From an uncultured Azospirillaceae bacterium (lineage in GTDB: Bacteria > Pseudomonadota > Alphaproteobacteria > Rickettsiales > UBA3002): a DNA stretch of 64,000 bases. The notes below the pieces were generated by a model. It worked only from the letters and a program-made list of their open reading frames with translations, was not told the DNA's origin and made no database searches. This document shows, piece after piece, positions 1 through 64,000 of the stretch (positions are counted from its first letter, which is position 1; every line of letters starts with the position of its first letter). The position numbers were made by a program, and so were the translations under genes. The DNA is taken from NCBI GenBank assembly GCA_964352815.1, contig CAYGTO010000003.1, positions 69,015-133,014 on the forward strand. Reading direction: 5' to 3'.

Positions 1-113
1 AGGTGGAACTATGAGTATACCCTGTGCGGGGTGGTTTTCTGAACAAAAAACCATGAAAAAGCGTGAAATGTCATGAAGTTGTCACATTTCTCATGCATCG
101 CGTGCACCCTACT

Positions 114-267
114 TGTCATCCTGGCGCGCGAAACAATCGTTATCCTGGCGCATGGCACCAGGATCTACGGGCTGGGGGTGAGATGCTGGTGTCATGCACC
201 AGCATGACGTGTATTCGCTGGATTGCCTGTGACCTCGCGCTCCTGCGCTCGGCACGTGGCAATGACA
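114..267 (+). repeat. long-form composite palindromic element, copy A (degenerate)
   Basis: Starts TGTCATCCTGG and ends CGTGGCAATGACA. From 219 it carries the ~50-nt right module TGGATTGCCTGTGACC...CACGTGGCAATGACA, shared with 11721-11769, 18767-18816 and (reverse) 51634-51682. Internal 7-bp hairpin GCTGGTG/CACCAGC at 185-203. Confidence 0.7.
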
Positions 268-1026
268 TCATTCCTGAGAATCTTGCGGCTTGGGCTTGCG
301 GACCGGCATTTTCTTACGCTTCGAATTGCGCTTTGCCGTCACCATCGCGGTGAAGTTACCCTTCACCTCAGTCGGGCTTTCGGTCTGCTTCATTGGCGGC
401 GGGCCTTTCTTGCGTGGGTCTTTGAACGGCTCGATGATGAACTGTCCGCCGTCGATTTCCTTCACGATCATCTGATATTTGATCACCGGTGGGCTGCCAT
501 CATCCTGGCGCTCATAGACAATAATGTTCAGCTTATCCGTCCCCGGCACGCTGGTTTCGGGATATTCCTCATGCAGCTGCGCGAGCACATGCTGCGCCGT
601 TGCCGCATCGTCGAACTTCTTGCCGCGCTTGATCGCGCGCATGATCGGGTGGCTCCAGCCGGCATGCTTCTTTTTCGGGAATTTCTTATGCGGGTGCAGC
701 TTGATGTCGGTCAGCTCTTTTGTCGCCACCAGGCTGAATTTCCCGTCCTTTTTCTTCTTAATGGTCACCAGCGCATAATGGCCGCAATAGCCCTTCTTGA
801 TCTCGTCTTCGCTCACATCGTAATCGGCGATCCATAAGCGCAGGGCTTCTAGTTGCTTGCCCTTCTGCTCCGGCTGGTCTTTGCTTAAATGATAGGTGGT
901 TTTGAAGTCTTTGAGGCGGGCGATTGCCTGCTCTTTTTTCTCAAAGGCGAACAGCCCATTGACCACCGCTTCGACCAGTGGCTGGCTCACTTTGGCGTAA
1001 TATTTACGTTTGCGTTTGCTGCTCAT
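268..1026 (-). CDS. hypothetical Lys/Arg-rich protein
   Basis: Open frame 268..1035. ATG at 1026 (MSSKRKRKYY...) is preferred over GTG at 1035. Basic N- and C-termini and no motif I can assign. The stop TGA directly abuts repeat copy A. Confidence 0.5.
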   Translation of the reverse strand: MSSKRKRKYYAKVSQPLVEAVVNGLFAFEKKEQAIARLKDFKTTYHLSKDQPEQKGKQLEALRLWIADYDVSEDEIKKGYCGHYALVTIKKKKDGKFSLVATKELTDIKLHPHKKFPKKKHAGWSHPIMRAIKRGKKFDDAATAQHVLAQLHEEYPETSVPGTDKLNIIVYERQDDGSPPVIKYQMIVKEIDGGQFIIEPFKDPRKKGPPPMKQTESPTEVKGNFTAMVTAKRNSKRKKMPVRKPKPQDSQE

Positions 1027-1088
1027 AGCCTTCACGTTACCACAGAATAGTTAACGATATACTACTGAAAAGAAACGAAAAAAGATAG

Positions 1089-1739
1089 TTAGTTTTTGGG
1101 TGTCGATTCTTTGTTCGTTTTATCGACCGCGCCCAACTCATCGCTCTTGAGAATCGCTACATCGAGCAGCTCATGCGAGAAATCTTTCATCTGATCCGCC
1201 ACCTTATTCGCGAGGCAGAGGAACTCAATCAGCTTCTCGCGATCGCCGGTTTGGCCATGAAGAAGCTTGAAGATATCGTCGACCGAACCAACCTTTTCTT
1301 TCAAATCATAAGCAAGCATGTAGGCGAATTGCTCAAGCTTACGGCGCTGATCGATTTCATATTGCATCTCCAACCGGTTCAGCGCGTCATTGATCGCAAT
1401 GGTCAGTGTTTCGGGGCTCAGCCGATCTTTCACCAAATAGCCCTGCGCGCCGATATTCAGCGCATCAACCACCAGCTGCACATCGTCAAACCCGGTCACC
1501 ATGACAACGGGCAGCACGGGATGTGTTTTTTTCCATTCCTTCAAAATCTCAATCCCATTGGTGTCGGGGAGCATATAATCAAGCAGGACGAGGTCTGGCT
1601 TGTGTGTTTTAAATTGCTCGTGCGCTTCCAAACCCATCGATGCTTCCACCAGCACGCAATCGGCATACTTCGTCTTTTGCAGCGACGTTGTGATCTGCAT
1701 GCGCGTGACTTTAGAATCATCAACAATTAAAAATTTCAT
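1089..1739 (-). CDS. response regulator: receiver domain fused to a degenerate DHp (HisKA-like) module, no ATPase domain
   Basis: CheY-like REC with D7/D8, acceptor D54 (LVLLDYMLPD), T82 and K104. The C-terminal helices carry the H-box-like string EQFAYMLAYDLKEKV, with Tyr144 where HisKA has His. Confidence 0.75.
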   Translation of the reverse strand: MKFLIVDDSKVTRMQITTSLQKTKYADCVLVEASMGLEAHEQFKTHKPDLVLLDYMLPDTNGIEILKEWKKTHPVLPVVMVTGFDDVQLVVDALNIGAQGYLVKDRLSPETLTIAINDALNRLEMQYEIDQRRKLEQFAYMLAYDLKEKVGSVDDIFKLLHGQTGDREKLIEFLCLANKVADQMKDFSHELLDVAILKSDELGAVDKTNKESTPKN

Positions 1740-1941
1740 GGGCCCACAAGAAAATACAACCGAGAGTGTATAGATACTATCTTATATTCACGTGTTTGTC
1801 ATGTGTAATTCCCAACAGAATTGATAGGTTACTGAGGTTTAATATGGCTCTGTTTCCAATACGCAACAGGCTCATTTTCACCTAAGGGGTGTACTTTTCA
1901 GGGCGTTATCGTTATGATCCGCTCAACGATAACGGGTATCC

Positions 1942-3468
1942 ATGAGACAAATCTTACACCATTTCCACATCAGCCACCTTATTTTCATTTTGCTCATCGC
2001 CATCGGAATTCTGATTCCCGAGCAGACCGCCTCCGTGCTCGATGACATCACCTACACCTTTGGAACGCAGCTTAGCTGGATGATTCTGCTTATTTTCTCC
2101 TTCTTTATTGGCTTTGCCTTTGTGCTGGGCTTTGGCCGCTTTGGTCACGTCACGCTGGGCAGCCCCAAAGACGCGCCGGAATTCTCCTTCCTCTCATGGA
2201 TCGCCATGCTCTTCGCTGCCGGCATGGGCACTGGGCTTGTGTTCCACGGTGCGGCTGAGCCGCTTTACCACTTCACCAACCCCCCGCCCCGCGCCAATGC
2301 GGTGGTGGAAGAAGACATTGCCGCGCGCTACGCAATGGTGGTCACCTTCTTCCATTGGGGGATTCACGCCTGGGCCGTCTATGCCGTCGCCGCGGTGACC
2401 ATTGCTTATGCGACCTTCCGCAAGGGCCTGCCGATGCTCCCAAGCTCAGCACTCATGATGGATATGAGCAAGCGCTCACGCCGCATCATCGCGCTGACGG
2501 TGAATACGCTAGCCAGCATCGCGGTGGTGACGGGCCTGGTCTCTTCGCTTGGTTATGGCGTCGTGCAAATGAGCGCCGGCATTGCAGAACACTCCGCCCT
2601 ATCGCTTGGCAGTTTGAGTGACGCCGATATGCTACATTTAAAGCTCGGCGTGCTCTTCGTGCTGGTGGTGAGCTACATTGCCTCCTCTATCACAGGGATC
2701 GGCAAGGGCATCAAAATTCTCAGTAATGTGAATATGTTGGTTGCAATTACGCTCGCTCTCTTCGTGGTGTATTTTGGCCCAACTCTCTTCATCTTCCAAA
2801 GCTTTGTTAGCGGCATAGGAGACTATTTGGACCGCTTCATTAAGCTCGCCTTCAATGTCCGCCAATACAGCGATTCTGAGGGCTGGCAAAGTGACTGGAC
2901 CATCTCCTACCTGCTATGGTGGGTGGCCTGGGGGCCGTTTGTCGGCGTCTTCATCGCGCGTATCAGTAAGGGCCGCACGATTCGTGAATTCATGCTCGCC
3001 GTCATTTTTGTCCCAAGCATTTTCTCCTTCTTCTGGTTCGCCAGCCTCGGCGGGGCGGCGCTGCATATCGAGATTTTTGAGCAAAGCGGGCTGGCCGCCA
3101 TTGCGACCTCAGACCTCTCAAAAGTAACCTTCGCCCTGATGGAATATTTCCCCTATCCTGCGCTTTCGGGCGCCATTATCCTGGGGCTGATCTTTATCTT
3201 CCTAGTAACCAGCGCCGATAGCGGATCCTACGTGCTCGCCATGTTCTCATCCGATGGCCAGACCCGGCCTCCGCGGAACCACCGCTTGATATGGGGAAGC
3301 ATTATCGCACTTGTGACTGCGGCCGCTCTGATGATGGGACGCGAACTCCCCTTTATCCGCTCTTTTGCGGTCGCAGGATCGATTCCTTACCTGTTCATTA
3401 TGGTGGCGCAGTGTGTGGTGTTATGGCGAAGCTTGCAGGCAGATTTTCCGGAGAAGAAGCGGCTGTAA
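1942..3468 (+). CDS. BCCT-family (betaine/carnitine/choline) transporter
   Basis: 508 aa and polytopic. BCCT signature stretch WTISYLLWWVAWGPFVGVFIARISKGRTIREF, plus FHWGIHAWAVYA. Confidence 0.85.
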   Translation: MRQILHHFHISHLIFILLIAIGILIPEQTASVLDDITYTFGTQLSWMILLIFSFFIGFAFVLGFGRFGHVTLGSPKDAPEFSFLSWIAMLFAAGMGTGLVFHGAAEPLYHFTNPPPRANAVVEEDIAARYAMVVTFFHWGIHAWAVYAVAAVTIAYATFRKGLPMLPSSALMMDMSKRSRRIIALTVNTLASIAVVTGLVSSLGYGVVQMSAGIAEHSALSLGSLSDADMLHLKLGVLFVLVVSYIASSITGIGKGIKILSNVNMLVAITLALFVVYFGPTLFIFQSFVSGIGDYLDRFIKLAFNVRQYSDSEGWQSDWTISYLLWWVAWGPFVGVFIARISKGRTIREFMLAVIFVPSIFSFFWFASLGGAALHIEIFEQSGLAAIATSDLSKVTFALMEYFPYPALSGAIILGLIFIFLVTSADSGSYVLAMFSSDGQTRPPRNHRLIWGSIIALVTAAALMMGRELPFIRSFAVAGSIPYLFIMVAQCVVLWRSLQADFPEKKRL

Positions 3469-3497
3469 TTTAAATGTAAGTGAGAGAATAAAAGCGG

Positions 3498-3746
3498 TTA
3501 CTTGTTTTTCTTATCGTTGCCCTGCTCTGGGCTCATCCAATCGCTGATACGCTCCATTTGCTTATCGAGCATCTCAAGGCGTTTCTCTGCATTGTCCAAA
3601 TGCTTGTCATTTTTGGAGAGGCGCTTCAGCATCCCGTCAATGTTTTGATTCACCCGTGTTCCCTCGCCTTGTGGCAAACCATCATAATAATCATCATCAC
3701 GTGACATACGAATTGGGCCGCGTTGCTCGGGAATATCTACCATCAT
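3498..3746 (-). CDS. hypothetical small charged/coiled-coil protein
   Basis: 82-aa ORF in an otherwise empty gap, with an AT-rich upstream region. No recognisable motif. Confidence 0.35.
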   Translation of the reverse strand: MMVDIPEQRGPIRMSRDDDYYDGLPQGEGTRVNQNIDGMLKRLSKNDKHLDNAEKRLEMLDKQMERISDWMSPEQGNDKKNK

Positions 3747-3852
3747 CTGCCTACCTGGTTCTGGGTTTCACCCTGTTATTATCAACTTTGGAGTGTATAT
3801 ATTATCACGCCAATTGTAAATAATCAGTTACTATCCACATATTAAATTTATG

Positions 3853-4440
3853 TTAGTTCGTCACAAGCTCAGGGGCCTGTGTTTGTTCCACTCTGGGAAG
3901 CGTCACTCCGCGCTGCTTCATGTACTTTCCTTTACGGTCACCATACGATACATCGCACACCGACTCCCCTTGCAAGAACAAGAATTGGCATGCGCCTTCA
4001 TTCGCATAAATCTTCGCTGGTAGTGGCGTTGTGTTGGAGAACTCCAACGTCACATGCCCTTCCCATTCTGGCTCAAGCGGCGTCACATTCACAATAATAC
4101 CGCATCGCGCATAGGTAGATTTTCCAACACATATAACGAGCACATCGCGGGGAATACGAAAATATTCAACCGTCCGCGCCAAGGCGAAGGAATTAGGTGG
4201 AATAATGCAGACATCGGTCTGTCGATCCACGAAGCCCTTATCATCAAATGATTTCGGATCGACCACCGCCGAGTCAACATTGGTGAAGATTTTGAACTCA
4301 TCAGACACGCGCGCATCATAGCCATAGGAAGACAGGCCATAAGAAATGACTCCCTCGCGGCTGAGCTCTTCGACAAACGGCTCAATCATGCCCTCTTTCT
4401 GGGCACGATCGCGAATCCAATGATCTGGCATAATCGACAT
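3853..4440 (-). CDS. dcd: dCTP deaminase
   Basis: [11 protein letters not shown]...[14 protein letters not shown]...[20 protein letters not shown]...[36 protein letters not shown] is typical Dcd. I moved the start to ATG 4440; the track's 27-aa N-terminal extension is not Dcd-like. Confidence 0.9.
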
Positions 4441-4529
4441 GAGATCAGGGTTAGCGGGCGCGGCAACGCCTGTCAATGAACAGGCGTAGGTTATAAGATA
4501 GTTATCCCACCTTATCCCCATGCGTACTC

Positions 4530-5420
4530 CTATTCGTCACACAAAGGCAGGTGCCGTTCGATCTCTGAGGCATCGAATGGGAAACGAATCACTCCACGGA
4601 TATTCTCGGATAACACCGAGTTTTTCCCAATATCCACCCCCTCTTTATTGATCATCAGCGCATAGAGCTCGTCATCGAGCTGACGCAACTGTGCGAGGAC
4701 CAGCGTGTTCTCCGACACATGCTGTGCTGCGTTGAGTACCACCATATCTGGCGCATGAAGCGCATACACCTGATAGGCCTGCAGCGCATTATTCGCGAAC
4801 ACCAGTCGGCACCCCTCGCCCATCGCTTCACGGATGGTATGCTCCATCATGCGCTGGTTGATCGCGTCCCCTTCCATCACTAACACCACCTTCTCTTGAC
4901 GGACACGGCGGCGTAAGTAGGCAAGCTCCATCACATCGCTATCATGGTTGCCCAATGTCAGTGCGGGCACAAGCCCGCTGCGTAATTCCGCATGTTCTTG
5001 TTTGAGGCTTTCGAACTCGCTAGAAAGAACGAAAGAGAGCTTGTGCGTTACGCATTTAATGATTTCACTCCAATGGGTTGCAACATTCCAAACGCGGCAA
5101 TGGTTGATAAAGTGGCCATCAAATTCTGCATTCAGGTCGTTGTTCAACAAATGAATCACGCTATCGAGTTCACTTTTACGAATCCCGAGTCCTAAGACAA
5201 TAATATCTCCATCTGGGCACGAAAAGATGCGGCCATGATAATCGCGCAGCTCAGAAGCCAATGTCTCCTGTGCCAGCTCGATCGCATGACCGCGAGCAGT
5301 CGTGTCGTTAAGTTGGGAGAGTTGTAACCATAATCCGCGCCAGCCTTTTTTCTCTTTTGCCAGCCCTGGAAGAATCTTGTTTAGCGTATCGACCGCATTG
5401 TTCGAAATATTCATCATCAT
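4530..5420 (-). CDS. hypothetical protein with C-terminal pseudo-receiver domain
   Basis: 296 aa. Residues ~177-292 follow the REC beta-alpha pattern ([10 protein letters not shown]...[10 protein letters not shown]...) but Asn230 sits at the phospho-acceptor position. A sigma-54 promoter lies just upstream. Confidence 0.55.
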
Positions 5421-5466
5421 CTTGCCTCTAACCTAACTTTTTTTGTGTTGTTATACCCCCCACTAA

Positions 5467-5483
5467 AGCAACCGGCATGCCAG
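5467..5483 (-). promoter_or_regulatory. sigma-54 (-24/-12) promoter for the 4530..5420 gene
   Basis: The minus strand reads CTGGCATGCCGGTTGCT, i.e. TGGCAT-N5-TTGCT with canonical GG/GC spacing (consensus TGGCAC-N5-TTGCW). It lies 46 nt (5421-5466) upstream of the ATG at 5420. An NtrC-type activator gene is divergent, ~235 nt away. Confidence 0.7.
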
Positions 5484-5717
5484 CTTTTCGATTGAGATAA
5501 AATTAAATAAGATACTGATATACATAGCGAAATAAAGCTTCAATTTGCTATAAATTCGGGCAAAATGGTGATATTCCCATTGTGAACTTCCCAATGTGAG
5601 AAACCTTCCCAAAAACAGAAAAATTGTAATGCTTTCTTAAGGATTGCGTGATAGTATATTGAAATATAAATGTATTTTATACAAATTATTACGCAAGGCT
5701 AAAGGGGAGGCTTAAAG

Positions 5718-7214
5718 ATGATAGATCGCGTCGTAAACGTGCTGATTGCTGAGGATGACGCCACCCAGCGCACCCTTCTATCAAAGCTGCTCCAGAATCG
5801 CTTTGGTCACGAGACGGTGGAGGCCGAGAATGGCCGCCAGGCGATTGATATGATCATCGCCGATACCGACCATGCCATCGATATTGTCATTATGGATCTC
5901 GATATGCCGCTGATTGATGGCCGCGTCGCGCTGCGCCATATCCGAAAGATCCGTGAAAATCTGCCTGTCATCATTGTCACCTCGCATCGTGACGCAAATG
6001 ACGTCGAAGAATGCATGGAAGCCGGGGCGAATGACTTCCTAAACAAGCCAATTTCCCCGGAACGGATCCATGTGTCGGTCCAGAACGCGCTACGTCTCTC
6101 AGAGCTAGATCGTGAGCTCCAAGCGCTACGGACCGGTCAACCGCTTAGCGGCGCCTTTACGGAGATGATTGGCCACGACACCGGCCTGCGCACCACCGTG
6201 AAACTGGCACAGCGCGGCGCGGCGTCCGACATCACCATTCTTGTTACCGGCGAAAGCGGGGTAGGTAAAGAAGTACTCGCTCGTGCTATCCATGAAGAGA
6301 GCGCACGCTCAGGCAAACCCTTTGTCGCAGTCAATTGCGGCGCGATCCCGTCAGAGCTTGTCGAAAGCACGCTTTTTGGTCATAAGAAAGGCGCATTCAC
6401 CGGCGCGATTGCCGATAGCCCGGGTAAATTTCGCGAGGCAGATGGCGGCACGCTCTTTCTAGATGAAATCGGCGAATTGGCACCCGAAGCCCAGGTCCGC
6501 TTGCTCCGCGCCCTTCAACAGCGAGAAATCGAGCCCGTCGGCGAAGGCCAGTCCGTTCCGGTCAATGTCCGTATCATCGCCGCCACCCATCGTAATCTTG
6601 CACAAGAAGTCGAACGCAACCATTTTCGGGAAGATCTCTTTTATCGCCTCAACATCTTTCCCGTCCACCTCCCACCCCTGCGCGAGCGAAAACAGGACAT
6701 CCTGCCCCTCGCTCATTATTTCCTCGAGCGCTATAATCAGAGCGAAAACACCGAGATTGAAGGTTTCACCTTAGAAGCAGAAAATTGGTTAAAACAAAAC
6801 GTTTGGCAAGGGAATGTACGCGAGCTTGAAAATGCGCTCTACCGCGCCGTACTCTTAACCGAAGGGCGACGCATCGGCCTCTCCAGCCTTGCCCCAGCTA
6901 GTTCTTATGAGAGCTCCGCTTCCGCCTCGATCGGTCATGAGATCCCCGACGACATCCCCGATATGAGCGCCGCGCTGAGCCAGATTGCCGAAGCCATCGC
7001 CCCTTCTGCCGACAAACAGCCCGCAGCCAAGAGCGATCCGCTTACCATCGCCTTGCTGAGCGATGACGGTTCTTTTAAGCCGTATGAGCAGATTCGCGAT
7101 GAAATCTACCAGCTGGCACTGAACGCCCATCAGGGGCATATTATGGACGCCGCCAAAGCGCTCAATATCGGCAAATCCACGCTCTACCGGCATGTCGGTG
7201 GCAAAGAATCTTAG
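5718..7214 (+). CDS. sigma-54-dependent response regulator (NtrC family: REC + AAA+ + Fis-type HTH)
   Basis: REC with [13 protein letters not shown]. Walker A GESGVGKE, intact GAFTGA loop ([10 protein letters not shown]), Walker [10 protein letters not shown], and a C-terminal HTH ([11 protein letters not shown]). Strong SD AGGGGAGG. Confidence 0.9.
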
Positions 7215-7350
7215 AAAACAGCCATAAATCTTAAGAACTGTCATAAAACCGTCATATGGCTGTGCTTTACTGTATAATAAAGCACATTTAATAGTTGCGA
7301 ATAATTCTCATTATCATTATGAGAGAGCAGCAAAGAAGAAAGAAGCATCT

Positions 7351-9909
7351 ATGGCATCGGCCAACACAGCAATTAAAGGGGGCGCCACCCTGTTAGGGCG
7401 GATCGATGGCGGCGTCAAAACCGTTGCTGAGAAGCTTCACCTCGAGCCGGCTGCCTTCAAAAATATGCTGACAACCACAGGCCTGGCTGCGCTCTGGCCT
7501 CTCGGCAGTTATTACACCGATAAGCTAGTCGATAGTCAGATGCAGGACTACTCCCCCGAGGCGCAATATGCGACTAAAGTGGCCGGTAGCGTGCTGTTTG
7601 CAGCTCCGGTGCTGTTCCGTCCCTTTGGGGATTTTAATGAGAGCTTGGTCGGCAAAGCATCGGAATATTTCGCTGAAGGCAAGGCAGGCCGCGCCGACTT
7701 CTTGATGACCGCCCTGACCCTCGCCATTGGTGGCGCAGGCATGTTCCTGAAAGACACTGCGCGCAAGAAACCCAATGTCCCCACCCCGACTGATTCGCAA
7801 AAAGCGAAACATGTAGGCATCGAAAAACCGCTTGAAAACAAAATGCAAGATGAGGAGAAAAAAGACAGCGCGCATGATTTTGAAACTTCCGCCGCCATGC
7901 TCGCTGCCATCTTCGCCATCGCCAAAGGTATTGAGGAAAGCATCAGTGAAAAAGGCGAAGCCGTGCTCGATGGGCTAAAAGGCCTCTTGCCCGCGGAGGA
8001 AGATATGTTTGAAGTGATTCATAAAGACAATTCACGAACAATGCAGCCCTATGATAAAATTCGCGAAGGCGACCGGGTCATCGTTCCCGAAGGACGCTAT
8101 GTGCCGGTGGATGGTAGCGTTATAAAATATGGTGAAGCCGAGAAAGGCATGGCCGAATTTATTACCCATGAAGCCATCACAGGCGATGCGGCTGGCCGGA
8201 AAACCGCCATTAATATTGCTGAGACCGCTGGCCGCGGTGAATCCATCGCCTCGCAAGGACTCAAGACCGTCAAACAAACCATCATCAGGGCCGAAAAAAC
8301 CGTAGAGGAATCGACCATCTCGGAAATGCTCGAATCCTTCCGTGAATTCAAAAAAGGGCCTACTGGTGGCAGTATTTCACGCACCGTATCCAACGTCTAC
8401 ATCCCGCTCTTGCTTGGTTGCGTCGCGCTACAATTCGGCTATGGCTATTTCAAAGACCGCACCAAACATGTCGGCCGCATTGAAGAAAAACGCGATGCAC
8501 TGCGCGAGACGATTGCTGACCCCGAGAGCGATAATCAAACCATTGCCAACCAATCGGCGGAGCTATGGCAATATACCGATGATCATGGCCGCGACCATTC
8601 GATGCGCCAGAGCCTGAAGCGCTCGGCAGAACTCGCGATCAAAATGGCACCGTGCGCGATTATGGCCTCCTTGCTCGTGCTGCCTTTTACCAAATTCCGC
8701 CTCGCGGCTGAAGATATTAATATCAAGGTGAAATCCGACAAGGCGCTTGAAGAGCTCGGCCAGATCGACAGCATCATCGCGGACATTAATGGCACGCTCA
8801 CCACCGGCCAGGATAAAATTAAGGCGTTTGAATTCTTTGATGGCGCCGGGAAGGCAGTGACCGAAACAGCAAACGGTCTGATAGAACGACTCCAAACCTC
8901 GATCGCCAAAGCGGAAGCTGGCAGCGAGCATCGCATCGGCCGCATCATCTCAGAATGGCTCGAAGGCGCGCTTGGCAGACAAGTGCTGCGCGATGGGAGT
9001 GAGACTGCCCACGAAATCGCGACGAATGGCATGCGCTACGTAGAAGCGGGCGTCGAAACCTTCATCGGTAATATCGAATATATGAACGGCAAAGGCATCG
9101 ATCTCCCCGCCATCGCGAAAGACGCTAGCCAAGGCAATCATATCTATTCCGTGCTACGCGAAGGTGAAGAGTTGATCGGTTCGGCGCGCATTGAACTCAC
9201 CGATAGTCAGTTCCGCAAAGGGACAATTGAAGCGACCGTCCATCACCTGCTTCAAGATGGCATCAAAGGCTTTCAGCCATTAACTGGCACGGCCGAAGCA
9301 CCCGCCAAAGAGATCATGAAACGCTTTACCGATCAGGTAAAAACCTACATGAAAGAGAAACAGCATTCCCAAGCCGAAATCGATACGGTCCTTGGAAAAA
9401 TCAAAGACGTGACCAGCGTGCAGGGCAGCAAAGGAAAAGCCGAAGCGCTGGAAACCATCCTCTCAAAGCAGGGCTATACGAAGCCGTTTTATATTGGCGA
9501 TTCATGGAATGACACCGAAGCCTTGAAAGTGATCGCTGATAAGAACGGTATCACCGGTGTGATCGACGAGACGGGTGTCGCTACGACCAAAGCACAGGCT
9601 GATTTTATCCTAAACGGCTTGAGCGATGTGCAGCATCTTACCCATATCGGCAAGGACCTTAAAATGGCGACCACCGCTATGGTCGGGGCGGCAGGCCTGT
9701 GGATGACCGGCCTGGTAGGGCACCACGCGCTGGCAGAAGCCAATGTGCTCGACCCAGAAAAACAACCCAGCACCGTTTGGTCATCGGTATTGCACGAAGC
9801 ACCGACGGCCTTGCTTGCACTCGCTTCTGCGCTCGGTGCTTACGGTATTGGCAGGAAATACGCACCCAAAATCGCTGAAGTTGCCTCCGCTGCCGCACGC
9901 GGCGCGTAA
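7351..9909 (+). CDS. divergent P1B-type (heavy-metal-like) P-type ATPase homologue with altered catalytic motifs
   Basis: About 8 hydrophobic segments with the P1B motif order. REGDRVIVPEGRYVPVDGSV...ITGDA (TGES-like), MAPCAIMAS (CPC-like), ADINGTLTTG (DKTGTLT-like), GSEHR (SEHP-like), PLTGTAEAPA (TGDN-like), IGDSWNDTEAL (GDGxNDxP-like). Confidence 0.7.
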   Translation: MASANTAIKGGATLLGRIDGGVKTVAEKLHLEPAAFKNMLTTTGLAALWPLGSYYTDKLVDSQMQDYSPEAQYATKVAGSVLFAAPVLFRPFGDFNESLVGKASEYFAEGKAGRADFLMTALTLAIGGAGMFLKDTARKKPNVPTPTDSQKAKHVGIEKPLENKMQDEEKKDSAHDFETSAAMLAAIFAIAKGIEESISEKGEAVLDGLKGLLPAEEDMFEVIHKDNSRTMQPYDKIREGDRVIVPEGRYVPVDGSVIKYGEAEKGMAEFITHEAITGDAAGRKTAINIAETAGRGESIASQGLKTVKQTIIRAEKTVEESTISEMLESFREFKKGPTGGSISRTVSNVYIPLLLGCVALQFGYGYFKDRTKHVGRIEEKRDALRETIADPESDNQTIANQSAELWQYTDDHGRDHSMRQSLKRSAELAIKMAPCAIMASLLVLPFTKFRLAAEDINIKVKSDKALEELGQIDSIIADINGTLTTGQDKIKAFEFFDGAGKAVTETANGLIERLQTSIAKAEAGSEHRIGRIISEWLEGALGRQVLRDGSETAHEIATNGMRYVEAGVETFIGNIEYMNGKGIDLPAIAKDASQGNHIYSVLREGEELIGSARIELTDSQFRKGTIEATVHHLLQDGIKGFQPLTGTAEAPAKEIMKRFTDQVKTYMKEKQHSQAEIDTVLGKIKDVTSVQGSKGKAEALETILSKQGYTKPFYIGDSWNDTEALKVIADKNGITGVIDETGVATTKAQADFILNGLSDVQHLTHIGKDLKMATTAMVGAAGLWMTGLVGHHALAEANVLDPEKQPSTVWSSVLHEAPTALLALASALGAYGIGRKYAPKIAEVASAAARGA

Positions 9910-9967
9910 TCATTGCACTGCACCACGCTTGCTGCTTGCGTTTACACGAAACTTTGTTACCCCTGTA

Positions 9968-10061
9968 TGTCATTTCGAGCGAGCACGCAGTGCGACGAGA
10001 AACCTCAATCAAGCAGATGAGATCCTCACGTCACTCGCTTTCGCTCATTCCTCAGGATGAC
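9968..10061. repeat. short-form palindromic element, copy E
   Basis: TGTCATTTCGAGCGAGC...GATCC...CGCTTTCGCTCATTCCTCAGGATGAC. The right terminus is identical to copies at 13228-13238 and 48463-48473. The terminal ATGAC contains the first in-frame ATG of the DASS gene. Confidence 0.7.
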
Positions 10062-11568
10062 GAAAACACACAGTATGGCACAAGAAGAATTACAAAAAAT
10101 CATCTCCGCGGAAGCCGAATCCGGCCATCACCCGCTCAAAACTTTCGGGCTGATTGGCGGCGGGACTCTCTTCGCGCTCATGCTCATGATGGACGCGCCC
10201 GACGGCCTCAGCCAAGAGGGCTGGCAGGTACTCGCCGTCGCCATTTTGATGGCGCTGTGGTGGATGACTGAAGCGATTCCTGTAGCCGTCACCGGCCTCG
10301 TGCCCATCGTCGCAATTCCCCTGCTCGGCCTCGGCTCGATCGCGGAATCCGGCCAGGGCTTCACCACCAAAGCAGTGTTCCTGCCGCTCGGCGGCTTCAT
10401 CCTCGGCATCGCCCTGCAGCGCTGGAACCTGCATGAGCGCATCGCCCTGCAAACGGTCCGGCTGGTCGGCACCTCGCCGCGCCGCGTCATTGCCGGCTTC
10501 ATGATCGCCACCGCCTTTCTCTCCATGTGGATCACCAACACCGCCACCACCGTGATGATGCTCCCCATCGCCTATTCGGTCGCGCTGCTGCTCATCAATG
10601 AGGGCAAGGGCGAGCACAAAGACAAGCGCGCCTTTGGGGTGTGCCTGATGATCGGCATCGCCTACGCCGCCAGCATGGGCGGGATGATGACGCTGGTCGG
10701 CACCTCCACCAACGTCATGTTCAAGGGCTTCATGGAGGCGGAACTCGGTATTGAGATTGGCTTTGCGCAATGGATGATGCTGGCTGCACCGATCGCGCTG
10801 ACCATGATGGCGTTGATTTGGTTTGGGCTATGTTACGTCATTTTCCCCTGCCGCCTCGACCCGCATGATGGGGTGGATACGCTGATTGAAACCAAGCTCA
10901 AGGCGCTCGGAAAAATGGGCGCGGGTGAATGGCGTACCCTCCTGCTCTTCGCGAGCACGGCCTCTCTGTGGATTTTCCGCAAACCGATCGATGCGATGAT
11001 CGATGGGGTGACACTCAACGACGCCTCGATCGCCATCGCCGCCGCCATCGCGCTGTTCCTGATTCCCTCGGGTGAGAAGAATGCGCCAGGCGAAAAACTG
11101 CTGAAATGGAGCGACACGAAAGAAGTGCCATGGGGGATTTTGCTACTCCTCGCCGGCGGGATTACGCTGGCCGGCTTTATGAGCGATACGGGCGTTGCGA
11201 GCTGGATGGGCGGAAAACTCGGCGTGCTGCAGGGCGTCCCATTCTGGGTGCTACTGCTGATCATTACCGGCGCGATTATTCTGCTGTCTGAGCTAATGAG
11301 CAATGTCGCTACTTTGACCGCCTTTCTGCCCGTCATCATCGGCATTTCCGTCGCGTTCGATCAAGACCCGCTGCTACTCGCCGTGCCTGCTGCGCTGTCG
11401 GCCACCTGCGCCTTCATGCTGCCCATCGCCACCCCGCCAAACGCGATCGTGTTTGGCAGCGGCTTACTCAATATCAAAGACATGGTCCGCGCCGGGGTGA
11501 TTTATAATGTGATTGCGCTGGTCGTGATTAACTTGCTGTGTGCAGTGCTCGTACCGATGGTGTATTAG
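10057..11568 (+). CDS. DASS-family (SLC13-type) anion:sodium symporter
   Basis: 503 aa and polytopic. Two hairpin-tip motifs, WITNTATTVMMLPI and MSNVATLTAFLPV, plus ATPPNAIVFGSG. The start is ambiguous: ATG 10057 lies inside the repeat terminus; the alternative is ATG 10075. Confidence 0.85.
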   Translation: MTKTHSMAQEELQKIISAEAESGHHPLKTFGLIGGGTLFALMLMMDAPDGLSQEGWQVLAVAILMALWWMTEAIPVAVTGLVPIVAIPLLGLGSIAESGQGFTTKAVFLPLGGFILGIALQRWNLHERIALQTVRLVGTSPRRVIAGFMIATAFLSMWITNTATTVMMLPIAYSVALLLINEGKGEHKDKRAFGVCLMIGIAYAASMGGMMTLVGTSTNVMFKGFMEAELGIEIGFAQWMMLAAPIALTMMALIWFGLCYVIFPCRLDPHDGVDTLIETKLKALGKMGAGEWRTLLLFASTASLWIFRKPIDAMIDGVTLNDASIAIAAAIALFLIPSGEKNAPGEKLLKWSDTKEVPWGILLLLAGGITLAGFMSDTGVASWMGGKLGVLQGVPFWVLLLIITGAIILLSELMSNVATLTAFLPVIIGISVAFDQDPLLLAVPAALSATCAFMLPIATPPNAIVFGSGLLNIKDMVRAGVIYNVIALVVINLLCAVLVPMVY

Positions 11569-11633
11569 TTTTGTGTTCGCTTTCGCTCCAGCCATCTGGC
11601 CTCGGTTCTCCTGCCCATAGGCAATCTATCACA

Positions 11634-11769
11634 TGTCATCCCCGCGAAAGCGGGGATCCACAATCATATATGTCAGCAGACATATATGATTTCATAAAAT
11701 GCCTACTTGCATTTTGTGAATGGATTGCCTGCACGCGCTCACTGCTGTTCGCTTGGCGTGGCAATGACA
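11634..11769 (+). repeat. long-form composite palindromic element, copy B
   Basis: TGTCATCCCCGC-GAAA-GCGGGGATCCA. A 12-bp hairpin at 11663-11690 (ATCATATATGTC-agca-GACATATATGAT). A 12-bp hairpin with one G-T pair at 11691-11720. Right module TGGATTGCCTGCACG...GCGTGGCAATGACA at 11721-11769. Confidence 0.85.
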
Positions 11770-13150
11770 TGCTTTGTAGGCCCGCCTCATGCACTTTCGT
11801 ACTCGGCGCAGCATTCATATTCGCCGGCGCTTGCTCGGCCGCCTTCATCATCCGATGCGCCGTAAGCTCCGCATACAGCTCGGCATAGGACGCTTCACCA
11901 AATTCAGGAATCTCGCGCATCGCATCAATAATCTCCGGCACATGTTCCTCGCGATGCCCTTGCGGCAACACATCCAGCGCCGCATCGATATGCGCGAAGA
12001 GTTCGCCGCGATCGATCTTTTTCTCTGAGAAAGGCGCCGCCGCTTTGCAGAGCAGGCCAAGCATAATGATCGCCGTACCGCCTACTTTGAATTTATTGGC
12101 GTTGATAAGTTTCTCATCACTCGCCGCGGTCGCTTCGTACAAATCTTTAAGACCACTATTCATGATAAACCCAGTAGCTGCGAATTCGGAAAGCCCCGAC
12201 ACCGGCATCGCCTGCCTGCGCACTGGGTCGATATATTTTTTCGCCACCTCTTTTCCAAACACATCGCGGATGGCATATTCCACCCAATCAAGCACCGCTG
12301 CCTGATCTGCCTCAGGCTGTTCATCTAATTGACGCTGGGGTTCGGTTTCTTTTCCTTTCCCTGCAAGCGTCACGATTTTTGCAAATTGCGATAATTTGCC
12401 CGCCCGTTGCAGCCAGACATCGCTTGAAGATTTAGACAAAATCATCTTACCGAAAAACTTAAGTAAATCGCTGGCAACGGTAGAATTTTTCTTCAATGAA
12501 TGATCAATCTGATCCAATGTTGATGATCCAATATTTTCTTCGACCTGCCTCTCTTGCGCGCTTATTGCATGGGTCCCTAGCGCCTCATTGATGCGCTGTT
12601 TGGTGAGATACAGCCCCGCTTCATCGCCACGCTTTTGAACACCGTAACCAAGATTGATCATATTTGCGGCAATGCTGGTTCCCGCTGAATACACCTCGAC
12701 ATAAGGGTCTTTTACTTTTACCAAGCTAAATAAATCGGCCTTTGCGGGTTTGTCAAAATTTAGGCCGCGCTTTAGGCCGGAATAAAATACCATCGCCTGA
12801 CCGATATTGCCCAGCACCCCCCGCACGCGCATCAGGTCAACACTTTCCGTCCAGCTTTTCTCCTTCACCACTTCGCGGTAGGCGTCCTTGCCGGCCATTT
12901 GGGTGAGGGAACGCGCGACGGCTTCGGCGGGCTGGGGCGAGCGCAAGACGAGCGTATGGGTGCCATCCTCATGATGGTGTTCGCCGAGGGTGTGATAAGT
13001 CGCGGCGCCTTGCTTAAGCTGATGATGCAAATCCTCCAGCGATTCGCAAGCGCGCGTCGTCAAGGCCAGCACACTGCCCTTGCCCAACATGGTGACATCG
13101 GCGCGTTGCACCAGATCACCCTTATGTTTCGCGTCGAATCGCTTAATCAT
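11636..13150 (-). CDS. hypothetical protein (orphan); last ~44 codons and stop lie inside repeat copy B
   Basis: 504-aa open frame with a GAGGA SD 7 nt upstream of ATG 13150. No recognisable domain. The C-terminal ...MSLPRQANSSERVQAIHSQ...GSPLSRG is the reverse-frame read of the repeat. Confidence 0.55.
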   Translation of the reverse strand: MIKRFDAKHKGDLVQRADVTMLGKGSVLALTTRACESLEDLHHQLKQGAATYHTLGEHHHEDGTHTLVLRSPQPAEAVARSLTQMAGKDAYREVVKEKSWTESVDLMRVRGVLGNIGQAMVFYSGLKRGLNFDKPAKADLFSLVKVKDPYVEVYSAGTSIAANMINLGYGVQKRGDEAGLYLTKQRINEALGTHAISAQERQVEENIGSSTLDQIDHSLKKNSTVASDLLKFFGKMILSKSSSDVWLQRAGKLSQFAKIVTLAGKGKETEPQRQLDEQPEADQAAVLDWVEYAIRDVFGKEVAKKYIDPVRRQAMPVSGLSEFAATGFIMNSGLKDLYEATAASDEKLINANKFKVGGTAIIMLGLLCKAAAPFSEKKIDRGELFAHIDAALDVLPQGHREEHVPEIIDAMREIPEFGEASYAELYAELTAHRMMKAAEQAPANMNAAPSTKVHEAGLQSMSLPRQANSSERVQAIHSQNASRHFMKSYMSADIYDCGSPLSRG

Positions 13151-13161
13151 TCCCTATCCTC

Positions 13162-13239
13162 GTCATCCTGAGAAGCGGAGCGACAAAGGATCTATAGTGC
13201 CTCACGCACAGTAGATCCTTCGCTTCGCTCAGGATGACA
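13162..13239. repeat. short-form palindromic element, copy F
   Basis: The outer 11-bp arms are GTCATCCTGAG / CTCAGGATGAC and the inner 9-bp arms are AAGGATCTA / TAGATCCTT. It lies 11 nt upstream of the orphan gene start. Confidence 0.85.
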
Positions 13240-13371
13240 CATTTCTCCAACATTTCATTCTACCATGTGTTTTTTGCATAGGTCAGCTGGTTATTTATGA
13301 AGTTTCTGTGACAATAGCTATATAAGCTATTGATAAGAATATGTTTTTCTATATCGAAGCACCCTTAACTC

Positions 13372-13513
13372 GTCACCCCGGCGAAGGCCGGGGTCTATGA
13401 TCTAACGCAATACCCCGATTTAGATCCTGGATTCCGGCGTTGGCTTCGCCGCCCTGCGGGTCGCCGGAATGACGACACACAATTCCAAGCTGACATTTCG
13501 CACGAGGATGACA
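13372..13513. repeat. nested/adjacent palindromic element remnants, cluster G
   Basis: GTCACCCCGGC-gaag-GCCGGGGTC left end. CTGGATTCCGGCG...CGCCGGAATGAC module ending at 13473. A further solo terminus CGAGGATGACA at 13503-13513, the same end as copy D. Confidence 0.6.
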
Positions 13514-13523
13514 TAATCGCGAT

Positions 13524-14777
13524 ATGATGCACCCCCTCCCCACCTGGCCGCCGGCGCTATGGCGCACACCCGAAGGCACTGCGATCGAGCGGACGCAGAC
13601 GATGCTCGCGCGGTTGAGCCATCCGGAAAAACAACTCAACTCACCTATCATTCTCGCCGGAACGAACGGTAAAGGATCGGTGCTATCGATGATTCGGGCG
13701 ATTTTGATAGGCGCAGCCTATCATGTGCATAGCTATACCACCCCGCATTTGCAGCGATTCAACGAACGGATTGTGCTGAATGGCACGCCGATTTCAGACG
13801 CATATCTCGAGGAGCTACTCACGCGATGCCGTCATGCGGCCGGCGAGTTGGAGCTCGAATTTTTTGAAGGCACCACCGCCCTGGCCCTGCTCGCTTTCGC
13901 GGAAAGCCAAGCTGACTATACGTTGCTTGAGGTGGGCTGTGGCGGGCGCGACGATGCGGTCAATGTCATTCCCGATCGTGCACTGAGCGTCATCACCACG
14001 ATTTCCTATGACCATATGGAAGTGCTAGGCCACCGCCTGCCGGATATTGCCAAACACAAACTCGGCATATTGCGTGAAGGCGTGCCCGCGGTAATCGGCT
14101 ACCAACCACCTGATTTACATGCGCTTATTATTGAGGCAGCCGAGGATGCTGGTGCCCCCATTTTCATGCATGGCATGCATTGGACCATCTCGCAGACGGG
14201 CGATGGCATGCGCTATGAAGATGCGGAAGGGGCGATCGACCTGCCCCTGCCTAACCTACTAGGAACCCACCAGATTTTGAATGCAGGCTGCGCGATTGCC
14301 GCTATCCGTCGCCTGCCGCCTGAGTCCCCCATCGCGGGCGAAACCATCGCGCAGGGCTTGCAGAATATTCACCACCCAGGCCGGCTCGAACGCATTGCGT
14401 GGGAGCATGAACAGACCCACCCGCTCTATTTCGATGGTGGGCATAATTTGGCCGCCGCGGTCGCGATTGCTGAGTCCTTGAAATGGCTTGAGAAAGAGCG
14501 CACCATCCTCATCTTTGGCACCACCCAGGGTAAGGATGTCAGCGCCATGCTCATGCCTTTTGCGGGTCAAATCGAAGCGGTTTACGGCGTGCAGCCGCAG
14601 AACGAACCGCTCGCCTGTTCGCTCTCTGAAATCGAAGAGGTCGCCGAAACGCATGGGCTAAACTATAGCGAAGCGGGCACTATTGAAACGGCGCTCGACG
14701 CCGCGCGCGCGCAACTGCCGGAAGCGAATCTGCTCATATTTGGCTCGCTGTTTATGCGGGGTGAAGTAACCTCATAA
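13524..14777 (+). CDS. folC: bifunctional folylpolyglutamate synthase / dihydrofolate synthase
   Basis: P-loop ILAGTNGKGSV ~50 aa from the start, ITTISYDHMEVLG, and the Mur-ligase-like C-terminal FDGGHN. Confidence 0.85.
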   Translation: MMHPLPTWPPALWRTPEGTAIERTQTMLARLSHPEKQLNSPIILAGTNGKGSVLSMIRAILIGAAYHVHSYTTPHLQRFNERIVLNGTPISDAYLEELLTRCRHAAGELELEFFEGTTALALLAFAESQADYTLLEVGCGGRDDAVNVIPDRALSVITTISYDHMEVLGHRLPDIAKHKLGILREGVPAVIGYQPPDLHALIIEAAEDAGAPIFMHGMHWTISQTGDGMRYEDAEGAIDLPLPNLLGTHQILNAGCAIAAIRRLPPESPIAGETIAQGLQNIHHPGRLERIAWEHEQTHPLYFDGGHNLAAAVAIAESLKWLEKERTILIFGTTQGKDVSAMLMPFAGQIEAVYGVQPQNEPLACSLSEIEEVAETHGLNYSEAGTIETALDAARAQLPEANLLIFGSLFMRGEVTS

Positions 14778-14778
14778 T

Positions 14779-14804
14779 GCACCCCCGTTGAACAACGGGG
14801 GTGC
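14779..14804. terminator. GC-rich hairpin between convergent folC and gst
   Basis: GCACCCCCGTT-gaac-AACGGGGGTGC is a perfect 11-bp stem beginning 2 nt after the folC stop. There is no clear U-tract on either strand, so intrinsic termination is not certain. Confidence 0.5.
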
Positions 14805-14880
14805 GTACTTACTCTGTGTACGCGAAGCCAGTAGGCGCAGCCCTCTAGTGAGCGCCGTAGCGCGAACGGGAGCGAACGTA
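14805..14880. repeat. possible second dispersed repeat family, copy 1
   Basis: Its reverse complement shares ordered blocks TCGCTCCCG, GGCTGCGCC-ACT, GGCTTCGC and ACGCAC-like with 55700-55798. Confidence 0.35.
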
Positions 14881-14885
14881 TAAGA

Positions 14886-15542
14886 CTAAGCCGCTACCTT
14901 ATAGCTGATACCTTCTGCTTCCATCGCCTGCTGATAGCTGTCCATCCCACTGACATTGCGCAGCAGCTTCTTGGTCGCATCGCCAAGAGTGATATCAATC
15001 TTGGCAAAGGCGTTCCAATTCGCAATCACGGTCACGAGAATATCGCCCACCGTCATGGCCTCGCCGCACAAATACTCGCCACTCTTCGAATTCAGCTCTT
15101 CCTCTATCATATCCCACAAGCCTTGAATCGCCTTCACCGCATCGGCTTCCAGCGCGTGCTTGCTGGCATCCTCAATATTCAGCTCGGAATATTTCCCGCG
15201 CAGGCCAAACAGTTTGCTGTAGGCCGGATGCAGGGTTGCGTTCGCGAACATCAGCCATTGCAGCGCTTTCGCACGCGCTTCGCCAGAGTTCGGCATAAGC
15301 GAGGATTCATGGGTATCACAGAGATAGGTCAGGATTGCCCCGCCCTCACGCATGAAGAAATCATGATCTTCATCGATCAATGTCGGCACATTGGCGCGCG
15401 GATTGATCGCGAGCAGCTCAGGGTTTTTGTCTTTGCCATTCTCCGCATAAATCGATTTCAGCTCAAACGCTTGGCCAAGCTCGTTCAATAAGACATGCAC
15501 CGCAAGCGAACAGGCGCCTTGTTTGTAGAATAAGGTATACAT
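14886..15542 (-). CDS. glutathione S-transferase (beta-class-like, Cys10)
   Basis: MYTLFYKQGACSLAVHVLLNE...AINPRANVPTL resembles the GstA N-terminus. I moved the start to ATG 15542, which has a strong AAGGAG SD. This removes the overlap with the permease gene. Confidence 0.85.
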   Translation of the reverse strand: MYTLFYKQGACSLAVHVLLNELGQAFELKSIYAENGKDKNPELLAINPRANVPTLIDEDHDFFMREGGAILTYLCDTHESSLMPNSGEARAKALQWLMFANATLHPAYSKLFGLRGKYSELNIEDASKHALEADAVKAIQGLWDMIEEELNSKSGEYLCGEAMTVGDILVTVIANWNAFAKIDITLGDATKKLLRNVSGMDSYQQAMEAEGISYKVAA

Positions 15543-15555
15543 AGATTCTCCTTCG

Positions 15556-17121
15556 TTACTCTGTGCCTTTTTCATGTTCAGCCGTGACAAATTCTGGGTC
15601 GCCTTTACGTGGGAACATTTCGCGCGCAAGGCGGCTTTTGAACTGGCCATAGAACAGGTAAATCACAGCGCCAAGCAGGAAGAAATATTTGAGTTTCTCA
15701 AAAATTTCACCGCCGCCCGCTGAAGACAGCATGCCGTAAATCAAATAACCGCAGGTTATCAGCCCAAGGATCGGCAAGATCGGGATGATCACATGGGTGC
15801 TCCCCATATTAAACTCTGGCGCGAAGGGTACGCGGAACGGACGCTCAAGCTTTGGCTCTTTGTAACGCAGGTAAATCACGCTGATGCAGATGATGGTGAA
15901 GGCCGAGAGCGTGCCGAGCGAGACGAGATCCCCCAGCACTTGAATCGGCGTAGACGCTGCGGCGATCGCCACAATGGTCCCAACCATCAACGTGTTATAG
16001 ACCGGCGTATGAGTTTTCTTATTCACATCGCACAGGAAGCGAGGGAGCAAACCATCGCGCGAGATCGTATAGAAAATCCGCGTTTGGCCATAGACCAAGA
16101 CGAGCATCACCGAGCTAATCCCCATGATCGCACCAAGCTTGATCAAGAAAGAGAACCAACCAATGCCGATTTTATCGACCGCGACCGCGACCGGCTCAGC
16201 AACATTGAGCTCCGAATAATGCACGACGCCCGTCAGCACGCCCGACATGAGAATGTAGAGCACGGTACAAACAACAAGGGAGCCGATGATGCCGAACGGC
16301 ATGTCTTTTTGCGGATTTTTCGCTTCGGCTGCCGCGGTCGATACCGCTTCAAACCCAATATAGGCGAAGAAGATGATACTCGCGGCACGCAACACGCCGC
16401 TATAGCCGAATTCGCCGGGCACACCCGTGCCTTCAGGGATGAGCGGGCTCCAATTCGCTGTATCGACATAAAAGCCAGCCACGATAATGAAGGCAACAAT
16501 CACCGAGACTTTGACGGCGACAATGATGTTATTGATACGGGTCGATTCGCTGATTCCGATGCAGAGCAGCGTAGTGACCATGAAGATTCCGAACGCCGCT
16601 GGCGCGTTAAAGATGGCTTCAGCCTGCGTGCCGTCAGCGAGTGTAACCAGCGTCCCTGGGGGCTGCGTGTATATGGCGGGGATAATCAGCCCGAAATCGC
16701 CTAAGAAACTGACGATATAGCCAGACCAACCGACCGCGACCGTCGCGGATGCCAGCCCATATTCGAGGACGAGAAGCCAGCCCATCGTCCAAGCCAGCAC
16801 TTCACCCAGCGTCGCATAGGCATAGGTGTAGGCGCTTCCCGAAACGGGGAGCACCGAAGCGAGTTCAGCATAGCACAGGCCAGCAAAGGCACAGGCCATA
16901 CCCGCGAGAATGAAGGATAGCATGATCGCCGGACCGGCGTGATTTGCCGCCGCCGTTCCAGTCAACACGAAGATTCCTGTTCCGATGATACAGCCAATGC
17001 CGAGACTTAACAGATTCCATTTCCCCAAGGTTCGCTTGAGGCTTGAGGTCATGCCCTCTTGTTGAATGCGGGCAACAGATTTCTTGATAAAATAACGGCT
17101 TAGTTTCATCGGCTCACTCAT
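15556..17121 (-). CDS. APC-superfamily amino acid permease (cationic amino-acid-transporter-like)
   Basis: LSLGIGCIIGTGIFVLTG...AGPAIMLSFILAGMACAFAGLCYAELASVLPVSGSAYTYAY. About 12-14 TM segments. The start is uncertain (ATG 17121 or 17109). Confidence 0.85.
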   Translation of the reverse strand: MSEPMKLSRYFIKKSVARIQQEGMTSSLKRTLGKWNLLSLGIGCIIGTGIFVLTGTAAANHAGPAIMLSFILAGMACAFAGLCYAELASVLPVSGSAYTYAYATLGEVLAWTMGWLLVLEYGLASATVAVGWSGYIVSFLGDFGLIIPAIYTQPPGTLVTLADGTQAEAIFNAPAAFGIFMVTTLLCIGISESTRINNIIVAVKVSVIVAFIIVAGFYVDTANWSPLIPEGTGVPGEFGYSGVLRAASIIFFAYIGFEAVSTAAAEAKNPQKDMPFGIIGSLVVCTVLYILMSGVLTGVVHYSELNVAEPVAVAVDKIGIGWFSFLIKLGAIMGISSVMLVLVYGQTRIFYTISRDGLLPRFLCDVNKKTHTPVYNTLMVGTIVAIAAASTPIQVLGDLVSLGTLSAFTIICISVIYLRYKEPKLERPFRVPFAPEFNMGSTHVIIPILPILGLITCGYLIYGMLSSAGGGEIFEKLKYFFLLGAVIYLFYGQFKSRLAREMFPRKGDPEFVTAEHEKGTE

Positions 17122-17218
17122 TGATTGAAAGAATCCGGTATAGCAGCCGCCTATAAAATAGCAAGTTTCTTGGAGAGTTAGATGACAAAGCCACGATAAT
17201 CCCGTATAACTAAGCCTC

Positions 17219-18655
17219 ATGAGTAATGTTACCGCCAGTGAAGGTTCGCTCCTCGCAGAAGCGCGAGTGCTCTTCGGCGATTTCGTCAGCTTCCTTGATA
17301 GTGTGCTGTTTTATCCGATCCCCTTTCCTGGTACGTCGGAGGGGTTTCCCTTCCTTGTTTTATGGCTCGTGATCGGGGGGATTTTTTTTACGTTTCGCTT
17401 TGGCTTTCAAAATTTTCGGCTGATTCCCCATGGATTCGCCGTGGTGACCGGGAAATATGATAAGGAAGACGAACCAGGCGAAATCACGCATTTCCAGGCA
17501 CTTGCTTCGGCGATTTCCGGCACGACCGGGCTAGGTAATATTTCAGGCGTTGCAGTGGCGCTAGCCATGGGCGGCCCTGGGGCCATTGTGTGGATGATCC
17601 TGGCGGCGCTGTTCGGCACAGCGGCCAAGCTTGCCGAAGTAACGGTCGGCCATAAATATCGCAAGATTGACCCGGAGACGGGCAAAGTCTCAGGCGGCGG
17701 GTTTCATTATCTTGAAGAAGCGATGACCCAGCGCGGCATGCCGTGGCTTGGCAAAGCACTCGCGATTATGTTTTCGATTTGCTGTATTGGCGGCGCAGTG
17801 GCCGGCGGAAACATGCTGCAATCGAATCAGGCGGTGGCGATCGCTGTCGATAGCTATCCGTTCTTGCAAGGCACAGAGATTATTCTCTCGCTCGGGCTAG
17901 CGATGTTTGTGTTTATCATTTTAGTGGGCGGAATTAAGCGAATCGCGCGTACTGCAGAGCGAATTGTTCCCGCTATGGCAGCAATCTATGTGATCGCCGC
18001 GATTACGGTGCTGGTGAGCAATGCCCATCTCGTACCCGATGCGATGATGCTAATTCTTAACTCGGCCTTTGGCGTTGACGCTGCGGCAGGTGGTTTGGTC
18101 GGGGCAATGATCGCCGGATTCCGCCGAGCTTTCTTCTCGAATGAAGCCGGCGTGGGCTCAGCACCGATTGCCCATGCGGCGGTCAAAACCTCGGAGCCGG
18201 TGCGCGAAGGCTGCGTCGCCTTGCTCGAGCCGCTGATTGATACGGTGCTGGTGTGCACCATGACCGGCCTGGTGCTCGTGGTAACCGGTGTCTACAACCA
18301 GCCAGAGCTTGGCGAAGGGGTGACGCTCACCGCGGCCGGATTCGCCACCGTGATTGATTGGTTCCCGCAAGTGTTGGCGCTCTGCGTGCTCATGTTCGCC
18401 TTTTCGACGATGATCACCTGGAGCTATTATGGCGAGCGGGCGTGGAACTATCTGTTCGGCCCCAAATCCGTCGTAATCTTCTATATCTTCTTCTGCTCGC
18501 TCACCTTCTTTGGCGGGTTGGTCAATCTTAAGGTCGTGGTCGACTTTGGTGATCTGCTTCTGCTCTCCATGGCCATTCCCAACCTGATCGGGCTGTATGT
18601 GATGCAGCGTGAAGTGTCAGACGATATTAAAGCCTATCGCGAGAAATATCTCTAA
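17219..18655 (+). CDS. alanine/glycine:cation symporter (AGCS family)
   Basis: FQALASAISGTTGLGNISGVAVALAMGGPGAIVWM and FFSNEAGVGSAPIAHAA are AGCS signatures. Confidence 0.9.
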   Translation: MSNVTASEGSLLAEARVLFGDFVSFLDSVLFYPIPFPGTSEGFPFLVLWLVIGGIFFTFRFGFQNFRLIPHGFAVVTGKYDKEDEPGEITHFQALASAISGTTGLGNISGVAVALAMGGPGAIVWMILAALFGTAAKLAEVTVGHKYRKIDPETGKVSGGGFHYLEEAMTQRGMPWLGKALAIMFSICCIGGAVAGGNMLQSNQAVAIAVDSYPFLQGTEIILSLGLAMFVFIILVGGIKRIARTAERIVPAMAAIYVIAAITVLVSNAHLVPDAMMLILNSAFGVDAAAGGLVGAMIAGFRRAFFSNEAGVGSAPIAHAAVKTSEPVREGCVALLEPLIDTVLVCTMTGLVLVVTGVYNQPELGEGVTLTAAGFATVIDWFPQVLALCVLMFAFSTMITWSYYGERAWNYLFGPKSVVIFYIFFCSLTFFGGLVNLKVVVDFGDLLLLSMAIPNLIGLYVMQREVSDDIKAYREKYL

Positions 18656-18659
18656 ACAA

Positions 18660-18816
18660 TGTCATCCTCGGGGCTTTTGTCAGAAAGACAAAAGATTCCG
18701 GGGATCCAGGATTAAAACGTCAGAAGACGTTTTAATTTCCAAGAATGTCTTCTGACATTCTTGGAGTGGATTGCCTGTACGCGCTCGCTTTCTGCTCGCT
18801 TGACGTGGCAATGACA
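18660..18816 (+). repeat. long-form composite palindromic element, copy C (best preserved)
   Basis: TGTCATCCTCGGGG. Hairpins at 18674-18694 (8 bp), 18711-18736 (11 bp, loop AGAA) and 18739-18764 (11 bp, loop TTCT). CCGGGGATCCAG. Right module at 18767-18816 ending GGCAATGACA. It exactly fills the gap between two convergent stops. Confidence 0.9.
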
Positions 18817-18817
18817 A

Positions 18818-18997
18818 TTACGCTTGCTTGCTCAGCACGTAATTCAGCTTCTGAATTGCAAGCTGCCTGAGTCGCTCTTCCCCTGCGTTCGGGTCGCCAA
18901 CGATCGAGACCTCTGTCAGCGTCTCAGAATCCATGGCAGACACTTTGACATAAGCGCCTTGCGAGATGAATTCGATAATGATCTCACGCTCACTCAT
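18818..18997 (-). CDS. small conserved hypothetical protein
   Basis: MSEREIIIEFISQGAYVKVSAMDSETLTEVSIVGDPNAGEERLRQLAIQKLNYVL. The ATG at 18997 overlaps the upstream stop by 8 nt (ATGAGTGA), which suggests coupling. Confidence 0.45.
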   Translation of the reverse strand: MSEREIIIEFISQGAYVKVSAMDSETLTEVSIVGDPNAGEERLRQLAIQKLNYVLSKQA

Positions 18998-20279
18998 CGC
19001 CCTCATTATCCTTTGTGAGCTTCTCAATTTGCAGCTTGGTGATCTGATTCCCTTCACGCTCTATCACCTCAAAGCGCATATTATAAAATTCAAAGATGGC
19101 CCCTTCTTCAGGAATCACGCGAGATTCGTGTAGCACCAGCCCTGCCACGGTTGAAGCATCATTATCAGGAAGCTCCCAATCAAGATGACGGTTTAGATCA
19201 CGGATGGTAACCGTCCCGCCAACACGGTACGCGTTTTTACCAAATGGCATGATGTCATCGATGGTGATGATGTCATGCTCATCGTCAATCTCACCAACGA
19301 TTTCCTCGATAATGTCTTCCAGCGTGACAATGCCCTGCCAATCACCATATTCATCAACAACAAAAGCGAAATGTTTGCGCTTCGAACGGAAAGCAAAGAG
19401 CTGCTGCGCCAAGGTGATCGTATCAGGCACAAACCAGGGACGCGAAGCACGGCGGCGTATCATTTCACGTGTGATACCCACGCTTTGATTTTTTACCAAA
19501 GGCAGCATATCTTTTACATGGAGTACGCCGATGATGTTGTCATGACTGTTCTTATAGAGCGGCAAACGGCTATGTTGCGAGTTAATGATCTGCTGAATAA
19601 TATCTTCTGGATCATCAGAAATATTGATCGCATTTACCTGTTTACGGTGAATCATCACCTCTTCAATATCGCGATCATCGAGGTCGAGAATACTACCTAG
19701 CATATCGCGATTTGCCTTCTCTACCCCGCCCTCTTCATGATGCATTTCGATCGTACCCTTGATCACCTCATGCGATGAGCTGAGATTGTCATCTCCCATT
19801 GAAATGCCGAAGAAATTGAGAATCGCCGCAATAAAATATTGAATCAAGTTCGTGATGGGTGCGAAAACCCGCATGATGATTTGGATTGGGCGCGCGACAA
19901 TCAACGCCATTTTCTCAGCATTATTAATGGCAATGGTTTTAGGTAAAATCTCAGCAAAGATCAAAACGACTAGGGTCATAATGATGGTCGCATAGAGCGG
20001 GCCCCATTCGACACCCCATACCGAGATGGCAACAGTAGTCGCGAGCGATGCCGCGGCAATATTTACCAAATTATTGCCGAGTAGAATGCCGCCAATCAGC
20101 GACTCTTTACGCTCGCGTAGCTTCTCAACTAGCATCGCCAATTGGTTGCCTTCTTTGGCTAATTTATAGATGCGTGCGCGGGAAATAGCGGTCAGCGCAG
20201 TTTCTGAGCCAGAGAAGAATGCAGAGCAACAAATGAGTGCCGCAATGATTCCGATTTCTACCCAAGGCATTGCTTCCAT
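18990..20279 (-). CDS. CNNM/HlyC/CorC-family transporter (DUF21-CBS-CorC_HlyC; TlyC-like)
   Basis: N-terminal TM region with FFSGSETA, a CBS pair, and a C-terminal CorC_HlyC-like domain. The start is set at ATG 20279, which overlaps the aroB stop as TAATG. Confidence 0.85.
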   Translation of the reverse strand: MEAMPWVEIGIIAALICCSAFFSGSETALTAISRARIYKLAKEGNQLAMLVEKLRERKESLIGGILLGNNLVNIAAASLATTVAISVWGVEWGPLYATIIMTLVVLIFAEILPKTIAINNAEKMALIVARPIQIIMRVFAPITNLIQYFIAAILNFFGISMGDDNLSSSHEVIKGTIEMHHEEGGVEKANRDMLGSILDLDDRDIEEVMIHRKQVNAINISDDPEDIIQQIINSQHSRLPLYKNSHDNIIGVLHVKDMLPLVKNQSVGITREMIRRRASRPWFVPDTITLAQQLFAFRSKRKHFAFVVDEYGDWQGIVTLEDIIEEIVGEIDDEHDIITIDDIMPFGKNAYRVGGTVTIRDLNRHLDWELPDNDASTVAGLVLHESRVIPEEGAIFEFYNMRFEVIEREGNQITKLQIEKLTKDNEGDE

Positions 20280-21370
20280 TAGCTGAGCGCCTCCTGCCAT
20301 ACGTTGCGCACGGCGGCTTCATCCGCGTCATTGATGATTGTCGCCTCGCCAATGGCATGCATCGAAATCAGAGTGATTTTCCCGTCTTGCGCTTTCTTAT
20401 CGTGGCGCATATGCCCCATGAGCGCATCGATGGGCCATGATGTGTCTAATGCCTTGGGAGAATGTGTAAGCCCTAATGATGCAAGATGTTGCTGAATACG
20501 GTCTGCATCTGCCTGAGGCAGCGCGCCTTGTGTGACGGCAAATCGCGCGGCAAGCACCATGCCGATCGCCACTGCTTCACCATGCAGCAATGATCCATCA
20601 TAGCCCGCTTCCGCTTCGAGCGCATGGCCAAAGGTATGCCCCAAATTCAGTAGCGTCCGCTTGCCTGCTTCTCTCTCATCTTCGGCGACAATCTGCGCTT
20701 TCATCGCGCAGCAATGGGCGATGGCATAGGTCAGCGCTTTGCTATCGCGCGCGAGCACTTTATCGCCATTTGTTTCTAACCATCTGAAAAACTCCGCATC
20801 GCCTAAGAGGCCATATTTCATCATTTCGGCATAACCCGCCTTCATCTCGCGCTCAGGAAGCGTTTCTAGCGTATTTGTATCGATCAGCACGGCTTGCGGC
20901 TGATAAAACGCGCCAATCGTGTTCTTACCATAGGCACTGTTGATCCCCGTTTTGCCGCCAACGGAACTATCGATCTGCGCGAGCAGCGTTGTCGGAATTT
21001 GAATGAAGGGAAGACCGCGCAGAAGTACGCTCGCCGCAAAGCCGGTGAGATCGCCAATCACCCCGCCGCCGAGAGCAATAAGCGTGGTTTTACGGTCGGG
21101 CTGATGTTCAAACATACGATTTAAAAGCAACTCAAACGAGGCAAAGGATTTACTCCCCTCGCCCGAAGGAACCTCGATAATAGGCGCATCAACCGACGCC
21201 GCCTTCAATGTTTCTTGCAGCGGCCTCGCATAGATGCCTACAAGCGACTCATCCGCCACGATAATCGCGCGCTTCGTCGGCAGCGTTTCTGCAATTCTCT
21301 CCATTGCGCCTGCGCCAAGGAGAATGTCATAACTGCGATCGCCTAAATGAATGGGAATGGTTTTCATCAC
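20279..21370 (-). CDS. aroB: 3-dehydroquinate synthase
   Basis: LIALGGGVIGDLTGFAA, GGKTGIN, LNLGHTFGHALE. ATGA overlap with the aroK stop. Confidence 0.9.
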   Translation of the reverse strand: MMKTIPIHLGDRSYDILLGAGAMERIAETLPTKRAIIVADESLVGIYARPLQETLKAASVDAPIIEVPSGEGSKSFASFELLLNRMFEHQPDRKTTLIALGGGVIGDLTGFAASVLLRGLPFIQIPTTLLAQIDSSVGGKTGINSAYGKNTIGAFYQPQAVLIDTNTLETLPEREMKAGYAEMMKYGLLGDAEFFRWLETNGDKVLARDSKALTYAIAHCCAMKAQIVAEDEREAGKRTLLNLGHTFGHALEAEAGYDGSLLHGEAVAIGMVLAARFAVTQGALPQADADRIQQHLASLGLTHSPKALDTSWPIDALMGHMRHDKKAQDGKITLISMHAIGEATIINDADEAAVRNVWQEALS

Positions 21371-21933
21371 TTCACAAACGCCGCCACCTTGTCGGTCAGC
21401 TCTTCCACCACCTTATGATGATTGCCAAGGCCGCTATCGATACTAAGATCCGCTTCCGCATAAATGGGCGAACGGTCGTTCAGTAGCTTTTTTAGAATCT
21501 CTCGCTTATCACCAGTTTCGAGCAATGGCCGATGAGTTCGGCGTGACACGCGGTCGGTGAGCGTATCCAAATCAGCGCTCAGCCACACCGAAACAGCATG
21601 ACGTTTAATCAAGCTGCGCACACCAGGCTGAATCCACGCGCCGCCGCCCGTCGCAATGACCGTACGTTCCGTTTCGAGTAAACGCTTAATCACACGGTGT
21701 TCTAAATCGCGGAAAATCGTTTCGCCATAAATCTCAAAAATATCGGCGATACTGCAGCCCGCCGCTTCGACGATCTCATCGTCGGAATCCACGAAATCCC
21801 ATCCAAGTGTTTCTGCAAACCGCCGGCCAATGGTCGATTTTCCTGCTCCCATCAACCCCACCAGCACGATCGGCTTCGCATACCCACCAAGCGGGTTCAA
21901 AGGCGCAACATTATCTGCTTTGGTCATGATCAC
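21367..21933 (-). CDS. aroK: shikimate kinase
   Basis: P-loop VGLMGAGKSTIGR. DSDDEIV and ATGGGAW motifs. Confidence 0.9.
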   Translation of the reverse strand: MIMTKADNVAPLNPLGGYAKPIVLVGLMGAGKSTIGRRFAETLGWDFVDSDDEIVEAAGCSIADIFEIYGETIFRDLEHRVIKRLLETERTVIATGGGAWIQPGVRSLIKRHAVSVWLSADLDTLTDRVSRRTHRPLLETGDKREILKKLLNDRSPIYAEADLSIDSGLGNHHKVVEELTDKVAAFVK

Positions 21934-22029
21934 TCGAATTTACAACAAAAGAGGTGCGCAAAGGCCCCTAACCTCTTGTCTCATTTGTGGTTATGTTATA
22001 AGCCGTTGAATAACATTATCATAGAAAGA

Positions 22030-23907
22030 ATGACGAACTATCGCCACCTATTTTTTTCCACCATCCTCGCCTCTAGCGTTAGCGCTTTTGGGTTTGCGGG
22101 CTATGTGGCCGCGCAAGACGCGGAGCAGCCGCCTGCTTCGCTCGGGATTGATGCCCCCTATCAGGGCAAGCAGGACGCGGTGTCGTTTATTCCGCCGCTC
22201 GATGCCATTGCGATTGAAGAGACTAGCGCGCTTACGTATGAGTCTGAAGGCTTAGAAACACCGCAAAGCCAGGGGTTTTCTAACGATATTTGGCGCGAGA
22301 GTAGCCAAGAATCCTTAGTTAACCTGCTACAAAAGCTACCGCAAGGCATTGATAACGCATCGATGCGCCAGCTATTAACCTTGCTGCTTTCATTCCGCAC
22401 GCAAGGGCCGGAAAAAGAGAGTGATGACGAGAATTGGCTGACGCTGCGTGCACGCACATTGGCCCATATAGGGGAAATCGATAAGGCCCTCACACTCCTC
22501 ACGCTTCTGCCTAAGGAACAGCGCAGTGCCGAGCATCGTATCATGCAGATGGGCTATGCGCTGCAAACGGGTAATTCTAAAAAAGCATGCGATCAGGTGC
22601 GCGCGACACCTGACATCGCTGCGTCGGTGGGAGGCAGTGCTGCATTTTTGCCAAGCGTGTGCCATGCGATTGATGGAAACCAAGCCAAAGCGTCGCTGCA
22701 AACAAGTTTGCTTAGCGAGTCCAACCTTCTGGCGCCATGGATGGAACGCTGGCTGAAGGCCTATCATATTACCAGTCCGAAAGCGGCGAACAACGCCGCC
22801 GCGTTTTATTTCTCTGACGATAACGATGATGCGCTGAGCGAATCAAGCGATGCATATGACGCGATTCAGTATGGATTGCTGCGTTACCTGCTGCCTGGCG
22901 TATGGCCGAAAGAATACCGTTCACTCGTCGGCATTGAAGAATTGCCGCTAGCTCTGCAGCGCGCCGTGCTAGAAGACCCGAAACTGTCCGACCTGCTTGA
23001 TAAAAAAGACGCGCTGCGTCTTGCAGAATCTCTCTTCACAGTCGGTGCTTTGCCGAAAGAGCTGCTGTTTGAACGATACGCCACCTACCATGGCGGCGGC
23101 TTCACCCAGCATGCTGATCTCTCCTCAACCACCGCATTCCGCGGGGCAGATGGCCATGCGGCGCTCTATGGTCAGCTCATCGCCACGACGCAGCTTACCA
23201 AACAATCCGCTATCTTGCGCAAATTCTTCGAAGTCGCACATAAAGAAACGCGCATTCCGTTGATGCAATCTTTGTTCGGTGATGTGATCGAGCAAATGTC
23301 TGAGAAAATAAAGCCTGACACGCCCTATCTTGAGATTGCACCGATCGCGTTGATTCATGCGCTGTCGAACACAGACCCGGTGCAGGCAACGCGCTGGGCG
23401 AATCATTTGGAGCAGCATCGTTCCTCGCATGCATTGCTTCCGCTAGGGAAAGCGATGATCGGCTTCCTCAAGGCACGTATTTCGGGTGATGCCGAGACGA
23501 GCCGTTACGAAGCAATCACGCTAACTCTGCCAGCGCCCAACATTATTGCGGATCGCGATGAGCGTCAGTTGATGGCACAGCTTTATACGCTGCTCAGCGC
23601 GTCTGGCCTTGCGGTCGACGATGCGCTGATGGCAGGTGAAACGGTCGCATCCGATGCCGGCACCATGCTGCATCCACTTATGCTGCCCTTGCGCCGCGCC
23701 ATCGAAGAACAACGCAAAGGCCCGGTGATCCTCTATATGATAAGCATTCTACAAGAGACACCTCTCGCATCCATGCACCCGAAAATGGCTGCAGATCTCG
23801 TGAATGCGATGCATGCCATTGGGTATGATAGCTGGGCAGATAGTATGCTGATGCAAGCGTTGGCGGCGGATTTAATGGCGCTGTATGCGGCACCCTCTGA
23901 TGGGTAA
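22030..23907 (+). CDS. hypothetical secreted protein
   Basis: The track ORF starts at a TTG (21976). ATG 22030 gives MTNYRHLFFSTILASSVSAFGFAGYVAAQD, a plausible Sec signal. No catalytic motif seen. Confidence 0.55.
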   Translation: MTNYRHLFFSTILASSVSAFGFAGYVAAQDAEQPPASLGIDAPYQGKQDAVSFIPPLDAIAIEETSALTYESEGLETPQSQGFSNDIWRESSQESLVNLLQKLPQGIDNASMRQLLTLLLSFRTQGPEKESDDENWLTLRARTLAHIGEIDKALTLLTLLPKEQRSAEHRIMQMGYALQTGNSKKACDQVRATPDIAASVGGSAAFLPSVCHAIDGNQAKASLQTSLLSESNLLAPWMERWLKAYHITSPKAANNAAAFYFSDDNDDALSESSDAYDAIQYGLLRYLLPGVWPKEYRSLVGIEELPLALQRAVLEDPKLSDLLDKKDALRLAESLFTVGALPKELLFERYATYHGGGFTQHADLSSTTAFRGADGHAALYGQLIATTQLTKQSAILRKFFEVAHKETRIPLMQSLFGDVIEQMSEKIKPDTPYLEIAPIALIHALSNTDPVQATRWANHLEQHRSSHALLPLGKAMIGFLKARISGDAETSRYEAITLTLPAPNIIADRDERQLMAQLYTLLSASGLAVDDALMAGETVASDAGTMLHPLMLPLRRAIEEQRKGPVILYMISILQETPLASMHPKMAADLVNAMHAIGYDSWADSMLMQALAADLMALYAAPSDG

Positions 23908-23912
23908 GCCTG

Positions 23913-24830
23913 ATGGCAGCGCTCCCTTACCGCGACCTGTTCGTTGATATGTTGCTTGCTGAGCGCGGCGCTTCGAAACATACCGTCGAAGCGTATGATC
24001 GGGATTTGCGCGATTTTATGGAATCACTCCCTAAGGATGTTAAAGTCGAGTCACTTAGCAACCACGCGATTGACCGCTTCATGACAGAACTTGGCAGCCG
24101 CGGACTCGCCGCCTCGACCTTGTCGCGCAAGCTTTCTGCGATTCGACATTATTTCAAATTTCTCTACTCTGAAGGCATTCGCCACGATAACCCCGCGCTT
24201 CACACGGCACGGCCGAAAAGAGCAAAGCCACTGCCGCATTGTTTGAGTGCGGATGAGGTGCAGCATTTGCTGGATACTGCGCAGCATGATGAGAGCGCTG
24301 AAGGTATCCGCCTGTATACCATGTTAGAAGTGCTCTATGCCTCTGGCATGCGGGTGAGTGAGCTGGTCACTTTACCAATCAAGACATTGCGTTCGCTGGA
24401 TAGCAAAAATATTATGATGCTTTCTGTTACCGGAAAGGGGAAGAAAGAACGGCTCGTACCACTGCATTCTACTGCGTGCGAAGCGCTGCAGCATTATCTG
24501 CCCATGCGTGCAGCATTTTTTCCTAAAGGAGAAGAAGATAGCCTCTATCTTTTCCCATCATACGGCAGCAAAGGGCATGTCACGCGTCAACGATTTGGCC
24601 AACTCATCAAGGCGCTTGCAATAAAGGCCGGGATGGACCCAACCACATTGTCCCCCCATGTGATTCGCCATTCCTTCGCAACGCATTTGCTTCAGAACGG
24701 TGCAGATTTACGGGTGATACAGGAGCTTCTCGGACATAGTGACATTAGCACAACCCAGATTTACACGCATGTGATGCAGGAAGATTTAAAGAAGCTCGTC
24801 GAAGCTTATCACCCACTCGCGCAAGAGTAA
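23913..24830 (+). CDS. xerD: site-specific tyrosine recombinase XerD-type
   Basis: N-terminal SAM-like ...LAERGASKHTVEAYDRDLRDF. The catalytic box RHSFATHLLQNGADLRVIQELLGHSDISTTQIYTHV contains the R...HxxR...Y residues. Confidence 0.8.
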   Translation: MAALPYRDLFVDMLLAERGASKHTVEAYDRDLRDFMESLPKDVKVESLSNHAIDRFMTELGSRGLAASTLSRKLSAIRHYFKFLYSEGIRHDNPALHTARPKRAKPLPHCLSADEVQHLLDTAQHDESAEGIRLYTMLEVLYASGMRVSELVTLPIKTLRSLDSKNIMMLSVTGKGKKERLVPLHSTACEALQHYLPMRAAFFPKGEEDSLYLFPSYGSKGHVTRQRFGQLIKALAIKAGMDPTTLSPHVIRHSFATHLLQNGADLRVIQELLGHSDISTTQIYTHVMQEDLKKLVEAYHPLAQE

Positions 24831-27800
24831 TTACTCTTCAAACTCTTCCATGATGCTATCATTCACGCGCGTGTCTTTCTTAGACAAACGTTCTGGCTTA
24901 GAATCTTTTGATTGCTTGTCTTTATCTGCATAGACAGACAAATATTCGTTACGCATTTCTTGTGTTAACGAGTTGATCTCACGCAAACACTCATCAATAT
25001 CCGAAAACGCTTCGCCTTGCATCGGCACGACGTCGTTATCTTGCAGCAATGATGGGGTCTGCGCAAAATGATCGGTTTGCGTGAATGACATATTGATGTC
25101 TTCATTCGCATCCGACTCATCCGCCCAATCCGCAAGGTCTTCGCGCCCAAGATAACTGATGGCAAGTTCGCGGAACACATAATCGACCATCGAGGTTGCC
25201 GATTGAATCGCTTCATTGCCAATCACCTCGCCCGATGGCCGCGATGGGATGTTCAAGAAACTTTCCACAAATGATTCAAGCGGCACACCATGCTGCAGTG
25301 CGATCGAAATCGCCATTGCAAAATGGTTGGCGAGACTGCGCACTTCTACTGCTTCTTTTGGCATATCGATAAAAATTTCGCCCAGATCACCATCACGGTA
25401 TTCGCCCGTGCGTAGGTAAATCTTCTGATCGCCGATCATCGCCTTTTGCGTATAGCCACCGCGGCGTTCTGGCAATCCGCGTTTTCTCTCAACCACTTCT
25501 TCCGCGAGCACTTTGGCAACCGTTTCCACTTTCTCGCGCGACGAGGCCACCGTGATGTTCGGCACGTCTCTTTCTTCTTCCTCAGCAGTCTCCTCCGCCA
25601 CCTCTTCAACATCCACATGGCGTAGCACCGCATTCATCAATGCGGCACTCTCCCTAGAGAGCGAAATCGACTTCAGCCCCTTCTGCCACGCACGATAAAA
25701 GAGCTCCGCCATCTGATCGATCGGCGTATCAAATGGTACGGTAATATGATGCGCGACACCGCCCGTAATGCATGGCTGAATCTGCGCCATCATTTCGAGC
25801 TGCGCCTCAGAAGTGACCGTGTGTTCTTTTGCGGCAACAGAGCTTCCGCGGATCGCGAACACATCCGCATGGGACGGATCTTTAAACAGCGCAACATCCA
25901 AACGCTCATCGCCGCAGCAATAGCGATTCGCTTCATCAATTTCTTCCTGACTAAAGCCCATGGCTCGCAAGATATCAAACGACGCGTCGTGAATTTGGTC
26001 ATGGTTCAGCTTGAGCACTTTGCGGCAGGTGACATCCCCCAAAATCCATGGGTCAAACGCATGCGACAGATGCGCAACATTGGTCAGCGCACCTTCAACT
26101 CGCTGCACGACCTCTTCGGAGAAGCCTCGGTCTAACAATACGCTCCGGTTAATGTGCGGTGTTTCTTGTAAGTCGCGGCGCCCCAAAAGCACTGAACAGA
26201 TTCGTTCAATTTCTTCCTGTTCATAATCAAGCGCCGTTAACCCGGTGACCAGATGTGATTTCGACCATTTTTCGATACCAGCAGATGGGCGGACATCATA
26301 ATGCACCAGACTATTCTCTGGCGATACAGCGATACTCGCAGCATCGAGCATACGCGCCATGACCTGCGATTCATTAATCGTCGTAACCTGCGCATTACGG
26401 TAACCATACTCTTCGCCCAGATGCTTTGCCATATCCCACAGACGCGCAATCGCGTCCGACAAGTTAGTATTGTTGAGCGCTGTATGATTCAGAACCGGCG
26501 TCACTGAGCTCAGCGTATGTTTTTCCGCCGTGGCATGATGATGATAGGTGGCGACCGTTTGTTTCATCGCGCTCGTATTGTGCTGATAGTCGGCAAACGG
26601 CCCCAAGTCACGCGCGAGCAATGCGGAAGCATGGTAGCATGCTGCAGTCATCAGTGCAGCAATCGAGGCTGCTGTTGCACGGCCTTGATCCGAATCATAG
26701 GCGAGCCCCTGCCCCATCAAACTCGCTGCAAGGTTATGGAACCCTACGCCAATCGGGCGCGTACTGTGGGTGCGCATCGCAATGGTGCGCGAAGGGTATT
26801 GCGCCATCGCGTGTGAAATATCGAGCATGATCGTACTAAGCGCGCTAATATGTTCGATAGCTTGAGCATCAAACCCCTCCTTGGCATCCATGCATCGCAT
26901 GAGATTAATCGACGCATGAATCGACGCGGTATCATCTAAGAAATGCGTGTCGCCGCCGGTGCTTGATGCACGAATATCCTCGGATTCTGCACAGCCATTG
27001 GCCCTATTAATCGTGTCACTAAATTGCATTGAGGGAGCACCTACTGCCCATGCGCTTTGCGCTATTTCGCCCCACAGCCCCATAGAGTCTAACGCCTGCG
27101 CGCGGCTACCATCCTTGCGTTTCGAGGTATGCCATGATTCTGACGTGCCCAGCTGTTTCATAAACGCATCGGGAACCCGCACGGCAAGCTGCGTCTGATA
27201 AGAACTCATCGAAGCAAAAATATCGGACTGCTCTTCAAGACCGAACACAGGAATATCAATCTCCGTATAGCCCTGCTTCGCATAATCGAGCACGCGCTGA
27301 ATGTAAACTTCCGGGATCATTGCAGCACGCGCCTTTTTAAGTGCACGCTTCAAGCGCGGATTCGCCGACGGGTTGCAGCGCGACTGTTCGCTACCATGGC
27401 GCGTCGCTTCCATCAGCGCGATTAAATGTGTGCGCAACGCCTGCGCACCCGTATAGAGCGCCGCGGCTTTTTGTTCTTCGTCCATACGCCAACGGATGAA
27501 CGAGGTAATGTCCGGATGGTCGAGATCGACCGACACCATTTTGCAGCTACGGTGCGGAATGTTGCTCGCACGGACCGCACCAGCAGCCTTGTCACCGACC
27601 TGCAAAAAGCGCATCAACCCGAAACTGTACCCGCCGCTCGAGAGCTGTTCCCCCTCGCTGCGAATCGCAGAGAAATTACTTCCCGTACCCGCGCCGAACT
27701 TAAACATGCGCGTTTCATTCTTCCACAAATCCATGATGCCGCCCTCATTGACGAGATCATCTTTGACTTTCGGAAGGTAGACATCGTGCAGCGGCGGATG

Positions 27801-28376
27801 TTCGTAGGAGGTGAAAGAGCGCTTGAGTCGGTTATTTTCATGATCCACATAGACATGACCTTGTGAAGCGCCAGCAATGCCATACGCCCAGTGCAGGCCG
27901 TTATTCAGCCACTGCGGTCCGTGCGGCATGACGATCTGATTCGCCAACATGTGACACCATTCATCATAGAAGGCGCGCGCATCGGCTTCGGTATCGAAAT
28001 AGCCTTGCTTCCAGCCATGATACGTCCAGGCGCCAGCAAGGCGGTGGAAGAGTTGCTTCGCACTGGTTTCCGAGCCAAAGCGCTCTGCTTTTGGCACAAC
28101 ATTCAGCGCATCCCGGTCTGCTTCGTGACGCCATAGCCACTGCGGTACTCCCGGCTCTTCAACCGCACGCACATGACGCGGCACATCATTGCGACGGAAG
28201 AAATGGGTGATCAGCGTTTCGCTCGCAATGTAAGACCAGCGCTCCGGCACTTCGATATCGGTCATGCAGCATCGGCGAGAAGGATCATGATGGGGAATGT
28301 CAATATCGAGGGTCGAGAACGCAATACCGTCGTAAGGGCTCTGCCCCTCTTTCGTGTAATAGCGCGTGATCTGCAT
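24831..28376 (-). CDS. nrdJ: class II (adenosylcobalamin-dependent) ribonucleotide reductase, long form
   Basis: 1181 aa. The N-terminus MQITRYYTKEGQSPYDGIAFSTLD, PHRSCKMVSVDLDHPDI, and SPSMQFSDTINR... are typical of alphaproteobacterial NrdJ. Confidence 0.9.
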   Translation of the reverse strand: MQITRYYTKEGQSPYDGIAFSTLDIDIPHHDPSRRCCMTDIEVPERWSYIASETLITHFFRRNDVPRHVRAVEEPGVPQWLWRHEADRDALNVVPKAERFGSETSAKQLFHRLAGAWTYHGWKQGYFDTEADARAFYDEWCHMLANQIVMPHGPQWLNNGLHWAYGIAGASQGHVYVDHENNRLKRSFTSYEHPPLHDVYLPKVKDDLVNEGGIMDLWKNETRMFKFGAGTGSNFSAIRSEGEQLSSGGYSFGLMRFLQVGDKAAGAVRASNIPHRSCKMVSVDLDHPDITSFIRWRMDEEQKAAALYTGAQALRTHLIALMEATRHGSEQSRCNPSANPRLKRALKKARAAMIPEVYIQRVLDYAKQGYTEIDIPVFGLEEQSDIFASMSSYQTQLAVRVPDAFMKQLGTSESWHTSKRKDGSRAQALDSMGLWGEIAQSAWAVGAPSMQFSDTINRANGCAESEDIRASSTGGDTHFLDDTASIHASINLMRCMDAKEGFDAQAIEHISALSTIMLDISHAMAQYPSRTIAMRTHSTRPIGVGFHNLAASLMGQGLAYDSDQGRATAASIAALMTAACYHASALLARDLGPFADYQHNTSAMKQTVATYHHHATAEKHTLSSVTPVLNHTALNNTNLSDAIARLWDMAKHLGEEYGYRNAQVTTINESQVMARMLDAASIAVSPENSLVHYDVRPSAGIEKWSKSHLVTGLTALDYEQEEIERICSVLLGRRDLQETPHINRSVLLDRGFSEEVVQRVEGALTNVAHLSHAFDPWILGDVTCRKVLKLNHDQIHDASFDILRAMGFSQEEIDEANRYCCGDERLDVALFKDPSHADVFAIRGSSVAAKEHTVTSEAQLEMMAQIQPCITGGVAHHITVPFDTPIDQMAELFYRAWQKGLKSISLSRESAALMNAVLRHVDVEEVAEETAEEEERDVPNITVASSREKVETVAKVLAEEVVERKRGLPERRGGYTQKAMIGDQKIYLRTGEYRDGDLGEIFIDMPKEAVEVRSLANHFAMAISIALQHGVPLESFVESFLNIPSRPSGEVIGNEAIQSATSMVDYVFRELAISYLGREDLADWADESDANEDINMSFTQTDHFAQTPSLLQDNDVVPMQGEAFSDIDECLREINSLTQEMRNEYLSVYADKDKQSKDSKPERLSKKDTRVNDSIMEEFEE

Positions 28377-28557
28377 CGACAGTGTTCCCGTAGGTTTGGT
28401 CCAAAAATCTTGGTGACTGCCGAAAATATATGTTAAGCACAGCGTCTTGTGCGCCTGCTGTTACCTATTCGTAACATTGCGACTTTTACGTGACAACCGC
28501 CTTTCGTGTTATCAACAAGCGTTTTTTGTGGATAAATGGTAGGGATGCAACAGGGGT

Positions 28558-29937
28558 TTAGGCGAGCGCTGGTTGCGGCCGCGTGATCGCCGGCGCAGCA
28601 GGTGTTGAAAGCGCAATGCGTTCTTCTGAAGGATTGGCTTCGGCGACTTCACGGGCTGAACGACGCAATGCTTCTGTAGCTTCCTGCGCTTTGCCAGCTG
28701 CAGACGCTAATTGATCACTACCTAGGCTTTGCGAACCACGCTGGTAACGAGCAACAACAGATGCTGGGAGTTCAACGAACCCGTTTTCGTCGACGCGTCC
28801 GGATGCTGTAAGCTGGCGCAACTCTGCAATCGAAATACCCTGCATTTGGAAATGAGGCTTATCCGTAATCGACGAGAAGTTTCCTCCCCACGTAAATCCG
28901 TGGCGCTGCACAACCTCTCCTACTTTTGCCCAATGCGGATGGTTAGGTGACCAGTTTTTTGTACCGATGACGGACACAGGGACAATGTCTACTGCGACAG
29001 CATAGTTGTGATAAGAGCTGCCACCCCGTGCATTCGTCACAATAGGGCCATCCGTTGTTCTACCTTGCGCAAATAATGCATCTTGCCGCGCTGGATCACG
29101 ATATGTTTCCGTAACACGCACTTCAACACCCATCGCAGCAAGCTCATCAATAACCGCTCTGACTGAATCACGCATTGCTGGGTGTAATGCACCAATATCC
29201 TTTGTAACATCATTTGCGCCGCTAGACTTACCGCCACCACTGCGAGAAACAGAAGAACTTGAATCAGGCGTTTGAGTGCCGTTGTCACTTCGTCCAAAAA
29301 TCTTCGCCAGCTTGGGGTCAGAATCGATTGAAGCATATGCTTCTTCTCTTACCTCATCAAACGAACGCCTTTGCACCACAGCAGACACCATCAATAACAA
29401 GTTGAGAATCATCATTGCGAAGCTACCAAAACCATCTCCCAAGCCTTCAAGCATCGATGTGCGGTGTTCCTGTGCAGCGGTATCGGTTGCACCGGATGAT
29501 GCACCTCCAACAGAGACTCCTTCTGGCCCTGCGACACCCATTTTTTTGGTGATTTTCATAATATATTTTTGTGTTTCTTCTGGAAGTTTAGCGAAGTTTT
29601 CTGGCGACATATCGGTGATGCCTTTATCCGCCAAGTTTCTTGAGCCATGATTGTAAGCAGCCAGCGCCATATGAAGGTTTCCGTCATACTGATTCAACAA
29701 GTCACGATACATCCGGGCTGCGCCATCAGCCGATTGCTGAGGATTAAATGGGTCAACCCTATAGCCAGCCGCCGTTTTAGGCATGAACTGAAATAAGCCT
29801 TCTGCACCGGCATGCGAAACTGCTCTTGGGTTTCCCGCACTTTCCGTTTGCATGACAGCTTCAAGTAAGCCTGAGGGCAAACGATGGCGTGCCTCAAGCT
29901 GAGTAAACCCTAATTCTGCTGACCAATTGCGAGACAT
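28558..29937 (-). CDS. bifunctional cell-wall hydrolase: SLT lytic transglycosylase + TM segment + peptidase M15 (VanY/endolysin-like)
   Basis: SLT: LLEAVMQTESAGNP...AEGLFQFMP...AAYNHG. TM at aa 168-189. M15: SSYHNYAVAVDIVP...GFTWGGNF...DKPHFQ (H-D-H zinc ligands). Confidence 0.75.
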   Translation of the reverse strand: MSRNWSAELGFTQLEARHRLPSGLLEAVMQTESAGNPRAVSHAGAEGLFQFMPKTAAGYRVDPFNPQQSADGAARMYRDLLNQYDGNLHMALAAYNHGSRNLADKGITDMSPENFAKLPEETQKYIMKITKKMGVAGPEGVSVGGASSGATDTAAQEHRTSMLEGLGDGFGSFAMMILNLLLMVSAVVQRRSFDEVREEAYASIDSDPKLAKIFGRSDNGTQTPDSSSSVSRSGGGKSSGANDVTKDIGALHPAMRDSVRAVIDELAAMGVEVRVTETYRDPARQDALFAQGRTTDGPIVTNARGGSSYHNYAVAVDIVPVSVIGTKNWSPNHPHWAKVGEVVQRHGFTWGGNFSSITDKPHFQMQGISIAELRQLTASGRVDENGFVELPASVVARYQRGSQSLGSDQLASAAGKAQEATEALRRSAREVAEANPSEERIALSTPAAPAITRPQPALA

Positions 29938-30057
29938 TCACATTCCACAGTTTTTTCTATACTTCAGTATAGCAAAGCTGCGCGCGAGAAATGTGACAGT
30001 TTTGTGAAGTTGCGGATGAAAAGCACTTCAGAAGCGGTGCGGGAAAGGGTCCCTAAC

Positions 30058-30465
30058 CTACTGTTTTTTCTTAGAATCACAAGAGAGCAACGTGATGTCA
30101 TAGACCGGATGCTCGAGCGCAGAAAGCGCAGGCGAGCTGGCGAACATCCAGCCCGAGAAGCGACGCACATCGCCTTCGTCGGGCGTGCGCTCAATAATAT
30201 CCATTAATGCGGCATGTTCCGGGCGTTGATCAGGCGGCGATGACCAGCAGGTAAGCACACGGATCCATAACCGGCCAAACTGGGCAAATTCTCCCACCTT
30301 CACGGGAACCTTCTGCACTTGCGCGGTAATCTTATTCAGCCCTTGGAGTTGCGCCGTCACCGCTTCTTCTTTCTTAGGTTTCTCAGTGACCTGCTTCGGT
30401 GGCTCTTCCGCATATGCTTGCGGCGCCATCAGGCATAGACCCACCAACGCGGCAGAAACACGCAC
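30058..30465 (-). CDS. DUF2155-family periplasmic protein
   Basis: Signal peptide, then LNKITAQV...FGRLWIRVLTCW...FSGWMFASSPALSALEHPVYDITLLSC. GTG start. Usual neighbour of mlaD and NDUFA12-like genes. Confidence 0.7.
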   Translation of the reverse strand: MRVSAALVGLCLMAPQAYAEEPPKQVTEKPKKEEAVTAQLQGLNKITAQVQKVPVKVGEFAQFGRLWIRVLTCWSSPPDQRPEHAALMDIIERTPDEGDVRRFSGWMFASSPALSALEHPVYDITLLSCDSKKKQ

Positions 30466-30468
30466 CGT

Positions 30469-30981
30469 TTAGTCAGTGCTAAGGCTAGAGGGAACGCTGG
30501 CGCCACCTTCGAAGGAAGGGGCTTCTTCCTCTTCTTCCACACCGCCGCCAGAGAAGACAAATTTGCCAATCAACTCTTCTAAGCTGACCGACGATTGCGT
30601 GTATGAAATTACACCGCCCGCTTCGAGCATGTGCTCATCACCGCCTGGTTCGAGCTTAATGAATTTTTCGCCCAGCAACCCTGATGAGGCAATCGATGCC
30701 GAAGTGTCTCTCGGTAGCTCGATATCGTTCTTGATTTGTAGTTCTAAACGTGCGCGGTAGGTTTCTGGGTCGATGGCAACGGACTCAACCACGCCCACTT
30801 TAATGCCGCCAATCTGCACGTCACTACCAAGGCCCACACCGCCGACATCATCAAATAGCGCAGCAATACGGTAACCATCAACAGACTTCACATTACTGTT
30901 TTCATACGCAAACATTAGGAAAGCGGCTGCGACGATCAAGACCACGCCGCCCATAATGGTTTCAATAATATTCCGGTTCAT
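30469..30981 (-). CDS. mlaD: MlaD-family (MCE domain) lipid-asymmetry maintenance protein
   Basis: N-terminal TM anchor. MCE core YRIAALFDDVGGVGLGSDVQIGGIKVGVVESV...LLGEKFIKLEPG. Confidence 0.85.
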   Translation of the reverse strand: MNRNIIETIMGGVVLIVAAAFLMFAYENSNVKSVDGYRIAALFDDVGGVGLGSDVQIGGIKVGVVESVAIDPETYRARLELQIKNDIELPRDTSASIASSGLLGEKFIKLEPGGDEHMLEAGGVISYTQSSVSLEELIGKFVFSGGGVEEEEEAPSFEGGASVPSSLSTD

Positions 30982-30990
30982 AACGTCCTC

Positions 30991-31356
30991 TTATTCGGGT
31001 TTCCAGGCTTCATAATCACTCGTCGAGGGCTCGCGCTGTGCCCCGCGCAAAATATGGCCTGGCGGCACATATTTCAGCTCAGTCCCTGTCAAATTCGGTA
31101 GATGCTCTTGCTGCCATCCATATTGCGGCATTTGCTCTGCTTCAGTGGGTGGATTATCAATGGTATAATGCAACCAGGTGTGCCATGCGGGCGGTACTTT
31201 CGAGGCTTCCGGCCGGCCCTTATACATGACCCAGCGCTTGCGGCGCCCTTCGCTTGGCTCACGACGCTCTTGAAAATAGCGGTTACCGAACTGGTCTTTG
31301 CCGACTTCTTCGCCCTTGAACCAGGTGAAGAGTTTGGTACCAAAATCGATCATCAA
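30991..31356 (-). CDS. NDUFA12-family (complex I B17.2-like) protein
   Basis: LFTWFKGEEVGKDQFGNRYFQ...RWVMYKG..EASKVPPAWHTWLHYT. Confidence 0.85.
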   Translation of the reverse strand: MMIDFGTKLFTWFKGEEVGKDQFGNRYFQERREPSEGRRKRWVMYKGRPEASKVPPAWHTWLHYTIDNPPTEAEQMPQYGWQQEHLPNLTGTELKYVPPGHILRGAQREPSTSDYEAWKPE

Positions 31357-31365
31357 CGCCTCCTG

Positions 31366-31614
31366 CTATTCGAACTGTTTGCCACACGATGATTCCGCGA
31401 CCAGCCCTGCTTTGACATAATTTTCTTTTATCTTCTTATACGCGACGTAATCGGCGACTGCAACCACGGGGATGATAGATAGGAACAGGAAATCCTGTAA
31501 GACGGTTACAATGATGATCGTTAACAGTATTAAAGTGAAGGTCATGCCGTATTTCATCATGACGAGAATTCGCGCCGCCTGTTGTTTTTGCTGCTCGGTG
31601 GGAGCGCTGGACAT
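31366..31614 (-). CDS. hypothetical small membrane protein
   Basis: 82 aa with two hydrophobic helices. Starts 2 nt after the rpoD stop. Confidence 0.45.
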   Translation of the reverse strand: MSSAPTEQQKQQAARILVMMKYGMTFTLILLTIIIVTVLQDFLFLSIIPVVAVADYVAYKKIKENYVKAGLVAESSCGKQFE

Positions 31615-31616
31615 GC

Positions 31617-34226
31617 TTAATAATTATCCAAGAAGCTGCGCATTTTTCGGCTGCGGCTTGGGTGCTTCAGCTTGCGCAGGGCTTTGGCTTCAATCTGACG
31701 AATCCGCTCACGGGTCACGCTAAACTGCTGCCCCACTTCCTCGAGCGTATGGTCGGTGTTCATGCCAATGCCAAAGCGCATCCGCAGCACCCGCTCTTCG
31801 CGCGGTGTCAGCGTCGCCAGCACGCGGGTGGTGACTTCGCGCAGATTATTATGCACCGCGGAATCGAGCGGCAGAATCGCATTTTTATCTTCGATGAAAT
31901 CGCCAAGATGCGAATCTTCCTCATCACCCACCGGGGTTTCGAGCGAGACCGGCTCTTTCGCGATTTTCATCACCTTGCGCACTTTGTCGACAGGCATCAC
32001 CAAACGTTTCGCCAATTCTTCTGGCGTTGGCTCACGGCCAATTTCATGCAACATCTGACGACCGGTGCGGACAATTTTATTGATTGTTTCGATCATATGG
32101 ACCGGAATCCGGATCGTACGCGCTTGGTCCGCAATCGAACGGGTGATTGCCTGACGAATCCACCAGGTTGCATAGGTTGAGAATTTATAGCCGCGGCGAT
32201 ATTCGAACTTATCGACCGCCTTCATCAGGCCAATATTTCCTTCCTGAATCAGATCCAGGAATTGCAGCCCGCGATTGGTGTATTTCTTCGCGATCGAAAT
32301 CACGAGGCGCAGGTTTGCCTCAATCATCTCCTTCTTCGCACGTGATGCCTCGCGTTCACCCTTACTCACCGCGCCAACGACACGCTTGAATTCTTGCACA
32401 TCAAGGCCCTGTTGCTTCGCGACCGCTTCAATCTTCTCACGAATCTCAATGATTTCATCTTTGTGATTGGCAACAAACTCTTTCCAGCCCTTCTCCTTCA
32501 GCTTAGAAACATCTTTGATCCAGTCCGGTGCGACTTCATTGGTTGCGTAATGCTCAAGGAAATTTTTGCGACTGACTTTGGATTTTTCGGCAAGGCGGAG
32601 GAGCCGCGTCTCAAGTGCGATGAGCTTTTTATTTTCACCGTAGAGACGATCCATCAGCTCGTCGACACGCAGCGCGCTCAAACGCACCGTCAGCATGAGC
32701 TCAGTAAGATCCTTATGGAGAGCATCATACTTCTTTTGATCTACTGTGGCGAAACTACCTTCGCCAAATCCAGCACCCAGACGCTTATCCTGCAAGCGCT
32801 TCATCTTTTTCGCGATTTTAGCAAAATCGTCTAACGTTTCAAGGAACTGAGGCATGAGCGCATTTTCCATCGCCACCAGTGACATTGCCGTGTCATCATA
32901 ATCATCCTCGTCCTCTTCCTCTTCCTCGCCTTCGCCCTCTTCATCTTCCTTATCTTCATCCTCATCGGTTTCATCATCCGAATCTTTTTTGGATTTTTTC
33001 TTGGGCTTATCTTCTTCCTTTGTCTCTTTTTCTTTGGCCTCTTTTTCTTTTGTCTCCTCTTCCTCTAGCGTATCAAATGCCTCTTCAAGCTCGTCTTCTG
33101 TAGGCTCATCTTCATCTTCCGAGAAATCATTCTCAGCATTATAGGTGCCTTCCAGATCGATGATATCACGCAGTAAAATCTCACCCGTCGATAGCCCATC
33201 ACGCCAGGCCAGCATGGTGTCCATCACCACGGGACTTTCGCACAAAGACCGAATAATCATCTCGCGACCTTCTTCAATGCGCTTCGCAATCGCAATCTCA
33301 CCTTCGCGTGAGAGCAGCTCGACATTGCCCATCTCGCGCAAATACATGCGAACAGGGTCATCGGAGCGACCGTAATAATCATCACTCTTTGCTTCCGATT
33401 CCTCTTCTTCCGCTTCTTCGCCCTCAATCGTTACTTCTTTTTCTTCACTATCACCTTCCACAAGATCCGTCACCTTGATGCCATTTTTTTCAAGCGCATC
33501 AATCGTATTATCAATCACTTCGGGGGAGAATTCTTCCGCAGGAAGTACCGCATTCAAATCATCATACGTCACGAAGCCTTGCTTCTTACCCAGCGTCGCA
33601 AGTTTTTTCATGACATCAGGAGAGACACTATTCTTCAGATTTTCTGCCGGAACGGCTTTCTTCGCCGTCTTTTTCGTTTTGCTTTCTTTCGCAGTCGCCT
33701 TCTTCGGCGTTTCTGCTTTCGCTGGCTTTTTGGCTGCTGACTTTGGAGCTGCCTTCGTGGCTTTCGCTTTTACAGGCGCTTTAGATGCTGCCTTTTTCGA
33801 GGTCGATTTCGTTGATTTAACAGTTGCAGTCACAGACTTCTTAGCCTTTACAGGAGTGGTTTTTTTCGATGCGGTGGAAGCTGTCGTCTTCTTCGCGGTT
33901 GTTTTTGTTGTAGTAGTATTACGCGTGGCCGCCTTTTTAGGTGACGCTTTGGCCGCGACTTTTTTCGCAGGCGCTTTCTTAGCAGCGGCCTTTTTGGTTG
34001 GCGTCTTCTTCGCGGGAGATTTCTTCACCGCTGTTTTAGTAGTAACTTTTTTTACCGGTGTTTTTTTCGTAGCAGGCTTCTTGGCTGCTGGCTTTTTCAC
34101 TGTGACTTTCTTTGCTGGCGCTTTCTTAGCAGCAGACTTCTTCACCGCTGCTTTTTTGGCCGGCGCTTTTTTCGCTGCTGTTTTTTTTGCTGTTGATGCT
34201 TTTGCGGTTTTCTTCTTCGCTACCAT
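31617..34226 (-). CDS. rpoD: RNA polymerase primary sigma factor with Lys/Ala/Pro-rich N-terminal extension
   Basis: Regions 1.2-4.2 are canonical ([11 protein letters not shown], ...[55 protein letters not shown], ...[27 protein letters not shown]). aa 1-195 are AKKxP-type repeats in the same frame. Confidence 0.9.
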
Positions 34227-34423
34227 AGACGACCCCTGCCTTACATGAAGGCACTGTTTTATTCTGTCATTTGCCGAGAATAATAATGTATCTCAATTTC
34301 TTAACTGAAAAGAGATATAGAGATTTCTTGATAGACTTCAAGTATTAACTCTAGGCAAGGTGCTGTTTTATTCTGAAACCTTCAAGCAATAGCCCGCGGT
34401 TTTCCACAAGTCGGAGGCACAGA

Positions 34424-36283
34424 TTAGGATGCCTGCGCCGATGCGAGGGCTAGCTCATTGCTTTCTATCTCGTCTCGTTCTGCATCAAGCAATTGTTTTT
34501 GCTTTTTAATATTTTCAAAATAGCGTAACGTCTCTTCGGTCATCGCCTCTTCCATGGCGCGCTCTGCAACTTTGATTTCTGTTTCCATCATCGCGCGTAT
34601 GTAGCTATTCGTGGACTTTCGCCAAATTAATTGTGGCGCAAGCTTTAAGTGTGTGCGGTTGAGTATTTGATTCTCCTGAATAAATCGTTTTATCTCAGGG
34701 CATTCCTCAGCCATGGCCTGGCTGGCAAGTGAATCGCTTGGGCGACTGAGCAGAGAAAGAATATAGCTCTGAATCGTATGATTCTCGGGGCTTTCAAACG
34801 ATAGCATACTCAACGTATCTTCCGCATCGGCCTCGCTTAATAAAGACGGCTCAAGACACAGGCACAACAAAATCTGCCGTGCGGCTGATTGTGTGGCGTG
34901 ACTCTGCCCTTTCGTGTCAATCAATGCGCCGAGATTGGTTGGCCGCGCAGGGATAGCGATTTTTCCCTTGCCGGGCTTACGGAAAGCTGTGTTCGGCTTT
35001 GATTGATAACTCTGGCGGCGCACTTCATAGAGCTTTTGTTTAAAGAACTGCTCCAAATGTTTGCGCATGGTTGGATGCTGTACCTTCATCGCATAGCCCA
35101 TGAGCTGTTCTTCCGCCGCCGCCGAAGTCGATGGATCTTTAGACAGCGCATCACGGTGCATCGCCCATAGCGCTTCCGACACATCCCGCGCCCCGTCGAG
35201 TAAGGACGTCATGGCTGCCTTGCCATTCGCTCGGTTCACTAATGTGTCTGGGTCCTCCCCTTCAGGCATCGTCATCAGTGCCAAGCTTTTGCCAGGTGAC
35301 AGCAGCGGCAGAGCCGTATCCATCGCCCGCTGCATCGCTCGCTGGCCGGCATTATCACCGTCAAGACAGAGAACTGGGCGATCGGTCATACGCCACAAAA
35401 GCTGGAGCTGATCAGCGGTCAGGGCTGTGCCGAGCGGGGCGACCGCCGGAATCTCCGCGCGGTGTAGCGCAATCACATCCGTGTAACCTTCAGCGATGAC
35501 TATCTGAGCGCCATCACGCGCCGGGCGCATCACCAGATCCTGGTTATAGAGCATGTGCCCCTTATGGAAGAGCTCAGTCTCTGGGCTGTTGACGTATTTC
35601 GGCGCTTTACCCGAAGGATCCTTGCTAAGCAGCCGGCCGCCAAAGGCCACCACTTGCGAGCGCCGGCTACGAATCGGGAACATGATCCGGTCACGGAAAC
35701 GCGCATAAGGGGTTTTCCCATCAAGCGCAATGAACAGACCAGCATCAACCAGTTGTTTTGCTTGAATATTTCTTCCTTTCAGATCATTCAATAGCGCTTG
35801 GCGGTCGGGGGGGGCATAACCGATCCGAAATGTCTCAATCATCGTATCACTAATCCCGCGCGCATGGAGGTAGCGTCGCGCCTCTGCCCCTTCATTGGCG
35901 AAGAGCTGTGACTGAAACCACTGGCATGCAAGCTCACTAACCTGCTGAAGATTAAAGCGTTCTTCTTCTCTCTTTTGCACTTCGGGCGACAGTTTCGGCA
36001 GCGGGACACCCGCTTCATCGGCTAAACGTTCAATCGCTTCCTTATAACTAACCCCCTCATAATCCTTAATAAAACCAATAGCATCACCATGCGCCCCGCA
36101 GCCAAAGCAGTGGTAGAACCCCTTCTCGTCACTAATGGTGAAAGAAGGCGTTTTTTCTTTGTGGAAGGGGCATAGCGCCATCATTTCCCGGCCAGCCTTA
36201 CGTACAGGGATGCGGCGACCAATGACTTCCGAGACTAGAAGCCGGTTTTTGAGCTGTTCAACAAAATCAGAAGGATATCGCAT
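34424..36283 (-). CDS. dnaG: DNA primase
   Basis: Zinc finger CPFHKEKTPSFTISDEKGFYHCFGCGAHGD. TOPRIM EGYTDVIAL...DGDNAGQRA. Confidence 0.9.
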   Translation of the reverse strand: MRYPSDFVEQLKNRLLVSEVIGRRIPVRKAGREMMALCPFHKEKTPSFTISDEKGFYHCFGCGAHGDAIGFIKDYEGVSYKEAIERLADEAGVPLPKLSPEVQKREEERFNLQQVSELACQWFQSQLFANEGAEARRYLHARGISDTMIETFRIGYAPPDRQALLNDLKGRNIQAKQLVDAGLFIALDGKTPYARFRDRIMFPIRSRRSQVVAFGGRLLSKDPSGKAPKYVNSPETELFHKGHMLYNQDLVMRPARDGAQIVIAEGYTDVIALHRAEIPAVAPLGTALTADQLQLLWRMTDRPVLCLDGDNAGQRAMQRAMDTALPLLSPGKSLALMTMPEGEDPDTLVNRANGKAAMTSLLDGARDVSEALWAMHRDALSKDPSTSAAAEEQLMGYAMKVQHPTMRKHLEQFFKQKLYEVRRQSYQSKPNTAFRKPGKGKIAIPARPTNLGALIDTKGQSHATQSAARQILLCLCLEPSLLSEADAEDTLSMLSFESPENHTIQSYILSLLSRPSDSLASQAMAEECPEIKRFIQENQILNRTHLKLAPQLIWRKSTNSYIRAMMETEIKVAERAMEEAMTEETLRYFENIKKQKQLLDAERDEIESNELALASAQAS

Positions 36284-36410
36284 TTTTGCACATTTGCCGA
36301 ATTTGGGGCTTTACCCGCGTTTTTTTACCTTTATACCTATGGTGCTCCGTGATGAGCGGCGACCCCATTTATTAATAAGTTTTAAAACAAAAACCCGGCC
36401 TAGCAAGATA

Positions 36411-37133
36411 ATGTTGAATTTTTTTCAGAGCAATTCGTCTATTCCCGAACTTCTTAGGGTCGGTCGCTATGCGATGCCGGTTGTGGTAAAGCGCAATCGC
36501 CGCGCAAAACGTATCTGCCTGCGCTATAATGCGAAAGACCATGCGATCAACCTGACCCTGCCGCAGCGCGCGAATATGCGCCAAGGCCTCAAATTCCTAG
36601 AGCAGAAAACCAGCTGGCTTGAAGAGACGGTGTCGGCATTGCCGCCGCGCTGCAAGATACGCCCGGGTGCGATCATCTCGATCTTTGGGAAAGAGACTGA
36701 AATTCTCTACACGATCGACCGCATGCATAGCCATGAGCTTAAACATGGGATTCTTCATGTAACCGGCCCGGCGCAAGGAAAAACAATACGCATTAAGAAG
36801 GTGCTGCGCGAGTTGTTCCGCGACGAAGTGACCGCTATGGCGCATGCAAAAGCAGAACGTATCAATAAACGTGTGAATCGCGTATCAATTCGTGACCCAC
36901 GGACACGTTGGGGAAGCTGCAGCGAAAATGGCAATTTATCTTTCTCTTGGCGACTGATCTTTGCGCCTTACCAGGTGCTTGATTATGTCGTTGCCCATGA
37001 GGTGGCTCATTTGCGTCATATGAACCATGGTGCGCGTTTCTGGGGGCTGGTCGAAGAGCTGTGCCCGCATTATGAGCGCCACGTGATCTGGCTGCGTGAA
37101 CATTCACACACCCTCTTCCGTTATATTATATAG
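36411..37133 (+). CDS. M48-family metallopeptidase, YgjP/DUF45 type
   Basis: HEVAHLRHMNHGARFW motif. The start is set at ATG 36411 (MLNFFQ...); the track's 92-aa extension overlaps dnaG on the other strand. Confidence 0.8.
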   Translation: MLNFFQSNSSIPELLRVGRYAMPVVVKRNRRAKRICLRYNAKDHAINLTLPQRANMRQGLKFLEQKTSWLEETVSALPPRCKIRPGAIISIFGKETEILYTIDRMHSHELKHGILHVTGPAQGKTIRIKKVLRELFRDEVTAMAHAKAERINKRVNRVSIRDPRTRWGSCSENGNLSFSWRLIFAPYQVLDYVVAHEVAHLRHMNHGARFWGLVEELCPHYERHVIWLREHSHTLFRYII

Positions 37134-37139
37134 AACACC

Positions 37140-39305
37140 CTAGCGCCGAATGCGTCGCTGTTCATTGCGCTCGCTTGGATAGAATGTTTCACCACTCTCC
37201 CCGCTATTCGGATTCGTTGCCTCGTTCTGTGAAGGCGTTGAAGGCTCGAAAAGACTGTCCCAAAAATCTTTGCGCAAAATGTTGAAGCTCGTGCCTTGTG
37301 TTTGCTGCGAAAATTCTTCGACTGACTCAGGGCGGCTCATGCTGTGCTCCCATGGCAAGCTTTCTACTTCGCCATTACTTCGCGGCAAGGCAACCACTGG
37401 TGTTTCGGCAAGCGCTTTCGACATGTAGGCCTGCCAGATTGCAGCTGGCACGCTGCCACCTGTCACGCCTTTCATCGCATGGTTATCGTCATTGCCAACC
37501 CACACGCCCGTTACCATCTGCGGTACATATCCCACAAACCACGCATCGCGAAAATCTTGACTGGTTCCGGTTTTCCCTGCTACCGGACGTCCGCCTAGAT
37601 ACGCCCTCCGGCCAGTGCCGCTAGTCACTACATTGACGAGCATGTCATTCATCTGCCGTACAATATGTGTCGAAAGGGCGAGCGGCCTTCCTGAGCTCGC
37701 GCGCTCATAGAGAACTGAACCATCTTTCGCAATAATCTTTGTAATACCGTATGGCGTCACACTCCGGCCATTGCTCGCTAAATGCGAAAAGGCGGTGGTC
37801 ATTTGCAGCAAGGTGGTTTCATCAGTCCCCAGCGCAATACTCGGCGCGGGAAGCACATCTGGCAGGCCAAGCCGGCGCGCCATCGCCACCACATTCTCAA
37901 TCCCTACCGCCAGGCTCACCTTCACTGCGACCGTATTCACCGAACGCATCAACCCTTCTGCGATCGTCATTTCGCCATCAAAGTCTTTACCAAAATTGCC
38001 CGGCCGCCAGAGCTTTCCGTTTACATCCACCTCAACCGGCTCATCGGTGACTTTGGTGTCTGGCGTAAGGCCCGCATCCAACGCCGCAAGATAGACGAAA
38101 AGCTTAAAGATCGAGCCAGGCTGGCGCGTCGCTTGTGTCGCGCGGTTGAACTGACTCTCACTGTAATTCTTTCCGCCAACCATCGCGACCACCGCACCAT
38201 CAGGCCGCATGGCAAGTAGCGCGCCTTGCTCCACATCACGCTCTTCTTGATAGCTGTTCAGCGCATCATAGACGGCTTTGTCCGCGTAAGTTTGAAGCTT
38301 CGGGTCCAGCGTCACGGTTACCGTGACATCGGCATCGACATTCCCAATATATTCCGGTAGCTCATCAATGATCCAGTCACTGAAATAGCGGTAATTATTA
38401 CGTGGCAGATCATCTTCAGCCAATTCTGGCGCGTTATACGACGCGATCGCCTTGTCCATTTGCGCTTCATCTAAATACCCGGCATCCACCATGTTGAGAA
38501 GCACCTGCGTCGCGCGCTTATAGGCAAGGTCGGGGTTAGCAACCGGTGAATAGCGCGAAGGTGCTTTGAGCAAGCCAGCGAGAATCGCTGATTCCATAAC
38601 GCTAACCTGATCACCCGACGTGCTGAAATAGCGCTTGGCCGCCGCGTCGATTCCGTAATTCCCCGCGCCGAGATACATCCGGTTCACATAGATAGCGAGG
38701 ATATTTTCTTTGCTATAATTCGCTTCCAGCCAGAAGGCGAGCAAGATTTCCTGAATCTTCCGGCGGATCGTACGCTCTGGGCTCAAGAACAAATTCTTGG
38801 CCACCTGCTGCGTGATCGTGCTGCCGCCTTGAACAAATTTCCCAGCTTGAATGTTCACCATCATCGCGCGGAAAATACCAATCGGGTCGATGCCGATATG
38901 GTAAAAGAAACGCCGATCTTCGGTGGCGAGCACGGCATCAATCAAATGTTGCGGCAAATCATCATAGCGAATGTAATCACCATACACATCACCGTAGCTC
39001 GCAATACGATCTCCCTGCTGCGTCACGATGATAATCGCGGGGCGTTTTTCCAGATCATCAAGCCCTTGAATGCTTGGTAGATCATGGGCGAAATAGATGA
39101 TGGCAATCACCATCACAATGAGCAGCGTCAGGAAGCTCGAACCAATCCACTCCCACACGCGGCGGCGTTTATACCATGGCAATGACGCGTTCCTCTTGCG
39201 TGAAACGCGCCGAGACGTTGGCTTGCGGCGAGCCAATGTCGTTTTACGTGCAGGCTTACGCGCACTGCTCGCCTTACGGGCTGGTTTCTTTGGTGGGCGT
39301 GCCAT
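37140..39305 (-). CDS. mrcA: penicillin-binding protein 1A (bifunctional glycosyltransferase/transpeptidase)
   Basis: GT51 motifs ATEDRRFFYHIGID, GGSTITQQ, RKIQE. Transpeptidase motifs SIFK, SVN, KTGTS. N-terminal basic tail plus TM. Confidence 0.9.
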   Translation of the reverse strand: MARPPKKPARKASSARKPARKTTLARRKPTSRRVSRKRNASLPWYKRRRVWEWIGSSFLTLLIVMVIAIIYFAHDLPSIQGLDDLEKRPAIIIVTQQGDRIASYGDVYGDYIRYDDLPQHLIDAVLATEDRRFFYHIGIDPIGIFRAMMVNIQAGKFVQGGSTITQQVAKNLFLSPERTIRRKIQEILLAFWLEANYSKENILAIYVNRMYLGAGNYGIDAAAKRYFSTSGDQVSVMESAILAGLLKAPSRYSPVANPDLAYKRATQVLLNMVDAGYLDEAQMDKAIASYNAPELAEDDLPRNNYRYFSDWIIDELPEYIGNVDADVTVTVTLDPKLQTYADKAVYDALNSYQEERDVEQGALLAMRPDGAVVAMVGGKNYSESQFNRATQATRQPGSIFKLFVYLAALDAGLTPDTKVTDEPVEVDVNGKLWRPGNFGKDFDGEMTIAEGLMRSVNTVAVKVSLAVGIENVVAMARRLGLPDVLPAPSIALGTDETTLLQMTTAFSHLASNGRSVTPYGITKIIAKDGSVLYERASSGRPLALSTHIVRQMNDMLVNVVTSGTGRRAYLGGRPVAGKTGTSQDFRDAWFVGYVPQMVTGVWVGNDDNHAMKGVTGGSVPAAIWQAYMSKALAETPVVALPRSNGEVESLPWEHSMSRPESVEEFSQQTQGTSFNILRKDFWDSLFEPSTPSQNEATNPNSGESGETFYPSERNEQRRIRR

Positions 39306-39402
39306 AAGTGACAGCTTTTCCTTTTCAATTTTCGCTGAACCATCTATAGCTGGCTTTCAGAAGAAGTGCAACGACGCGATCATGTACCCTTGGGTGAATG
39401 CT

Positions 39403-39729
39403 ATGGACACATCGAACTTTTATGCCTTCGCAAATGCGACCCTCATGCATCTGCATGATCAGCTCGAATCGTTTTACGAATCCGAAGAGATCGACGAGTT
39501 GGAGTTGGAAGGCAACATTTTGACGATTATAGCCGAAGACGGCCAAGCGTTGGTGGTCAATCTCCACGAAGCCTCGCGCCAAATGTGGCTCGCTTCGCCA
39601 ATAAGTGGGGGCAGCCATTTTGATTGCGATGATGATTGCCGCGAATGGGTTGATGCGGAAGGCAATGATTTGAAGGAAATACTGCGCAAAGATATTCAAA
39701 TCATTTTCGGGATTGATGTGTATTTCTAA
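39403..39729 (+). CDS. cyaY: frataxin-like iron donor CyaY
   Basis: MDTSNFYAFANATLMHLHDQLE...LELEGNILTI...VVNLHEASRQMWLASPISGGSHF. The start is set at ATG 39403; the track extension overlaps mrcA. Confidence 0.8.
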   Translation: MDTSNFYAFANATLMHLHDQLESFYESEEIDELELEGNILTIIAEDGQALVVNLHEASRQMWLASPISGGSHFDCDDDCREWVDAEGNDLKEILRKDIQIIFGIDVYF

Positions 39730-39732
39730 TCC

Positions 39733-41517
39733 ATGACCTACCCGACACAGCAAAGCAGTAACGCACTCCCGAAAGGAAAGCTCTCAAGCCTGGGCGCCAT
39801 GAAGCATTTCATCATGCCTTACCGGTGGGGCGTGATCGGCGCGACGATTTCACTGCTCTTCACTTCGGGTGCCGTGCTTGGCATTGGTAGCGGCTTGCGC
39901 TACCTGGTGGATGAAGGGATCAGCAAAGGTAATCTCGAGCTTCTCAATAACGCGTTTATTATTCTACTCGGCGTGGTCATCATCCTCGCTGCCGCAACCT
40001 TCATGCGTTATTATCTTGTCTCTTCGGTAGGGGAGAAAGTGGTCGCCGACATTCGCAATGCTGTCTATCAAAAGATCATCACAATGGATGTGACTTTTTT
40101 CGAAACCACACGCACGGGCGAGTTGATCTCACGCATTACGACCGATACGACGTTGCTACAAAATGTCGTTGGCAGTTCGATCTCTATTTTCATGCGCAAC
40201 GCACTCCTGTTCACTGGCGGGCTCATCATGTTGATGATCACCAGCATTCAACTCACGCAATATATTTTCATTATTCTGCCCATCGTGGTGATCCCCATCA
40301 TCGTGCTTGGCAAGAAAGTTCGCGCGCTGTCGCGTGAGACGCAGGAAAAAGTCGCAGACATAAGCGTGCATGCGGAAGAGACGATTGGCGCGGTGCGCAC
40401 AATTCACGCCATGACGCTTGAGCAAAGCGAAACTGACCGTTTTGGTAACCATGTGCAGCATACGCTTGATGTTTCACTGAAGCGCATTCGGATGCGTGCG
40501 TGGCTCACGGCGATTGTGATCGCTCTGGTCTTTGGTGCCATTGCGACCGTGCTTTGGGTAGGGGGGCGCGCCGTGATTTCAGAAGAGATTACCGCAGGGG
40601 ACCTTTCAGCCTTTATCTTTTACGCTGTCGTCGTGGCCGGCGCAACCGGGGCGGTAAGCGAAGTGATCGGGGAGTTGCAACGCGCGGCGGGCGCAACGGA
40701 ACGGCTGATGGAATTACTTAAGCAAACGCCAAACATTGTGTCCGCGGAAGATCCAACAGCACTGCCCTCCCCCCTCAAAGGTAAAATTATATTTAACAGT
40801 GTTGAGTTTTCCTACCCTTCTCGCCCGGAGCAACCAGCGCTCTCGAACGTCACATTCACCGTCAATCCGGGTGAAACGATAGCAATTGTTGGCCCCTCCG
40901 GCGCTGGGAAAACCACATTGATACAATTATTGCTGCGCTTCTATGACCCAATCTCAGGCAGCGTTTCCATTGATGGCATTGATGTGCGTAATCTTGACTT
41001 GCAGGAGTGGCGCGGCGCGGTGGGTCTAGTGCCGCAAGATCCTGTGATTTTTTCTGCCGATGCTTGGACCAACATTCGTTATGGCCGCGAAAGCGCGAGC
41101 GATGATGAGGTGCTCGACGCCGCACGCGCGGCCCATGCGCTCGATTTTCTCGAGCATCTGCCGAACGGTCTCGACACCTATCTTGGAGAGAAAGGTGTAC
41201 GCCTTTCCGGGGGGCAGCGGCAACGCATCGCGATTGCGCGTGCAATCCTGCGCGACCCATCTATCCTGCTGCTTGACGAAGCGACGAGCGCCCTCGACTC
41301 TGCTTCGGAAACCAAAGTGCAAGAAGCGCTACACCGGCTTTCTGAGCAGCGCACGACCATGGTGATTGCGCATCGCTTATCAACGGTGACCAACGCGGAT
41401 ATGATTCTGGTGATGGATCAAGGGAGGCTTGTCGCGCATGGGACGCATCAGGAGCTGTTCGAGACGAACGAATTATACCGGACACTGGCAACGCTCCAAT
41501 TCACGCAGGCCACGTGA
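39733..41517 (+). CDS. ABC exporter, fused permease/ATPase (ABCB/MsbA/Atm1-like)
   Basis: Six-TM exporter domain. Walker A GPSGAGKTT, signature LSGGQRQRIAIARA, Walker B LLLDEATSALD. Confidence 0.9.
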   Translation: MTYPTQQSSNALPKGKLSSLGAMKHFIMPYRWGVIGATISLLFTSGAVLGIGSGLRYLVDEGISKGNLELLNNAFIILLGVVIILAAATFMRYYLVSSVGEKVVADIRNAVYQKIITMDVTFFETTRTGELISRITTDTTLLQNVVGSSISIFMRNALLFTGGLIMLMITSIQLTQYIFIILPIVVIPIIVLGKKVRALSRETQEKVADISVHAEETIGAVRTIHAMTLEQSETDRFGNHVQHTLDVSLKRIRMRAWLTAIVIALVFGAIATVLWVGGRAVISEEITAGDLSAFIFYAVVVAGATGAVSEVIGELQRAAGATERLMELLKQTPNIVSAEDPTALPSPLKGKIIFNSVEFSYPSRPEQPALSNVTFTVNPGETIAIVGPSGAGKTTLIQLLLRFYDPISGSVSIDGIDVRNLDLQEWRGAVGLVPQDPVIFSADAWTNIRYGRESASDDEVLDAARAAHALDFLEHLPNGLDTYLGEKGVRLSGGQRQRIAIARAILRDPSILLLDEATSALDSASETKVQEALHRLSEQRTTMVIAHRLSTVTNADMILVMDQGRLVAHGTHQELFETNELYRTLATLQFTQAT

Positions 41518-43536
41518 TTACTTCAGGAAAATATCTGCGCGATCTTCGCTGTTCTTCACCTTATTACCAAGCGCCTGAAGGCTGATGCGGTCTTCGTTCA
41601 CGCCGTTTTGAATCAGGATCGTGCGAATGTCGAGCGCACGTGCGAGCGACAAACGGCTTGCGACACTGCTTGGTTCTTCGCTTTCTGAACTCGCATAGGC
41701 AATAACCTGAACGGTGTTATCATTCGCCTTGGCTTGCTCCGCAATTTGAATCACCCGCTGCTCAAGCGCGTCAGAAACCGTTTTCTCACCTTTAGTGAAC
41801 ACAATCTGCGCGTCAGGCGGTGTCGTCAGTGCAGCCGCTGGCTCTGGCGCATTAGTGCCCCCCTCGCCTGGAAGCGTGGGCAACGCGGCTAAATCAAAGG
41901 AGCCGGGCGGTGCAGGAGGAACCGGTAAGTCTGGCATTGCTGCAACAGGGGTAGGAGCTGCGGGCGTTGGCTCTGGCGTGATATCAGGCACCGGCGTGGT
42001 AATTTCCGCTACTGCCGGCTCTGGCGTTTCGGCAACCACCGACTGAGGCTCGAACGCTGGCACAGGCGCGGTCATGGTCTCGGGTAGTGGCGCCTCTGGC
42101 TGTGGCGTGTGCTCAACAGGCAGCGGCGGTAAGCCAACCTCACTACTCAAAACTTCTGAGACAACAGGTTCGCTCGGCACTTCAGCCACTACGGGAGCCC
42201 GGCTATCGATTGGATCCGGCTCTCCGGTCAACGCTGATAAAGAAGGCAAAGACGGCTCTTGCGTCGCAGGCGCACTGTTCACTTCCGCAGGCACATCTGG
42301 CATTTCTGGGAACAGCACCTCGTCCGGCGTCGGCTGTGGTGGCGCGATGTCTGGCATTGGCACGCTCGGCGCACTCACATCATCTGCGGGCGGCGTTGGC
42401 GCAGCTTGTTCTAGCATGGCTATTTGCGGCAACTCAGGCACACCAATCTCCTCAATCTTAGACTCACCCTTCACCGCAGACGGTACGGCTGGCTCTACGT
42501 TCAACGCAGGCGCTTCCATACTTATCGTTTCTTCTAGCCCTTGATCTAAGGGGGCCTCTTCCATCGCTAGCGGAGGTGGCGCAGGCAGCTCAGTGGCCGC
42601 GCTTTCTAACCCGCTCTCATTCAGCAGCGCTTCAATCGCTTGCTCATCGGTTATATCACCATCCGCCGTTACCACCTTTTTCGTCACCTTCGATTCTGTC
42701 TTGATGAATGGCGATGAATCTTCTGTTGGCGTTTCTTGTTCTGGAACAAATTCTCCTATTATCGGCGGTTCAACGACACGGGGTATGACGGGTGTAGGCG
42801 CCGGTTCAATTGGCGGAATGTTCGATAATGGCGGCTCCAGTAGAGGCTCTTCAATTTCAGGAATTTTTGCCTGCAGCGCTTCTTTCGCATCATCAGGTTG
42901 CAGCTCTGGAATTCTCTTTGGCGCTTCAGCGATGCCATCCGAAGTGGCTGGCGCCGGCGCGACCGCAATAACCGGAGGATTCTTCGGTTGCTTTGGCAGT
43001 GGAGGTAGCCCAAGATCCGCATCTCCTCCATCCGGCGTGGCCGGCATGTTCATCAGATCATTCAGCACATCATTAGCCGTAGCGCTTTTAGGCTGAGGCG
43101 GAGGTGCTTTTGTTTCTAACACCTCTTGATTCTGCTTAGGGATTTTGCGCTCCGTCGGCATCGGCTTGACCTGCGGCATTTGCTTTGGCACAGGTGCGGC
43201 TTTGGCAACACTCTTCTCAGCCGTTTTTTCTGGCGCTTTTGCCCATGTCGGAGCCGGCTCGGATGGCGCTGGTTTCGGCGCGGCTCGCTTCACTGGAGGG
43301 GTATAACCCGGCGGGTAGACTTTCTGCGATTGGATGCTCCCAGGCACCACCTCTTGTGGGCGCTGCACCGTTCCTCTGAAGCGCATGGTTTGCTCAAGCT
43401 GCTGCAACGCTTGCAGGTTAATTTCAACGCTCGGAAGGTCAGGAACAAGCTGGCGTGCTGAGGCATCCGCGCCTGCGCATGCCACCATACATACGCCAGA
43501 CAGCAGCATCTTTTTCCATGCTTTTGAAGCACTCAT
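41518..43536 (-). CDS. OmpA-family protein with very long Pro/Ala/Glu-rich linker
   Basis: Signal peptide MSASKAWKKMLLSGVCMVACAGADA. About 500 aa of low-complexity P/A/E/V. C-terminal OmpA-like module (...VQVIAYASSE...SRLSLARALDIRTILIQNGV...). Confidence 0.7.
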   Translation of the reverse strand: MSASKAWKKMLLSGVCMVACAGADASARQLVPDLPSVEINLQALQQLEQTMRFRGTVQRPQEVVPGSIQSQKVYPPGYTPPVKRAAPKPAPSEPAPTWAKAPEKTAEKSVAKAAPVPKQMPQVKPMPTERKIPKQNQEVLETKAPPPQPKSATANDVLNDLMNMPATPDGGDADLGLPPLPKQPKNPPVIAVAPAPATSDGIAEAPKRIPELQPDDAKEALQAKIPEIEEPLLEPPLSNIPPIEPAPTPVIPRVVEPPIIGEFVPEQETPTEDSSPFIKTESKVTKKVVTADGDITDEQAIEALLNESGLESAATELPAPPPLAMEEAPLDQGLEETISMEAPALNVEPAVPSAVKGESKIEEIGVPELPQIAMLEQAAPTPPADDVSAPSVPMPDIAPPQPTPDEVLFPEMPDVPAEVNSAPATQEPSLPSLSALTGEPDPIDSRAPVVAEVPSEPVVSEVLSSEVGLPPLPVEHTPQPEAPLPETMTAPVPAFEPQSVVAETPEPAVAEITTPVPDITPEPTPAAPTPVAAMPDLPVPPAPPGSFDLAALPTLPGEGGTNAPEPAAALTTPPDAQIVFTKGEKTVSDALEQRVIQIAEQAKANDNTVQVIAYASSESEEPSSVASRLSLARALDIRTILIQNGVNEDRISLQALGNKVKNSEDRADIFLK

Positions 43537-43629
43537 GCGCCTAAAACCCTGTTTATATTATTTGTTATTGGGCTCAGTATAACCGCAGAGAGATAGGATG
43601 CAACGACGGATGCATCGCTCTCCATAGGC

Positions 43630-44433
43630 TTATGCCGCGCTGGGCATCAATAGAGGTTGAATCAAAGAATGGACCACACCATTGGAAGCAAACACATTGC
43701 ACTCTTTACGAGCATCTTTGCCACCGCACACGCTAGTGACTTTGCCACCCGCTTCTTCAACGATCAAGATGCCCGCGGCTAAATCCCATGGCTGCAGCGA
43801 ATGATACCAAATCGCGTCAAAGCGGCCCGCAGCAACATAGGCCAGATCAAGTGCAGCCGCGCCGGTGCAGCGCACGGTGATGCCATGATCCGCTGCACGG
43901 TGGATCACATCGAGGGTTTCTTTATAATGTTTGCGGTCTTTGCGCGGCGAAGCGCAGGACACCATCAAATCTTTATCACGGCTTGAGACGCGCAGCTTCA
44001 TGCCGTTACACACTGCTCCTTTGCCCTTCTCAGCAGCAAACAGCTCATCATGAATCGGGTCATAAATCACGCCAGCGAGCGCTTCAAAATGGCCTTGCGC
44101 ATTTTTCTTCTCAAGCGCGATGGAAATACAAAAATACGGAATGGCGTGAATGAAATTGCTCGTACCATCGATCGGGTCAATCACCCAGCGATGGTTCGGA
44201 TCACTCCCCTTCACCTCGCCCTGCTCTTCCATCAGAAAACCGAAGCCTTTACGCGCTTCAGAAAGCATCTCATATAGCTTTTTCTCAGTGCGGTGGTCAG
44301 CGCTGGTGACAAAGCCCGCAGCACCTTTTTTAGAGATTTGCAGCTTCTCAACCTCAGCAAAATCACGCACCAGCGCGCGCGACACTTCACGCACCGCTTT
44401 GGTCATGACTGAAATGTTGGGGGATAAGGCCAT
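43630..44433 (-). CDS. suhB: inositol monophosphatase family protein
   Basis: FLMEEQG, WVIDPIDGTSNF, WDLAAG motifs. Confidence 0.85.
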   Translation of the reverse strand: MALSPNISVMTKAVREVSRALVRDFAEVEKLQISKKGAAGFVTSADHRTEKKLYEMLSEARKGFGFLMEEQGEVKGSDPNHRWVIDPIDGTSNFIHAIPYFCISIALEKKNAQGHFEALAGVIYDPIHDELFAAEKGKGAVCNGMKLRVSSRDKDLMVSCASPRKDRKHYKETLDVIHRAADHGITVRCTGAAALDLAYVAAGRFDAIWYHSLQPWDLAAGILIVEEAGGKVTSVCGGKDARKECNVFASNGVVHSLIQPLLMPSAA

Positions 44434-44509
44434 ATCGCTCTTCGTTGTTCCACGCTATTGGTAGAGCAATTCTAAAGAGCTGGCAATGGTTTAATGTTAA
44501 CGAGACCGC

Positions 44510-44995
44510 TTATTTCTCACGCACGCCTGCAGGAAGTATGAGCCCTCCGGACGTTCGCGATGTGCCGTCTCCTAGAGGGGCGAGCATTGTTGTGCCAGTT
44601 AATGGTGGTAGTGAGCTAGCCAGTGCAATATCTCTGCTCGCACCTAATCTTTCAACTCGCTCATATGTCATAGCGTCGCCGCGTACTTTGATAATGGATG
44701 ACTTACCATGTTCATCTTCTACCTCAGCAACAGTAACCGCATCATCACCAAACAAGCGTTTTAGGTAAGCCTCATCCTGCGCTACTTCAGTCTGGTGGCC
44801 TTCTGGGTAGCGAAGCTCCATTCTGTCTAATGGGCGTTGTTTTTTTTCAACTCCATCATATTCTGGGGTTTTTAAGACATGTAAGTCCATTCGCTTTCCA
44901 TCAATCGTGCCATGCTTCAACGCCTGAGCCGATTGCATCGCAAAAACAATTGTTGCTGCAGGTGCGAGATTTCCTGTTGTATCGCCTATCATCAT
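44510..44995 (-). CDS. hypothetical protein
   Basis: 161-aa ORF filling the gap between suhB and efp. No motif recognised. Confidence 0.45.
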   Translation of the reverse strand: MMIGDTTGNLAPAATIVFAMQSAQALKHGTIDGKRMDLHVLKTPEYDGVEKKQRPLDRMELRYPEGHQTEVAQDEAYLKRLFGDDAVTVAEVEDEHGKSSIIKVRGDAMTYERVERLGASRDIALASSLPPLTGTTMLAPLGDGTSRTSGGLILPAGVREK

Positions 44996-45074
44996 ATTCC
45001 TCTTTCATTAATTCAATAGCGCTAAGACTAGCGCAGGAATATGACAGTTTGATGACAGAAATGCTAAGATTTGG

Positions 45075-45638
45075 TTACTTCGCCCGCTCGACATAGGTAT
45101 TATCCGCGGTGTTCACCACCACTATCTCGCCTGACTCAATAAAGGGCGGGACCATAATCCGGATGCCGTTTTCAAGCACAGCCGGCTTGTTCGAGGACGC
45201 CGCCGTCTGGCCTTTGACCACCGGATCAGCTTCTTCGATTTTGCAGGTGACTTTTTCCGGAAGCTCCACGCCAATCGGTTTGCCCTCATAAGACTCGATC
45301 TTCACGATCATCCCATCGGTCAAATAGGCCGCATTATCACCGACAAACTCCTTGCTGATATTGATCTGCTCATAGGTGGTTTGGTGCATAAAGACGACAT
45401 CCTCGCCTTCCTCATAAAGATAGGAATATTCGTCCTGGTCAAGGCGCACACGTTCGACCGCCTCGTCAGAGCGGAAACGCTCATTCAATTTCGTGCCATC
45501 GGTCACGCATTTCATCTCGACCTGGTTGAATGCGCCGCCCTTGCCGGGCTTGACATGCTGCGTTTTGGTCACCACCCACAGCTTGCCTTTGTGCTCGAGC
45601 ACATTGCCAATCCGCACCGATACGCCATCAATTCTCAT
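45075..45638 (-). CDS. efp: elongation factor P
   Basis: [23 protein letters not shown]...[16 protein letters not shown]. The start is set at ATG 45638. Confidence 0.9.
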
Positions 45639-45714
45639 TACTAATCCTTTGGTTTGTGTTATTCTGTGTAGATATATCGAATTTCCAAATGAAAGCAACC
45701 AAGGAAAGAAAACG

Positions 45715-46098
45715 ATGGTTGAGAACAGTCATGAGCTGGATGAATGCGGCGTTTTTAATGAATCGGGCGACCCAAAGGCCGAGGATGTGACAATCACATT
45801 TCGTGATAACGCCGGAGCAGAACATTCCTTTAGCGTGCACTACACAGTCGTCGATGAGATTCACGAAATCTTTGCTGGCTATGGCGTTCCTAAGATTGAG
45901 GAGGCACGTGATATTTTGGTAGAGCATGCGCCAAGAGACATTCAAGCCGTGATGAATGGGCTTGATATTGATGCACTCAAGAAAAGCACGCCACCTTTAT
46001 GTGGCACCCCTCTATCGCCGTCAGCGTCTAGAGAAGCGCCTGAGCAAAGCCCTCCACCGCTGCCCCGGCCCCGTCCGGATGGCCCCACACGCTCGTGA
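45715..46098 (+). CDS. hypothetical acidic protein
   Basis: ATG 45715 is preceded by AAGGAAAG. The Pro-rich 3' tail overlaps the convergent thiE by ~70 nt, so the true end is doubtful. Confidence 0.35.
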
Positions 46099-46831
46099 TC
46101 GCAGCAATGAAATCCGCCCCGGCCTTGACCATCGGCGTGCAATTTTCCGGCGTCATGCCGCCAATTGCGACGCAGGGAATTTCCGTATAGATGCTCCACC
46201 ATTCCAGAATCTCGGTGGTTGGCGTGCCATATTTCGCAAGCTTTTCGGGTGCTTTCGACTGGGTCGGGTGAAAGGCGCCGAAGGCGACATAATCGGCACC
46301 CGCTGCCGCTGCATCCATCGCCAAATGTTTGCTATCGTGGCAGCTTACGCCAAGAATCGCCTCTTCCCCCAGAAGCTCGCGCATCCGCGCCACTGGCCAT
46401 TCCGCCAGATCTTCCTGCCCGAGATGCACCCCGTCGCAGCCGAGCTGCTTCGCAAGATCCGGCCGGTCATTCATAATAAAGGCGACCTCATACTCCTGAC
46501 AAATCGGCAGGAGCGCTTTCGCCGCCTCGATGATTTGATCGTCCGTCGCTGGCTTCGCAATATCACTCGGGTCCTTCAAGCGGAGTTGGAACGCGCCGAT
46601 GAGGTTTGTGGCTTCCGCACTGTCATCCCGGCGCATGCCGGGATCCGGGGCTTCACCCACTATCTCATTTACAGCCCCAGACCCCGCAACAGGTGCGGGG
46701 TGACAATTTGAGGATTGTTGTGCATCCGCGACACCCTTCCCCGCCCCGAGCGCCGCGCGAAGCTGCGCCGAAAATGCCTCTAATTCGAGCTGCGGCGGTG
46801 AAATTAGGTAGAGATAACAAGGCTCTGTCAT
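46028..46831 (-). CDS. thiE: thiamine-phosphate synthase carrying an in-frame repeat-element insertion
   Basis: LYLISPP...FQLRLKD...FIMNDRPDLAKQLGCDGVHLGQEDL...GVSCH...GADYVAFGAFHPT...IGGM. aa 43-71 (CHPAPVAGSGAVNEIVGEAPDPGMRRDDS) are encoded by element copy H. Confidence 0.85.
   Translation of the reverse strand: MTEPCYLYLISPPQLELEAFSAQLRAALGAGKGVADAQQSSNCHPAPVAGSGAVNEIVGEAPDPGMRRDDSAEATNLIGAFQLRLKDPSDIAKPATDDQIIEAAKALLPICQEYEVAFIMNDRPDLAKQLGCDGVHLGQEDLAEWPVARMRELLGEEAILGVSCHDSKHLAMDAAAAGADYVAFGAFHPTQSKAPEKLAKYGTPTTEILEWWSIYTEIPCVAIGGMTPENCTPMVKAGADFIAAITSVWGHPDGAGAAVEGFAQALL
46621..46705. repeat. palindromic element copy H, inside the thiE reading frame
   Basis: TGTCATCCCGGC-gcat-GCCGGGATCCGGGG...ACCCCGCA-acagg-TGCGGGGTGACA. 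It has the GTCAT/(G)TGAC termini and the GGATCC core of the family, and two perfect hairpins (6 and 8 bp). Confidence 0.8.
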
Positions 46832-46921
46832 TTTTTTAGCAAACCTTCATAAAACTGAAACATAGCGCTGTTATGACATAGCAATCAAACAAGCAGAGGG
46901 CAATGGTTTGTTGTTTTCAGT

Positions 46922-47395
46922 ATGAGCAATATTAACGAATTTTGTGGTGTAGGCATTATCTGGGGATTTGATCCTGGCAATCGCAGAATCTTTGCCAAAG
47001 AGGTGATTGAAGGTTCGGCCGCAGCGCTAGAAGGGCTTCAAAAAGGTGATGTGCTCCTCGCCTATCAAAACGAATCGCGCCATGGCGAAAACGCAGAATG
47101 GCTAGCACCTGAATATGATCCAGATCGTAACATTCTAGAGGATCTTGATGTCATGTATGCTTATAACTCAGATTCTCGGGGTATGGAAGGCTCAAACGTT
47201 AAGATGCGCATTGCCAGAGGTGAGGGATCTGATAGTTTTGACACTGATTGGATGACGCGGGGCTTCGTACATCGCGCCGCGCAGGAACCTCATGCCGATC
47301 ACACCCACTGCATGTTTATTGTAGAAGGTGATGAGGCCGGGCACGGGTTACCGCTATCATTAGTGGCAGCTACGCCGCCTTATAAATCGCGATAA
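46922..47395 (+). CDS. hypothetical PDZ-like domain protein
   Basis: GVGIIWGFD...IFAKEVIEGSAAALEGLQKGDVLLA resembles a PDZ carboxylate-binding loop and helix. The 3' end overlaps the convergent fba by 26 nt. Confidence 0.45.
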   Translation: MSNINEFCGVGIIWGFDPGNRRIFAKEVIEGSAAALEGLQKGDVLLAYQNESRHGENAEWLAPEYDPDRNILEDLDVMYAYNSDSRGMEGSNVKMRIARGEGSDSFDTDWMTRGFVHRAAQEPHADHTHCMFIVEGDEAGHGLPLSLVAATPPYKSR

Positions 47396-48296
47396 TCTCT
47401 TTGAACAAGGCAAGTGCTTCTTCGCGCGGGCGTTGGAAGCAGTTGCGACCAATGATCGAACCATCGCCGCCGCCTTGTGCAATCCCACGAATTTCCTCGA
47501 GTACCGCATCATTGCCTTTCGCACCACCGCCTGAGAAAATCACTAAACGGCGGCCGCCGAAGGTGGTTTGCTTCACATGCGCAATACGCTCTTTGAGGGT
47601 GCTGACCGGAATCTTTTCTGACTCATAGACTTTCTTCGCTTCGTCCAAACCGAGCGCATCGGTTGGCGGTTTGACCTTAATAATATGCGCGCCGAGCAGA
47701 GCCGCCATATGCGCCGCATAGGCACAAATATCGACCGCCGTTTCGGCTTCTTTCGTGAGGTTGCCGCCGCGCGGATAGGACCATACAACAACCGCCAGTC
47801 CCTTCGCTTTTGCTTCGACCGACAGGTCGCGAATCTCTTCCGCCATGTCATAAAATTTCTCTGAGCCCGGATAAATGGTGAAGCCAATCGCTGAGCAGCC
47901 AAGACGCAGTGCATCATCGACGCACGCCGTCACCGCCTGATTCGGGCCATCGGGATGGGTCGCGAGCGAGTTCGCACTGTTCATTTTCAGAATCAGCGGT
48001 ATTGCGCCGGCGAATGAATCGGCACCGGCCTCAAGCATCCCGAGCGGCGCAGCATAGGCGTTCAAGCCTGCTTCGACCGCAAGCTGAAAATGGTAATGCG
48101 GATCATACGCCGGCGGGTTCTTCGCGAAACTACGCGCCGGGCCATGTTCAAAGCCCTGATCGACCGGAAGAATCACCATTTTCCCCGTACCCGCGAGCTT
48201 CCCCTGCATCATCATGCACGCCAGATTGGCCTTGGTTCCCGGGTTATCCGCCTCATACCATGAGAGAATTTTTTTGACTTTTTGCGTGACCTTCAT
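47370..48296 (-). CDS. fba: class I fructose-bisphosphate aldolase (FbaB/DhnA type)
   Basis: MVILPVDQGFEHGP...PLILKMN...HIIKVKPP (Schiff-base Lys region). The start is set at ATG 48296, which has an AGGAG SD. Confidence 0.85.
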   Translation of the reverse strand: MKVTQKVKKILSWYEADNPGTKANLACMMMQGKLAGTGKMVILPVDQGFEHGPARSFAKNPPAYDPHYHFQLAVEAGLNAYAAPLGMLEAGADSFAGAIPLILKMNSANSLATHPDGPNQAVTACVDDALRLGCSAIGFTIYPGSEKFYDMAEEIRDLSVEAKAKGLAVVVWSYPRGGNLTKEAETAVDICAYAAHMAALLGAHIIKVKPPTDALGLDEAKKVYESEKIPVSTLKERIAHVKQTTFGGRRLVIFSGGGAKGNDAVLEEIRGIAQGGGDGSIIGRNCFQRPREEALALFKEIIAIYKAA

Positions 48297-48395
48297 CGAT
48301 CTGCTCCTGAATGTTCTTTTTTGTCTGTTTAACGAGTCTTCAGGCAAAACACGATAGCGATTGTGTAACTTTACACAATGAAATCTTTAACACCT

Positions 48396-48473
48396 TCATC
48401 CTGAACAAAGCGAAGGATCTATTCTTCGGGTGGCGCCATAGATCCTTCGTCAGCTTCGCTTCCTCAGGATGAC
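48396..48473. repeat. short-form palindromic element, copy I
   Basis: TTCATCCTGAAC...CGAAGGATCTAT-15 nt-ATAGATCCTTCG...CCTCAGGATGAC. It lies between the gloA stop and the fba start. Confidence 0.85.
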
Positions 48474-48480
48474 GGGTCTG

Positions 48481-48936
48481 CTACCAGCTCCCCGTATTCT
48501 CCATACTCGCCCAGGGCTCGGCGGGCGCGAGCGCATCGCCCTTCTGCAAAAGCTCGATCGAGATGCCATCAGGCGAGCGCACAAACGCCATATGGCCATC
48601 GCGCGGCGGGCGGTTGATGGTGACGCCGCCATCCATCAGTCTCTGGCACAGCGTGTAGATATTCTCAACGCGGTACGCCAGATGACCAAAATTGCGGCCG
48701 CCCGTATAGTCTTCACTGTTGCCATTCTCATCCGGCCAGTTATAGGTCAGCTCGACCAGCGGCGACTTCGTTTCCTTCGCGCGCTCCGCATCTCCCGGCG
48801 CGGCAAGGAAGACAAGCGTAAAGCGCCCCTTCTCATTGTCATAGCGCCTGGTCTCCAACAGCCCCAGCTTGGTGCAGTAAAAATCAAGCGATGCGTCCAA
48901 ATCCTTCACGCGCACCATTGTATGTAAATATTCCAT
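48481..48936 (-). CDS. gloA: lactoylglutathione lyase (glyoxalase I)
   Basis: [20 protein letters not shown]...ELTYNW...FGHLAYRV...[27 protein letters not shown]. Confidence 0.9.
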
Positions 48937-48967
48937 TGAGCCTCCTTGGTTGAGATGTCAAATACTC

Positions 48968-49039
48968 GTCATGCTGAGCTTAGCGAAGAATCTATTCGAG
49001 CAATATAGATTCTTCGTCGTGTACACTCCTCAGAATGAC
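48968..49039. repeat. short-form palindromic element, copy J
   Basis: GTCATGCTGAGC...CGAAGAATCTAT-9 nt-ATAGATTCTTCG...CCTCAGAATGAC. The stem carries a paired G>A / C>T change relative to copy I. The right terminus contains the last 3 codons and the stop of the 49030..49350 ORF. Confidence 0.85.
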
Positions 49040-49350
49040 GCAGTAACGTGTTTCAATATGATCTGTTTCTGCGCTGCCATGTCCTCAAGTTTTATCGCAT
49101 AGTCGCGATCGCCACGAAACACCAAATGCGGCAATCCTTCTTGAATCGCCATCATGCAGCCGCCCACATCATCGCCGCAATCTGTCCAAAGCGTGAACGT
49201 TGTGCCAGGCTGTTCCTCTTTCGCAATCTCGATCATCTCGCGAATGTAGAGCGGCCCGAGCGAGCTCACGGCCGATTCAGGCGTGGTCATTTCTGTTTCC
49301 CCTGCACGCAGCGCTTCAAGCAACTCATCCAGCGACGCGGCAATCCGCAT
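49030..49350 (-). CDS. hypothetical protein
   Basis: 106-aa ORF that overlaps the pgk 3' end by 26 nt. No motif recognised. Confidence 0.5.
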   Translation of the reverse strand: MRIAASLDELLEALRAGETEMTTPESAVSSLGPLYIREMIEIAKEEQPGTTFTLWTDCGDDVGGCMMAIQEGLPHLVFRGDRDYAIKLEDMAAQKQIILKHVTASF

Positions 49351-50557
49351 TGTCTTTTCCTTGGTTGGCCATCAACGCGCTGACACCGGGAAGCTCTTTG
49401 CCTTCCAGCCATTCGAGGAACGCGCCACCTGCCGTTGAGAGATAGGTGAATTGTTTCGACAGGCCGGCATGTGACAAAGCTGCGACCGTGTCGCCACCGC
49501 CAGCAACGGTTTTGAGTGCATCCGCTTCGGTCAGTTTCGCCGCCATCCGCGCGAGCATCACCGTGGATGCATCAAATGGGTTGGTCTCGAACGCGCCCAC
49601 CGGCCCGTTCCACACCGCGGTTTTGCAATCCGATAATGCCTGACACCACGCCATCACCGTTTCCGGCCCAACATCAAGCATCATGCTTCCCGGCGGAATA
49701 TTCGCTACATCAACAACCTGGCTTTTCGCATGGGCCGCGAATTGGTTGGTGACGATGGCATCGGTGGGCAGGCAGATCTCGCAGCCCGCTTTCTCCGCTT
49801 CACTCAGAATCTCAAGCGCCGTATCTTTCAAATCGGTTTCGCACAGCGACGCGCCAATATCAATCCCCTGCGCGTGCAAAAATGTGTGCGCCATCGCGCC
49901 GCCAATGATCAGCTTGTCGACCTTCTTCACCAAATTTTTCAGCAGCGCTAGCTTGGTTGAAATTTTAGAACCACCCACCACGGCTGCGAGCGGACGATCG
50001 GGCTGGTCAAAGAGCTGAGCGAGCATGGTCACTTCTTCCTGCATCAGCTTACCCGCCGCCGATGGAAGATGTTTGGCAATGCCAACAATCGAGGCATGGG
50101 CGCGGTGCGAACAGGAGAACGCATCATTGATATAGACATCACCGAGCGCTGCCATATGTTTCGCAAAGTCCTCGTCACCCGCCTCTTCTTCGGGATGAAA
50201 ACGCAGATTCTCCATCAGAATCACCTGGCCCGGCTTCGCCCCTTCAATCGCGCGGCGGGCGACGTCACCGACGCAGTCCGGCGCAAAACGGACATTGCGA
50301 TCCCACAGCGCTTCGCTAAGCACATCCACCAGCGGCGCAAGCGACAGGCTTAAATCGACCTTGCCGTTAGGCCGGCCAAGATGAGAGAGAATAACCACTT
50401 TCGCATGGCGCTCAATGAGATATTGTAATGTCGGAATCGCACGAATGATACGCGTATCATCGACCACGCGCCCCGCTTGCATCGGCACATTCAGATCGAG
50501 CCGCAACAGCACGGTCTTATTCGCAACATCGAGCGTATCAAGCGATGGTAAAATCAT
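49325..50557 (-). CDS. pgk: phosphoglycerate kinase
   Basis: LLRLDLNVP, ILSHLGRP, GGAMAHTF, TAGGAFLEWLEGKELPGV. Confidence 0.9.
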   Translation of the reverse strand: MILPSLDTLDVANKTVLLRLDLNVPMQAGRVVDDTRIIRAIPTLQYLIERHAKVVILSHLGRPNGKVDLSLSLAPLVDVLSEALWDRNVRFAPDCVGDVARRAIEGAKPGQVILMENLRFHPEEEAGDEDFAKHMAALGDVYINDAFSCSHRAHASIVGIAKHLPSAAGKLMQEEVTMLAQLFDQPDRPLAAVVGGSKISTKLALLKNLVKKVDKLIIGGAMAHTFLHAQGIDIGASLCETDLKDTALEILSEAEKAGCEICLPTDAIVTNQFAAHAKSQVVDVANIPPGSMMLDVGPETVMAWCQALSDCKTAVWNGPVGAFETNPFDASTVMLARMAAKLTEADALKTVAGGGDTVAALSHAGLSKQFTYLSTAGGAFLEWLEGKELPGVSALMANQGKDNADCRVAG

Positions 50558-50580
50558 GGATTGTGGTGTAGCACAGATAC

Positions 50581-51612
50581 CTACTGGCTGGCAACCAATT
50601 GTGCCATATCAAGCATGCGGCAGCTAAAGCCCCACTCATTATCGTACCAAGCGGCCACACGCACCAAATTGCCATCTACTACCTGCGTGCCGTTCAGATC
50701 AGCAATTGAGCTCGCCGGGTGGTGGCAAAAATCGATAGAAACAAGCGGCTCGTCCGAAACTGCCAGCACGCCTTCCATATCGCCTTTCGCTGCGGTCATC
50801 AGCGCAGCATTCACGATCTCCGCGCTGGTCGCATTTTTCACCGTTACCGTCAAATCAACGAGCGAAACATTCGCGGTTGGCACACGAATCGCGCTGCCCG
50901 TCAGCTTTCCTTGTAGCTGCGGCAAAACGAGGCCAATCGCCTTCGCTGCACCGGTTTTCGTTGGCACCATCGACAGCCCCGCCGCACGCGCACGTTGCAA
51001 GTCTTTATGCGAACCATCGACCAAATTCTGATCCCCGGTATAGGCATGGATGGTCGTCATCACCCCAGCTTCAATACCGAACGTATCATCCAGCACTTTC
51101 GCGATCGGCGCCAAACAATTCGTCGTGCAGGAGCCAATCGAAATCACATCATGAAAACTCTCGAGCGCGTCATTGTTCACTCCGTAAACAATGGTTGGGC
51201 ATTCGTCTTTTGCTGGCGCAGAAATCAACACTTTCTTCGCACCTTGCTGCAGGTGGACCTGGCAATCGGCCGCCGTCGCGAACTTACCGGTGCATTCGAG
51301 CACCACATCGACGCCCAGCTCACCCCACGGAATGTCTTTCGGCTCACGCGTATGAAACAACGCCATGGCCTGCTTACGATCACCGAGCGACATCACGATT
51401 GTCTCATGACCATCTTTGGTTTCGCCCGCTTCCACCTCGCCAGCAAACCGGCCATGCACTGAATCATATTTCAGCAGATGCAGGTGTGTCTCAATCGCCG
51501 CCGGGCCATTGACCGCGACAATCTCAATGCCATCGAACCCTTCTTCCAATGCCGCGCGCATTACGCAGCGGCCAATGCGCCCGAGTCCGTTAATCCCTAC
51601 TTTAATGGTCAT
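50581..51612 (-). CDS. gap: glyceraldehyde-3-phosphate dehydrogenase
   Basis: MTIKVGINGLGRIGR, catalytic SCTTNCLAP, WYDNEWGF. The start is set at ATG 51612; the track's 22-aa extension is read-through into repeat copy D. Confidence 0.9.
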   Translation of the reverse strand: MTIKVGINGLGRIGRCVMRAALEEGFDGIEIVAVNGPAAIETHLHLLKYDSVHGRFAGEVEAGETKDGHETIVMSLGDRKQAMALFHTREPKDIPWGELGVDVVLECTGKFATAADCQVHLQQGAKKVLISAPAKDECPTIVYGVNNDALESFHDVISIGSCTTNCLAPIAKVLDDTFGIEAGVMTTIHAYTGDQNLVDGSHKDLQRARAAGLSMVPTKTGAAKAIGLVLPQLQGKLTGSAIRVPTANVSLVDLTVTVKNATSAEIVNAALMTAAKGDMEGVLAVSDEPLVSIDFCHHPASSIADLNGTQVVDGNLVRVAAWYDNEWGFSCRMLDMAQLVASQ

Positions 51613-51633
51613 ACATTCACTCTTTCTGTATAT

Positions 51634-51789
51634 TGTCATTGCCACGTGCCGAGTGCAGAAGCACGAGGTCACAGGCAATCCAGGAAGAAAATGTCAGGAG
51701 ACATTTTCTGACGCTAAAAATCTTCTGATTTTTAGCTATTCTGGATCCCCGGGATCGTTTGCCTACTGACATACACCCCGAGGATGACA
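51634..51789 (-). repeat. long-form composite palindromic element, copy D (inverted relative to A-C)
   Basis: Its reverse complement starts with the same 14 nt as copy C (TGTCATCCTCGGGG). It shares CCGGGGATCCAG, has 10-bp hairpins at 51713-51736 and 51686-51709, and the right module ends CGTGGCAATGACA. It sits in the tkt-gap intercistronic spacer. Confidence 0.9.
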
Positions 51790-51791
51790 GT

Positions 51792-53834
51792 TTAAGTTAG
51801 TTTCTTCTCCACCGCCTCGACAATCGCCTCCGCGGTGATGCCAAAATGTGCATATAGCTCAGGCGCTGGTGCCGATGCGCCAAAGCCATCCATGCCGATA
51901 AACACACCATCGCGGCCAATGTAGCGCTCCCAGCCAAAGCCAGATGCTGCTTCAATCGCGACTTTTAATATGGATGCGTCACCCAACACCTCTTGCTTAT
52001 ATGCTTCCTCTTGCGCTTCGAACAGCTCCCAGCATGGCATAGAGACGACACGCACTTTCATACCTTTCTCACGTAGCGCCTTCGCAGCTTCCACGCAGAG
52101 ATGGGTTTCGGAGCCCGTGCCAAGCAAAATCGCTTGCGGGTTGTCATCCGAATGTTCACACATGATATAGGCGCCATTCGCGCATAGATTTTCATCGCTC
52201 ATCTGGCTTCGTAAATGCGGCAAGCCTTGGCGCGATAGGGCGAGGATCGATGGGGTATCCGTCGCTTTCAGCGCCAGCTCCCAACATTCGGCCGTTTCGC
52301 TCGCATCGCATGGGCGGAAGACATTCACATTCGGCATGGCACGTAAGGAAGCGACATGTTCAATCGGTTGGTGCGTCGGACCATCTTCGCCAAGCCCAAT
52401 CGAATCATGGGTCATGACGTAAATCACTTGCTGCTGCATCAGCGCCGAAAGGCGAATCGCCGGACGGCAATAATCGGTGAACACCAAGAACGTCCCGCCA
52501 TAGGGCACAAAGCCGCCATGCAGCGCGACGCCATTCATCACCGCCGCCATGCCATGTTCACGAATCCCATAATGAATGTAGCTACCCTCATAATGCTCCG
52601 CGCTCACCACCGCCATCTCTTTGGCTTTGGTATTGTTTGATCCCGTCAAATCGGCCGAGCCGCCGAGTAAATTATCGAGCTTCGCATGCAGCGCATCGAG
52701 CACATTTTGCGATGATTTACGCGAGGCTTCTTTAGGCTGCGATTCTGCCAGTTGCTTTTTCAGTGCGGTGACCACTTCACTCACCGCCGCTTGATTCACC
52801 CCAGCGAGAAACGCATCAAAACGCGCCTTTTCCGAAGAGGCTTCATAACGCTGCGCCCAGGCCTCGTGGGCCGGCTTACCAATATCATTCGCGTGACGCC
52901 AGCTCGTGAGAATCTCTTCTGGAATCTCGAATGGCGCATGGCTCCAGCCCATCGCTTCACGCGTGCCAGCAATTTCTTCATCCCCGAGCGGTGCACCATG
53001 GCTCGCTGCCGTGCCCGCCTTGGTCGGCGCGCCTTTCGCAATCGTCGTCTTGCAACGAATCAATGTCGGCTTGTCGCTCTGCTTCGCCGAGAACAGCGCC
53101 TGCGCAATTTGCACCGGGTCGTGCCCATTAATGCTCGTTACGTTCCAACCGCAGGCTTCAAACCGCTTCGTATGGTCTTCCGAGGTTGACAGCGAGGTCG
53201 GGCCATCAATCGAAATGCCGTTATCATCAAACAACACGACGAGTTTCGACAAGTTCAAATGCCCTGCGAAAGAAATGGCTTCTTGCGAAATCCCCTCCAT
53301 CAGGCAGCCATCACCGGCGATGACGTAGGTATGGTGGTTGACCAAATCATCCCCGAAACGTGCGTTCAATAAACGCTCGGCAAGCGCCATACCAACACCG
53401 TTCGCAAGCCCTTGGCCTAGCGGCCCCGTTGTGGTTTCAATCCCTCGCGCATGGCCAAACTCTGGATGTCCGGCTGTACGTGCGTTTAGCTGACGAAACT
53501 GCTTAATTTCATCGAGGGTAATATCTTCATAGCCGCTCAAATACATCAAGGCATATTGCAGCATCGAGCCATGGCCGGCCGAGAGAATAAACCGGTCGCG
53601 GTCAGGCCATGCCGGGGCGGCCGGGTCAAATTTCAACACATCTTGGAACAACACCGTCGCGACATCGGCCATCCCCATCGGCATGCCGGGGTGCCCAGAA
53701 TTCGCGGCCTGCACCGCATCCATCGACAAAGCGCGAATCGCGTTGGCAAGTTCATCATGCGTCACCTCATGGTGAGCCGACGGCGTGGTTGCGGATGAAG
53801 ACACAGGCACCTCATTTTGTTGCGCCGGAATCAT
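51792..53834 (-). CDS. tkt: transketolase
   Basis: SGHPGMPMGMADV, the TPP-binding GDGCLMEGIS, and EDGPTHQPIEH. Confidence 0.9.
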   Translation of the reverse strand: MIPAQQNEVPVSSSATTPSAHHEVTHDELANAIRALSMDAVQAANSGHPGMPMGMADVATVLFQDVLKFDPAAPAWPDRDRFILSAGHGSMLQYALMYLSGYEDITLDEIKQFRQLNARTAGHPEFGHARGIETTTGPLGQGLANGVGMALAERLLNARFGDDLVNHHTYVIAGDGCLMEGISQEAISFAGHLNLSKLVVLFDDNGISIDGPTSLSTSEDHTKRFEACGWNVTSINGHDPVQIAQALFSAKQSDKPTLIRCKTTIAKGAPTKAGTAASHGAPLGDEEIAGTREAMGWSHAPFEIPEEILTSWRHANDIGKPAHEAWAQRYEASSEKARFDAFLAGVNQAAVSEVVTALKKQLAESQPKEASRKSSQNVLDALHAKLDNLLGGSADLTGSNNTKAKEMAVVSAEHYEGSYIHYGIREHGMAAVMNGVALHGGFVPYGGTFLVFTDYCRPAIRLSALMQQQVIYVMTHDSIGLGEDGPTHQPIEHVASLRAMPNVNVFRPCDASETAECWELALKATDTPSILALSRQGLPHLRSQMSDENLCANGAYIMCEHSDDNPQAILLGTGSETHLCVEAAKALREKGMKVRVVSMPCWELFEAQEEAYKQEVLGDASILKVAIEAASGFGWERYIGRDGVFIGMDGFGASAPAPELYAHFGITAEAIVEAVEKKLT

Positions 53835-53979
53835 ACAAGTTTTCCGTCACTTGCAAAGCAGAAAATCCGTAAAGTGAATGGTTGGTGATAACCCCGGTTT
53901 TTATTTTGTCGGAAATGAGAGGCGCTGCTATTTCTCTTATCAACTTAGTTCAACAGCCACTTCTAACCGACTTAGTTTT

Positions 53980-54327
53980 ATGTCTTCACCGCTCGAAACC
54001 GCGACTCAGCATATGCAACAAGCGCTTCACCAGCTAGAGCAGCGCATTGAAGGGCTGTGCGCGAAGGTTGAAGAAAGCGACGCGCGCGAGGCGAAAATTC
54101 GCAGCGAATGGGAAGAGCTGTGCGAGTCGCTGGAGCATGACATCACCGCGCTGAAAGAAGAGAATGCAACAATTCGTGACGAGAATGTACAGCTAAGTAA
54201 CCAGCTTCAGGAGTTGCAGCAAGACTATCTCGACCTGCAGCAAGTGACCGATAGCGTTTGTGACCGCCTCGATACGTCGGTGACACAGATGGACTTGATC
54301 CTTGAACATGCGGAGGCAAGCGCATGA
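53980..54327 (+). CDS. coiled-coil protein upstream of zapA (ZauP/DUF4164-like)
   Basis: 115 aa with heptad-rich sequence. ATGA overlap with the zapA start. Its position matches the ZapA-upstream protein of Caulobacter. Confidence 0.6.
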   Translation: MSSPLETATQHMQQALHQLEQRIEGLCAKVEESDAREAKIRSEWEELCESLEHDITALKEENATIRDENVQLSNQLQELQQDYLDLQQVTDSVCDRLDTSVTQMDLILEHAEASA

Positions 54328-54728
54328 GCATTATGAACCTCTCCATTCGTGGCAAACAATATCAGATCGCATGTGGCGATGGCCAGGAAGCCCATCTTAA
54401 CATGCTTGCGGGGCAGCTTAATGAGCGCCTCACCCAAATCGCTGGCACCAACACCCGCCTTCCCGACAGCACCTTGATGCTGCTCGGTGCCTTGATGATT
54501 GCGGATGAGCTGCATGAGCTACAAGGCGAACATCAAAAACTCTATGACTACATGGAACAGGTCGAATCGCAAAATGAACGCTATAAGAGTAACGCGCAGG
54601 ATGCGAATGCCGATGCGCTGACCACACATCGTGAGACAATGGAAAACGAATTTTCGGGTATTATAAGCACCTTGTCGGAAAAGCTTGAGAAAATGGTCCA
54701 ACGCACCAACAAAGCCACGGCCGCCTAA
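54324..54728 (+). CDS. zapA: cell division protein ZapA
   Basis: LSIRGKQYQIACGDGQEAHLNMLAGQLNERL...LMLLGALMIADEL. Confidence 0.8.
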   Translation: MSIMNLSIRGKQYQIACGDGQEAHLNMLAGQLNERLTQIAGTNTRLPDSTLMLLGALMIADELHELQGEHQKLYDYMEQVESQNERYKSNAQDANADALTTHRETMENEFSGIISTLSEKLEKMVQRTNKATAA

Positions 54729-54865
54729 TGGTTTTTCGTGCATTTTGCATGGGCATACTGACCGCAAGCCTACTCGTCGCTTGCTCCAAAGCCGAAGCCT
54801 GTGATTACAGCCAGGGCGAATGGAACGAAATTCTCGGGCAATGTAATTACGAATGGCTGGAATAG
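54728..54865 (+). CDS. 45-aa putative lipoprotein (sORF below the ORF-track cutoff)
   Basis: My own translation is MVFRAFCMGILTASLLVAC|SKAEACDYSQGEWNEILGQCNYEWLE. It has a basic n-region, a hydrophobic core and an L-V-A-C lipobox. The start overlaps the zapA stop as TAATG. Confidence 0.5.
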   Translation: MVFRAFCMGILTASLLVACSKAEACDYSQGEWNEILGQCNYEWLE

Positions 54866-54874
54866 TTCTTCCCC

Positions 54875-54903
54875 TAGACAATGCCCAAAATGCGCCCTAT
54901 AAT
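54875..54903 (+). promoter_or_regulatory. sigma-70-type promoter for the putative 6S RNA
   Basis: TAGACA (5/6 match to TTGACA), a 17-nt spacer, then TATAAT (6/6). The predicted start at ~54910 coincides with the 5' arm of the closing stem. Confidence 0.6.
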
Positions 54904-54909
54904 TAAGAG

Positions 54910-55066
54910 AAGTACTGCGCGGTGCGTGAGGATCGAACGCTCCGGGACCGATGTAACCTTTAAGGGAGCTGTCCCTTGCTTCGGCTGTGGCCTTAGTAAT
55001 ATGGCACCCACCTGACCACACGGGTCACGGGAGGTTTTATGCATCCCACGGCCAGCGCGGTACTTT
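54910..55066 (+). ncRNA. ssrS: 6S RNA (putative)
   Basis: It lies between zapA and the 5-formyl-THF cyclo-ligase gene, the conserved ssrS slot. An 11-bp closing stem pairs AAGUACUGCGC (54910-54920) with GCGCGGUACUU (55055-55065), with one G-U pair. Length is ~157 nt. An internal arm CUCCGGGACC pairs imperfectly with GGGUCACGGGAG. Confidence 0.6.
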
Positions 55067-55080
55067 ACCTAAGGTCCACT

Positions 55081-55692
55081 ATGCATTCGCCACTTTCCTA
55101 TCACCCTGACCAGCTTCCCTATGAAAAACAACGGCTTAGGCAGAAACTACTGACCCAGCGCCAACAATACCCAGCCGATAAGCGCCTGTTCGCGGCCGAG
55201 TCGATCGCGCAGCATTTCATGGACCACCCGCTTCTCGCCTTTGATGCGCCTGTGGCGGGCTATATTGCCATGCGCGGCGAACTCGATATTACGCTTATTT
55301 TTGATAAGCTTAGGAAATACCAAAAAATGACATGCCTCCCCGTTGTTGACGAAAAAGATGCGCCTCTCCTCTTCCGTGAGTGGCATAAAGGCCAGCCGCT
55401 CACCCAAGGCACCTTGGGGGTGAAGGAGCCTGCAGCGGAGGCGGAAACATGCAACCCGCGTATTATTCTCGTTCCTTTGCTCGCCTTTGATCCGGCCGGC
55501 TACCGGCTTGGCTATGGCGGCGGTTATTATGACCGGACCATCGCAGCGCTGCGCAGCGCCGATCCATCCAATCCCCCGCTCACTATCGGAGTTGCCTATG
55601 ATTTTCAAGAAGTTGACGCCTTGCCAATCGAGCCACACGACATTCGCCTGGATGGGATTCTGACCGAAACCGGCGTGAGTATGTTTTTGTAG
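55081..55692 (+). CDS. 5-formyltetrahydrofolate cyclo-ligase
   Basis: KQRLRQKLLTQR..., GTLGVKEP, VPLLAFDPAGYRLGYGGGYYDR. ATG 55081 is preferred over 55039 because the longer frame would run through the 3' arm of the putative 6S RNA. Confidence 0.8.
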   Translation: MHSPLSYHPDQLPYEKQRLRQKLLTQRQQYPADKRLFAAESIAQHFMDHPLLAFDAPVAGYIAMRGELDITLIFDKLRKYQKMTCLPVVDEKDAPLLFREWHKGQPLTQGTLGVKEPAAEAETCNPRIILVPLLAFDPAGYRLGYGGGYYDRTIAALRSADPSNPPLTIGVAYDFQEVDALPIEPHDIRLDGILTETGVSMFL

Positions 55693-55699
55693 TTTTCTT

Positions 55700-55798
55700 G
55701 ATCGCTCCCGCGCTGCACTGCTGTTACGCGCGATGAGCCTGACGGCTGCGCCGACTAAAGGGCTTCGCCTGTTGGCTGCGCTTCATCACTACGCACCT
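55700..55798. repeat. possible second dispersed repeat family, copy 2
   Basis: GATCGCTCCCGCGCTGC...GGCTGCGCCGACTAAAGGGCTTCGCCTGTTGGCTGCGCTTCATCACTACGCAC shares ordered blocks with the reverse complement of 14805-14880. It also has an internal GGCTGCGC duplication. Confidence 0.35.
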
Positions 55799-55839
55799 AA
55801 TTCCTTGCATTGCCTTGATTTTCCTAGTAATCCAATTGA

Positions 55840-56670
55840 ATGAAGATTTTATTTTGTGGCGATGTGGTCGGGCGCGCAGGGCGCAAAGCGCTTACGCGGT
55901 GGATGCCCCAGCTAAGAGAGAAACATCAGCTTGATGCCGTGATTATCAACGGCGAGAACAGCGCGGGTGGCTTTGGCATTACCAAAGAAACACTGAAAGA
56001 AATGCTTGATACCGGCGCCGATGTCATAACCGGCGGCGATCATATCTGGGATCAGCGCGATTGCCCGAAACTGCTTGAACAAGAACCGCGCCTACTGCGC
56101 CCGCATAACTACCCGGAAGGCAGTCCTGGCAGCGGCTTTCGTACATTCGAGCTAAAGAACGGCCAACGCCTAACCGTCATGCATTTGCTGGGGCAAATTT
56201 TCCATAAGGAATATCTGAACAGCCCATTTGAGTGCGCGAAAGCGTTGCTGGATGGAGTTAAGTTAGGACGCGACACCGATGCGATTGTGGTTGATATGCA
56301 CGCGGAGGCGACTTCAGAAAAATGTGCGATGGGGCATTTCCTCGATGGCCAGGTGAGCCTGGTGGTTGGGAGCCACACCCATATTCCTACTGCTGACAGC
56401 CATATTTTACCCAAAGGCACAGCCTATCAGACCGATGCCGGTATGTGCGGCGATTATAATTCAGTGATCGGCTTCGAGCCGTCCGTCCCGCTGAAACATT
56501 ACATGACCAAACGTAAGCTGGGCCGAATGGAGGTCGCGAGCGGCGAAGGTACGGTATGCGCCGTGCTGGTTGAAACCGATATTCGTACCGGGCTCGCCAC
56601 CTCGATCGAACCCATCCGCTGCGGCGGGGTCATTGGGATGGACAGCGCGTCCGATCAAAAAGCCGCTTAG
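55840..56670 (+). CDS. YmdB-family metallophosphoesterase (TIGR00282-like)
   Basis: MKILFCGDVVGRAGR...INGENSAGGFGIT...VVDMHAEATSEK...GSHTH. Confidence 0.85.
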   Translation: MKILFCGDVVGRAGRKALTRWMPQLREKHQLDAVIINGENSAGGFGITKETLKEMLDTGADVITGGDHIWDQRDCPKLLEQEPRLLRPHNYPEGSPGSGFRTFELKNGQRLTVMHLLGQIFHKEYLNSPFECAKALLDGVKLGRDTDAIVVDMHAEATSEKCAMGHFLDGQVSLVVGSHTHIPTADSHILPKGTAYQTDAGMCGDYNSVIGFEPSVPLKHYMTKRKLGRMEVASGEGTVCAVLVETDIRTGLATSIEPIRCGGVIGMDSASDQKAA

Positions 56671-56784
56671 CTAACGCACTGTTTGATATTATTTTATCTT
56701 ATTATGACACGCCAATTGTCACACAATTGTCACAAACGATTGGGCATCTTTACGCTAAAATGAGATTAACAATTAGAGGTAACC

Positions 56785-57540
56785 ATGGCCATTTTAGATT
56801 GGGTAGAACGTCAGGTTTATACAGGGACGAGCCTGTTCCGTCGCAATGTAATGGAGCCTTTAGTGCTCGATACAGAAGATTCATTGATAGCACGCGGATG
56901 GGATTATTCCTTTGGCGCCTTATTTGATTGGATCGGATCCGCGTTACGCGATGATTACCAACCTATGTTCGCACGTGATGAACGCAGTGATACGCGCGTT
57001 ATCCGCGCTGGGGCACGCCGCGAAGGGGTACGCGGTTCAGCAGATGATATCTTAATAAGCGGCGCACAACTTAGCCCGTATGCTGGCTCGCGCATTTATA
57101 ATTCACTGCAAGGCATGGAAAATTTTGATTTACGTGATGGTGCAACGGCTGCCGAGATTCAGCGTGTTCAGAATCATTCAACAACCGTTGTATTGGCTAA
57201 CCTCATTGCAAGCATCGAAGAAGGCGCTACGAAAGGACAAACGATTGACCTAAGAAAGCTCGACATTAGACAAGATGCATTCAACCGTAATGCACACCTG
57301 CTCGGTCAACACGCTGATCAAGCAGTGGTTGACGGTGTTCTTGACCGAGATGAAATTACAAAGATCACTCGTGACCCTGAATTTAGGGCCGCACGCAGCT
57401 TACTCACAGATATCGCGAATGCGGGAAGCAGAAGCGCAACGGATGTTCGAGAAGCCTCGGCGCCTCGTACCACTCCTGCTGTAGAGACTGATCGGCTCGA
57501 AGCGTGGGCAGCGCGGAATTCCGGCGAAAGCCGCGGCTAA
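56785..57540 (+). CDS. hypothetical protein
   Basis: 251-aa ORF with an AGAGG SD. No motif recognised. Confidence 0.5.
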   Translation: MAILDWVERQVYTGTSLFRRNVMEPLVLDTEDSLIARGWDYSFGALFDWIGSALRDDYQPMFARDERSDTRVIRAGARREGVRGSADDILISGAQLSPYAGSRIYNSLQGMENFDLRDGATAAEIQRVQNHSTTVVLANLIASIEEGATKGQTIDLRKLDIRQDAFNRNAHLLGQHADQAVVDGVLDRDEITKITRDPEFRAARSLLTDIANAGSRSATDVREASAPRTTPAVETDRLEAWAARNSGESRG

Positions 57541-57575
57541 ATTTCATTTAAGATTTGTGTGAAAGGGTAGAGAGC

Positions 57576-57917
57576 CTAGAGCTCTTCATCATCCTCTTCG
57601 ATATCGACTTTAGGACGCTTCGGTGCTTTGCGCGATGAATCGCTGGTCTTCGTTTTATTTAGCTTCTGATTCTTTCCATCCCACTGATACTGATAGACGA
57701 TGGTTTTGGTGCCCGTCGTGACGATGTCACCATTCGGGAGCTGAAGCACATCAAAGCCTTTCTGAAGCGCATCGTTGATAAGTGCAGAAGATTGTCGAAG
57801 ATAGCCCGCATTCGCCATTAAATCGGTGAGAACCTTGTCCGCATCGGCGCGAGACACTGTTGCCGTATCACCAATCACTGACGCCAACTCTGAGATCTTC
57901 TGTGCTTTCTCATTCAT
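57576..57917 (-). CDS. hypothetical protein with basic/acidic tail
   Basis: ATG 57917 (MNEKAQKISEL...) has an AGGAG SD at 8-nt spacing and is preferred over GTG 57926. The C-terminus is KRPKVDIEEDDEEL. Confidence 0.5.
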   Translation of the reverse strand: MNEKAQKISELASVIGDTATVSRADADKVLTDLMANAGYLRQSSALINDALQKGFDVLQLPNGDIVTTGTKTIVYQYQWDGKNQKLNKTKTSDSSRKAPKRPKVDIEEDDEEL

Positions 57918-58130
57918 GCGGATCACTCCTGTTCCTTGTTATTTTTAATTGGTTATACAGGGCTTTTCTATGATTGCACCTGAAATTTCCTTACCCAATA
58001 TTAACTATTTAACTGATCCTCTACGAAAAGCAAAGAAAAGCAGACGGTTTCTCCACAATTGTCATCAAACCTTCATATTTGCGTGAGCGAAAGTTTGCTC
58101 AATCATACAGGCCGCTAGAATCACTCTGGC

Positions 58131-58161
58131 AAAAAAAAGCCCGCAGCGGGAAGCGGCGGGC
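58131..58161 (-). terminator. intrinsic terminator after the fliK operon
   Basis: The minus strand reads GCCCGC-11 nt-GCGGGC followed by T8. It lies ~70 nt downstream of the stop at 58231. Confidence 0.6.
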
Positions 58162-58230
58162 AAGGAGCTAGACGACAAAACTCTAACAACAAAAAGGATG
58201 TCTTTTTGTTCTTTTTATCTCTTATTCGGC

Positions 58231-58473
58231 TTACGCTGCCTCCAGCGCATCCATTAATTCATTTGTGGTATGCATGGCGCGCACTGTCAGCAAATGTGAA
58301 CGCTGCGCTCCCATGATCTCTTCTAGCACATCAAGTACCTCACTGCGCATCGCGCGCATGTCGCTTTTCGTGCCATTATCATTGGCTTGAAGCTGCTTGA
58401 GATACAACTCATGAAGTGGGTTCATCACCACCGCACCGGTATCCATTTCTATAGTCTTTGCTGCCTGATTCAT
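58231..58473 (-). CDS. hypothetical small helical protein, co-transcribed with fliK
   Basis: 80 aa. It starts 14 nt after the fliK stop. No motif recognised; a flagellar role is inferred only from position. Confidence 0.45.
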   Translation of the reverse strand: MNQAAKTIEMDTGAVVMNPLHELYLKQLQANDNGTKSDMRAMRSEVLDVLEEIMGAQRSHLLTVRAMHTTNELMDALEAA

Positions 58474-58487
58474 AATGCTCTCCCGTG

Positions 58488-60020
58488 TTATACTTTTATG
58501 TCGAGACCTTGACTCATATTCACTGCGTAGTGAGCGATATGAGCGTCGGCAATCTCTGCTTCATTGTATTCTTCCTGTTGCAATAATGATGCCGAGTTAT
58601 GCGCCTCATCCGCATTCTCGTCATTCTGACCGCCTTGGTTCAATGAAAACTCAAGCGAGCTCTCATCGCCTTGCAAACCGGCTTGCTCTAGTGCTTGCTG
58701 CAACATCTTCGAATCACGCTGTAGTAAATCAAGCGTATCTTGATTATCCGCACTCACCATCGCTTGGACACGACCATCTTTTCCGAGTTCGATTTGAATT
58801 TCGACGCGGCCAAGCTCAGCAGGCTCAAGCTGAATTTGAATACGATCAAAACCACTGGCTGAGTGTTGACGAATTTGAACGGCAACTTGTTCAGTGGGGT
58901 TCGTGGGCGCATTCTGACGTGCAAACTCAGCAGAGAACATTTTGCCATGGCCGGTTAATTCATTCGGGCGTTGCGCTTGTTCTACACCTAGTTCACTGGT
59001 GAACGCTAACGTTTCAAGGCCAGAACCAACTGGGGTGAGAGGCTGAGCAACTTCCTTTGCTTTAGGGCCCGCCATATTCATGGCCATGAGGGACGCAGCT
59101 CCTTCACTTTTTCCCATAGAACCTTGCTGCGATAAAAGCTGTGACAATGTATCCGCACGATCACTTAGTTGACTATTGCGTGAATCATAAGATGCCACAT
59201 CCAGCCCTTCGGTTACTTCCGTGAGTACAGAAGAAGCGCTCGCCTTACCATTCAAAAGGTCAAGGCTCTTTTGATGCAATGGTGCATTCACCGAAGCCGC
59301 CGCTACGGGCTGTCGCTGTTGCCCCTGCTCATCCAAGAGGGCATAATTCATTGCGGAATATTGCACATAAGTTTGTTGGTCATCTTGTAGCAACGCCCCT
59401 TCATCAAGAGGGGCTTGCTGTTGCGGAAGCTCTTCACCTGCTGCAGGCGTCAACTCATTCAAACGCAAGCTATCATAATTCACCGGCTCGAGCCGCCCTG
59501 TGTCTGGATTATATTGTAGGGGAATCTGGGCTTTCCCGTTCTCACGCTCAACCATTCGACTGATCAGATCTTGTAGCGTCGTGCCGTTCTCGTCACCGCT
59601 CTGCGTATTCAACACCTTGTCATTCAAAAGTTGGTAAAGCGCATCAGAAGATGTCGTTACGCTTTCTGCACTCTGCCCCCCTGCCGATGGAGTCAACGCT
59701 TGAAGAGCCTTAAGCTCTTCAGGAGTCGCCTTATCTGCCATCGCTGAAATGCGTTGCAATAGGGCTGCTTCGGTTTCGGTCATCCCTTCTGTTGAGAAGG
59801 CAGCCGGATCAATCGAGGCCGTTTCACCATCGGCAATCTGCTTCAATAGCGTCTGGGCAAAACTTTCCGAGATCGTTTGGTTTTCGGCCGTGTTCTGAAT
59901 CACCGTGCCTGATGCGTTGGATGAGCGCTGAGAATTACTCAAGGCGCCTGACACACCGCCACCCATAGCGCCATTCGAAGCGCCAGAGAGAAGCATATTC
60001 ATCAAGAGTGGTGTGTTCAT
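58488..60020 (-). CDS. fliK: flagellar hook-length control protein FliK
   Basis: C-terminal Flg_hook-type domain ...RIQIQLEPAELGRVEIQIELGKDGRVQAMVSADNQDTLDLLQRDSKMLQQALEQAGL. The N-terminal region is Gln/Ser/Ala-rich and disordered. Confidence 0.8.
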   Translation of the reverse strand: MNTPLLMNMLLSGASNGAMGGGVSGALSNSQRSSNASGTVIQNTAENQTISESFAQTLLKQIADGETASIDPAAFSTEGMTETEAALLQRISAMADKATPEELKALQALTPSAGGQSAESVTTSSDALYQLLNDKVLNTQSGDENGTTLQDLISRMVERENGKAQIPLQYNPDTGRLEPVNYDSLRLNELTPAAGEELPQQQAPLDEGALLQDDQQTYVQYSAMNYALLDEQGQQRQPVAAASVNAPLHQKSLDLLNGKASASSVLTEVTEGLDVASYDSRNSQLSDRADTLSQLLSQQGSMGKSEGAASLMAMNMAGPKAKEVAQPLTPVGSGLETLAFTSELGVEQAQRPNELTGHGKMFSAEFARQNAPTNPTEQVAVQIRQHSASGFDRIQIQLEPAELGRVEIQIELGKDGRVQAMVSADNQDTLDLLQRDSKMLQQALEQAGLQGDESSLEFSLNQGGQNDENADEAHNSASLLQQEEYNEAEIADAHIAHYAVNMSQGLDIKV

Positions 60021-60056
60021 TTTTTACCTAGTTGATACTAATTCACCTCAGAGATT

Positions 60057-60072
60057 TGCAAAGCGCGTGCCA
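60057..60072 (-). promoter_or_regulatory. sigma-54 promoter for fliK
   Basis: The minus strand reads TGGCACGCGCTTTGCA, an exact match to TGGCAC-N5-TTGCA. It lies 37 nt upstream of the fliK ATG. Confidence 0.8.
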
Positions 60073-60171
60073 GAAATAACCTTTGAGAAAGAGAATAGGA
60101 TATTGGAGAACATAAAAAAATGCACGCCCACCATGTGTGAACGCGCATTGATCAGCTAAGACGAATTTGTT

Positions 60172-60702
60172 TTACGATGCGATGATTTCATTCACCGAAT
60201 GTTTCATATCATAATCATTATGACTGAAAACATGCTGCCATGCCAATTTCCGTTTTGCATCAACAATGATCGGAGCTTTCGCATTCACCGTAATATTGAT
60301 GATATCACCTACTTTTTCCATTGAAGCAATGAACAGAAACAAGGCCGACTCTTTTTCAACATTTGCTTCCTCACAGGTCTTATGAGCATCCTCCAATGAA
60401 ATCACCGGATTCTCCGCTTGCATCGGCATCGTGATGAACGAAATGCTATGATCCTCGAGAGACTGCAATAAACGGAAATGTTCATTCATTTTTGGCGTTG
60501 GAAACTCCGTTAAGCAATATTGCGTCAAGTTCGACAGCCCCAAAATGCCATTTGGAAAAATGACGGGCGCGGCAGGGTTAACCTTAACCTCACCAAAACG
60601 GCTCTGAATCATCATTTCAGTTTCTGTGCTCTCGTGATCCTCTGGCTGCATCGGCATCATTGTGACGCTTCCTCCTGTTTCAATACTGCGTATGTTTTGC
60701 AT
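60172..60702 (-). CDS. fliW: flagellar assembly factor FliW
   Basis: IQSRFGEVKVNPAAPVIFPNGILGL...FRLLQSLEDHSISFITMP...INITVNAKAPIIVDAKRKLAWQHVF follows the FliW pattern. AGGAG SD. Confidence 0.75.
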   Translation of the reverse strand: MQNIRSIETGGSVTMMPMQPEDHESTETEMMIQSRFGEVKVNPAAPVIFPNGILGLSNLTQYCLTEFPTPKMNEHFRLLQSLEDHSISFITMPMQAENPVISLEDAHKTCEEANVEKESALFLFIASMEKVGDIINITVNAKAPIIVDAKRKLAWQHVFSHNDYDMKHSVNEIIAS

Positions 60703-60763
60703 GACATTATTCTCCTGATTGTAGCGCTAAATGCATGGTTTGACTATGTCTAAGCCCTTTTTT

Positions 60764-61312
60764 CTAACACGTTTGATTCAATTGTATCGCAACCGTTTCT
60801 TTCGGTGGCGCTGCCTTTTTGCCAAATGCCGTGTAGTTTGACGTTTCCTGAAACTTCTGCGCTGCCTTCGCAATCAGTTCAAAAATACGGCGGTTTACAA
60901 TGCGCGCCGCGTCTACACGTTTTTTATTTTCCTGTACTGCTCCCGTCATACGCAGGATCGCTTTCTCCAGTTTCGATTTTTCTGGCATCTTAAGAGACTT
61001 AATCGCTTCAGGGTGCTCAACAATGCGTTTTTTCTGAACTTCTAATGCGCTCGCAAGCTCTCGCTTACGCTCTTGCATTGACTCCACCTCTGCCACTCTT
61101 GATTGTTTCAGCGCTGCAGACTCTTGATCCAAAAGCTCTGACATTTCTTGCGTTAATGCGAGAAGTTCGCGGATATCGATCGGCTCAGACGACGTCACCA
61201 TTTCCATATCACCATCTGCCATAGCGCTTACCCATTCATGCTGCGTCAGATGTTCCGCGCGTTGCATCGAACGATCTACGGTTTCATATCCTTTACGTGT
61301 ATACATACCCAT
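60764..61312 (-). CDS. hypothetical coiled-coil protein in the flgI operon (FlgN/FlbY-like by position only)
   Basis: 182 aa and helical. AAGGTGAGG SD. It lies between the flgJ-like gene and fliW. Confidence 0.4.
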   Translation of the reverse strand: MGMYTRKGYETVDRSMQRAEHLTQHEWVSAMADGDMEMVTSSEPIDIRELLALTQEMSELLDQESAALKQSRVAEVESMQERKRELASALEVQKKRIVEHPEAIKSLKMPEKSKLEKAILRMTGAVQENKKRVDAARIVNRRIFELIAKAAQKFQETSNYTAFGKKAAPPKETVAIQLNQTC

Positions 61313-61329
61313 AATGCCTCACCTTGATG

Positions 61330-61671
61330 TTATTGCACTTCTTGCATCTGCAAGAGTTGACGCTTAATATCGTCGGCAATTCCTATTCCACCAGTCTCTG
61401 CAAGAATCTTGCCATATTCATCTACGAGTAATTCTTGAAACACATCTTCACCATAACCACCGCCCGTGACTTCATCCTTAGGCACAGTATCGAACATGCT
61501 TTGCAGCATCTGCGCAATAAAGACAGCCTCAAACTCTTCTGCTACCTTATTGATCTCCGCTTCGCTTTGCGCGCCCTGCAGCTGCATCGCCTTCGATTTC
61601 GCCGCACTGGTTTGGCCCTGCTCCTGGCCAATCTTTGCAATGTTTCCAGCTTGTAAGGTCAAGTTACTCAT
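61330..61671 (-). CDS. flgJ: flagellar rod-binding protein (FlgJ N-terminal domain only)
   Basis: AEEFEAVFIAQMLQSMF...GGGYGEDVFQELLVDEYGKILAETGGIGIAD. No muramidase domain. The start is set at ATG 61671, which has an AGGGGGG SD. Confidence 0.8.
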   Translation of the reverse strand: MSNLTLQAGNIAKIGQEQGQTSAAKSKAMQLQGAQSEAEINKVAEEFEAVFIAQMLQSMFDTVPKDEVTGGGYGEDVFQELLVDEYGKILAETGGIGIADDIKRQLLQMQEVQ

Positions 61672-61678
61672 ACCCCCC

Positions 61679-62905
61679 CTATTTCGCCACAATATCGGCC
61701 TGCAACGCCCCTGCAGACTTAATGGTTTGTAAAATCGTAATCAGGTCGCGCGGCCCAACACCAAGTGAATTCAATCCCGCCACCAAGTCACGTAGCGTTG
61801 CACCGGTCTCAAGGACTGTTAAACGTTGATTATTATCTTCATCCACTTCAATGTCCGTGCGAGGGACCACTTCCGTTGTCGCGCCCTCCGGCGCAAATGG
61901 ATTAGGCTGCGACACTTGCGGCGTCTCTTCGATTTTCACCACAAGATTCCCCTGTGCCACTGCAACCGTATCAATCCGAACATTCTCACCCATCACAATT
62001 GTTCCCGTTGCTTCGTCGATCACGACGCGTGCGGCTTGATCCGTCTGCACGGTGAGCCTTTCAATGTCTGCCACCAGGCCAGCCACATCCCCTAAATAGG
62101 ATGGCGGCACCGTCAAACTTACGGTTCCCGGATCTACCGCGCGCGAAGCGCCTGGACCAATTTGCCGGTTAATCGCGTTCGCAACATTCTTCGCAGTGGT
62201 AACATCAGGATTACGTAGTGCGAGGGTCACTTGACGCAAATCATTCATTGCAAAGGCAATCTCACGCTCTACAATGCCACCATTCGCAACAAAGCCGCTC
62301 GTGGGCACTCCTTTTGTAATATTGGAACCGGACCCCCCTTCATCAGCACCCCGTCCAGCCGAAAAACCACCGATCGCAATCGGCCCTTGCGCCACAGAAT
62401 AGATATTTCCATCCGCCGCATAAAGCGGGGTCGCCAAAAGTGTTCCGCCCAACAAGCTGCTTGCATCACCCAACGCACTGACGGACACATCGATGGTGCT
62501 TCCACCACGTGCAAATCCCGGCAACCGCGCGGTCACTGAAACCGCTGCGACATTGCGTGAACGAAGCTGCGTTAATCCACGCGCATTCACCCCTTGGCGC
62601 TCCAAAAAGGCGAGCAAGCTTTGTTCGGTAAAGGCATTGTTTTGGAGACGATCCCCCGTACCGCTAAGGCCCACCACAAGGCCATATCCCATCAGAATAT
62701 TATCACGCACCCCTTCCACTTCGACGATATCCTTAATTCGCGCAGCATTGGCCGAAGCGGCAAAAAATACCGTTAGCAGCAAGGTAAAGAGGGCAAAAAA
62801 TGCGGATGCATGCGTGACAAGGCGATGGACAATCGCCTCATTTCTCAGTCGTTTACGTTCTTTTTCTCGAATTAACGTCGTCATAATCTGTCTGCCGGTG
62901 TTCAT
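61679..62905 (-). CDS. flgI: flagellar P-ring protein FlgI
   Basis: Signal peptide, then ARIKDIVEVEGVRDNILMGYGLVVGLSGTGD... Confidence 0.9.
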   Translation of the reverse strand: MNTGRQIMTTLIREKERKRLRNEAIVHRLVTHASAFFALFTLLLTVFFAASANAARIKDIVEVEGVRDNILMGYGLVVGLSGTGDRLQNNAFTEQSLLAFLERQGVNARGLTQLRSRNVAAVSVTARLPGFARGGSTIDVSVSALGDASSLLGGTLLATPLYAADGNIYSVAQGPIAIGGFSAGRGADEGGSGSNITKGVPTSGFVANGGIVEREIAFAMNDLRQVTLALRNPDVTTAKNVANAINRQIGPGASRAVDPGTVSLTVPPSYLGDVAGLVADIERLTVQTDQAARVVIDEATGTIVMGENVRIDTVAVAQGNLVVKIEETPQVSQPNPFAPEGATTEVVPRTDIEVDEDNNQRLTVLETGATLRDLVAGLNSLGVGPRDLITILQTIKSAGALQADIVAK

Positions 62906-62933
62906 GTTCTGTTTTTACTTTACACTCATGCGA

Positions 62934-62949
62934 TGCTAAAATCGTGCCA
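62934..62949 (-). promoter_or_regulatory. sigma-54 promoter for the flgI operon
   Basis: The minus strand reads TGGCACGATTTTAGCA (TGGCAC-N5-TAGCA, correct GG/GC spacing). It lies 29 nt upstream of ATG 62905. Confidence 0.7.
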
Positions 62950-63052
62950 AGCAGCGTAATCACTCACACATATTGATCGTTCGATTGCAGGAGTCTTCGC
63001 AATCCGGTATAGTTTGCTTAGAGATCAACCCAGCGGCGATAAGGAATTAATC

Positions 63053-63493
63053 ATGCGTGTGGAAGGCCCAAGTAGTGGGGCAAAAGTCGACAAGAAAAAG
63101 CTAAAGAAGTCAGCGGCTTCCGGCTTCGGCGCAGCGCTTGATGAGGCCGCAGGGGCCAGCGATAGTGTAGCGACACACTCAACGGATGCACTTGCCCAAA
63201 CGCACGCCGTTGATGGTCTGCTGAGCCTTCAGGAAGTTGAAGGAGATGCCCAAGGCCGCAAAGCCGCATACCATCAAGGCATGAATACGTTAGACGCGCT
63301 CGATGAGCTACGCATGGGCCTTCTTTTAGGAACGATCCCATCATCCCTATTGGGGCGCATTCAATCGAACGTGATCCACCAAAAGCAGATCACTACAGAC
63401 CCGAAAATGCGTGCGCTGCTGGATGATATCGAGCTTCGCGCCGCAGTAGAAATCGCTAAGATTGAGATGTCTCGTCCGGAGAGCCATTTATGA
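63053..63493 (+). CDS. fliX: flagellar assembly regulator FliX
   Basis: It is divergent from flgI, as in Caulobacter. ...LLSLQEVEGDAQGRKAAYHQGMNTLDALDELRMGLLLGTIP...DPKMRALLDDIELRAAVEIAKIE matches my recollection of the FliX C-terminus. ATG 63053 has an AAGGA SD. Confidence 0.7.
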   Translation: MRVEGPSSGAKVDKKKLKKSAASGFGAALDEAAGASDSVATHSTDALAQTHAVDGLLSLQEVEGDAQGRKAAYHQGMNTLDALDELRMGLLLGTIPSSLLGRIQSNVIHQKQITTDPKMRALLDDIELRAAVEIAKIEMSRPESHL

Positions 63494-63903
63494 AATTCAT
63501 GCTCAACGGCAAACTCTGCTTAAAATCCAGAGACTTACTCAAATGGAACATCCAAGATTTATCGCAGCATTCCGGGGTTCCGACCAACCTGATCGATAAG
63601 TTTGAGAAAGGACGCCAAAACCTCCGACGCAATGAGAATATGCAGCTCAAAGAGACGTTTGAAGATAATGGCATCCATTTCCCATCACCAACGGAAGCCT
63701 ATCTTTCGGATGAAAAGAAGAAGCACTATGCAAAACGCGAGGTATATGGCCCGCCCACCTATGACCAACTTCTGTCGGCAAAAGCGGCGAGCAAGGATGT
63801 GCTAGAGCGGATTAAAGCTAAGAAACAGCTTCAGAAATTCCGCACCCCCAGTTCACGCTATGCCTCCTCTTCAGCTGCAAATACTAGCGACACATCAGGA
63901 TAA
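63490..63903 (+). CDS. hypothetical protein with N-terminal HTH-like segment
   Basis: ATGA overlap with the fliX stop. LKSRDLLKWNIQDLSQHSGVPTNLIDKFEKGRQNL resembles an XRE/Cro-type helix-turn-helix. Confidence 0.45.
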   Translation: MKFMLNGKLCLKSRDLLKWNIQDLSQHSGVPTNLIDKFEKGRQNLRRNENMQLKETFEDNGIHFPSPTEAYLSDEKKKHYAKREVYGPPTYDQLLSAKAASKDVLERIKAKKQLQKFRTPSSRYASSSAANTSDTSG

Positions 63904-64000
63904 GGTGAGAAAAACCGCATTATGTCTTGATCAGTATGCCGGGATCGGCTATTTGCCTTATATTTAAACCATGCGGAGCACGAGCAAATGGCAGTTAAAC

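Follow-up and report, generated by a model that had tools for sequence, protein, structure and literature searches.

An uninterrupted frame of 852 codons spans positions 7351 to 9909 (+) of the window (the whole 64-kb stretch of DNA analysed) and opens at the first start codon past a stop. The window as a whole encodes an ordinary flagellated, metabolically complete bacterium; a 1181-aa class II RNR, a dnaG-rpoD pair and a tkt-gap-pgk cluster suggest that it is a proteobacterium, possibly an alphaproteobacterium. The frame, its upstream region and the motifs of its product are as follows.

7236 to 7248 (+): conserved upstream element AACTGTCATAAAA, exact and unique in the window
7261 to 7286 (+): palindrome with a 9-bp stem, TGTGCTTTA-N8-TAAAGCACA, holding a candidate extended -10, TGTATAAT, at 7271-7278
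7294-7312 (GTTGCGAATAATTCTCATT) and 7300-7318 (AATAATTCTCATTATCATT) (no strand): a pair of Fur-type boxes that overlap with a 6-nt offset, from consensus matching
7306 to 7324 (no strand): AT-rich palindrome TCTCATTAT-C-ATTATGAGA, which extends the array of Fur-type hexamers
7351 to 9909 (+): P1B-type (P1B-4-like) ATPase homologue of a lysine-less lineage (ORF, Pfam/NCBIfam, homologue alignment, structure model)
7750 to 7875 (+), aa 134-175: charged insert in the M1-M2 loop (alignment, composition, low pLDDT)
8179 to 8190 (+), aa 277-280: A-domain TGDA, canonical TGES; Gly invariant in the clade, acid Glu in 18/19 and Asp here
8452 to 8625 (+), aa 368-425: charged, predicted-helical insert between M3 and M4 (alignment, composition, AlphaFold model)
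8629 to 8658 (+), aa 427-436: M4 ion-site helix ELAIKMAPCA, the same in 19/19 clade members; APC, aa 433-435, at 8647-8655
8782 to 8802 (+), aa 478-484: phosphorylation loop DINGTLT, canonical DKTGTLT; D478 invariant
8923 to 8934 (+), aa 525-528: N-domain SEHR, canonical SEHP; His kept in 18/19 clade members
9283 to 9294 (+), aa 645-648: P-domain TGTA, canonical TGDN; Thr/Ser and Gly kept, Asp gone (Met in most of the clade)
9436 to 9438 (+): K696, the HAD motif-III lysine, invariant in the alignment
9496 to 9519 (+), aa 716-723: GDSWNDTE, canonical GDGxNDxP; D717, N720 and D721 invariant
9793 to 9807 (+): M6 motif HEAPT, P1B-4 HEGxT; H815, E816, P818 and T819 invariant

The A-, P- and N-domains of the 852-aa protein are inserted in a helical membrane domain, as in the P-type ATPase superfamily (HAD-IC), and the Pfam cut-offs for E1-E2_ATPase (PF00122; 43.9 bits versus 28.1) and Hydrolase (PF00702; 29.7 versus 26.4) are both passed. 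Among NCBIfam models, the P1B model TIGR01525 was the top match with 100.8 bits, a score below its cut-off of 346.25; TIGR01512 (64 versus 313.5) and TIGR01511 (44.7 versus 397) also fell below theirs. An earlier sequence-only reading had proposed a P1B architecture of ~8 hydrophobic segments with actuator, P and N domains in order, and this is what the AlphaFold model (pLDDT 71.6) displays, with eight long helices. Together with the APC in M4 and His527 in SEHR, these helices place the protein in P1B. Foldseek searches with the model retrieved the full-length P1B structures ATP7B, LpCopA, ZntA and sCoaT at E values of 1e-19 to 1e-23 (best 4e-23). The proper reference is P1B-4 rather than CopA/ZntA. 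The P1B-4 pump sCoaT (7qbz) was the top match of a PDB sequence search, and a profile search of the PDB ranked LpCopA (155.7 bits) above sCoaT (133 bits). P1B-4 pumps have eight helices (PMC3922081, PMC8880997), an SPC motif in M4, of which APC is a known variant in some chlorophyte and bacterial pumps (PMC3922081), and HEGxT in M6, and they lack a classical N-terminal metal-binding domain (PMC8880997). The translation contains no CxxC motif and the Pfam search returned no PF00403 domain, as had been claimed. The APC variant and the missing N-terminal domain are thus already known in P1B-4 and normal for it, so that neither is an anomaly, and the change from CPC to APC had wrongly been read as one.

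In every textbook P-type ATPase, the three motifs DKTGT, TGES and TGD are what defines the Post-Albers cycle. All six motif changes listed earlier were found at the residues and nucleotides given for them, but the accompanying statement that most catalytic motifs are altered goes too far. The HAD core is conserved: the nucleophile Asp (D478), which had correctly been described as retained and is invariant across the clade, the Thr of motif II (T645), the Lys of motif III (K696) and, in GDGxND, the two Asp ligands of Mg2+ with the Asn (D717/N720/D721). The HP His of the N-domain and the A-domain Gly-acid pair are also kept. What has truly gone is the TGD Asp and, from DKTGT, the Lys and the Thr next to it. 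The signature common to all P-type ATPases (PMC10654040) reads D-I-N-G-T here, with the Asp, the Gly and the second Thr retained: a hydrophobic residue stands for Lys at D478+1, and Asn for Thr at D478+2 (Arg in most of the clade). TGDA represents a conservative Glu-to-Asp change at the TGES position, and APC plus HEAPT preserve His, Glu and Thr of the P1B-4 motif pair, with Gly replaced by Ala. Three P-type-specific residues around the aspartyl-phosphate have been remodelled (Lys to hydrophobic, Thr to Asn/Arg, and TGD Asp to Thr/Met), whereas the P1B-4-type ion site x-P-C (M4) plus H-E-x-x-T (M6), the nucleotide-binding His, the HAD core and the A-domain Gly-acid have been kept.

These substitutions recur in a core clade of ~13 clusters among 1.84 billion representative proteins, in which APC (M4) and HE.PT (M6) are invariant, D-[IVLF]-[RN]-G-T replaces DKTGT, and most members have TGM instead of TGD. 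The 19 relatives aligned are 25-37% identical to the 852-aa protein (22-81% pairwise), and all have ELAIKMAPCA, D-[IVLF]-[RN]-G, TG[MTS] and HE.PT. The core clade sits inside a wider lysine-less lineage of ~40 clusters that was monophyletic in 182/200 neighbor-joining (NJ) bootstraps; HE was found in M6 of 39/39 lysine-less relatives and [AS]PC in M4 of 36/39, the exceptions being MAC, LPC and SDC. Functional positions are heavily overrepresented among invariant columns (15/20 versus 55/852 overall; hypergeometric p = 2e-15), and each of the remaining five of the 20 is shared by 17 or 18 of the 19 sequences. The catalytic residues of the clade are, as this alignment indicates, under purifying selection. 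The 852-aa protein and P0002, which lacks the HP His, are the most derived and fastest-evolving members, on long branches. The NJ tree placed the lineage beside SPC/HEGST proteins, and its union with canonical P1B-4 appeared in 60/200 bootstraps; HMMs built from P1B-4, P1B-2 and P1B-1 representatives failed to discriminate, with the 852-aa protein scoring highest against the Cu-type model. On the strength of the M4/M6 signature, we propose that the lineage branched from P1B-4-type pumps. Two loci came from a genome scan and one from a metagenome scan; the family is rare. We found no paper on the lysine-less clade in the literature searched.

The two Fur-type boxes end 39 nt (GTTGCGAATAATTCTCATT) and 33 nt (AATAATTCTCATTATCATT) ahead of the ATG. 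The stretch 7294-7312 matches 15/18 positions of the Fur consensus AATGAGAATNATTCTCATT (PMC1790865), and it is the sole site with at most 3 mismatches in the 64-kb window, where 0.05 would be expected. A perfect box lies at the same 39-nt spacing before the gene of P0002 (locus L004), boxes with 1-3 mismatches precede those of P0005, P0003, P0008 and P0015, and the DAO-ATPase operons of L010 and L001 are preceded by weaker matches, with 4 and 5 mismatches. Control by Fur and/or PerR is described for known P1B-4 iron exporters (PMC7762939). We infer from the sequence that the ATPase gene is under Fur (or Mur) control, the direction of control and the metal being put forward on the same ground. 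Further upstream, AACTGTCATAAAA has a counterpart at the same relative position before the genes of P0002, P0038 and P0040. The extended -10 reported within the palindrome was confirmed insofar as both sequences are present, but a two-hexamer promoter scan did not pick the site. The palindrome 7261-7286 was rejected as a strong terminator (-12 kcal/mol; z = -1.49, which is unexceptional), and a T-run terminator was not found. No riboswitch or other known RNA was matched by Rfam in 7150-7420, up to an E value of 5.

The gene lies directly downstream of a sigma-54 activator (5718-7214), as noted before; the regulatory link is not supported, because the interval 7215-7350 holds nothing that matches TGGCAC-N5-TTGC. 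A perfect sigma-54 match was located at 60057-60072 (-), upstream of a FliK-like gene, and two sites with one mismatch were found as well, one at 5467-5482 (-) and the other in front of flgI at 62934-62949 (-). Because good promoter matches sit at flagellar genes, the activator is probably flagellar and its adjacency to the ATPase gene probably incidental. Two candidate protein partners were discarded. An MSOX/NikD-like FAD oxidoreductase adjoins the ATPase gene in the loci of six relatives, but no homologue of it exists anywhere in the window. The downstream DASS transporter is syntenic only with the P0003 locus (65% identity), which probably reflects genome relatedness.

The charged insert that had been placed at aa 368-425, before the APC helix, was confirmed. 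This M3-M4 insert varies in length among relatives and, by analogy with P1B topology in the available structures (PMC8880997), would be on the extracytoplasmic side. In the alignment, the charged M1-M2 insert is common only to the 852-aa protein and P0002. M4 itself carries two charged residues, E427 and K431, just before APC, both invariant in the clade. The membrane helices are far less hydrophobic than those of working P1B pumps; averaged over the 8 best 19-aa windows, hydrophobicity comes to 1.2-1.35 in the lineage versus 1.85-1.9 in the pumps.

Collectively, we read these features as those of a Fur-controlled, P1B-4-derived iron/transition-metal ATPase with remodelled phosphorylation chemistry that is predicted to cycle, and we give this reading a probability of about 0.5. 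The protein would be an inner-membrane ATPase with Fe(II) or a similar divalent metal as its most probable cargo. It would retain Mg-ATP binding and a phosphoenzyme cycle of altered, probably slow, kinetics, and this cycle would gate the passage of metal through the M4/M6 site. The two charged outer-face loops and the unusually polar membrane helices may modify the exit or entry side. Transcription would be governed by a Fur-family metalloregulator acting on a box located within or just after the promoter, and the gene would therefore respond to the status of iron, or possibly of manganese; we do not expect it to be regulated by the adjacent sigma-54 activator. More tentatively, and as a proposal that we consider doubtful as it stands, the lineage could work without the Lys of DKTGT and the Asp of TGD, be switched on through Fur at low iron, and have its role in acquiring or redistributing metal, not in efflux for detoxification. 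Such a protein might have evolved a new way to stabilize or turn over the aspartyl-phosphate, in which Arg or Asn at D+2 makes up for the lost residues, or it might be a pump turned into an ATP- or metal-gated conduit.

The sequence-only reading had offered an unusual pump and a pseudo-ATPase as alternatives; both stay live, and the test set with them, a conserved clade against random decay, came out in favor of that reading. In the second alternative, which is possible but which we do not favor, the protein does not cycle; it binds Mg-nucleotide and a membrane metal and acts within the Fur regulon as a channel gated by metal or nucleotide, as a sensor or as a scaffold. Mutagenesis of SERCA speaks against a cycling protein: substitution of any one of the three residues concerned (Lys and Thr of the phosphorylation loop, Asp of TGD) is reported to abolish phosphoenzyme formation. 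In the lysine-less lineage, the DKTGT Lys is missing from all ~40 clusters, and the TGD Asp from 30/30 proteins whose D+2 residue is not Thr. In many intermediate members of the wider lineage the TGES Glu has become Gln or Asp, as would be expected had the cycle been abandoned. The long branches and the weak hydrophobicity of the membrane helices point the same way, as does a CPC-type branch (P0104 and P0128) that reached D-h-N-G-T and TG[TS] independently and has no A-domain Glu. Set against this loss, sequences with pairwise identities of 22-81% show no change at the nucleophile Asp, the Lys of motif III, the A-domain Gly or either of the Asp ligands of Mg2+, and 19/19 of them retain the A-domain acid (Glu in 18). 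To our knowledge, this acid has no role besides aspartyl-phosphate hydrolysis. Moreover, the D+1 position is variable across the wider HAD superfamily, which argues that the DKTGT Lys is outside the minimal phosphotransfer chemistry.

The low hydrophobicity bears on another, very improbable explanation, by which the protein is exported to a different membrane (e.g., a host or vacuolar one, the bacterium being protist-associated) and its weak helices escape insertion into the inner membrane. Hydrophobicity is lowered in all membrane helices across the lineage, a described trait of transmembrane effectors (PMC6110835). Relatives occur in Rickettsiales and other alphaproteobacterial MAGs, and the ATPase evolves fast beside its neighbor (30% identity versus 65% for the adjacent DASS transporter). 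However, the surroundings of the gene showed no secretion system, signal or chaperone, the gene content of the window is that of an ordinary bacterium, eight helices in 852 aa would make an extreme secretion substrate, and control through a Fur box suits a housekeeping metal function. That a P1B pump is undergoing pseudogenization in the source lineage would fit the heavy substitution of the 852-aa protein and P0002 on their long branches, but it is largely refuted by the intact frame, the identical protein on an independent assembly, the strong enrichment of catalytic positions among invariant columns, the conserved upstream box and the outcome of the comparison set beforehand, conserved clade versus random decay, in which the orthologues keep the same kind of substitutions clade-wide.

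The lineage, conserved, under purifying selection and probably under metal regulation, is a natural experiment on which residues are indispensable, in that three of them (Lys, Thr and the TGD Asp) have been swapped while nucleophile, Mg2+ ligands and dephosphorylation residue stay in place. Proteins that cycle would embody another solution for the active site, and proteins that do not would be the first recognizable pseudo-P-type ATPase family to have kept a metal site. The candidate Fur-type box ahead of the gene, with its counterparts before relatives' genes, is new and points to a concrete condition, iron or manganese limitation. For annotators, the motif set [AS]PC plus HE..T plus D-h-x-G-T sets the lineage apart from ordinary "cation transport ATPases".

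Among known systems, the P1B-4 pumps compared were sCoaT, Bacillus subtilis PfeT, Listeria monocytogenes FrvA, Mycobacterium tuberculosis CtpD/CtpJ, Sinorhizobium meliloti Nia and plant HMA1. The protein resembles them in x-P-C in M4, His-Glu-x-x-Thr in M6, eight predicted helices, absence of a CxxC domain and an HP-type nucleotide site, and it resembles the iron exporters among them in Fur-family control, here from a candidate box in the sequence. It departs from them by DKTGT to DINGT, TGD to TGT, TGES to TGD and HEGxT to HEAPT, by E427/K431 before APC, by its long charged M1-M2 and M3-M4 inserts and by much less hydrophobic helices. With P1B-1/P1B-2 pumps (CopA, ATP7B and ZntA), its top Foldseek matches, it shares the overall fold and domain order; these pumps differ in having CPC in M4, other M5/M6 ligands without HE..T and CxxC domains at the N terminus, and their DKTGT, TGES and TGD motifs are fully canonical. 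The CPC-type lysine-less branch of P0104 and P0128 shows the derived state of the 852-aa protein, with D-[LV]-N-G-T-L-T and TG[TS]. These two proteins differ by CPC in M4, an M6 without HE..T and an A-domain motif without an acidic residue, and since they are placed elsewhere in the NJ tree, their loss of the lysine is of independent origin.

Translation of the ORF at 7351-9909 (+) yielded an uninterrupted frame of 852 codons, in which the six altered motifs proposed by the sequence-only reading were recovered at the same residues and nucleotides:

aa 277-280 (+), TGDA, at the TGES position
aa 433-435 (+), APC, at the CPC position
aa 478-484 (+), DINGTLT, at the DKTGTLT position
aa 525-528 (+), SEHR, at the SEHP position
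aa 645-648 (+), TGTA, at the TGDN position
aa 716-723 (+), GDSWNDTE, at the GDGxNDxP position

Pfam matches to E1-E2_ATPase (43.9 bits) and Hydrolase (29.7 bits) each exceeded their cut-offs, the top NCBIfam match was the P1B model TIGR01525 (100.8 bits, below its cut-off of 346), and the top PDB sequence match was 7qbz, the P1B-4 pump sCoaT. An AlphaFold model built with 19 relatives as input (pLDDT 71.6, pTM 0.58) predicted eight long helices with the A, P, and N domains in canonical order and matched the full-length structures of ATP7B, LpCopA, ZntA, and sCoaT (E 1e-19 to 4e-23), which bears out the P1B architecture of about eight hydrophobic segments assigned previously. The charged stretch before the APC helix (aa 368-425) likewise proved to be a genuine insertion, located between M3 and M4, with a helix predicted with good confidence and a length that differs among relatives. 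A second charged insertion, between M1 and M2 (aa 134-175), is common only to the window protein and its closest relative.

P1B-4 pumps are characterized by SPC in M4 (some green algae and three bacteria are described as having APC instead), by HEGxT in M6, and by eight helices without a classical N-terminal metal-binding domain (PMC3922081, PMC8880997). APC and the absence of a CxxC domain, both correctly noted before, are thus the norm of the probable parent group rather than anomalies. By sequence, the unusual features of the protein cluster around the aspartyl-phosphate. DKTGT has exchanged both its Lys and its Thr for other residues, and TGD its Asp; the window protein itself also has Asp for the TGES Glu and GDSWNDTE for GDGxNDxP. 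Position D+1, directly after the phosphorylated Asp, is variable across the wider HAD superfamily, so its lysine is specific to P-type ATPases and not part of the minimal chemistry. P-type ATPases are described as all sharing DKTGT as their signature (PMC10654040), and a conserved lineage without its lysine would surprise a specialist in these enzymes.

A word-indexed search of 5.8 billion proteins returned just 18 relatives, at 25-37% identity, beyond which scores dropped to an E of about 1e-5, corresponding to ordinary P1B pumps. Across the core-clade alignment, whose 19 sequences share 22-81% identity in pairs, ELAIKMAPCA in M4 and HE.PT in M6 are both invariant. The phosphorylation loop reads D-[IVLF]-[RN]-G-[TV]-L-T, with DKTGT present in 0/19; the hinge is TG[M/T/S]; and the D, N, and D of GDGxND are all retained. 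Fifteen of the 20 known catalytic or ligand positions are invariant (17 or 18 of the 19 sequences keep each of the remaining 5) versus 55 of 852 columns overall (hypergeometric p = 2e-15 for enrichment at functional positions), a signature of purifying selection on three parts of the protein: its phosphotransfer core, its nucleotide site, and its metal site in the membrane. The orthologues therefore form a conserved clade with similar substitutions, and the random decay considered earlier is excluded.

Searching 1.84 billion representative proteins with a core-clade profile returned three score bands: about 13 core-clade clusters (>540 bits), roughly 20 intermediate clusters (190-380 bits), and canonical P1B pumps, the first of which was an SPC/DKTGT/HEGST protein, i.e., P1B-4. 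Motif extraction identified HE..[T/A/V/S] in M6 of every protein in the top two bands, hereafter the lysine-less lineage, and the DKTGT Lys in none of them, the loop reading D-[LMIVFR]-[TRNVI]-[GK]-[TPV]. [AS]PC occurs in M4 of 36 of the 39 lysine-less proteins; P0046, P0056, and P0057 carry MAC, LPC, and SDC, respectively. Thr at D+2 is common among intermediate members, in which case the acidic TGD residue is usually retained (7/11); with any other D+2 residue it is retained in 0/30, counts that are not phylogenetically independent. The TGES Glu is Gln or Asp in many of the intermediate members, and several have His-rich N-termini. The family is rare and environmental, occurring in Rickettsiales and other alphaproteobacterial MAGs and in metagenome or sequencing-run assemblies (JGI, ENA, Logan). 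No curated model names the lysine-less clade, since NCBIfam matches fall under cut-offs and Pfam matches are generic; 'cation transport ATPase' is the sole source annotation of its proteins, and no description of it turned up in the literature searched.

An NJ tree built from 538 columns of 116 taxa (200 bootstraps) recovered the 39 lysine-less [AS]PC proteins as monophyletic in 182/200 replicates, the pairing of the window protein with its relative P0002 in 200/200, and a window subclade with P0038, P0003, and P0004 in 190/200. Union of the lysine-less proteins with canonical SPC/HEGST proteins received 60/200, and subgroup HMMs did not discriminate a subgroup for the window protein, so a P1B-4 origin would lean mainly on the M4/M6 signature. 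Outside the window, P0104 and P0128 form a separate CPC-type P1B branch, also without the DKTGT Lys (loops DLNGTLT and DVNGTLT), with TGT/TGS replacing TGD and no acidic residue at the TGES position. This branch converged independently on the state of the window protein (D-h-N-G-T plus TG[TS]).

The gene lies directly downstream of a sigma-54 activator gene (5718-7214), as the sequence-only reading stated. No sigma-54 promoter was found between the activator gene and the ATG of the ORF, whereas good matches lie elsewhere:

60057-60072 (-), perfect TGGCACGCGCTTTGCA, sigma-54 consensus match, upstream of a FliK-like gene
62934-62949 (-), one-mismatch sigma-54 site, upstream of flgI
5467-5482 (-), one-mismatch sigma-54 site, upstream of a 296-aa receiver-like ORF

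On these grounds the activator is probably a flagellar regulator and its adjacency probably incidental. The palindrome reported at 7261-7286, with TGTATAAT, exists, but its hairpin is not unusually stable.

Scoring against the Fur-box consensus (AATGAgAATcATTctCATT / aaTGAtAATnATTaTCAtt; PMC1790865) revealed a Fur-type box downstream of TGTATAAT, GTTGCGAATAATTCTCATT (7294-7312), with an overlapping copy offset by 6 nt (7300-7318). It is the sole site with ≤3 mismatches across the 64-kb window (expected, 0.05), and the start codon begins 39 nt past its end. Such boxes also precede the relatives' genes:

L004 (P0002), perfect Fur-type AATGAGAATAATTCTCATT, ending 39 nt before the ATG
L005 (P0005), one-mismatch box, 106 nt upstream of the ATG
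L008/L009 (P0003), three-mismatch box, 65 nt upstream of the ATG
L011 (P0008), two-mismatch box, 137 nt upstream of the ATG
L006/L007 (P0015), two-mismatch box, 245 nt upstream of the ATG
L010, four-mismatch box, ahead of the DAO-ATPase operon (FAD oxidoreductase and ATPase-like genes)
L001, five-mismatch box (13/18 by hand), ahead of the DAO-ATPase operon

Across the 191 kb of sequence fetched, nearly every match with ≤3 mismatches belongs to this set of upstream sites. Since the window box lies past TGTATAAT and across an alternative -10, TATCAT (7312-7317), repression by a metal-loaded regulator is the likely mode. The P1B-4 iron exporters PfeT, FrvA, CtpD, PmtA, and Nia are controlled by Fur and/or PerR (PMC7762939). 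In alphaproteobacteria, boxes of the Fur type can be sites for Fur or for Mur, a manganese regulator (PMC1698941), so the box does not fix the metal.

Near-perfect classical Fur boxes (ATTGATAATGATTATCAAT; L011 4846-4864 and L006 5738-5756) sit in the intergenic region from which the ATPase-like gene and a small ORF on the minus strand diverge. Nearer the ATG than these boxes lies another conserved motif, TTG[CT]AA[TC]T[GA]AGA[AG]TC..TTGCAAT, which is also present in L012. The element AACTGTCATAAAA (7236-7248; single occurrence in the window), about 100-115 nt 5' of the start codon, also occurs upstream in L004, L013, and L014 and is thus conserved ahead of four ATPase-like genes encoding proteins of ≤37% identity; its spacing is unsuited to a sigma-70 -35 element.

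In six loci of the DIRGT/TGM subclade, the ATPase-like gene adjoins a gene for an uncharacterised FAD oxidoreductase (Pfam DAO domain), weakly similar to sarcosine/N-methyl-Trp oxidase and NikD:

L001 6401-7936, FAD oxidoreductase
L002 2379-3722 (-), FAD oxidoreductase
L006 8562-9908 (-), FAD oxidoreductase
L010 1918-3408, FAD oxidoreductase
L011 7574-8923 (-), FAD oxidoreductase
P0009 contig 1786-3300, FAD oxidoreductase

The copies are 44-70% identical to one another and lie directly upstream of the ATPase-like gene, on the same strand, in three loci; the window holds no homologue. Within the window, a 504-aa ORF (11636-13150, -) without Pfam or NCBIfam match follows a DASS transporter gene (10057-11568, +). 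The syntenic stretch of L009 (3345-6197) has a 461-aa ORF in its place, at only 21% identity versus 65% for the transporter; the product is a fast-evolving protein. A 643-aa ORF (21976-23907, +; TTG start) without Pfam match precedes a XerC/D-type integrase gene (23913-24830). The RpoD homologue (31617-34226, -; 869 aa) has an unusually long N-terminal extension of about 200 residues before region 1.1, with dnaG (34424-36283) just downstream of its gene. A 6S RNA (Rfam RF00013, 61.6 bits; 54909-55067, +) lies directly upstream of the 5-formyltetrahydrofolate cyclo-ligase gene (55039-55692), the usual ssrS-ygfA arrangement.

With a probability of roughly 0.5, we read the window protein as a P1B-4-derived metal ATPase that would still use Mg-ATP and form a phosphoenzyme, with altered kinetics, under the control of a Fur-family regulator. 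The analysis directly supports its homology and fold, the conserved core, the signature of the metal site, and the conservation of the Fur-type box, whereas turnover, substrate, transport direction, and how it is regulated are inferred. The main rival, less likely but deserving weight, is a pseudo-ATPase that still binds nucleotide and metal but does not cycle; in its favor are the universal loss of Lys in the lysine-less lineage, the frequent loss of the TGES Glu in its wider membership, and the parallel state of P0104/P0128, reached without an A-domain acid. Against it, the Asp nucleophile is invariant and the A-domain acid retained in 19/19 core-clade members, and to our knowledge the only role of this acid is hydrolysis of the aspartyl-phosphate. 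Pseudogenisation is a minor alternative, contradicted by the conserved clade alignment and its enrichment of invariant catalytic positions and by the identical protein encoded on an independent assembly.

The metal ATPase that we favor would have a modified membrane domain. Glu427 and Lys431 are invariant in M4, immediately preceding APC, and with M4 oriented as in P1B pumps both lie outward of the ion site; His792 is invariant at the end of M5 in the core-clade alignment. Together with the two outer-face inserts and low hydrophobicity, these residues suggest that the exit or entry half of the membrane domain has been remodelled and made more polar. The low helix hydrophobicity is also the sole hint of an exported membrane protein (concept, PMC6110835), a minor possibility. 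Over its eight best 19-residue windows, the window protein averaged 1.35 on the Kyte-Doolittle scale; the corresponding means were 1.31 in the core clade and 1.19 in the intermediates, versus 1.85 and 1.89 in working P1B-4 and CPC pumps, respectively. The helices of the lysine-less lineage (about 1.2-1.35) are thus much less hydrophobic than those of canonical P1B pumps (1.85-1.9).

Follow-up and report, generated by a model that had tools for sequence, protein, structure and literature searches.

What kind of repeat is formed by the four composite elements of 136-157 bp that lie in the window, a 64-kb stretch of DNA (64,000 nucleotides) from an alphaproteobacterium, and how can their hairpin stems differ in sequence between copies yet remain paired within each copy? 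The earlier note on this DNA described the four elements, here called the long-form copies A to D, and took the folded structure to be the selected or replicated unit, either as transcribed RNA or as a hairpin recognised by a nuclease or transposase; it also considered the architecture undescribed. The literature contradicts this last point, as the plan matches the HH dimer of CGTC-tagged REPs (Di Nocera et al., 2013, PMC3733652), and a spacer of which only the fold is conserved is known for REPINs (Bertels and Rainey, 2011, PMC3116915). With a probability of roughly 65%, we interpret the long form as a lineage-specific, enlarged and REPIN-like CGTC-tagged REP dimer of the HH type, with a spacer of two AT-rich hairpins, and as non-autonomous mobile DNA. 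Since its ends are inverted CGTC-tagged REPs placed around two extra hairpins, the long form represents a type of selfish or regulatory repeat that is already known and not a new class of element; what is new about it amounts to the larger loops and the spacer with two hairpins, in a lineage of which little has been sampled.

The copies are found at the positions and with the sequences that had been given for them (Table 1). C and the reverse complement of D start with the same 14-nt left end, TGTCATCCTCGGGG, and have the block CCGGGGATCCAG in common, both as reported in the earlier note. Two further sequences, TGGATTGCCTG and CGTGGCAATGACA, occur four times each without mismatch and are confined to A-D. 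When the window was searched by nhmmer with a profile of A-D, only these four copies were recovered (E = 1e-33 to 5e-44), and their similarity ends exactly at the TGTC and GACA termini.

Table 1. Long-form and shorter elements of the window and their parts, with positions counted from the first nucleotide of the window.
Feature	Positions	Strand	Description
A, in effect a REP trimer	114-267	+	Left unit 114-168, third REP 180-209, right unit 219-267
B, whole element	11634-11769	+	Long-form copy
B, left unit	11634-11661	+	Canonical CGTC-1 REP, TGTC-ATCCCCGC-GAAA-GCGGGGAT-CCA
B, spacer hairpins	11662-11691 and 11692-11719	+	
B, right unit	11721-11769	+	
C, whole element	18660-18816	+	Between the convergent genes alsT and DUF6898
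C, left CGTC-type REP unit	18660-18709	+	Tag TGTC, stem ATCCTCGG/CCGGGGAT with one T.G, tail CCAG
C, nested hairpin in left REP loop	18674-18694	+	CTTTTGTC-AGAAA-GACAAAAG
C, spacer hairpin H2	18711-18736	+	ATTAAAACGTC-AGAA-GACGTTTTAAT, 11 bp, perfect
C, spacer hairpin H3	18738-18765	+	TCCAAGAATGTC-TTCT-GACATTCTTGGA, 12 bp, perfect
C, right REP unit, inverted	18767-18816	+	TGG-ATTGCC...GGCAAT-GACA
D, whole element	51634-51789	-	Intercistronic, tkt-gap
D, spacer hairpins	51713-51736 and 51686-51709	-	
D, right unit	51634-51682	-	Inner type alpha, common to A
E1, short	13161-13239		CGTC...GACA, near-palindromic, inner GATCTA..TAGATC hairpin; divergent intergenic region
F	13371-13474	+	Left CGTC-ACCCCGGC-GAAG-GCCGGGGT-CTA, then spacer hairpin, then right unit
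F, right unit	within 13371-13474	+	TGG-ATTCCGGCG-(22-nt loop)-CGCCGGAAT-GACG
Solo left-end fragment	13490-13514	-	Beside F
G, left unit of short HH dimer	46621-46705		TGTC-ATCCCGGC-GCAT-GCCGGGAT-CCG; inside thiE
G, right unit	within 46621-46705		CAG-ACCCCGCA-ACAGG-TGCGGGGT-GACA
E2, short	48395-48474	-	Sibling of E1; upstream of a same-strand DeoC-type aldolase gene

The spacers of the long form measure 58-60 nt and consist, in B, C and D, of two adjacent perfect AT-rich hairpins, which are roughly inverted copies of each other: the nhmmer profile of A-D matches its own reverse strand (E = 8e-6), and in C, H3 is roughly H2 inverted. The second hairpin of B contains the one T-G pair that had been noticed before, with a stem of 11 bp and a 6-nt loop in place of the 12 bp then reported. 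The apex of the spacer hairpins is mostly YGTC-N4-GACR, so that the GTC-NNNN-GAC apex proposed earlier applies to most of them, the first hairpin of D (ATC-AGAA-GAT) being an exception. As a candidate excision footprint this apex was uninformative, with four occurrences, all within elements, against 3.1 expected by chance. A further hairpin in the style of the spacer hairpins is nested in the loop of the left REP in C and D. The loop of the right REP spans about 30 nt and comes in two inner types, alpha in A and D and beta in B and C; the large loop of the right unit of C is partly structured, and the type alpha modules of A and D differ by a compensated change of C-G to T-A. A bulged T and a T.G pair are kept in the right REP stem of all four copies, and a T.G pair in the left stem is common to C and D. 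Copy A had been regarded as a degraded version, but it proves to be differently built, with a partial internal duplication in its left unit (114-168), a type alpha right unit (219-267) and, in place of the two AT-rich spacer hairpins, a third REP on the minus strand (180-209; CGTC-ATGCTGGTG-CATGA-CACCAGCAT). Two AT-rich perfect spacer hairpins, a nested hairpin within the loop of the left REP and a large structured right REP loop are thus the particulars of the long form. Left and right modules of different types have been recombined between copies, which makes A-D mosaics. The pairing of CCAG with CTGG, the nested hairpin of C and D, the identity of right-module types between A and D and between B and C, and the four shorter relatives described below were absent from the earlier note.

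CGTC-tagged REPs were defined by an unpaired CGTC or TGTC tag (with the variant CCTC), a stem of 8-9 bp starting with AT, a loop of 4-5 nt and a CCA tail, and they occur mainly in alphaproteobacteria and mostly as HH dimers, with the tags outside and spacers of 20-100 bp; one or two stem-loops are present in some of these spacers, including those of Agrobacterium tumefaciens CGTC-3 (Di Nocera et al., 2013, PMC3733652). Neisseria dRS3 and Rickettsia RPE-4 and RPE-6 belong to the same family, in which atypical loops are found in some species, heterodimers occur and stems show G.T pairs (PMC3733652). The elements of the window share the tag, stem, tail and dimer plan of this family. TGTC stands at both outer ends of A-D, and CGTC or TGTC is terminal in E1, E2, F, G and the middle unit of A. 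Stems of 8-9 bp with A-T and T-A as the first pairs are present in the left unit of B (ATCCCCGC/GCGGGGAT), in the left units of C and D (ATCCTCGG/CCGGGGAT, with one T.G), in the middle unit of A (ATGCTGGTG) and in the right unit of F (ATTCCGGCG), while the right-module stem is composed of ATTGCC, a bulge and three further pairs; the left stem of F and the right stem of G begin with AC. The tail is CCA after the left units of B, C and D and CTA in the left units of A and F, and TGG precedes the right unit in all four long-form copies. The right module is an inverted REP unit, which makes the tags face outward as in an HH dimer, and the tags are outside in all eight elements of the window. Loops of 4-5 nt occur in the left unit of B (GAAA), the left unit of F, both units of G and the middle unit of A. 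Longer ones are found in the right module of A-D (about 30 nt), the left unit of C and D (26 nt, with the nested hairpin) and the right unit of F (22 nt), and the excess of the long-form loops over the 4-5 nt of the family counts against our interpretation.

The relationship is also visible at the level of sequence. In a BLAST search of a plasmid and chromid collection, the left unit of B was identical over 26/26 positions to multiple sites in replicons of Azospirillum lipoferum 4B, in Sphingopyxis indica and in others, and it also matched Tistrella, Sphingobium, Neisseria (dRS3) and Legionella. A. lipoferum is among the CGTC REP hosts named in PMC3733652. Two of the matched sites were read out as CGTC-REP-CCAG-spacer-CTGG-REP-GACG, which is the plan of the long form, and one of them lies inside ileS. 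Rfam 15 yielded 6S RNA as the sole match at gathering score in the window, with only chance-level matches (E up to 5) to the long-form element. Neither a sigma-70-like promoter nor an intrinsic terminator tied to the elements was found, and the best candidate for an IHF-like site in the spacer, sought by eye, has two mismatches and was dropped.

A scan of the window for hairpins consisting of a tag plus a stem revealed four related shorter elements (E1, E2, F and G), raising the number of tags-outward elements in the 64 kb to eight. Among them, F repeats the plan of the long form in miniature: its spacer forms a hairpin, and its right unit has a large loop. Within this alphaproteobacterial genome, the long forms are probably members of a wider population of such dimers, of which the 64 kb of the window contain eight.

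The long-form copies adopt a common fold with either RNA or DNA parameters, made up of an end-tag helix (TGTC/GACA), the left hairpin, a helix formed by the mutually pairing CCAG and CTGG tails, which encloses the two perfect AT-rich hairpins, and the right hairpin. The z-scores of RNA folding are -8.2 for C, -8.1 for D, -7.1 for B and -4.4 for A, with no shuffled sequence folding equally well, and those obtained with DNA parameters are -7.8 for C and -7.3 for D. In the whole 64 kb there are six perfect hairpins with a stem of at least 10 bp, and five of these are spacer hairpins of B, C and D. The spacers of these three copies are homologous, their alignment scores being 9-15 against about -7 +/- 4 in shuffles, and the differences between their stems are therefore substitutions in diverged copies. 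The claim that the stems differ between copies yet pair is borne out by this alignment, in which 96% of the cells pair and 12 of the 56 consensus pairs have changed on both sides with pairing kept, as compared with 4.3 +/- 1.6 in shuffles, none of 500 reaching 12; this covariation derives from only three informative sequences, B, C and D. Controls in which the alignment was slid gave one or two pairs changed on both sides. Between C and D, H2 differs in length by 1 nt, and this difference is mirrored on both arms. The structure of the spacer hairpins is thus conserved and the sequence of their stems is not. For the suggestion that the structure is the selected or replicated unit, the counts of covarying pairs favor its first half, a conserved fold, whereas replication as a unit is weakened by the recombination of left and right module types among the copies. 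The two candidates offered for the nature of this structure, a transcribed RNA and a hairpin that is read by a nuclease or transposase, both remain live.

The two strands differ in folding. As RNA, the canonical strand folds better than the reverse strand by 3.5-9.6 kcal/mol and contains 16 G.U pairs over the four copies against 5 in the reverse strand, and in the helices of the consensus G.U accounts for 14 cells and A.C for 1. The orientation of transcription is clear-cut for D alone, as B and C lie between convergent genes and the only known neighbour of A would transcribe the reverse strand. By GC skew, A, B and C have one orientation and D the opposite one, four copies being too few to decide on orientation.

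Four of the eight elements lie right next to stop codons. A directly abuts (0 nt) the stop codon (268-270) of a minus-strand ORF at 268-1035; C begins 4 nt past the stop of alsT (18653-18655) and ends 1 nt before that of DUF6898 (18818-18820); D is located 2 nt past the stop of tkt (51792-51794) and 21 nt before the start codon of gap (51612), within a same-strand tkt-gap-pgk cluster and with no promoter-like site in between; and E2 lies 6 nt past the stop codon (48481-48483) of a gene of the glyoxalase family. The distances of 0-6 nt in A, C (on both sides), D and E2 agree with the placement reported for CGTC REPs, which lie against the 3' ends of ORFs with occasional in-frame intragenic copies (PMC3733652). 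Copies within reading frames are also present in the window: a minus-strand ORF (11636-13150) reads through B, which supplies its last ~44 codons, and stops in the left end of B, and G lies in frame within thiE as an insertion of 45 aa relative to a homologue of 50% identity, in agreement with the intragenic behavior of CGTC REPs and RPEs, for which the Rickettsia RPEs became notable. The four long-form sites have unrelated genes on their flanks, and no target-site duplication is present in the flanks of any of the eight elements. The search for an associated Y1 transposase or RAYT that had been proposed gave a negative answer for the window, where Pfam scans of 50 ORFs detected no transposase (Y1_Tnp or other) and only an XerD-like recombinase (23913-24830). 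This accords with the literature, in which CGTC REPs are without an associated transposase and Y1 genes are few in alphaproteobacteria.

Outside the window, the spacer and right-module sequences were without match in the genome, metagenome and plasmid collections, as judged by a scan for the right-module pattern and a BLAST search with D. Genuine matches to the pattern GGATTGCCTG-N20-40-GTGGCAATGAC were absent both from 596 Gb of representative genomes and from the metagenome collection, its 8 and 9 matches (in genomes and metagenome contigs, respectively) all being chance ones inside coding DNA; copy D gave only noise against plasmids; and a profile of the open reverse frame in A-D (MSLPR...) had no match in the protein collection. 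The host is poorly sampled, its best non-self matches being 79% identical for GAPDH and 68% for CorC. Its DNA has 52% G+C and includes flagellar genes, and it is not a Rickettsia. Four loci of relatives (L018, L019, L029 and L032), of about 60 kb and with protein identities of 68-79%, were available for comparison. The tkt-gap spacer of L018 is 72 nt long and holds an unrelated palindrome instead of the long form, and the DUF6898-alsT junction contains no element in L029 and L032. Elsewhere in these loci there are a few short CGTC HH dimers and no long form; one of these dimers has ATTGC..GCAAT stems with large loops and resembles the right module of the long form. The Logan contigs available for this strain match the window at 100% identity and break off inside the elements, showing neither polymorphism nor new copies, and they contain no element in the ~5 kb past the end of the window.

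The resemblance to CGTC REP HH dimers thus extends from the tag, the stem starting with AT, the CCA tail, the outward orientation and the spacers within 20-100 bp to the placement at 3' ends, the occasional in-frame copies, the alphaproteobacterial host and the lack of an associated transposase. The long form departs from them in the right loop of ~30 nt and the nested left hairpin of C and D, where the family norm is 4-5 nt, and in a spacer consisting of two adjacent perfect AT-rich hairpins with an apex that is mostly GTC-N4-GAC. REPINs have invariant REP ends and a spacer that varies in sequence while its length and pairing are kept by compensatory changes (Bertels and Rainey, 2011, PMC3116915). 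They share with the present elements the organization of two inverted REPs and a spacer as a unit, the invariant ends, the compensating spacer and the absence of a target-site duplication. REPINs differ in their GTAG tag, which is TGTC or CGTC here, and in the RAYT gene flanked by the same REPs, of which there is none within the window; moreover, the halves of a REPIN spacer pair into one long hairpin, whereas here each half forms a hairpin of its own and compensation takes place within each half and not between the halves. Rickettsia palindromic elements (RPE) are, according to the accounts of Ogata et al. (2000, 2002) given in PMC2229807 and PMC3733652, 105-146 bp long and located between genes or fused to them in frame. 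Like them, the present elements are palindromic repeats of an alphaproteobacterium, one of which (G) lies in frame inside thiE; as far as these accounts describe RPEs, the likeness is one of size, palindromy and placement, and RPE-4 and RPE-6 are themselves CGTC REPs. Here, by contrast, the host is not Rickettsia, has 52% G+C and carries flagellar genes. In their mixing of left and right module types the copies also resemble the mosaics known as BIMEs in E. coli and NIMEs in Neisseria. BIMEs, however, use GTAG-type REPs and defined linker motifs, one of them IHF-binding, none of which is established here, and NIMEs are large clusters where the present elements are discrete units of 150 bp.

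The mechanism that we propose takes in the anatomy of the units, the 26/26 identity of one of them to CGTC-1 REPs and the outward-tag dimer plan, together with the placement at stop codons, the in-frame sibling, the absence of target-site duplications, the lack of the element at these junctions in the closest relatives available and the compensatory changes. The elements would be non-autonomous mobile DNA that depends on an enzyme acting in trans, by which it is copied or moved in the form of a folded single strand. This enzyme would read the parts conserved in sequence, namely the tag, the REP stem and the CCA tail, and the spacer would need to keep only its fold and apex, so that lineages in which the arms no longer pair would not be propagated or would be lost. 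After insertion behind a stop codon, the fold would probably stabilise the mRNA at its 3' end or between cistrons, and this would account for the tolerance of copies at such positions. Several points speak against this mechanism. As the copies are mosaics of modules, copying may act on something other than the full 156-bp unit. No polymorphic insertion, excision junction or empty site in a close strain was seen, the only other assemblies of the organism being 100% identical, and the window contains no candidate for a mobilising gene. The spacer hairpins and the nested hairpin combine an A/T-rich stem with a YGTC-N4/5-GACR apex, which repeats the REP tag and its complement. We consider it rather doubtful that both spacer hairpins and the nested hairpin are recognition modules in a distinct, still-evolving derivative; their readers could be the enzyme that moves CGTC REPs or an RNA-binding factor.

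The main rival to the reading of the long form as mobile REP dimers is that the fold is kept mainly for a function in RNA, as a four-hairpin junction transcribed in 3'-UTRs or intercistronic regions, and that the REP ancestry is incidental. Such a junction might block 3'-5' exonucleases, set the levels of tkt versus gap-pgk or slow terminating ribosomes. The position of D within the same-strand tkt-gap-pgk cluster, 2 nt past a stop codon and without a promoter-like site, speaks for this, as do the start of elements 0-6 nt past stop codons, the better folding of the canonical strand (by 3.5-9.6 kcal/mol, with 16 against 5 G.U pairs) and the 14 G.U against 1 A.C cells of the consensus helices. 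Newbury is said to have found in 1987 that E. coli REPs stabilise upstream mRNA, and REPs less than 15 nt from a stop codon reportedly cause ribosome stalling, as attributed to Liang, Rudd and Deutscher in 2015. For the CGTC REPs themselves, G.T pairs and placement at 3' ends have likewise been read as pointing to a role in RNA (Di Nocera et al., 2013, PMC3733652). However, the orientation of transcription is clear-cut for D alone, several of the G.T pairs are shared by descent and hence not independent, and hairpins of single-stranded DNA also tolerate G.T. The fold alone does not account for the invariant tags, REP stems and tails, and E1 and F lie between divergent genes and G inside a coding region. 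We therefore hold a function in RNA to be unlikely as the main reason for the conservation of the fold, although it may coexist with the mobile-element reading.

It is more improbable still that the perfect stems are an unselected by-product of replication, in which intrastrand template switching at quasi-palindromes uses one arm as the template for the other, so that mutations are removed or mirrored and the sequence of the stems drifts without loss of perfect pairing. Template switching of this kind is reportedly established in E. coli (by Ripley in 1982 and by the Lovett laboratory), and the almost wholly perfect Watson-Crick stems, the 1-nt difference in H2 between C and D that is mirrored on both arms, and the fast divergence of the stems next to flanking modules that do not diverge would all be expected from it. 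Imperfections nevertheless persist and are conserved (the bulged T and T.G of the right stem in 4/4 copies, the left T.G in C and D), and the conserved apex and length and the restriction of the hairpins to these elements would be left unexplained; the process is moreover compatible with the mobile-dimer interpretation and does not exclude it. The short terminal inverted repeats (TGTCAT/ATGACA), the length of 136-157 bp and the multiple intergenic copies recall a classical MITE, that is, an internally deleted DDE-type IS moved by cut-and-paste, but such an origin is very unlikely given that target-site duplications are lacking in all eight elements and that neither an IS nor a transposase is found in the window, and the ends are REP hairpins identical to those of a REP family without a link to IS. 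Chance similarity, or a recent duplication of flanking DNA, can practically be dismissed: the genes around the four sites are unrelated, the similarity stops exactly at TGTC and GACA, the z-scores of the fold go down to -8, and covariation as high as that observed is not attained by any shuffle.

For the organism, the elements are otherwise the kind of repeat to be expected in a poorly sampled lineage, though one with practical consequences: they break its short-read assemblies, extend or interrupt ORFs (thiE and the ORF at 11636-13150) and, at operon junctions such as tkt-gap, may alter expression. CGTC REPs and the related RPEs of Rickettsia are widespread in alphaproteobacteria. The invariant ends and the spacers conserved only in fold separate the parts read by a protein from those that merely pair, which is useful for tests of binding and cleavage, as the density of eight elements per 64 kb likewise is for the design of such tests. 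If the hairpins do turn out to be recognition modules, they would offer a handle on the spread of CGTC REPs and RPEs.

The long-form elements, that is, the enlarged dimers of inverted CGTC-tagged REP units, apparently break assemblies of their source organism: short-read contigs from Logan for the same strain (L024 and L027), 100% identical to the window, terminate in copies C, A and B, each time within the right module. Copy B also lies at the end of an ORF with no Pfam match, to which it provides the final ~44 codons and the TGA stop (11636-11638). The coordinates of these features are collected in the table.

Features of the window associated with the repeats or lying elsewhere in it
Feature	Window position	Strand	Detail
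Logan contig end in copy C	18788		within right module
Logan contig end in copy A	238		within right module
Logan contig end in copy B	11739		within right module
504-aa ORF	11636-13150	-	runs through long-form copy B
REP-type element cluster	13161-13514		E1, F, solo left-end fragment
RpoD homologue, 869 aa	31617-34226	-	N-terminal part 33600-34226
thiE	46028-46831	-	insertion at about 46601-46735
6S RNA	54909-55067	+	Rfam RF00013, 61.6 bits

The REP cluster is flanked by divergent genes, an unusual location for the CGTC REP family. The short elements E1, E2 and F have in common a spacer hairpin, GATCTA..TAGATC, which is distinct from the long-form spacer. In a relative with 68% CorC identity (L029, 20469-20650), two CGTC HH dimers (tags outward) stand in tandem upstream of a gene; the first of them, whose stems are ATTGC..GCAAT and whose loops measure 14-18 nt, resembles the right module of the long form. 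The tkt-gap spacer of the nearest relative (L018, 363-425) carries an unrelated near-perfect palindrome, GGGTTTAAGGTTTAGGG...CCTAAACCTTAAACCTTAAACCC, so that a hairpin recurs at this operon junction with differing sequences.

Outside the repeat elements, the sole perfect hairpin of at least 10 bp in the window (14779-14804) is GC-rich, GCACCCCCGTT-GAAC-AACGGGGGTGC, and is probably a terminator, since it lies immediately 3' of the stop of a Mur-ligase-family gene (13524-14777). The motif TTGTCACATTTC occurs upstream of genes at 81-92 and 29986-30007, as well as adjoining the REP cluster of L029 (about 20663), and may be a regulatory site in common. The 6S RNA has its usual neighbours, zapA on one side and the 5-formyltetrahydrofolate cyclo-ligase gene on the other. 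The RpoD homologue has a ~200-aa Lys/Ala/Pro-rich N-terminal extension, which consists of AKKA/PAKK-type repeats encoded by a 15-nt periodic repeat (33948-34229); an acidic stretch comes after the extension.

A short CGTC REP dimer (46621-46705) is found within a conserved enzyme gene, thiE, where it coincides with ~45 aa inserted in frame in comparison with a 50% identical homologue. Judged from this coincidence, the dimer is an intragenic repeat similar to the Rickettsia palindromic elements.

Follow-up and report, generated by a model that had tools for sequence, protein, structure and literature searches.

Does the rpoD gene at this locus encode a primary sigma factor with a long polycationic tail ahead of region 1.1 and, if so, where did that tail come from and what might it do? 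Within the window, by which we mean the whole 64-kb stretch of DNA that was analyzed, the rpoD open reading frame (31617..34226, minus strand) encodes a protein of 869 amino acids (97.4 kDa, pI 9.2). Pfam analysis identified a complete set of sigma regions (1.1, 1.2, NCR, 2, 3, and 4), with PF03979, PF00140, PF04546, PF04542, PF04539, and PF04545 each scoring above cut-off, and the protein scored 843.6 bits with the NCBIfam RpoD equivalog NF004208 (PRK05658), whose cut-off is 555. The product is RpoD, a group-1 (housekeeping) sigma-70 factor. Canonical region 1.1 (PF03979; E = 2.4e-16) occupies aa 206-278 (33393..33611, minus strand), and AlphaFold2 modeled it as folded, with pLDDT of 77-87 over aa 201-250. 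The residues ahead of it, aa 1-205 (33612..34226, minus strand), form a polycationic N-terminal tail based on composition, charge, and AlphaFold2 analysis. The tail has a net charge of +64, the remainder of the protein a net charge of -43; without the tail, the core is 76.4 kDa with a pI of 4.86, and it is notably acidic relative to the clade mean of -27. An initial sequence-only reading of this DNA had noted a strongly acidic spacer further in, and we located its 12-residue acidic tract inside aa 365-446 (32889..33134, minus strand), a mostly disordered acidic insert in the non-conserved region with -16 and -17 per 40 aa in the charge profile and pLDDT <50 at aa 401-446 in the AlphaFold2 model.

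The tail consists of 33% K, 24% A, 23% T+S, 8% P, and only 2% D+E, and it is arranged as a pentapeptide array, a Thr/Ser-rich spacer that is still basic (aa 100-150; 33777..33929, minus strand; identified from translation and charge profile), and a second Lys/Ala block. The x-x-x-K-K array (aa 11-90; 33957..34196, minus strand) was identified from its 15-nt direct-repeat register and from the KK spacing, which is exactly five residues at aa 14-59 and aa 68-88. The pentapeptide consensus is (A/P/T/S)(A/P/T)(A/V/T)KK, which is PAKKA-type, and the tail as a whole contains nine (A/P)KK(A/P) motifs, one SPKK, and one TPKK. The resemblance to H1 and PAKKA-type DNA-binding tails proposed in the sequence-only reading is thus borne out by the composition counts and the KK periodicity. 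Judged by sequence comparison, this likeness is compositional and convergent. PF07382 (HC2) matched aa 2-71 only, at 21.3 bits (E = 3.1e-4) against a gathering score of 40; since 21 bits is well below that cut-off, the HC2 likeness reflects composition rather than homology. When the tail was searched against PDB sequences, no relative of solved structure was identified, and the match to a histone H3 tail (E = 0.05) was spurious. AlphaFold2 assigned pLDDT of 31-42 and no secondary structure to aa 1-198, which are predicted to be disordered, and it placed the start of the first sigma-1.1 helix at aa 203, ahead of Met206. Tandem Repeats Finder reported a single weak repeat (45 nt, 2.4 copies) and nothing else, so no tandem duplication has occurred recently.

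Whether the tail is translated depends on the start codon. As the sequence-only reading had stated, the frame is open for 615 nt from ATG 34226 to Met206, with zero stops; the two other sense frames contain 9 and 10 stops over the same interval, and when the tail is shuffled by mononucleotide, just 0.02% of the shuffles are free of stops. The tail frame has strong codon periodicity, with G at just 1% of second positions, and tail and core use similar mixes of synonymous codons. A Shine-Dalgarno-like AGGGG (34233..34237, minus strand) lies 6 nt before ATG 34226. Based on duplex energies computed against a generic anti-SD, this site reaches -8.8 kcal/mol, a value attained at 1.25% of random positions, whereas the starts of 29 other ORFs in the window have a median of -3.3 kcal/mol. 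The same calculation gave +0.6 kcal/mol for Met206 (33609..33611, minus strand), in agreement with the earlier statement that nothing SD-like precedes it, and identified no SD for the internal GTG codons of the tail. SD-like GAGG and GAGGAG occur at equal spacing in two orthologues (L081 and L083).

If Met206 or an internal GTG were instead the start codon, the 615 nt would be a 5' leader that is open by chance, and the product would be an ordinary RpoD of ~76 kDa. Met206 does lie close to where the Pfam match to region 1.1 begins and would give a protein of conventional length, and gene callers differ on starts in K/A-rich N-termini, as illustrated by one cluster in which Comamonas RpoD is annotated with both 821 and 755 aa. 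However, we consider this alternative very improbable, given the duplex energies, the coding signature of the one open frame, and the predicted helix that already begins at aa 203. The frame and composition of the tail are also kept across saturated synonymous divergence and in more than 100 relatives whose tails vary in length, and the 10 residues just before Met206 are conserved in L081. The sequence-only reading had further placed Met206 at the usual beginning of region 1.1, as the start of a normal-sized RpoD, which does not hold for other Alphaproteobacteria: of 80 other rpoD loci among the matches listed, 78 were assessable, and 69 of these have a leader of 22-48 aa before the equivalent position. 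The tail is therefore almost certainly translated as part of RpoD from ATG 34226, as far as can be judged from sequence, although it may be removed post-translationally or a minor internal start may be used.

Interruption of the upstream frame in relatives, a possibility raised in the sequence-only reading, was not observed; the frame is uninterrupted in the closest homologue and in more than 100 orthologues. We considered and rejected both a fusion with an upstream H1-like gene and a sequencing frameshift, because those orthologues show the same continuous frame. The gene upstream of rpoD is dnaG, which encodes primase (34424..36283, minus strand; identified from the ORF list and from synteny with loci L082 and L083, for both of which Pfam DnaG domains are recorded). 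The order ygjP-dnaG-rpoD-NDUFA12-mlaD-DUF2155 is entire in L083 and is kept in L082 through NDUFA12, where the contig ends; the dnaG-rpoD position is orthologous, with conserved synteny. The dnaG-rpoD spacer is 197 nt long, and a scan of it for the sigma-70 promoter consensus returned no match. A small hairpin adjoining the SD was rejected as a candidate regulatory structure, as it folds no better than shuffled sequences (z = -0.55). On the opposite strand, the ORF list includes a frame of 257 aa rich in F, A, and V (33475..34248, plus strand). This "shadow" ORF is artefactual: the tail favors AAR and GCN codons, a bias that by composition leaves one antisense frame stop-free. A 6S RNA gene is also present within the window.

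We used a tail-free RpoD query for the homologue search and examined the closest 120 RpoDs. This comparison of RpoD lengths in relatives identified 103 sequences whose basic extensions reach 60 aa or more (100 aa or more in 93 and 60-99 aa in 10), and the shorter extensions among the 120 are basic too. Across the clade, tails are between 25 and 346 aa long and show almost no conservation by position; positive charge density, in contrast, is constant (K 21-41%, D+E mostly <10%). Lengths this variable speak against a structural role that demands precision and would fit weak selection. In a neighbor-joining tree of the cores, the tailed sequences form one clade, and all 79 loci sampled from other alphaproteobacterial groups (among the matches listed) fall outside it. 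This background sample came from an RpoD-core scan of contigs and covers cultured and MAG Alphaproteobacteria other than the closest relatives. Among the matches listed, the 22-48-aa leaders at these other rpoD loci are acidic in nearly all cases. Both tail-less and tailed RpoDs start with "MATK...", which indicates expansion in place; the tail would most likely have grown from the short "MATK..." leader of other alphaproteobacterial RpoDs. Beyond the clade, we identified basic N-terminal extensions in 17 of the 112 representatives of diverse RpoD clusters, or ~15% of the families closest to the window RpoD, and the carriers include cultured Comamonas. The sequence-only reading therefore overstated the rarity of the tail, which is clade-wide in an uncultured alphaproteobacterial lineage and also appears in these representatives. 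Such a distribution suggests that a basic RpoD tail is a recurring, little-studied feature rather than a one-off oddity.

The same data bear on whether the tail has any specific function. Under one explanation, slippage of AAR/GCN repeats during replication expanded a tolerant N-terminus into near-neutral low-complexity sequence. The 15-nt register fits slippage, and the variable length and near absence of positional conservation in the clade are what such an origin would leave. The tail also evolves faster than the core: relative to the closest homologue, tail codons comprise 34 identical, 43 synonymous-only, and 67 non-synonymous (47% of aligned codons), whereas core codons comprise 246 identical, 281 synonymous-only, and 124 non-synonymous (19%). 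However, these counts also indicate that the frame and composition of the tail have survived saturated silent divergence, and the composition and charge density persist over a deep clade. In addition, basic extensions arise independently in the 17 cluster representatives, and no ORF other than rpoD within the window contains a lysine-rich tract of this kind. The analogous extension at the N-terminus of M. tuberculosis sigma-A also seems to be essential, because complementation in vivo failed with a protein that lacked residues 1-179 (PMC11888270). We regard expansion without function as highly unlikely, and selection would instead act on the composition of the tail rather than on its exact sequence.

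Several known systems invite comparison. The extension of M. tuberculosis sigma-A is, like the window tail, disordered and N-terminal; it spans ~160-225 aa ahead of region 1.2, and deletion of 205 aa lowers steady-state Vmax ~100-fold (PMC11888270, PMC5511352). The mycobacterial extension is described as nonhomologous to E. coli region 1.1 and as a replacement for it, whereas the window RpoD keeps a canonical region 1.1 and has the tail added in front. The mycobacterial extension also works with an actinobacteria-specific beta-prime insert, RbpA, and CarD (PMC11888270, PMC5511352).

A closer architectural counterpart occurs in Burkholderiales RpoD (Bordetella pertussis; Comamonas odontotermitis WP_224149603.1, 821 aa), in which a long K/A-rich low-complexity extension likewise precedes canonical region 1.1, albeit in a separate lineage, the Betaproteobacteria. 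In Comamonas, the extension is less basic, at K 18% and net +14, and its basic part is separated from region 1.1 by an acidic block, whereas the window tail is purer, has a strict five-residue KK register, and directly abuts region 1.1. Streptomyces HrdB, an actinobacterial protein, has no sequence homology to the window tail, and its lysine repeats are located after an N-terminal domain. It is likewise a principal sigma factor with lysine repeats, and it is listed among DNA-binding proteins (PMC5714199). In our search of the literature on lysine-rich RpoD or primary sigma factors, the only mention was a passing remark in that paper, which already names HrdB and B. pertussis RpoD. The window tail has regularly spaced short lysine repeats and is part of a protein that works on DNA, in keeping with the general definition of this class, as distinct from the exact search pattern of the authors of PMC5714199.

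Similar Lys/Ala/Pro pentapeptides, also disordered and polycationic, are found in the H1-like and PAKKA tails of Hc1/Hc2, AlgP, HupB/MDP1, M. smegmatis Ku, and the C-terminal domain of actinobacterial TopA. Those tails are C-terminal or stand-alone and belong to architectural or repair proteins, whereas the window tail is N-terminal on a sigma factor. For TopA and Ku, an effect on DNA binding has been demonstrated: complexes of TopA with DNA are stabilized by lysine repeats, which are also over-represented among proteins that bind DNA (PMC5714199), and in Ku, DNA binding is modulated by PAKKA repeats (PMC3553676). By this analogy, and judged from composition alone, the window tail most likely functions by binding DNA non-specifically.

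Our preferred account is that translation from ATG 34226 yields a complete group-1 sigma factor with the tail ahead of folded, acidic region 1.1; that the tail is an expanded leader under selection for composition; and that it binds DNA electrostatically and independently of sequence, which we infer as its most likely action. We give this account as a whole a probability of roughly 60%. Such binding would confer nucleoid affinity on free sigma and on holoenzyme, and the tail may thereby tether sigma to the nucleoid, as the sequence-only reading had suggested. It may also aid in capturing or holding promoter DNA during open-complex formation, which is conceivable because region 1.1, to which the tail is attached, lies at the mouth of the DNA channel. 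A more ambitious version, in which the housekeeping sigma doubles as a histone-like nucleoid protein, is rather improbable. There, the +64/-43 block polyampholyte would coat DNA or form RNAP-nucleoid condensates; sigma availability, promoter search, and compaction would be coupled; and the ~15% of families with basic extensions would be convergent "chromatin-tethered" sigma factors.

It is possible, albeit unlikely, that the tail is translated but that its main ligand is something other than DNA, such as RNA (nascent transcripts, 6S RNA, or rRNA) or polyphosphate, or that the tail drives condensate formation, so that sigma is localized or buffered rather than tethered to the chromosome. Polycationic tails also bind RNA and polyphosphate. 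H1-like AlgP organizes polyphosphate granules (PMC9239181), and lysine-rich MDP1/HupB condenses RNA (PMC13639343). The 6S RNA gene in the window and the block-polyampholyte character of RpoD are likewise consistent with such a ligand. However, the nearest PAKKA and lysine-repeat analogues (TopA, Ku, and HupB) work on DNA, which would also be the most available polyanion for the window tail, because sigma already works on DNA.

Alternatively, the tail could act mainly within the protein, neutralizing or displacing acidic region 1.1 and the linkers and thereby altering autoinhibition, core binding, or recycling, with little DNA contact. In E. coli, region 1.1 is a DNA mimic in the channel (PMC11888270, PMC5511352). 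The window tail is joined directly to this acidic region, and the core that follows is unusually acidic for the clade; furthermore, the M. tuberculosis sigma-A extension shifts Vmax and not the EC50 obtained from titrating sigma, for which a role in recycling was proposed (PMC11888270). We looked for co-evolution of tail and core charge across the 120 homologues and did not find it (r = 0.08); the two charges are unmatched, so an intramolecular partner is not indicated. AlphaFold2 also gave no confident structure for the tail, albeit such models are uninformative for fuzzy contacts. A mainly intramolecular role is thus doubtful, and electrostatic binding to DNA remains our preferred reading.

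The window RpoD tail joins a kind that is already known but functionally unexplored, as functional data are available only for the unrelated mycobacterial sigma-A extension. The feature matters for annotation, because the starts of such rpoD genes are called inconsistently, and the existence of cultured carriers in Comamonas and Bordetella makes the question experimentally tractable. Region 1.1 is thought to keep free sigma off DNA by acting as an acidic mimic; a 200-residue polycation attached to it should alter how sigma partitions among the cytoplasm, the core enzyme, and the chromosome.

In the window, the rpoD ORF (31617-34226, minus strand) lies immediately downstream of dnaG (34424-36283) and was called as 869 amino acids (aa) long. 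Pfam matched the full set of sigma-70 regions in its product: region 1.1 (aa 206-278), region 1.2 (aa 290-322), the non-conserved region (aa 417-602), region 2 (aa 634-704), region 3 (aa 713-788), and region 4 (aa 802-855). The NCBIfam RpoD equivalog model scored 843.6 bits (cut-off 555), and by every testable criterion the protein is RpoD. An 82-aa hydrophobic ORF (31366-31614, minus strand) begins 2 nt past the rpoD stop codon; at L082, a locus with an orthologous rpoD, the ORF in the same place is 91 aa long, and comparison by eye revealed no obvious similarity.

Every feature described in the sequence-only reading, which had proposed a histone-H1-like N-terminal extension, was found where it had been placed. 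This tail (aa 1-205) is 33% Lys, 24% Ala, 23% Thr+Ser, 8% Pro, and 2% Asp+Glu. Its net charge is +64, whereas the other 664 residues carry -43; with the tail, calculated pI rises from 4.86 to 9.2 and calculated mass from 76.4 to 97.4 kDa. KK dipeptides are spaced by exactly 5 residues at aa 14-59 and 68-88, followed by a Thr/Ser-rich, still basic spacer (aa ~100-150) and then by another Lys/Ala block at aa ~150-195. The pentad consensus, (A/P/T/S)(A/P/T)(A/V/T)KK, is of the PAKKA type known from mycobacterial Ku and HupB; together with the composition, these repeats support the H1-like character. The underlying DNA contains direct repeats in a 15-nt register that matches the KK spacing; they are old and degenerate (~60-70% identical at the DNA level), and Tandem Repeats Finder identified only a weak 45-nt repeat of 2.4 copies. 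Based on AlphaFold2 (45-sequence alignment), aa 1-198 lack secondary structure, with pLDDT of 31-42. Membership in the Hc2/H1-like family was ruled out by a Pfam match of 21.3 bits (cut-off 40), although the tail may function like such a protein, and it fits the loose definition of a lysine-repeat tail. No comparable tract occurs in other ORFs of the 64-kb window, so the tail does not reflect proteome-wide drift; that it is a near-neutral low-complexity expansion appears very improbable.

Six lines of evidence indicate that the tail is more than chance and is translated. Its frame has no stop codons, whereas the two alternative sense frames contain 9 and 10, and mononucleotide shuffling of the tail leaves the frame open in just 0.02% of cases. 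Codon periodicity is extreme (second-position G, 1%; first-position A+G, 85%), and the synonymous codon mix is similar to that of the core. At ATG 34226, an AGGGG located 6 nt upstream pairs with a generic anti-Shine-Dalgarno sequence at -8.8 kcal/mol, an energy that ranks second best among 30 ORF starts in the window and is attained at 1.25% of random positions; the corresponding value is +0.6 kcal/mol at Met206, the internal start that would give a conventional-size RpoD, and -0.1 to -3.2 kcal/mol at four internal GTG codons. GAGG and GAGGAG occur at the same spacing before the far-upstream ATG of the orthologues at L081, which encodes the closest homologue, and L083, respectively. Silent sites are saturated between L081 and the window (281 of 527 same-residue core codons differ), yet the frame and composition of the tail are kept; aligned tail codons comprise 34 identical, 43 synonymous-only, and 67 non-synonymous pairs. 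Residues just before Met206 are also conserved (NLKDSVSPEI in L081), and in the AlphaFold2 model the first helix of region 1.1 already begins at aa 203, before that methionine. Translation very probably begins at ATG 34226, and the open frame, codon periodicity, Shine-Dalgarno site, and L081 conservation support the earlier proposal of a translated extension. The canonical acidic region 1.1 of the protein is fused to a disordered, polycationic tail with pentapeptide repeats.

Antisense to the tail, a plus-strand ORF (33475-34248; 257 aa, Phe/Ala/Val-rich) is not a gene, being a compositional shadow of AAR/GCN codons. Elsewhere on the plus strand, a 643-aa ORF with a TTG start (21976-23907) had no Pfam match at E ≤ 1e-5. 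The dnaG-rpoD spacer contains a 19-nt direct repeat (34248-34266, AAGGCACTGTTTTATTCTG; 34357-34375, AAGGTGCTGTTTTATTCTG; plus strand) with copies 109 nt apart, possibly a sign of duplicated promoter or operator elements; a scan of this spacer for sigma-70 consensus promoters gave none. A 6-bp hairpin (34237-34253, TGCCTT-CATGT-AAGGCA, minus strand) adjoins the rpoD Shine-Dalgarno site, and its loop contains an ATG-TAA start-stop. The rpoD 5' leader folds no better than shuffled sequences (z = -0.55).

A full-protein search returned 120 RpoDs from metagenome-assembled genomes of uncultured 'Rickettsiales' or 'Alphaproteobacteria bacterium', and all 120 carry a K-rich extension of 35-346 aa ahead of region 1.1. 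Because this search was word-seeded and possibly biased to tails, it was rerun with the tail-free core; among the closest 120 proteins, the extension was at least 100 aa in 93, 60-99 aa in 10, 30-59 aa in 15, and <30 aa in 2, the short extensions being likewise basic. Synteny (ygjP-dnaG-rpoD-NDUFA12-mlaD-DUF2155) confirms orthology of the tailed genes. The comparison set comprised 80 rpoD loci, drawn from GTDB species representatives of Rhizobiales, Rhodobacterales, Sphingomonadales, Caulobacterales, and Rhodospirillales, among others. No K-rich tail was found in the 78 with a callable start; 69 have a leader of 22-48 aa, acidic in nearly all (e.g., MATKVKENEE...DGPLLDLSDAA; K ≤17%, D+E 13-36%), and the remaining nine have leaders of 8 to 106 aa. 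The window's RpoD falls within a 121-leaf clade, 90% of it tailed, in a neighbour-joining tree built from 307 core sequences; none of the sampled comparison loci lies in that clade. Across this deep clade the tail is conserved as a trait of composition. A 'MATK...' start is common to tailed and tail-less proteins and short intermediates exist, which points to in-place expansion of an ancestral leader rather than gene fusion.

In one sub-clade of tailed homologues (P0004, P0013, P0014, P0022, P0032, P0035, P0054, P0290, P0292, P0298, P0308, and others), the start is called at an in-frame upstream Met. A conserved Trp-rich peptide, 'MWWLWLDxKDKKGxxxDM(S/A)K', lies 15-18 aa upstream of the usual 'MSKK/MAKK' start, with variants 'MWWTLWQKNGKGEAM', 'MVFPFFLSGL', and 'MFFPFLFSGL'; three readings of this peptide are conceivable, namely a true N-terminus, a leader peptide, or the in-frame translation of a conserved 5'-UTR element.

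Exhaustively searching 50%-identity cluster representatives with HMMER, we identified 112 RpoDs in which the start of region 1.1 was aligned; 17 of them (15%) have a basic extension of 60 aa or more, among them that of cultured Comamonas odontotermitis (RefSeq WP_224149603.1, 821 aa). Within the 90%-identity cluster of this Comamonas protein (P0225), RefSeq starts give 821 aa (WP_224149603.1) and 755 aa (WP_429015266.1); start annotation is inconsistent in K/A-rich N-termini. Lysine repeats have been suggested to be confined to GC-rich genomes (PMC5714199). Contrary to that suggestion, some extensions beyond the clade are K/I/N-rich, as expected for AT-rich genomes, and GC content is 52% in the window and 44-45% in two orthologous loci. 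The cluster representatives also include giant RpoD-like proteins (P0137, 1571 aa; P0138, 1757 aa; P0166, 1413 aa) with a complete sigma core at the C-terminal end and very long N-terminal regions; ahead of the matched part of the core, these measure ~970 aa in P0166 and ~1300-1500 aa in P0137 and P0138.

We infer that the likeliest role of the tail, with a probability of roughly 0.6, is non-specific electrostatic DNA binding. Lysine repeats are over-represented in Streptomyces DNA-binding proteins, among them the principal sigma factor HrdB; they stabilise TopA-DNA complexes experimentally, and Bordetella pertussis RpoD is one of the few matches outside Actinobacteria (PMC5714199). PAKKA repeats modulate DNA binding by Ku (PMC3553676). 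In Mycobacterium tuberculosis sigma-A, the N-terminal extension is disordered and has been described as lacking homology to region 1.1; loss of its 205 residues lowers steady-state Vmax roughly 100-fold, and sigma-A without its first 179 residues does not complement in vivo (PMC11888270, PMC5511352). The window's RpoD is not equivalent, as it retains region 1.1. Our literature search found no study on a lysine-rich extension of proteobacterial RpoD. By binding DNA, the tail would enrich sigma or holoenzyme at the nucleoid, the tethering hypothesised in the sequence-only reading, and, given the location of region 1.1 in the downstream DNA channel, it may also aid capture or holding of promoter DNA.

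The window also encodes a full-length 6S RNA (54909-55067, plus strand; Rfam RF00013, 61.6 bits). 6S RNA is a ligand of the sigma-70 holoenzyme, an interaction that could be altered by a polycationic sigma tail; that the tail binds RNA, 6S RNA, or polyphosphate, or forms condensates, is a possible but distinctly less probable role. A role within the molecule, in which the tail would neutralise region 1.1 and the acidic linkers, is more doubtful. The window's own core is unusually acidic (-43), but the charges of tail and core show no correlation across 120 homologues (r = 0.08), and mean core charge is the same in tailed (-27) and tail-less (-26) proteins, which gives no support for a co-evolved intramolecular partner.

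The tail is an example of a known but functionally unexplored kind of feature, for which cultured carriers exist for experiments. The main value of the finding lies in the evidence for widespread, clade-stable basic N-terminal tails on housekeeping sigma factors.

Follow-up and report, generated by a model that had tools for sequence, protein, structure and literature searches.

The thiamine-phosphate synthase gene (thiE) of an uncultured alphaproteobacterium very probably carries a short, non-autonomous palindromic repeat, which inserted into the codons of the loop between helix alpha1 and strand beta2 and left a surviving gene with an extra 29-residue peptide. The gene lies in the window, the stretch of 64,000 nucleotides analysed here, and all coordinates below are those of the window. 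Repeats of the same family are found in frame in at least seven housekeeping enzymes besides ThiE, in several unrelated assemblies, and the interest of the thiE case comes chiefly from this breadth of in-frame use in other genomes.

The colonisation of genes by in-frame palindromic repeats has mostly been treated as a peculiarity of Rickettsia. Here, a different and shorter repeat family does likewise in multiple enzyme families, and at least one of its insertions appears to have been kept across 34% protein divergence.

The thiE gene

The gene occupies positions 46028-46831 on the minus strand and is open from ATG to stop (804 nt, 267 amino acids). Its product matches the Pfam family TMP-TENI (PF02581) with 158.3 bits (E = 1.7e-46; the gathering cutoff is 27), and the ThiE chains of B. 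subtilis in the PDB match it with E = 1e-21. The neighbouring genes also lie on the minus strand: tkt, gap, pgk, a glyoxalase-family gene, a DeoC-type aldolase gene, efp and an inositol monophosphatase gene. A preliminary description of this DNA had placed thiE within a tkt-gap-pgk-aldolase cluster, and the same-strand neighbours are indeed seen, the aldolase being of the DeoC type.

The exact protein is found among 5.8 billion proteins, and the next nearest sequence is 59% identical to it. Relatives found by protein search are typically 212-237 amino acids long. An alignment of 24 ThiE sequences has 55 invariant columns, which the window protein by definition shares. They include Q82, R84, K86, N121, D122, D141, T190, S192 and K193. 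The motifs to which these belong (Q-x-R-x-K, N-D, D and T-x-S/T-K) we take to be the substrate- and Mg-binding positions, mapped to the residues of B. subtilis 2TPS. The Pfam match and the invariant columns agree with the earlier statement that the frame stays open and that the ThiE motifs downstream of the insertion are intact.

Anatomy of the repeat

The repeat element spans positions 46621-46705. It is 85 nt long, with the ends TGTCA...TGACA, and it is read by the gene on the minus strand as codons 43-71 (CHPAPVAGSGAVNEIVGEAPDPGMRRDDS), the last of which borrows two nucleotides from the flank. In gene sense the reading begins TGT CAC CCC and gives C43-S71. The plus strand over the same interval reads TGTCATCCCGGCGCATGCCGGGATCC GGGGCTTCACCCACTATCTCATTTACAGCCCC AG ACCCCGCAACAGGTGCGGGGTGACA. 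It starts at 46621 with TGTCATCC and ends at 46705 with GTGACA, and each of these two ends occurs once in the window.

Two of the hairpins in the element had been noticed before, together with its length and its termini, and all of them are present. The first, in arm A (46625-46644), had been described by its core, CCCGGC-gcat-GCCGGG. This core lengthens to a perfect 8-bp stem, ATCCCGGC/GCCGGGAT, whose strands lie at 46625-46632 and 46637-46644 on either side of the loop GCAT. With the flanks TGTC and CC, followed by GGGG, the hairpin makes up an arm module of 30 nt. Arms of this type are also present in two loci from other genomes (L075 and L029). The second hairpin, in arm B (46681-46701), has the 8-bp stem ACCCCGCA/TGCGGGGT and the loop ACAGG. 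In gene sense arm B reads TGTCACCCCGCACCTGTTGCGGGGTCTGGGG, with one mismatch to the commonest arm elsewhere, TGTCACCCCGCACTTGTTGCGGGGTCTGGGG.

Between the arms lies a central stem-loop (46647-46678), in which GGGGCT at 46647-46652 pairs with AGCCCC at 46673-46678 around a variable loop of 20 nt. In an alignment of the family the GGGGC/GCCCC of this stem is kept and the centre varies. This third stem was absent from the preliminary description, which had taken GGATCC to be the core of the element. That sequence, at 46641-46646, is instead the inner end of arm A and lies off the centre of the element.

The element folds more stably than shuffled sequences. As DNA it reaches -24.4 kcal/mol (z = -4.4) and in mRNA sense -50.2 kcal/mol (z = -4.2); in both cases none of 200 shuffles was as good. 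A search of positions 46400-46900 against Rfam gave no match at E <= 1. An intrinsic terminator was considered as well and rejected, since the sequence after the hairpins has no T run in gene sense.

Insertion between helix alpha1 and strand beta2

Evidence for an insertion is provided by comparison with orthologues. Among the 23 other aligned ThiE sequences, 20 have no residues at the position of the insert, and in these LYLISPP...AAL..AG[DK] runs straight into [VI]GAFQLRLKD. The window protein has 45 residues (G33-L77) between AALGAG(K) and IGAFQLRLKD. P0003 has three residues at this place, so that the window protein exceeds it by 42, and the whole extra segment can thus be given as 42-45 amino acids. 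It sits between helix alpha1 and strand beta2. The Pfam profile is interrupted at the same place: its positions 26-179 align to residues 78-247, and its positions 1-25 are lost across the insert. The insertion had been proposed to lie between the N-terminal LYLISPP...AALGAG segment and FQLRLKD, and the orthologue alignment confirms this position.

The extra segment is longer than the element. Codons 33-42 (GVADAQQSSN; 46706-46735, minus strand) are extra relative to the orthologues and are modelled as an extension of helix alpha1. Codons 72-77 (AEATNL; 46601-46618, minus strand) are extra relative to most orthologues and are predicted to form a coil joining the insert to strand beta2. The preliminary description had suspected residues 31-42 and 72-78 of being extra, which holds for 33-42 and 72-77, and had suggested from this that the original insertion may have been longer. 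The DNA of the 16 flanking codons gave only chance-level repeat matches, among the matches listed for the window and 119 loci. A longer original insertion is thus unsupported, and for the same reason we do not regard these codons as what is left of a larger element.

The loop between alpha1 and beta2 has also grown in other ThiE proteins. P0002 carries about 63 amino acids in the same loop, unrelated to those in the window protein. P0064 carries about 28 amino acids there, likewise unrelated and not palindromic (z = -0.99), and no repeats were found across its 20-kb locus. A third protein, P0076, has an insert of 47 amino acids in a different loop. When the three inserts were compared with all fetched DNA by tblastn, the matches listed were noise only. 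The loop is therefore permissive and can grow by other routes than the insertion of a repeat.

We infer the insertion event in thiE from distant orthologues, the nearest ThiE being 59% identical. A metagenome scan by exact matching, which is probably too strict, found neither an allele with an empty site nor another element with the same hybrid pair of arms.

The possibility that the repeat was misplaced in thiE during metagenome assembly deserves mention, as the window is part of a contig assembled from metagenome data and repeats can cause errors of assembly. Such an artefact is extremely improbable, however. A repeat of 85 nt is shorter than typical reads, the reading frame is exactly preserved, and equivalent in-frame inserts are present in many independently assembled genomes. 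In addition, another assembly (Logan ERR3534985) carries the identical insert; it matches the window at 99.976% identity over 12.6 kb, a difference of about three positions.

Predicted effect on the protein

A structure model of the insert had been named as a check of the insertion. The AlphaFold2 model of ThiE, built on the alignment, has a mean pLDDT of 89 and a pTM of 0.85. Its best match in the PDB is B. subtilis ThiE (2tps_A), with a TM-score of 0.81 normalised by target length and an rmsd of 2.3 A. Helix alpha1 is modelled at residues 17-41 (block pLDDT 90) and thus takes in the first ten of the extra residues. For residues 42-77 the model shows coil (block pLDDT 48-69), and strand beta2 follows at residues 78-83. 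The check thus yields a loop of low-confidence coil on a TIM barrel that is kept.

In TIM barrels, the loops that lead from a helix to the next strand sit at the N-terminal face, opposite the catalytic face. The insert is accordingly predicted to be a disordered surface loop on the barrel face opposite the catalytic one. Such a location suggests that the enzyme most likely still works, and on the evidence of sequence and model ThiE with its insert is probably active. We infer that the insert peptide is translated and that the insertion has little or no effect on fitness. Digestion of ThiE with trypsin is predicted to release a peptide from the insert, GVADAQQSSNCHPAPVAGSGAVNEIVGEAPDPGMR.

A dispersed family of repeats

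The element in thiE is not alone in the window. The module GTCAYCC-N8-22-GGRTCY occurs seven times, against 0.14 expected. Two of the seven are the arms of the thiE element, and the rest are intergenic or lie at gene ends. One related arm module, GTCATCCCCGCGAAAGCGGGGATCC, is found on the plus strand at 11635-11659, at the end of a 137-nt composite repeat; another, GTCACCCCGGCGAAGGCCGGGGTCT, is intergenic at 13372-13396, also on the plus strand. A different subfamily is represented by a palindromic element of 77 nt with the termini GTCATCC...GGATGAC, which is intergenic at 13162-13238. Its second copy lies at 48396-48473, between the aldolase gene and the glyoxalase gene.

Relatives in other genomes were collected by scanning 185,579 species genomes with an arm pattern, which gave at least 116 stretches. 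These loci contain at least 54 full two-arm elements of the same build, 65-119 nt long with a mode of 87 nt. The build can be written as TGTCAYCCC-hairpin-GGGRTCYGGGGC, a variable centre, and GCCCCRGAYCCC-hairpin-GGGRTGACA. Among the matches listed, full elements concentrate in metagenome-assembled genomes labelled Rickettsiales or Alphaproteobacteria (SXRF01, JBEBHV01, CAYPEF01, JBDHUC01 and DDZS01), in the Pseudomonadota genome JBBTBX01 and in Micavibrio (CP195303 and DIVF01). Elements of similar build are also seen in Propionicimonas, Lysobacter, Rhizobacter and Fibrobacteres.

Nine copies from five genomes can be aligned with the thiE element over its whole length, at a mean column identity of 80%. 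The best match listed for the thiE element is an intergenic copy (L075, 3526-3615) with the same pair of unlike arms; the identity is 80% from end to end and about 97% within either arm. The view that the element belongs to a palindromic repeat family is thus borne out both by its enrichment in the window and by these full-length copies from other genomes.

The arms show what has been conserved. In 46 distinct arms of 31 nt, 94% of cells are paired, compared with 76.7% in shuffles, and double changes are found in 71 cells, compared with 23.9 in shuffles. Pair 6-24 (Y6-R24), whose pairing is not forced by the search pattern, is C-G in 23 arms, U-A in 19 and U-G in 4, with no mismatch. This shows that the arm hairpin is kept through compensatory change, under structural constraint. 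The TGTCAYCC-hairpin repeat family is real, structured and widespread.

In-frame copies in other genes

In-frame cases were sought as stop-free frames spanning each full element, and the candidates were checked by Pfam. Among the matches listed, 8 of the 54 full elements (15%) lie inside verified genes.

Several of these copies fall within a conserved domain. In an acetate kinase (L039) the element forms residues 47-75, inside a domain match that covers 4-336. In a 5-formyltetrahydrofolate cyclo-ligase (L070) it forms residues 49-77, again inside the domain match, and in a methionyl-tRNA formyltransferase, Fmt (L064), residues 276-304, inside the C-terminal domain. An AddA/UvrD helicase (L114) carries two copies: residues 203-231 lie inside the UvrD-helicase domain match, and residues 858-888 come after the last domain match and are read in another frame. 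The copy in RibD (L095; residues 176-209) is found at the start of RibD_C. In a dephospho-CoA kinase, CoaE (L093), the element forms residues 66-94 and splits the domain match.

A profile of the element peptide, searched against 1.84 billion representative proteins, gave 14 matches and added two in-frame cases. One is CobU (P0127), in which residues 77-106 split the domain match. The other is a second CoaE (P0132), with the insert at the same site as in the first. A doubled profile of 58 amino acids, searched against 5.8 billion proteins, matched six short spurious open reading frames only. The behaviour that had been likened to that of Rickettsia palindromic elements (RPEs) on the strength of thiE is thus seen in at least seven further housekeeping genes.

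Evidence that an insert can persist is provided by the two CoaE proteins. They are 66% identical and share the insertion site, so the insertion was most likely inherited through considerable divergence.

This observation bears on the possibility that the insertion destroyed the function of thiE and that the gene, though still open, is a recent pseudogene, with thiamine obtained elsewhere or another copy of thiE present. The strong structure of the mRNA, three hairpins reaching about -50 kcal/mol, could impede translation. Many relatives of this bacterium, moreover, are known only from metagenome-assembled genomes labelled Rickettsiales or Micavibrio, groups that include host-dependent or predatory bacteria. 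Against inactivation stand the intact open reading frame of 804 nt, the agreement of the protein with all 55 invariant ThiE columns and the confident model of the ThiE barrel. The retention of a like insert in CoaE across 34% protein divergence, together with the copies in many essential genes, speaks for inserts of this kind being tolerated and not inactivating. A pseudogene is therefore very unlikely.

All but one of the genic copies use the same frame, TGT CAY CCC, which gives CHPALVAGSG...PRPRNKCGVT. The copy in thiE reads CHPAPVAGSG, one base off the common arm, and DPGMRRDD in its other arm. This frame is the one that is most often free of stop codons. Copies of the common form, 87 nt long, usually have no other open frame on either strand, and on the thiE strand TGT CAC CCC is the one frame of the three through the element without stop codons. 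That one frame recurs is thus best explained by a survival filter and not by selection for the peptide.

The conserved peptide could also be taken as a sign that the insert has acquired a role, whether through the peptide, for example as a loop of ThiE that serves interaction or regulation, or through its RNA hairpins, as an intragenic regulatory or stabilising structure. A peptide that recurs in one frame in many proteins, an insert kept over long divergence in CoaE and hairpins maintained by compensatory changes would all fit such a role. Intergenic copies are equally conserved, however, so that the conservation of the peptide is explained by constraint on the arms at the level of DNA, and the frame that recurs is usually the only one open to this subfamily. 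The insert is also predicted to be disordered, and its alpha-to-beta loop would be remote from the catalytic face; the hairpins have neither a T run after them nor a match in Rfam. Recruitment is accordingly judged highly improbable, and a tolerated insertion that passed a filter of reading frame remains the preferred reading.

Proposed mode of insertion and movement

Under the tolerated-insertion reading, the most likely course of events in thiE is as follows. A non-autonomous hairpin repeat, made of two inverted arms of about 30 nt and a variable central stem, would enter DNA that codes for a loop. In a gene that is needed, only those insertions that have an open frame and restore the frame downstream would persist, and the outcome would be a tolerated loop, here ThiE plus 29 residues. 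The element in thiE stands in its sole open frame on the strand of the gene and the downstream frame is restored, which is how the gene would have survived selection.

The unit that moves may be slightly longer than the element as delimited above. Measured from TGTCA to TGACA, the element has 85 nt, a number not divisible by three. The insert is flanked by ...TCAAA(T) on one side and by GCGGAAGCC on the other. In the aligned family copies, TGTCA is mostly preceded by T and TGACA mostly followed by A or G. Judging by these sequences, the mobile unit may be 87 nt long, exactly 29 codons, and may have split an original AAT codon.

Recognition of the hairpins by a transposase would be the likeliest way for the element to move. 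At the flanks of the 54 copies no target-site duplication is visible, a finding more in keeping with a REP/RAYT-like or IS200/IS605-like route than with that of a classical miniature inverted-repeat transposable element (MITE). RAYT is a Y1 transposase of the IS200/IS605 type, and a cognate RAYT gene is typically flanked by REP repeats. A rough tblastn search of the window and the 119 loci (about 1 Mb) with an approximate E. coli RAYT query found no RAYT, which is a weak negative.

Relation to known repeats

REP sequences and REPINs are reportedly mobilised by RAYT transposases (Bertels and Rainey 2011; Nunvar et al. 2010). A REPIN consists of two inverted hairpin units around a spacer, and the doublet is about 70-110 nt long. 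The family found in thiE resembles REPINs in its two inverted hairpin units, its conserved flanks, its compensatory stems and the lack of a target-site duplication. It differs in the conserved 5' end of its arms, which is TGTC(A) and not GTAG, and in that 8 of 54 full copies lie inside genes, whereas REPs are by definition extragenic.

With MITEs the family shares a length below 300 nt, terminal inverted repeats (TGTCAYCCC...GGGRTGACA), a high copy number and an occasional fusion with an open reading frame. Unlike MITEs, it leaves no visible target-site duplication, and its in-frame use is recurrent, in one dominant frame and in many genes. In-frame intragenic copies are described for several bacterial MITEs, namely ERIC, BOX, QMITE1 of Coxiella, the Anabaena MITEs and Correia elements (PMC10969869).

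The closest parallel in behaviour is found in the RPEs. According to the account of Ogata et al. (2000, 2002) given in PMC10969869, RPE-1 to RPE-10 are palindromic repeats of about 150 nt that occur in frame in housekeeping genes. The same review, from 2024, presents RPEs as the extreme case of a phenomenon that is sporadic with ERIC, BOX, QMITE1 and the Anabaena MITEs (PMC10969869). Like an RPE, the thiE element is a dispersed palindrome that is found in frame in unrelated housekeeping genes, gives a family-specific peptide and occupies positions compatible with the fold. Its family differs from RPEs in length (about 85-87 nt compared with about 150 nt) and in having two hairpin-containing inverted arms. 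The hosts differ as well, being uncultured alphaproteobacteria and Micavibrio-like genomes and not Rickettsia. In behaviour the thiE element is like an RPE, but with a length and hosts that differ it is not filed as one. Its build is closer to that of a REPIN or a MITE.

A literature search with sequence strings and with the peptide returned unrelated primer matches only and no description of the family, which counts weakly for its being previously undescribed. A broader proposal, to which we give somewhat less than even weight, is that the TGTCAYCC-hairpin family is an undescribed second case of large-scale protein-coding palindromes, outside Rickettsia. It would be a REPIN-like family across Micavibrio-like and other uncultured alphaproteobacteria, whose single open frame has been built repeatedly into housekeeping enzymes and kept through speciation, and whose RTGACA terminus may supply start codons for pilins. 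If this is true, the repeat would regularly supply the clade with new protein loops and gene starts.

Several points can be tested now. They include the view of the inserts as neutral passengers filtered by frame and loop position, the effect on translation of a structured 85-nt cluster of hairpins in the mRNA, and the enzyme that moves the elements.

The repeats also matter in practice for annotation, through spurious open reading frames and through the extension of gene ends. Spurious small open reading frames arise from the repeat (P0121-P0126), and called genes are lengthened by it at either end; examples are pilin leaders and an open reading frame of 504 amino acids that ends at position 11636 of the window.

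Copies of the element in other genes

An old insertion that has been kept in frame is implied by two dephospho-CoA kinases, one encoded on the minus strand of a locus from another genome (L093, 2213-2920) and the other found in the protein searches (P0132). The two kinases are 66% identical and share the insertion site of the element, and their element-encoded peptides have diverged, with about half of the residues unlike.

Six clusters of pilin-like proteins (representatives P0128, P0129, P0130, P0131, P0133, and P0136) also have the element, directly before their prepilin N-terminal methylation motif, and the called ORFs read through it. A further copy, at 4854-4940 of the locus L024, belongs with these cases. 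The terminal ATGACA or GTGACA of the element could be the true start codon of the pilin-like genes, as in ...KCGMTAG followed by FTLIELS. Thus, the element may donate gene starts to pilin genes, or serve them as a 5' structure.

The two-arm architecture extends beyond alphaproteobacteria, because tandem arrays of two-arm elements are found in a Propionicimonas MAG (L099 3694-4168 and L094 2246-2665). Their units are 80-82 nt long and share the two-arm build of the thiE element; the period of the L099 array is 131 nt. Both arrays sit within very long stop-free frames, and the host is a high-GC actinobacterium.

Inserts in other ThiE proteins

Three ThiE homologues carry inserts that are unrelated to the thiE element of the window. 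Those of P0002 (63 aa) and P0064 (28 aa; L003 9903-10634) occupy the alpha1-beta2 loop, as in the ThiE of the window. The insert of P0076 (47 aa) lies in a different loop and contains a PLPQGER-type peptide, which is typical of translated repeats.

Other repeats and ORFs in the window

A 77-nt palindrome (GTCATCCTGAG...CTCAGGATGAC) occurs in two intergenic copies, at 13162-13239 and 48396-48473. It is a sister subfamily of the thiE element, since the termini are the same but the arms are different.

A 137-nt composite repeat (11634-11770), with related copies at 114-268, 18660-18816, and 51632-51789, is a second route by which repeats in the window add coding sequence. It overlaps the 3' end of a 504-aa ORF (11636-13150, minus strand) that has no match in Pfam. 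The last ~45 codons of this ORF come from the repeat, and its TGA stop is within the TGTCA terminus.

An 869-aa ORF (31617-34226, minus strand) holds two kinds of repeats, in regions at 32896-33462 and 33948-34229. One kind has a 15-nt period and is rich in T, C and G on the plus strand; read in the ORF, it presumably encodes lysine/alanine-rich stretches. The other kind repeats a 27-nt motif that is TC-rich (TCTTCATCTTCC...) and would presumably encode acidic stretches. Finally, a 157-aa ORF (46922-47395, plus strand) lies between thiE and the aldolase gene, on the strand opposite to them. Its only match is a weak, sub-threshold one to PDZ_6, which scores 21.8 bits where the cutoff is 27. The gene calls of the second assembly (L001, Logan ERR3534985) include this ORF too.
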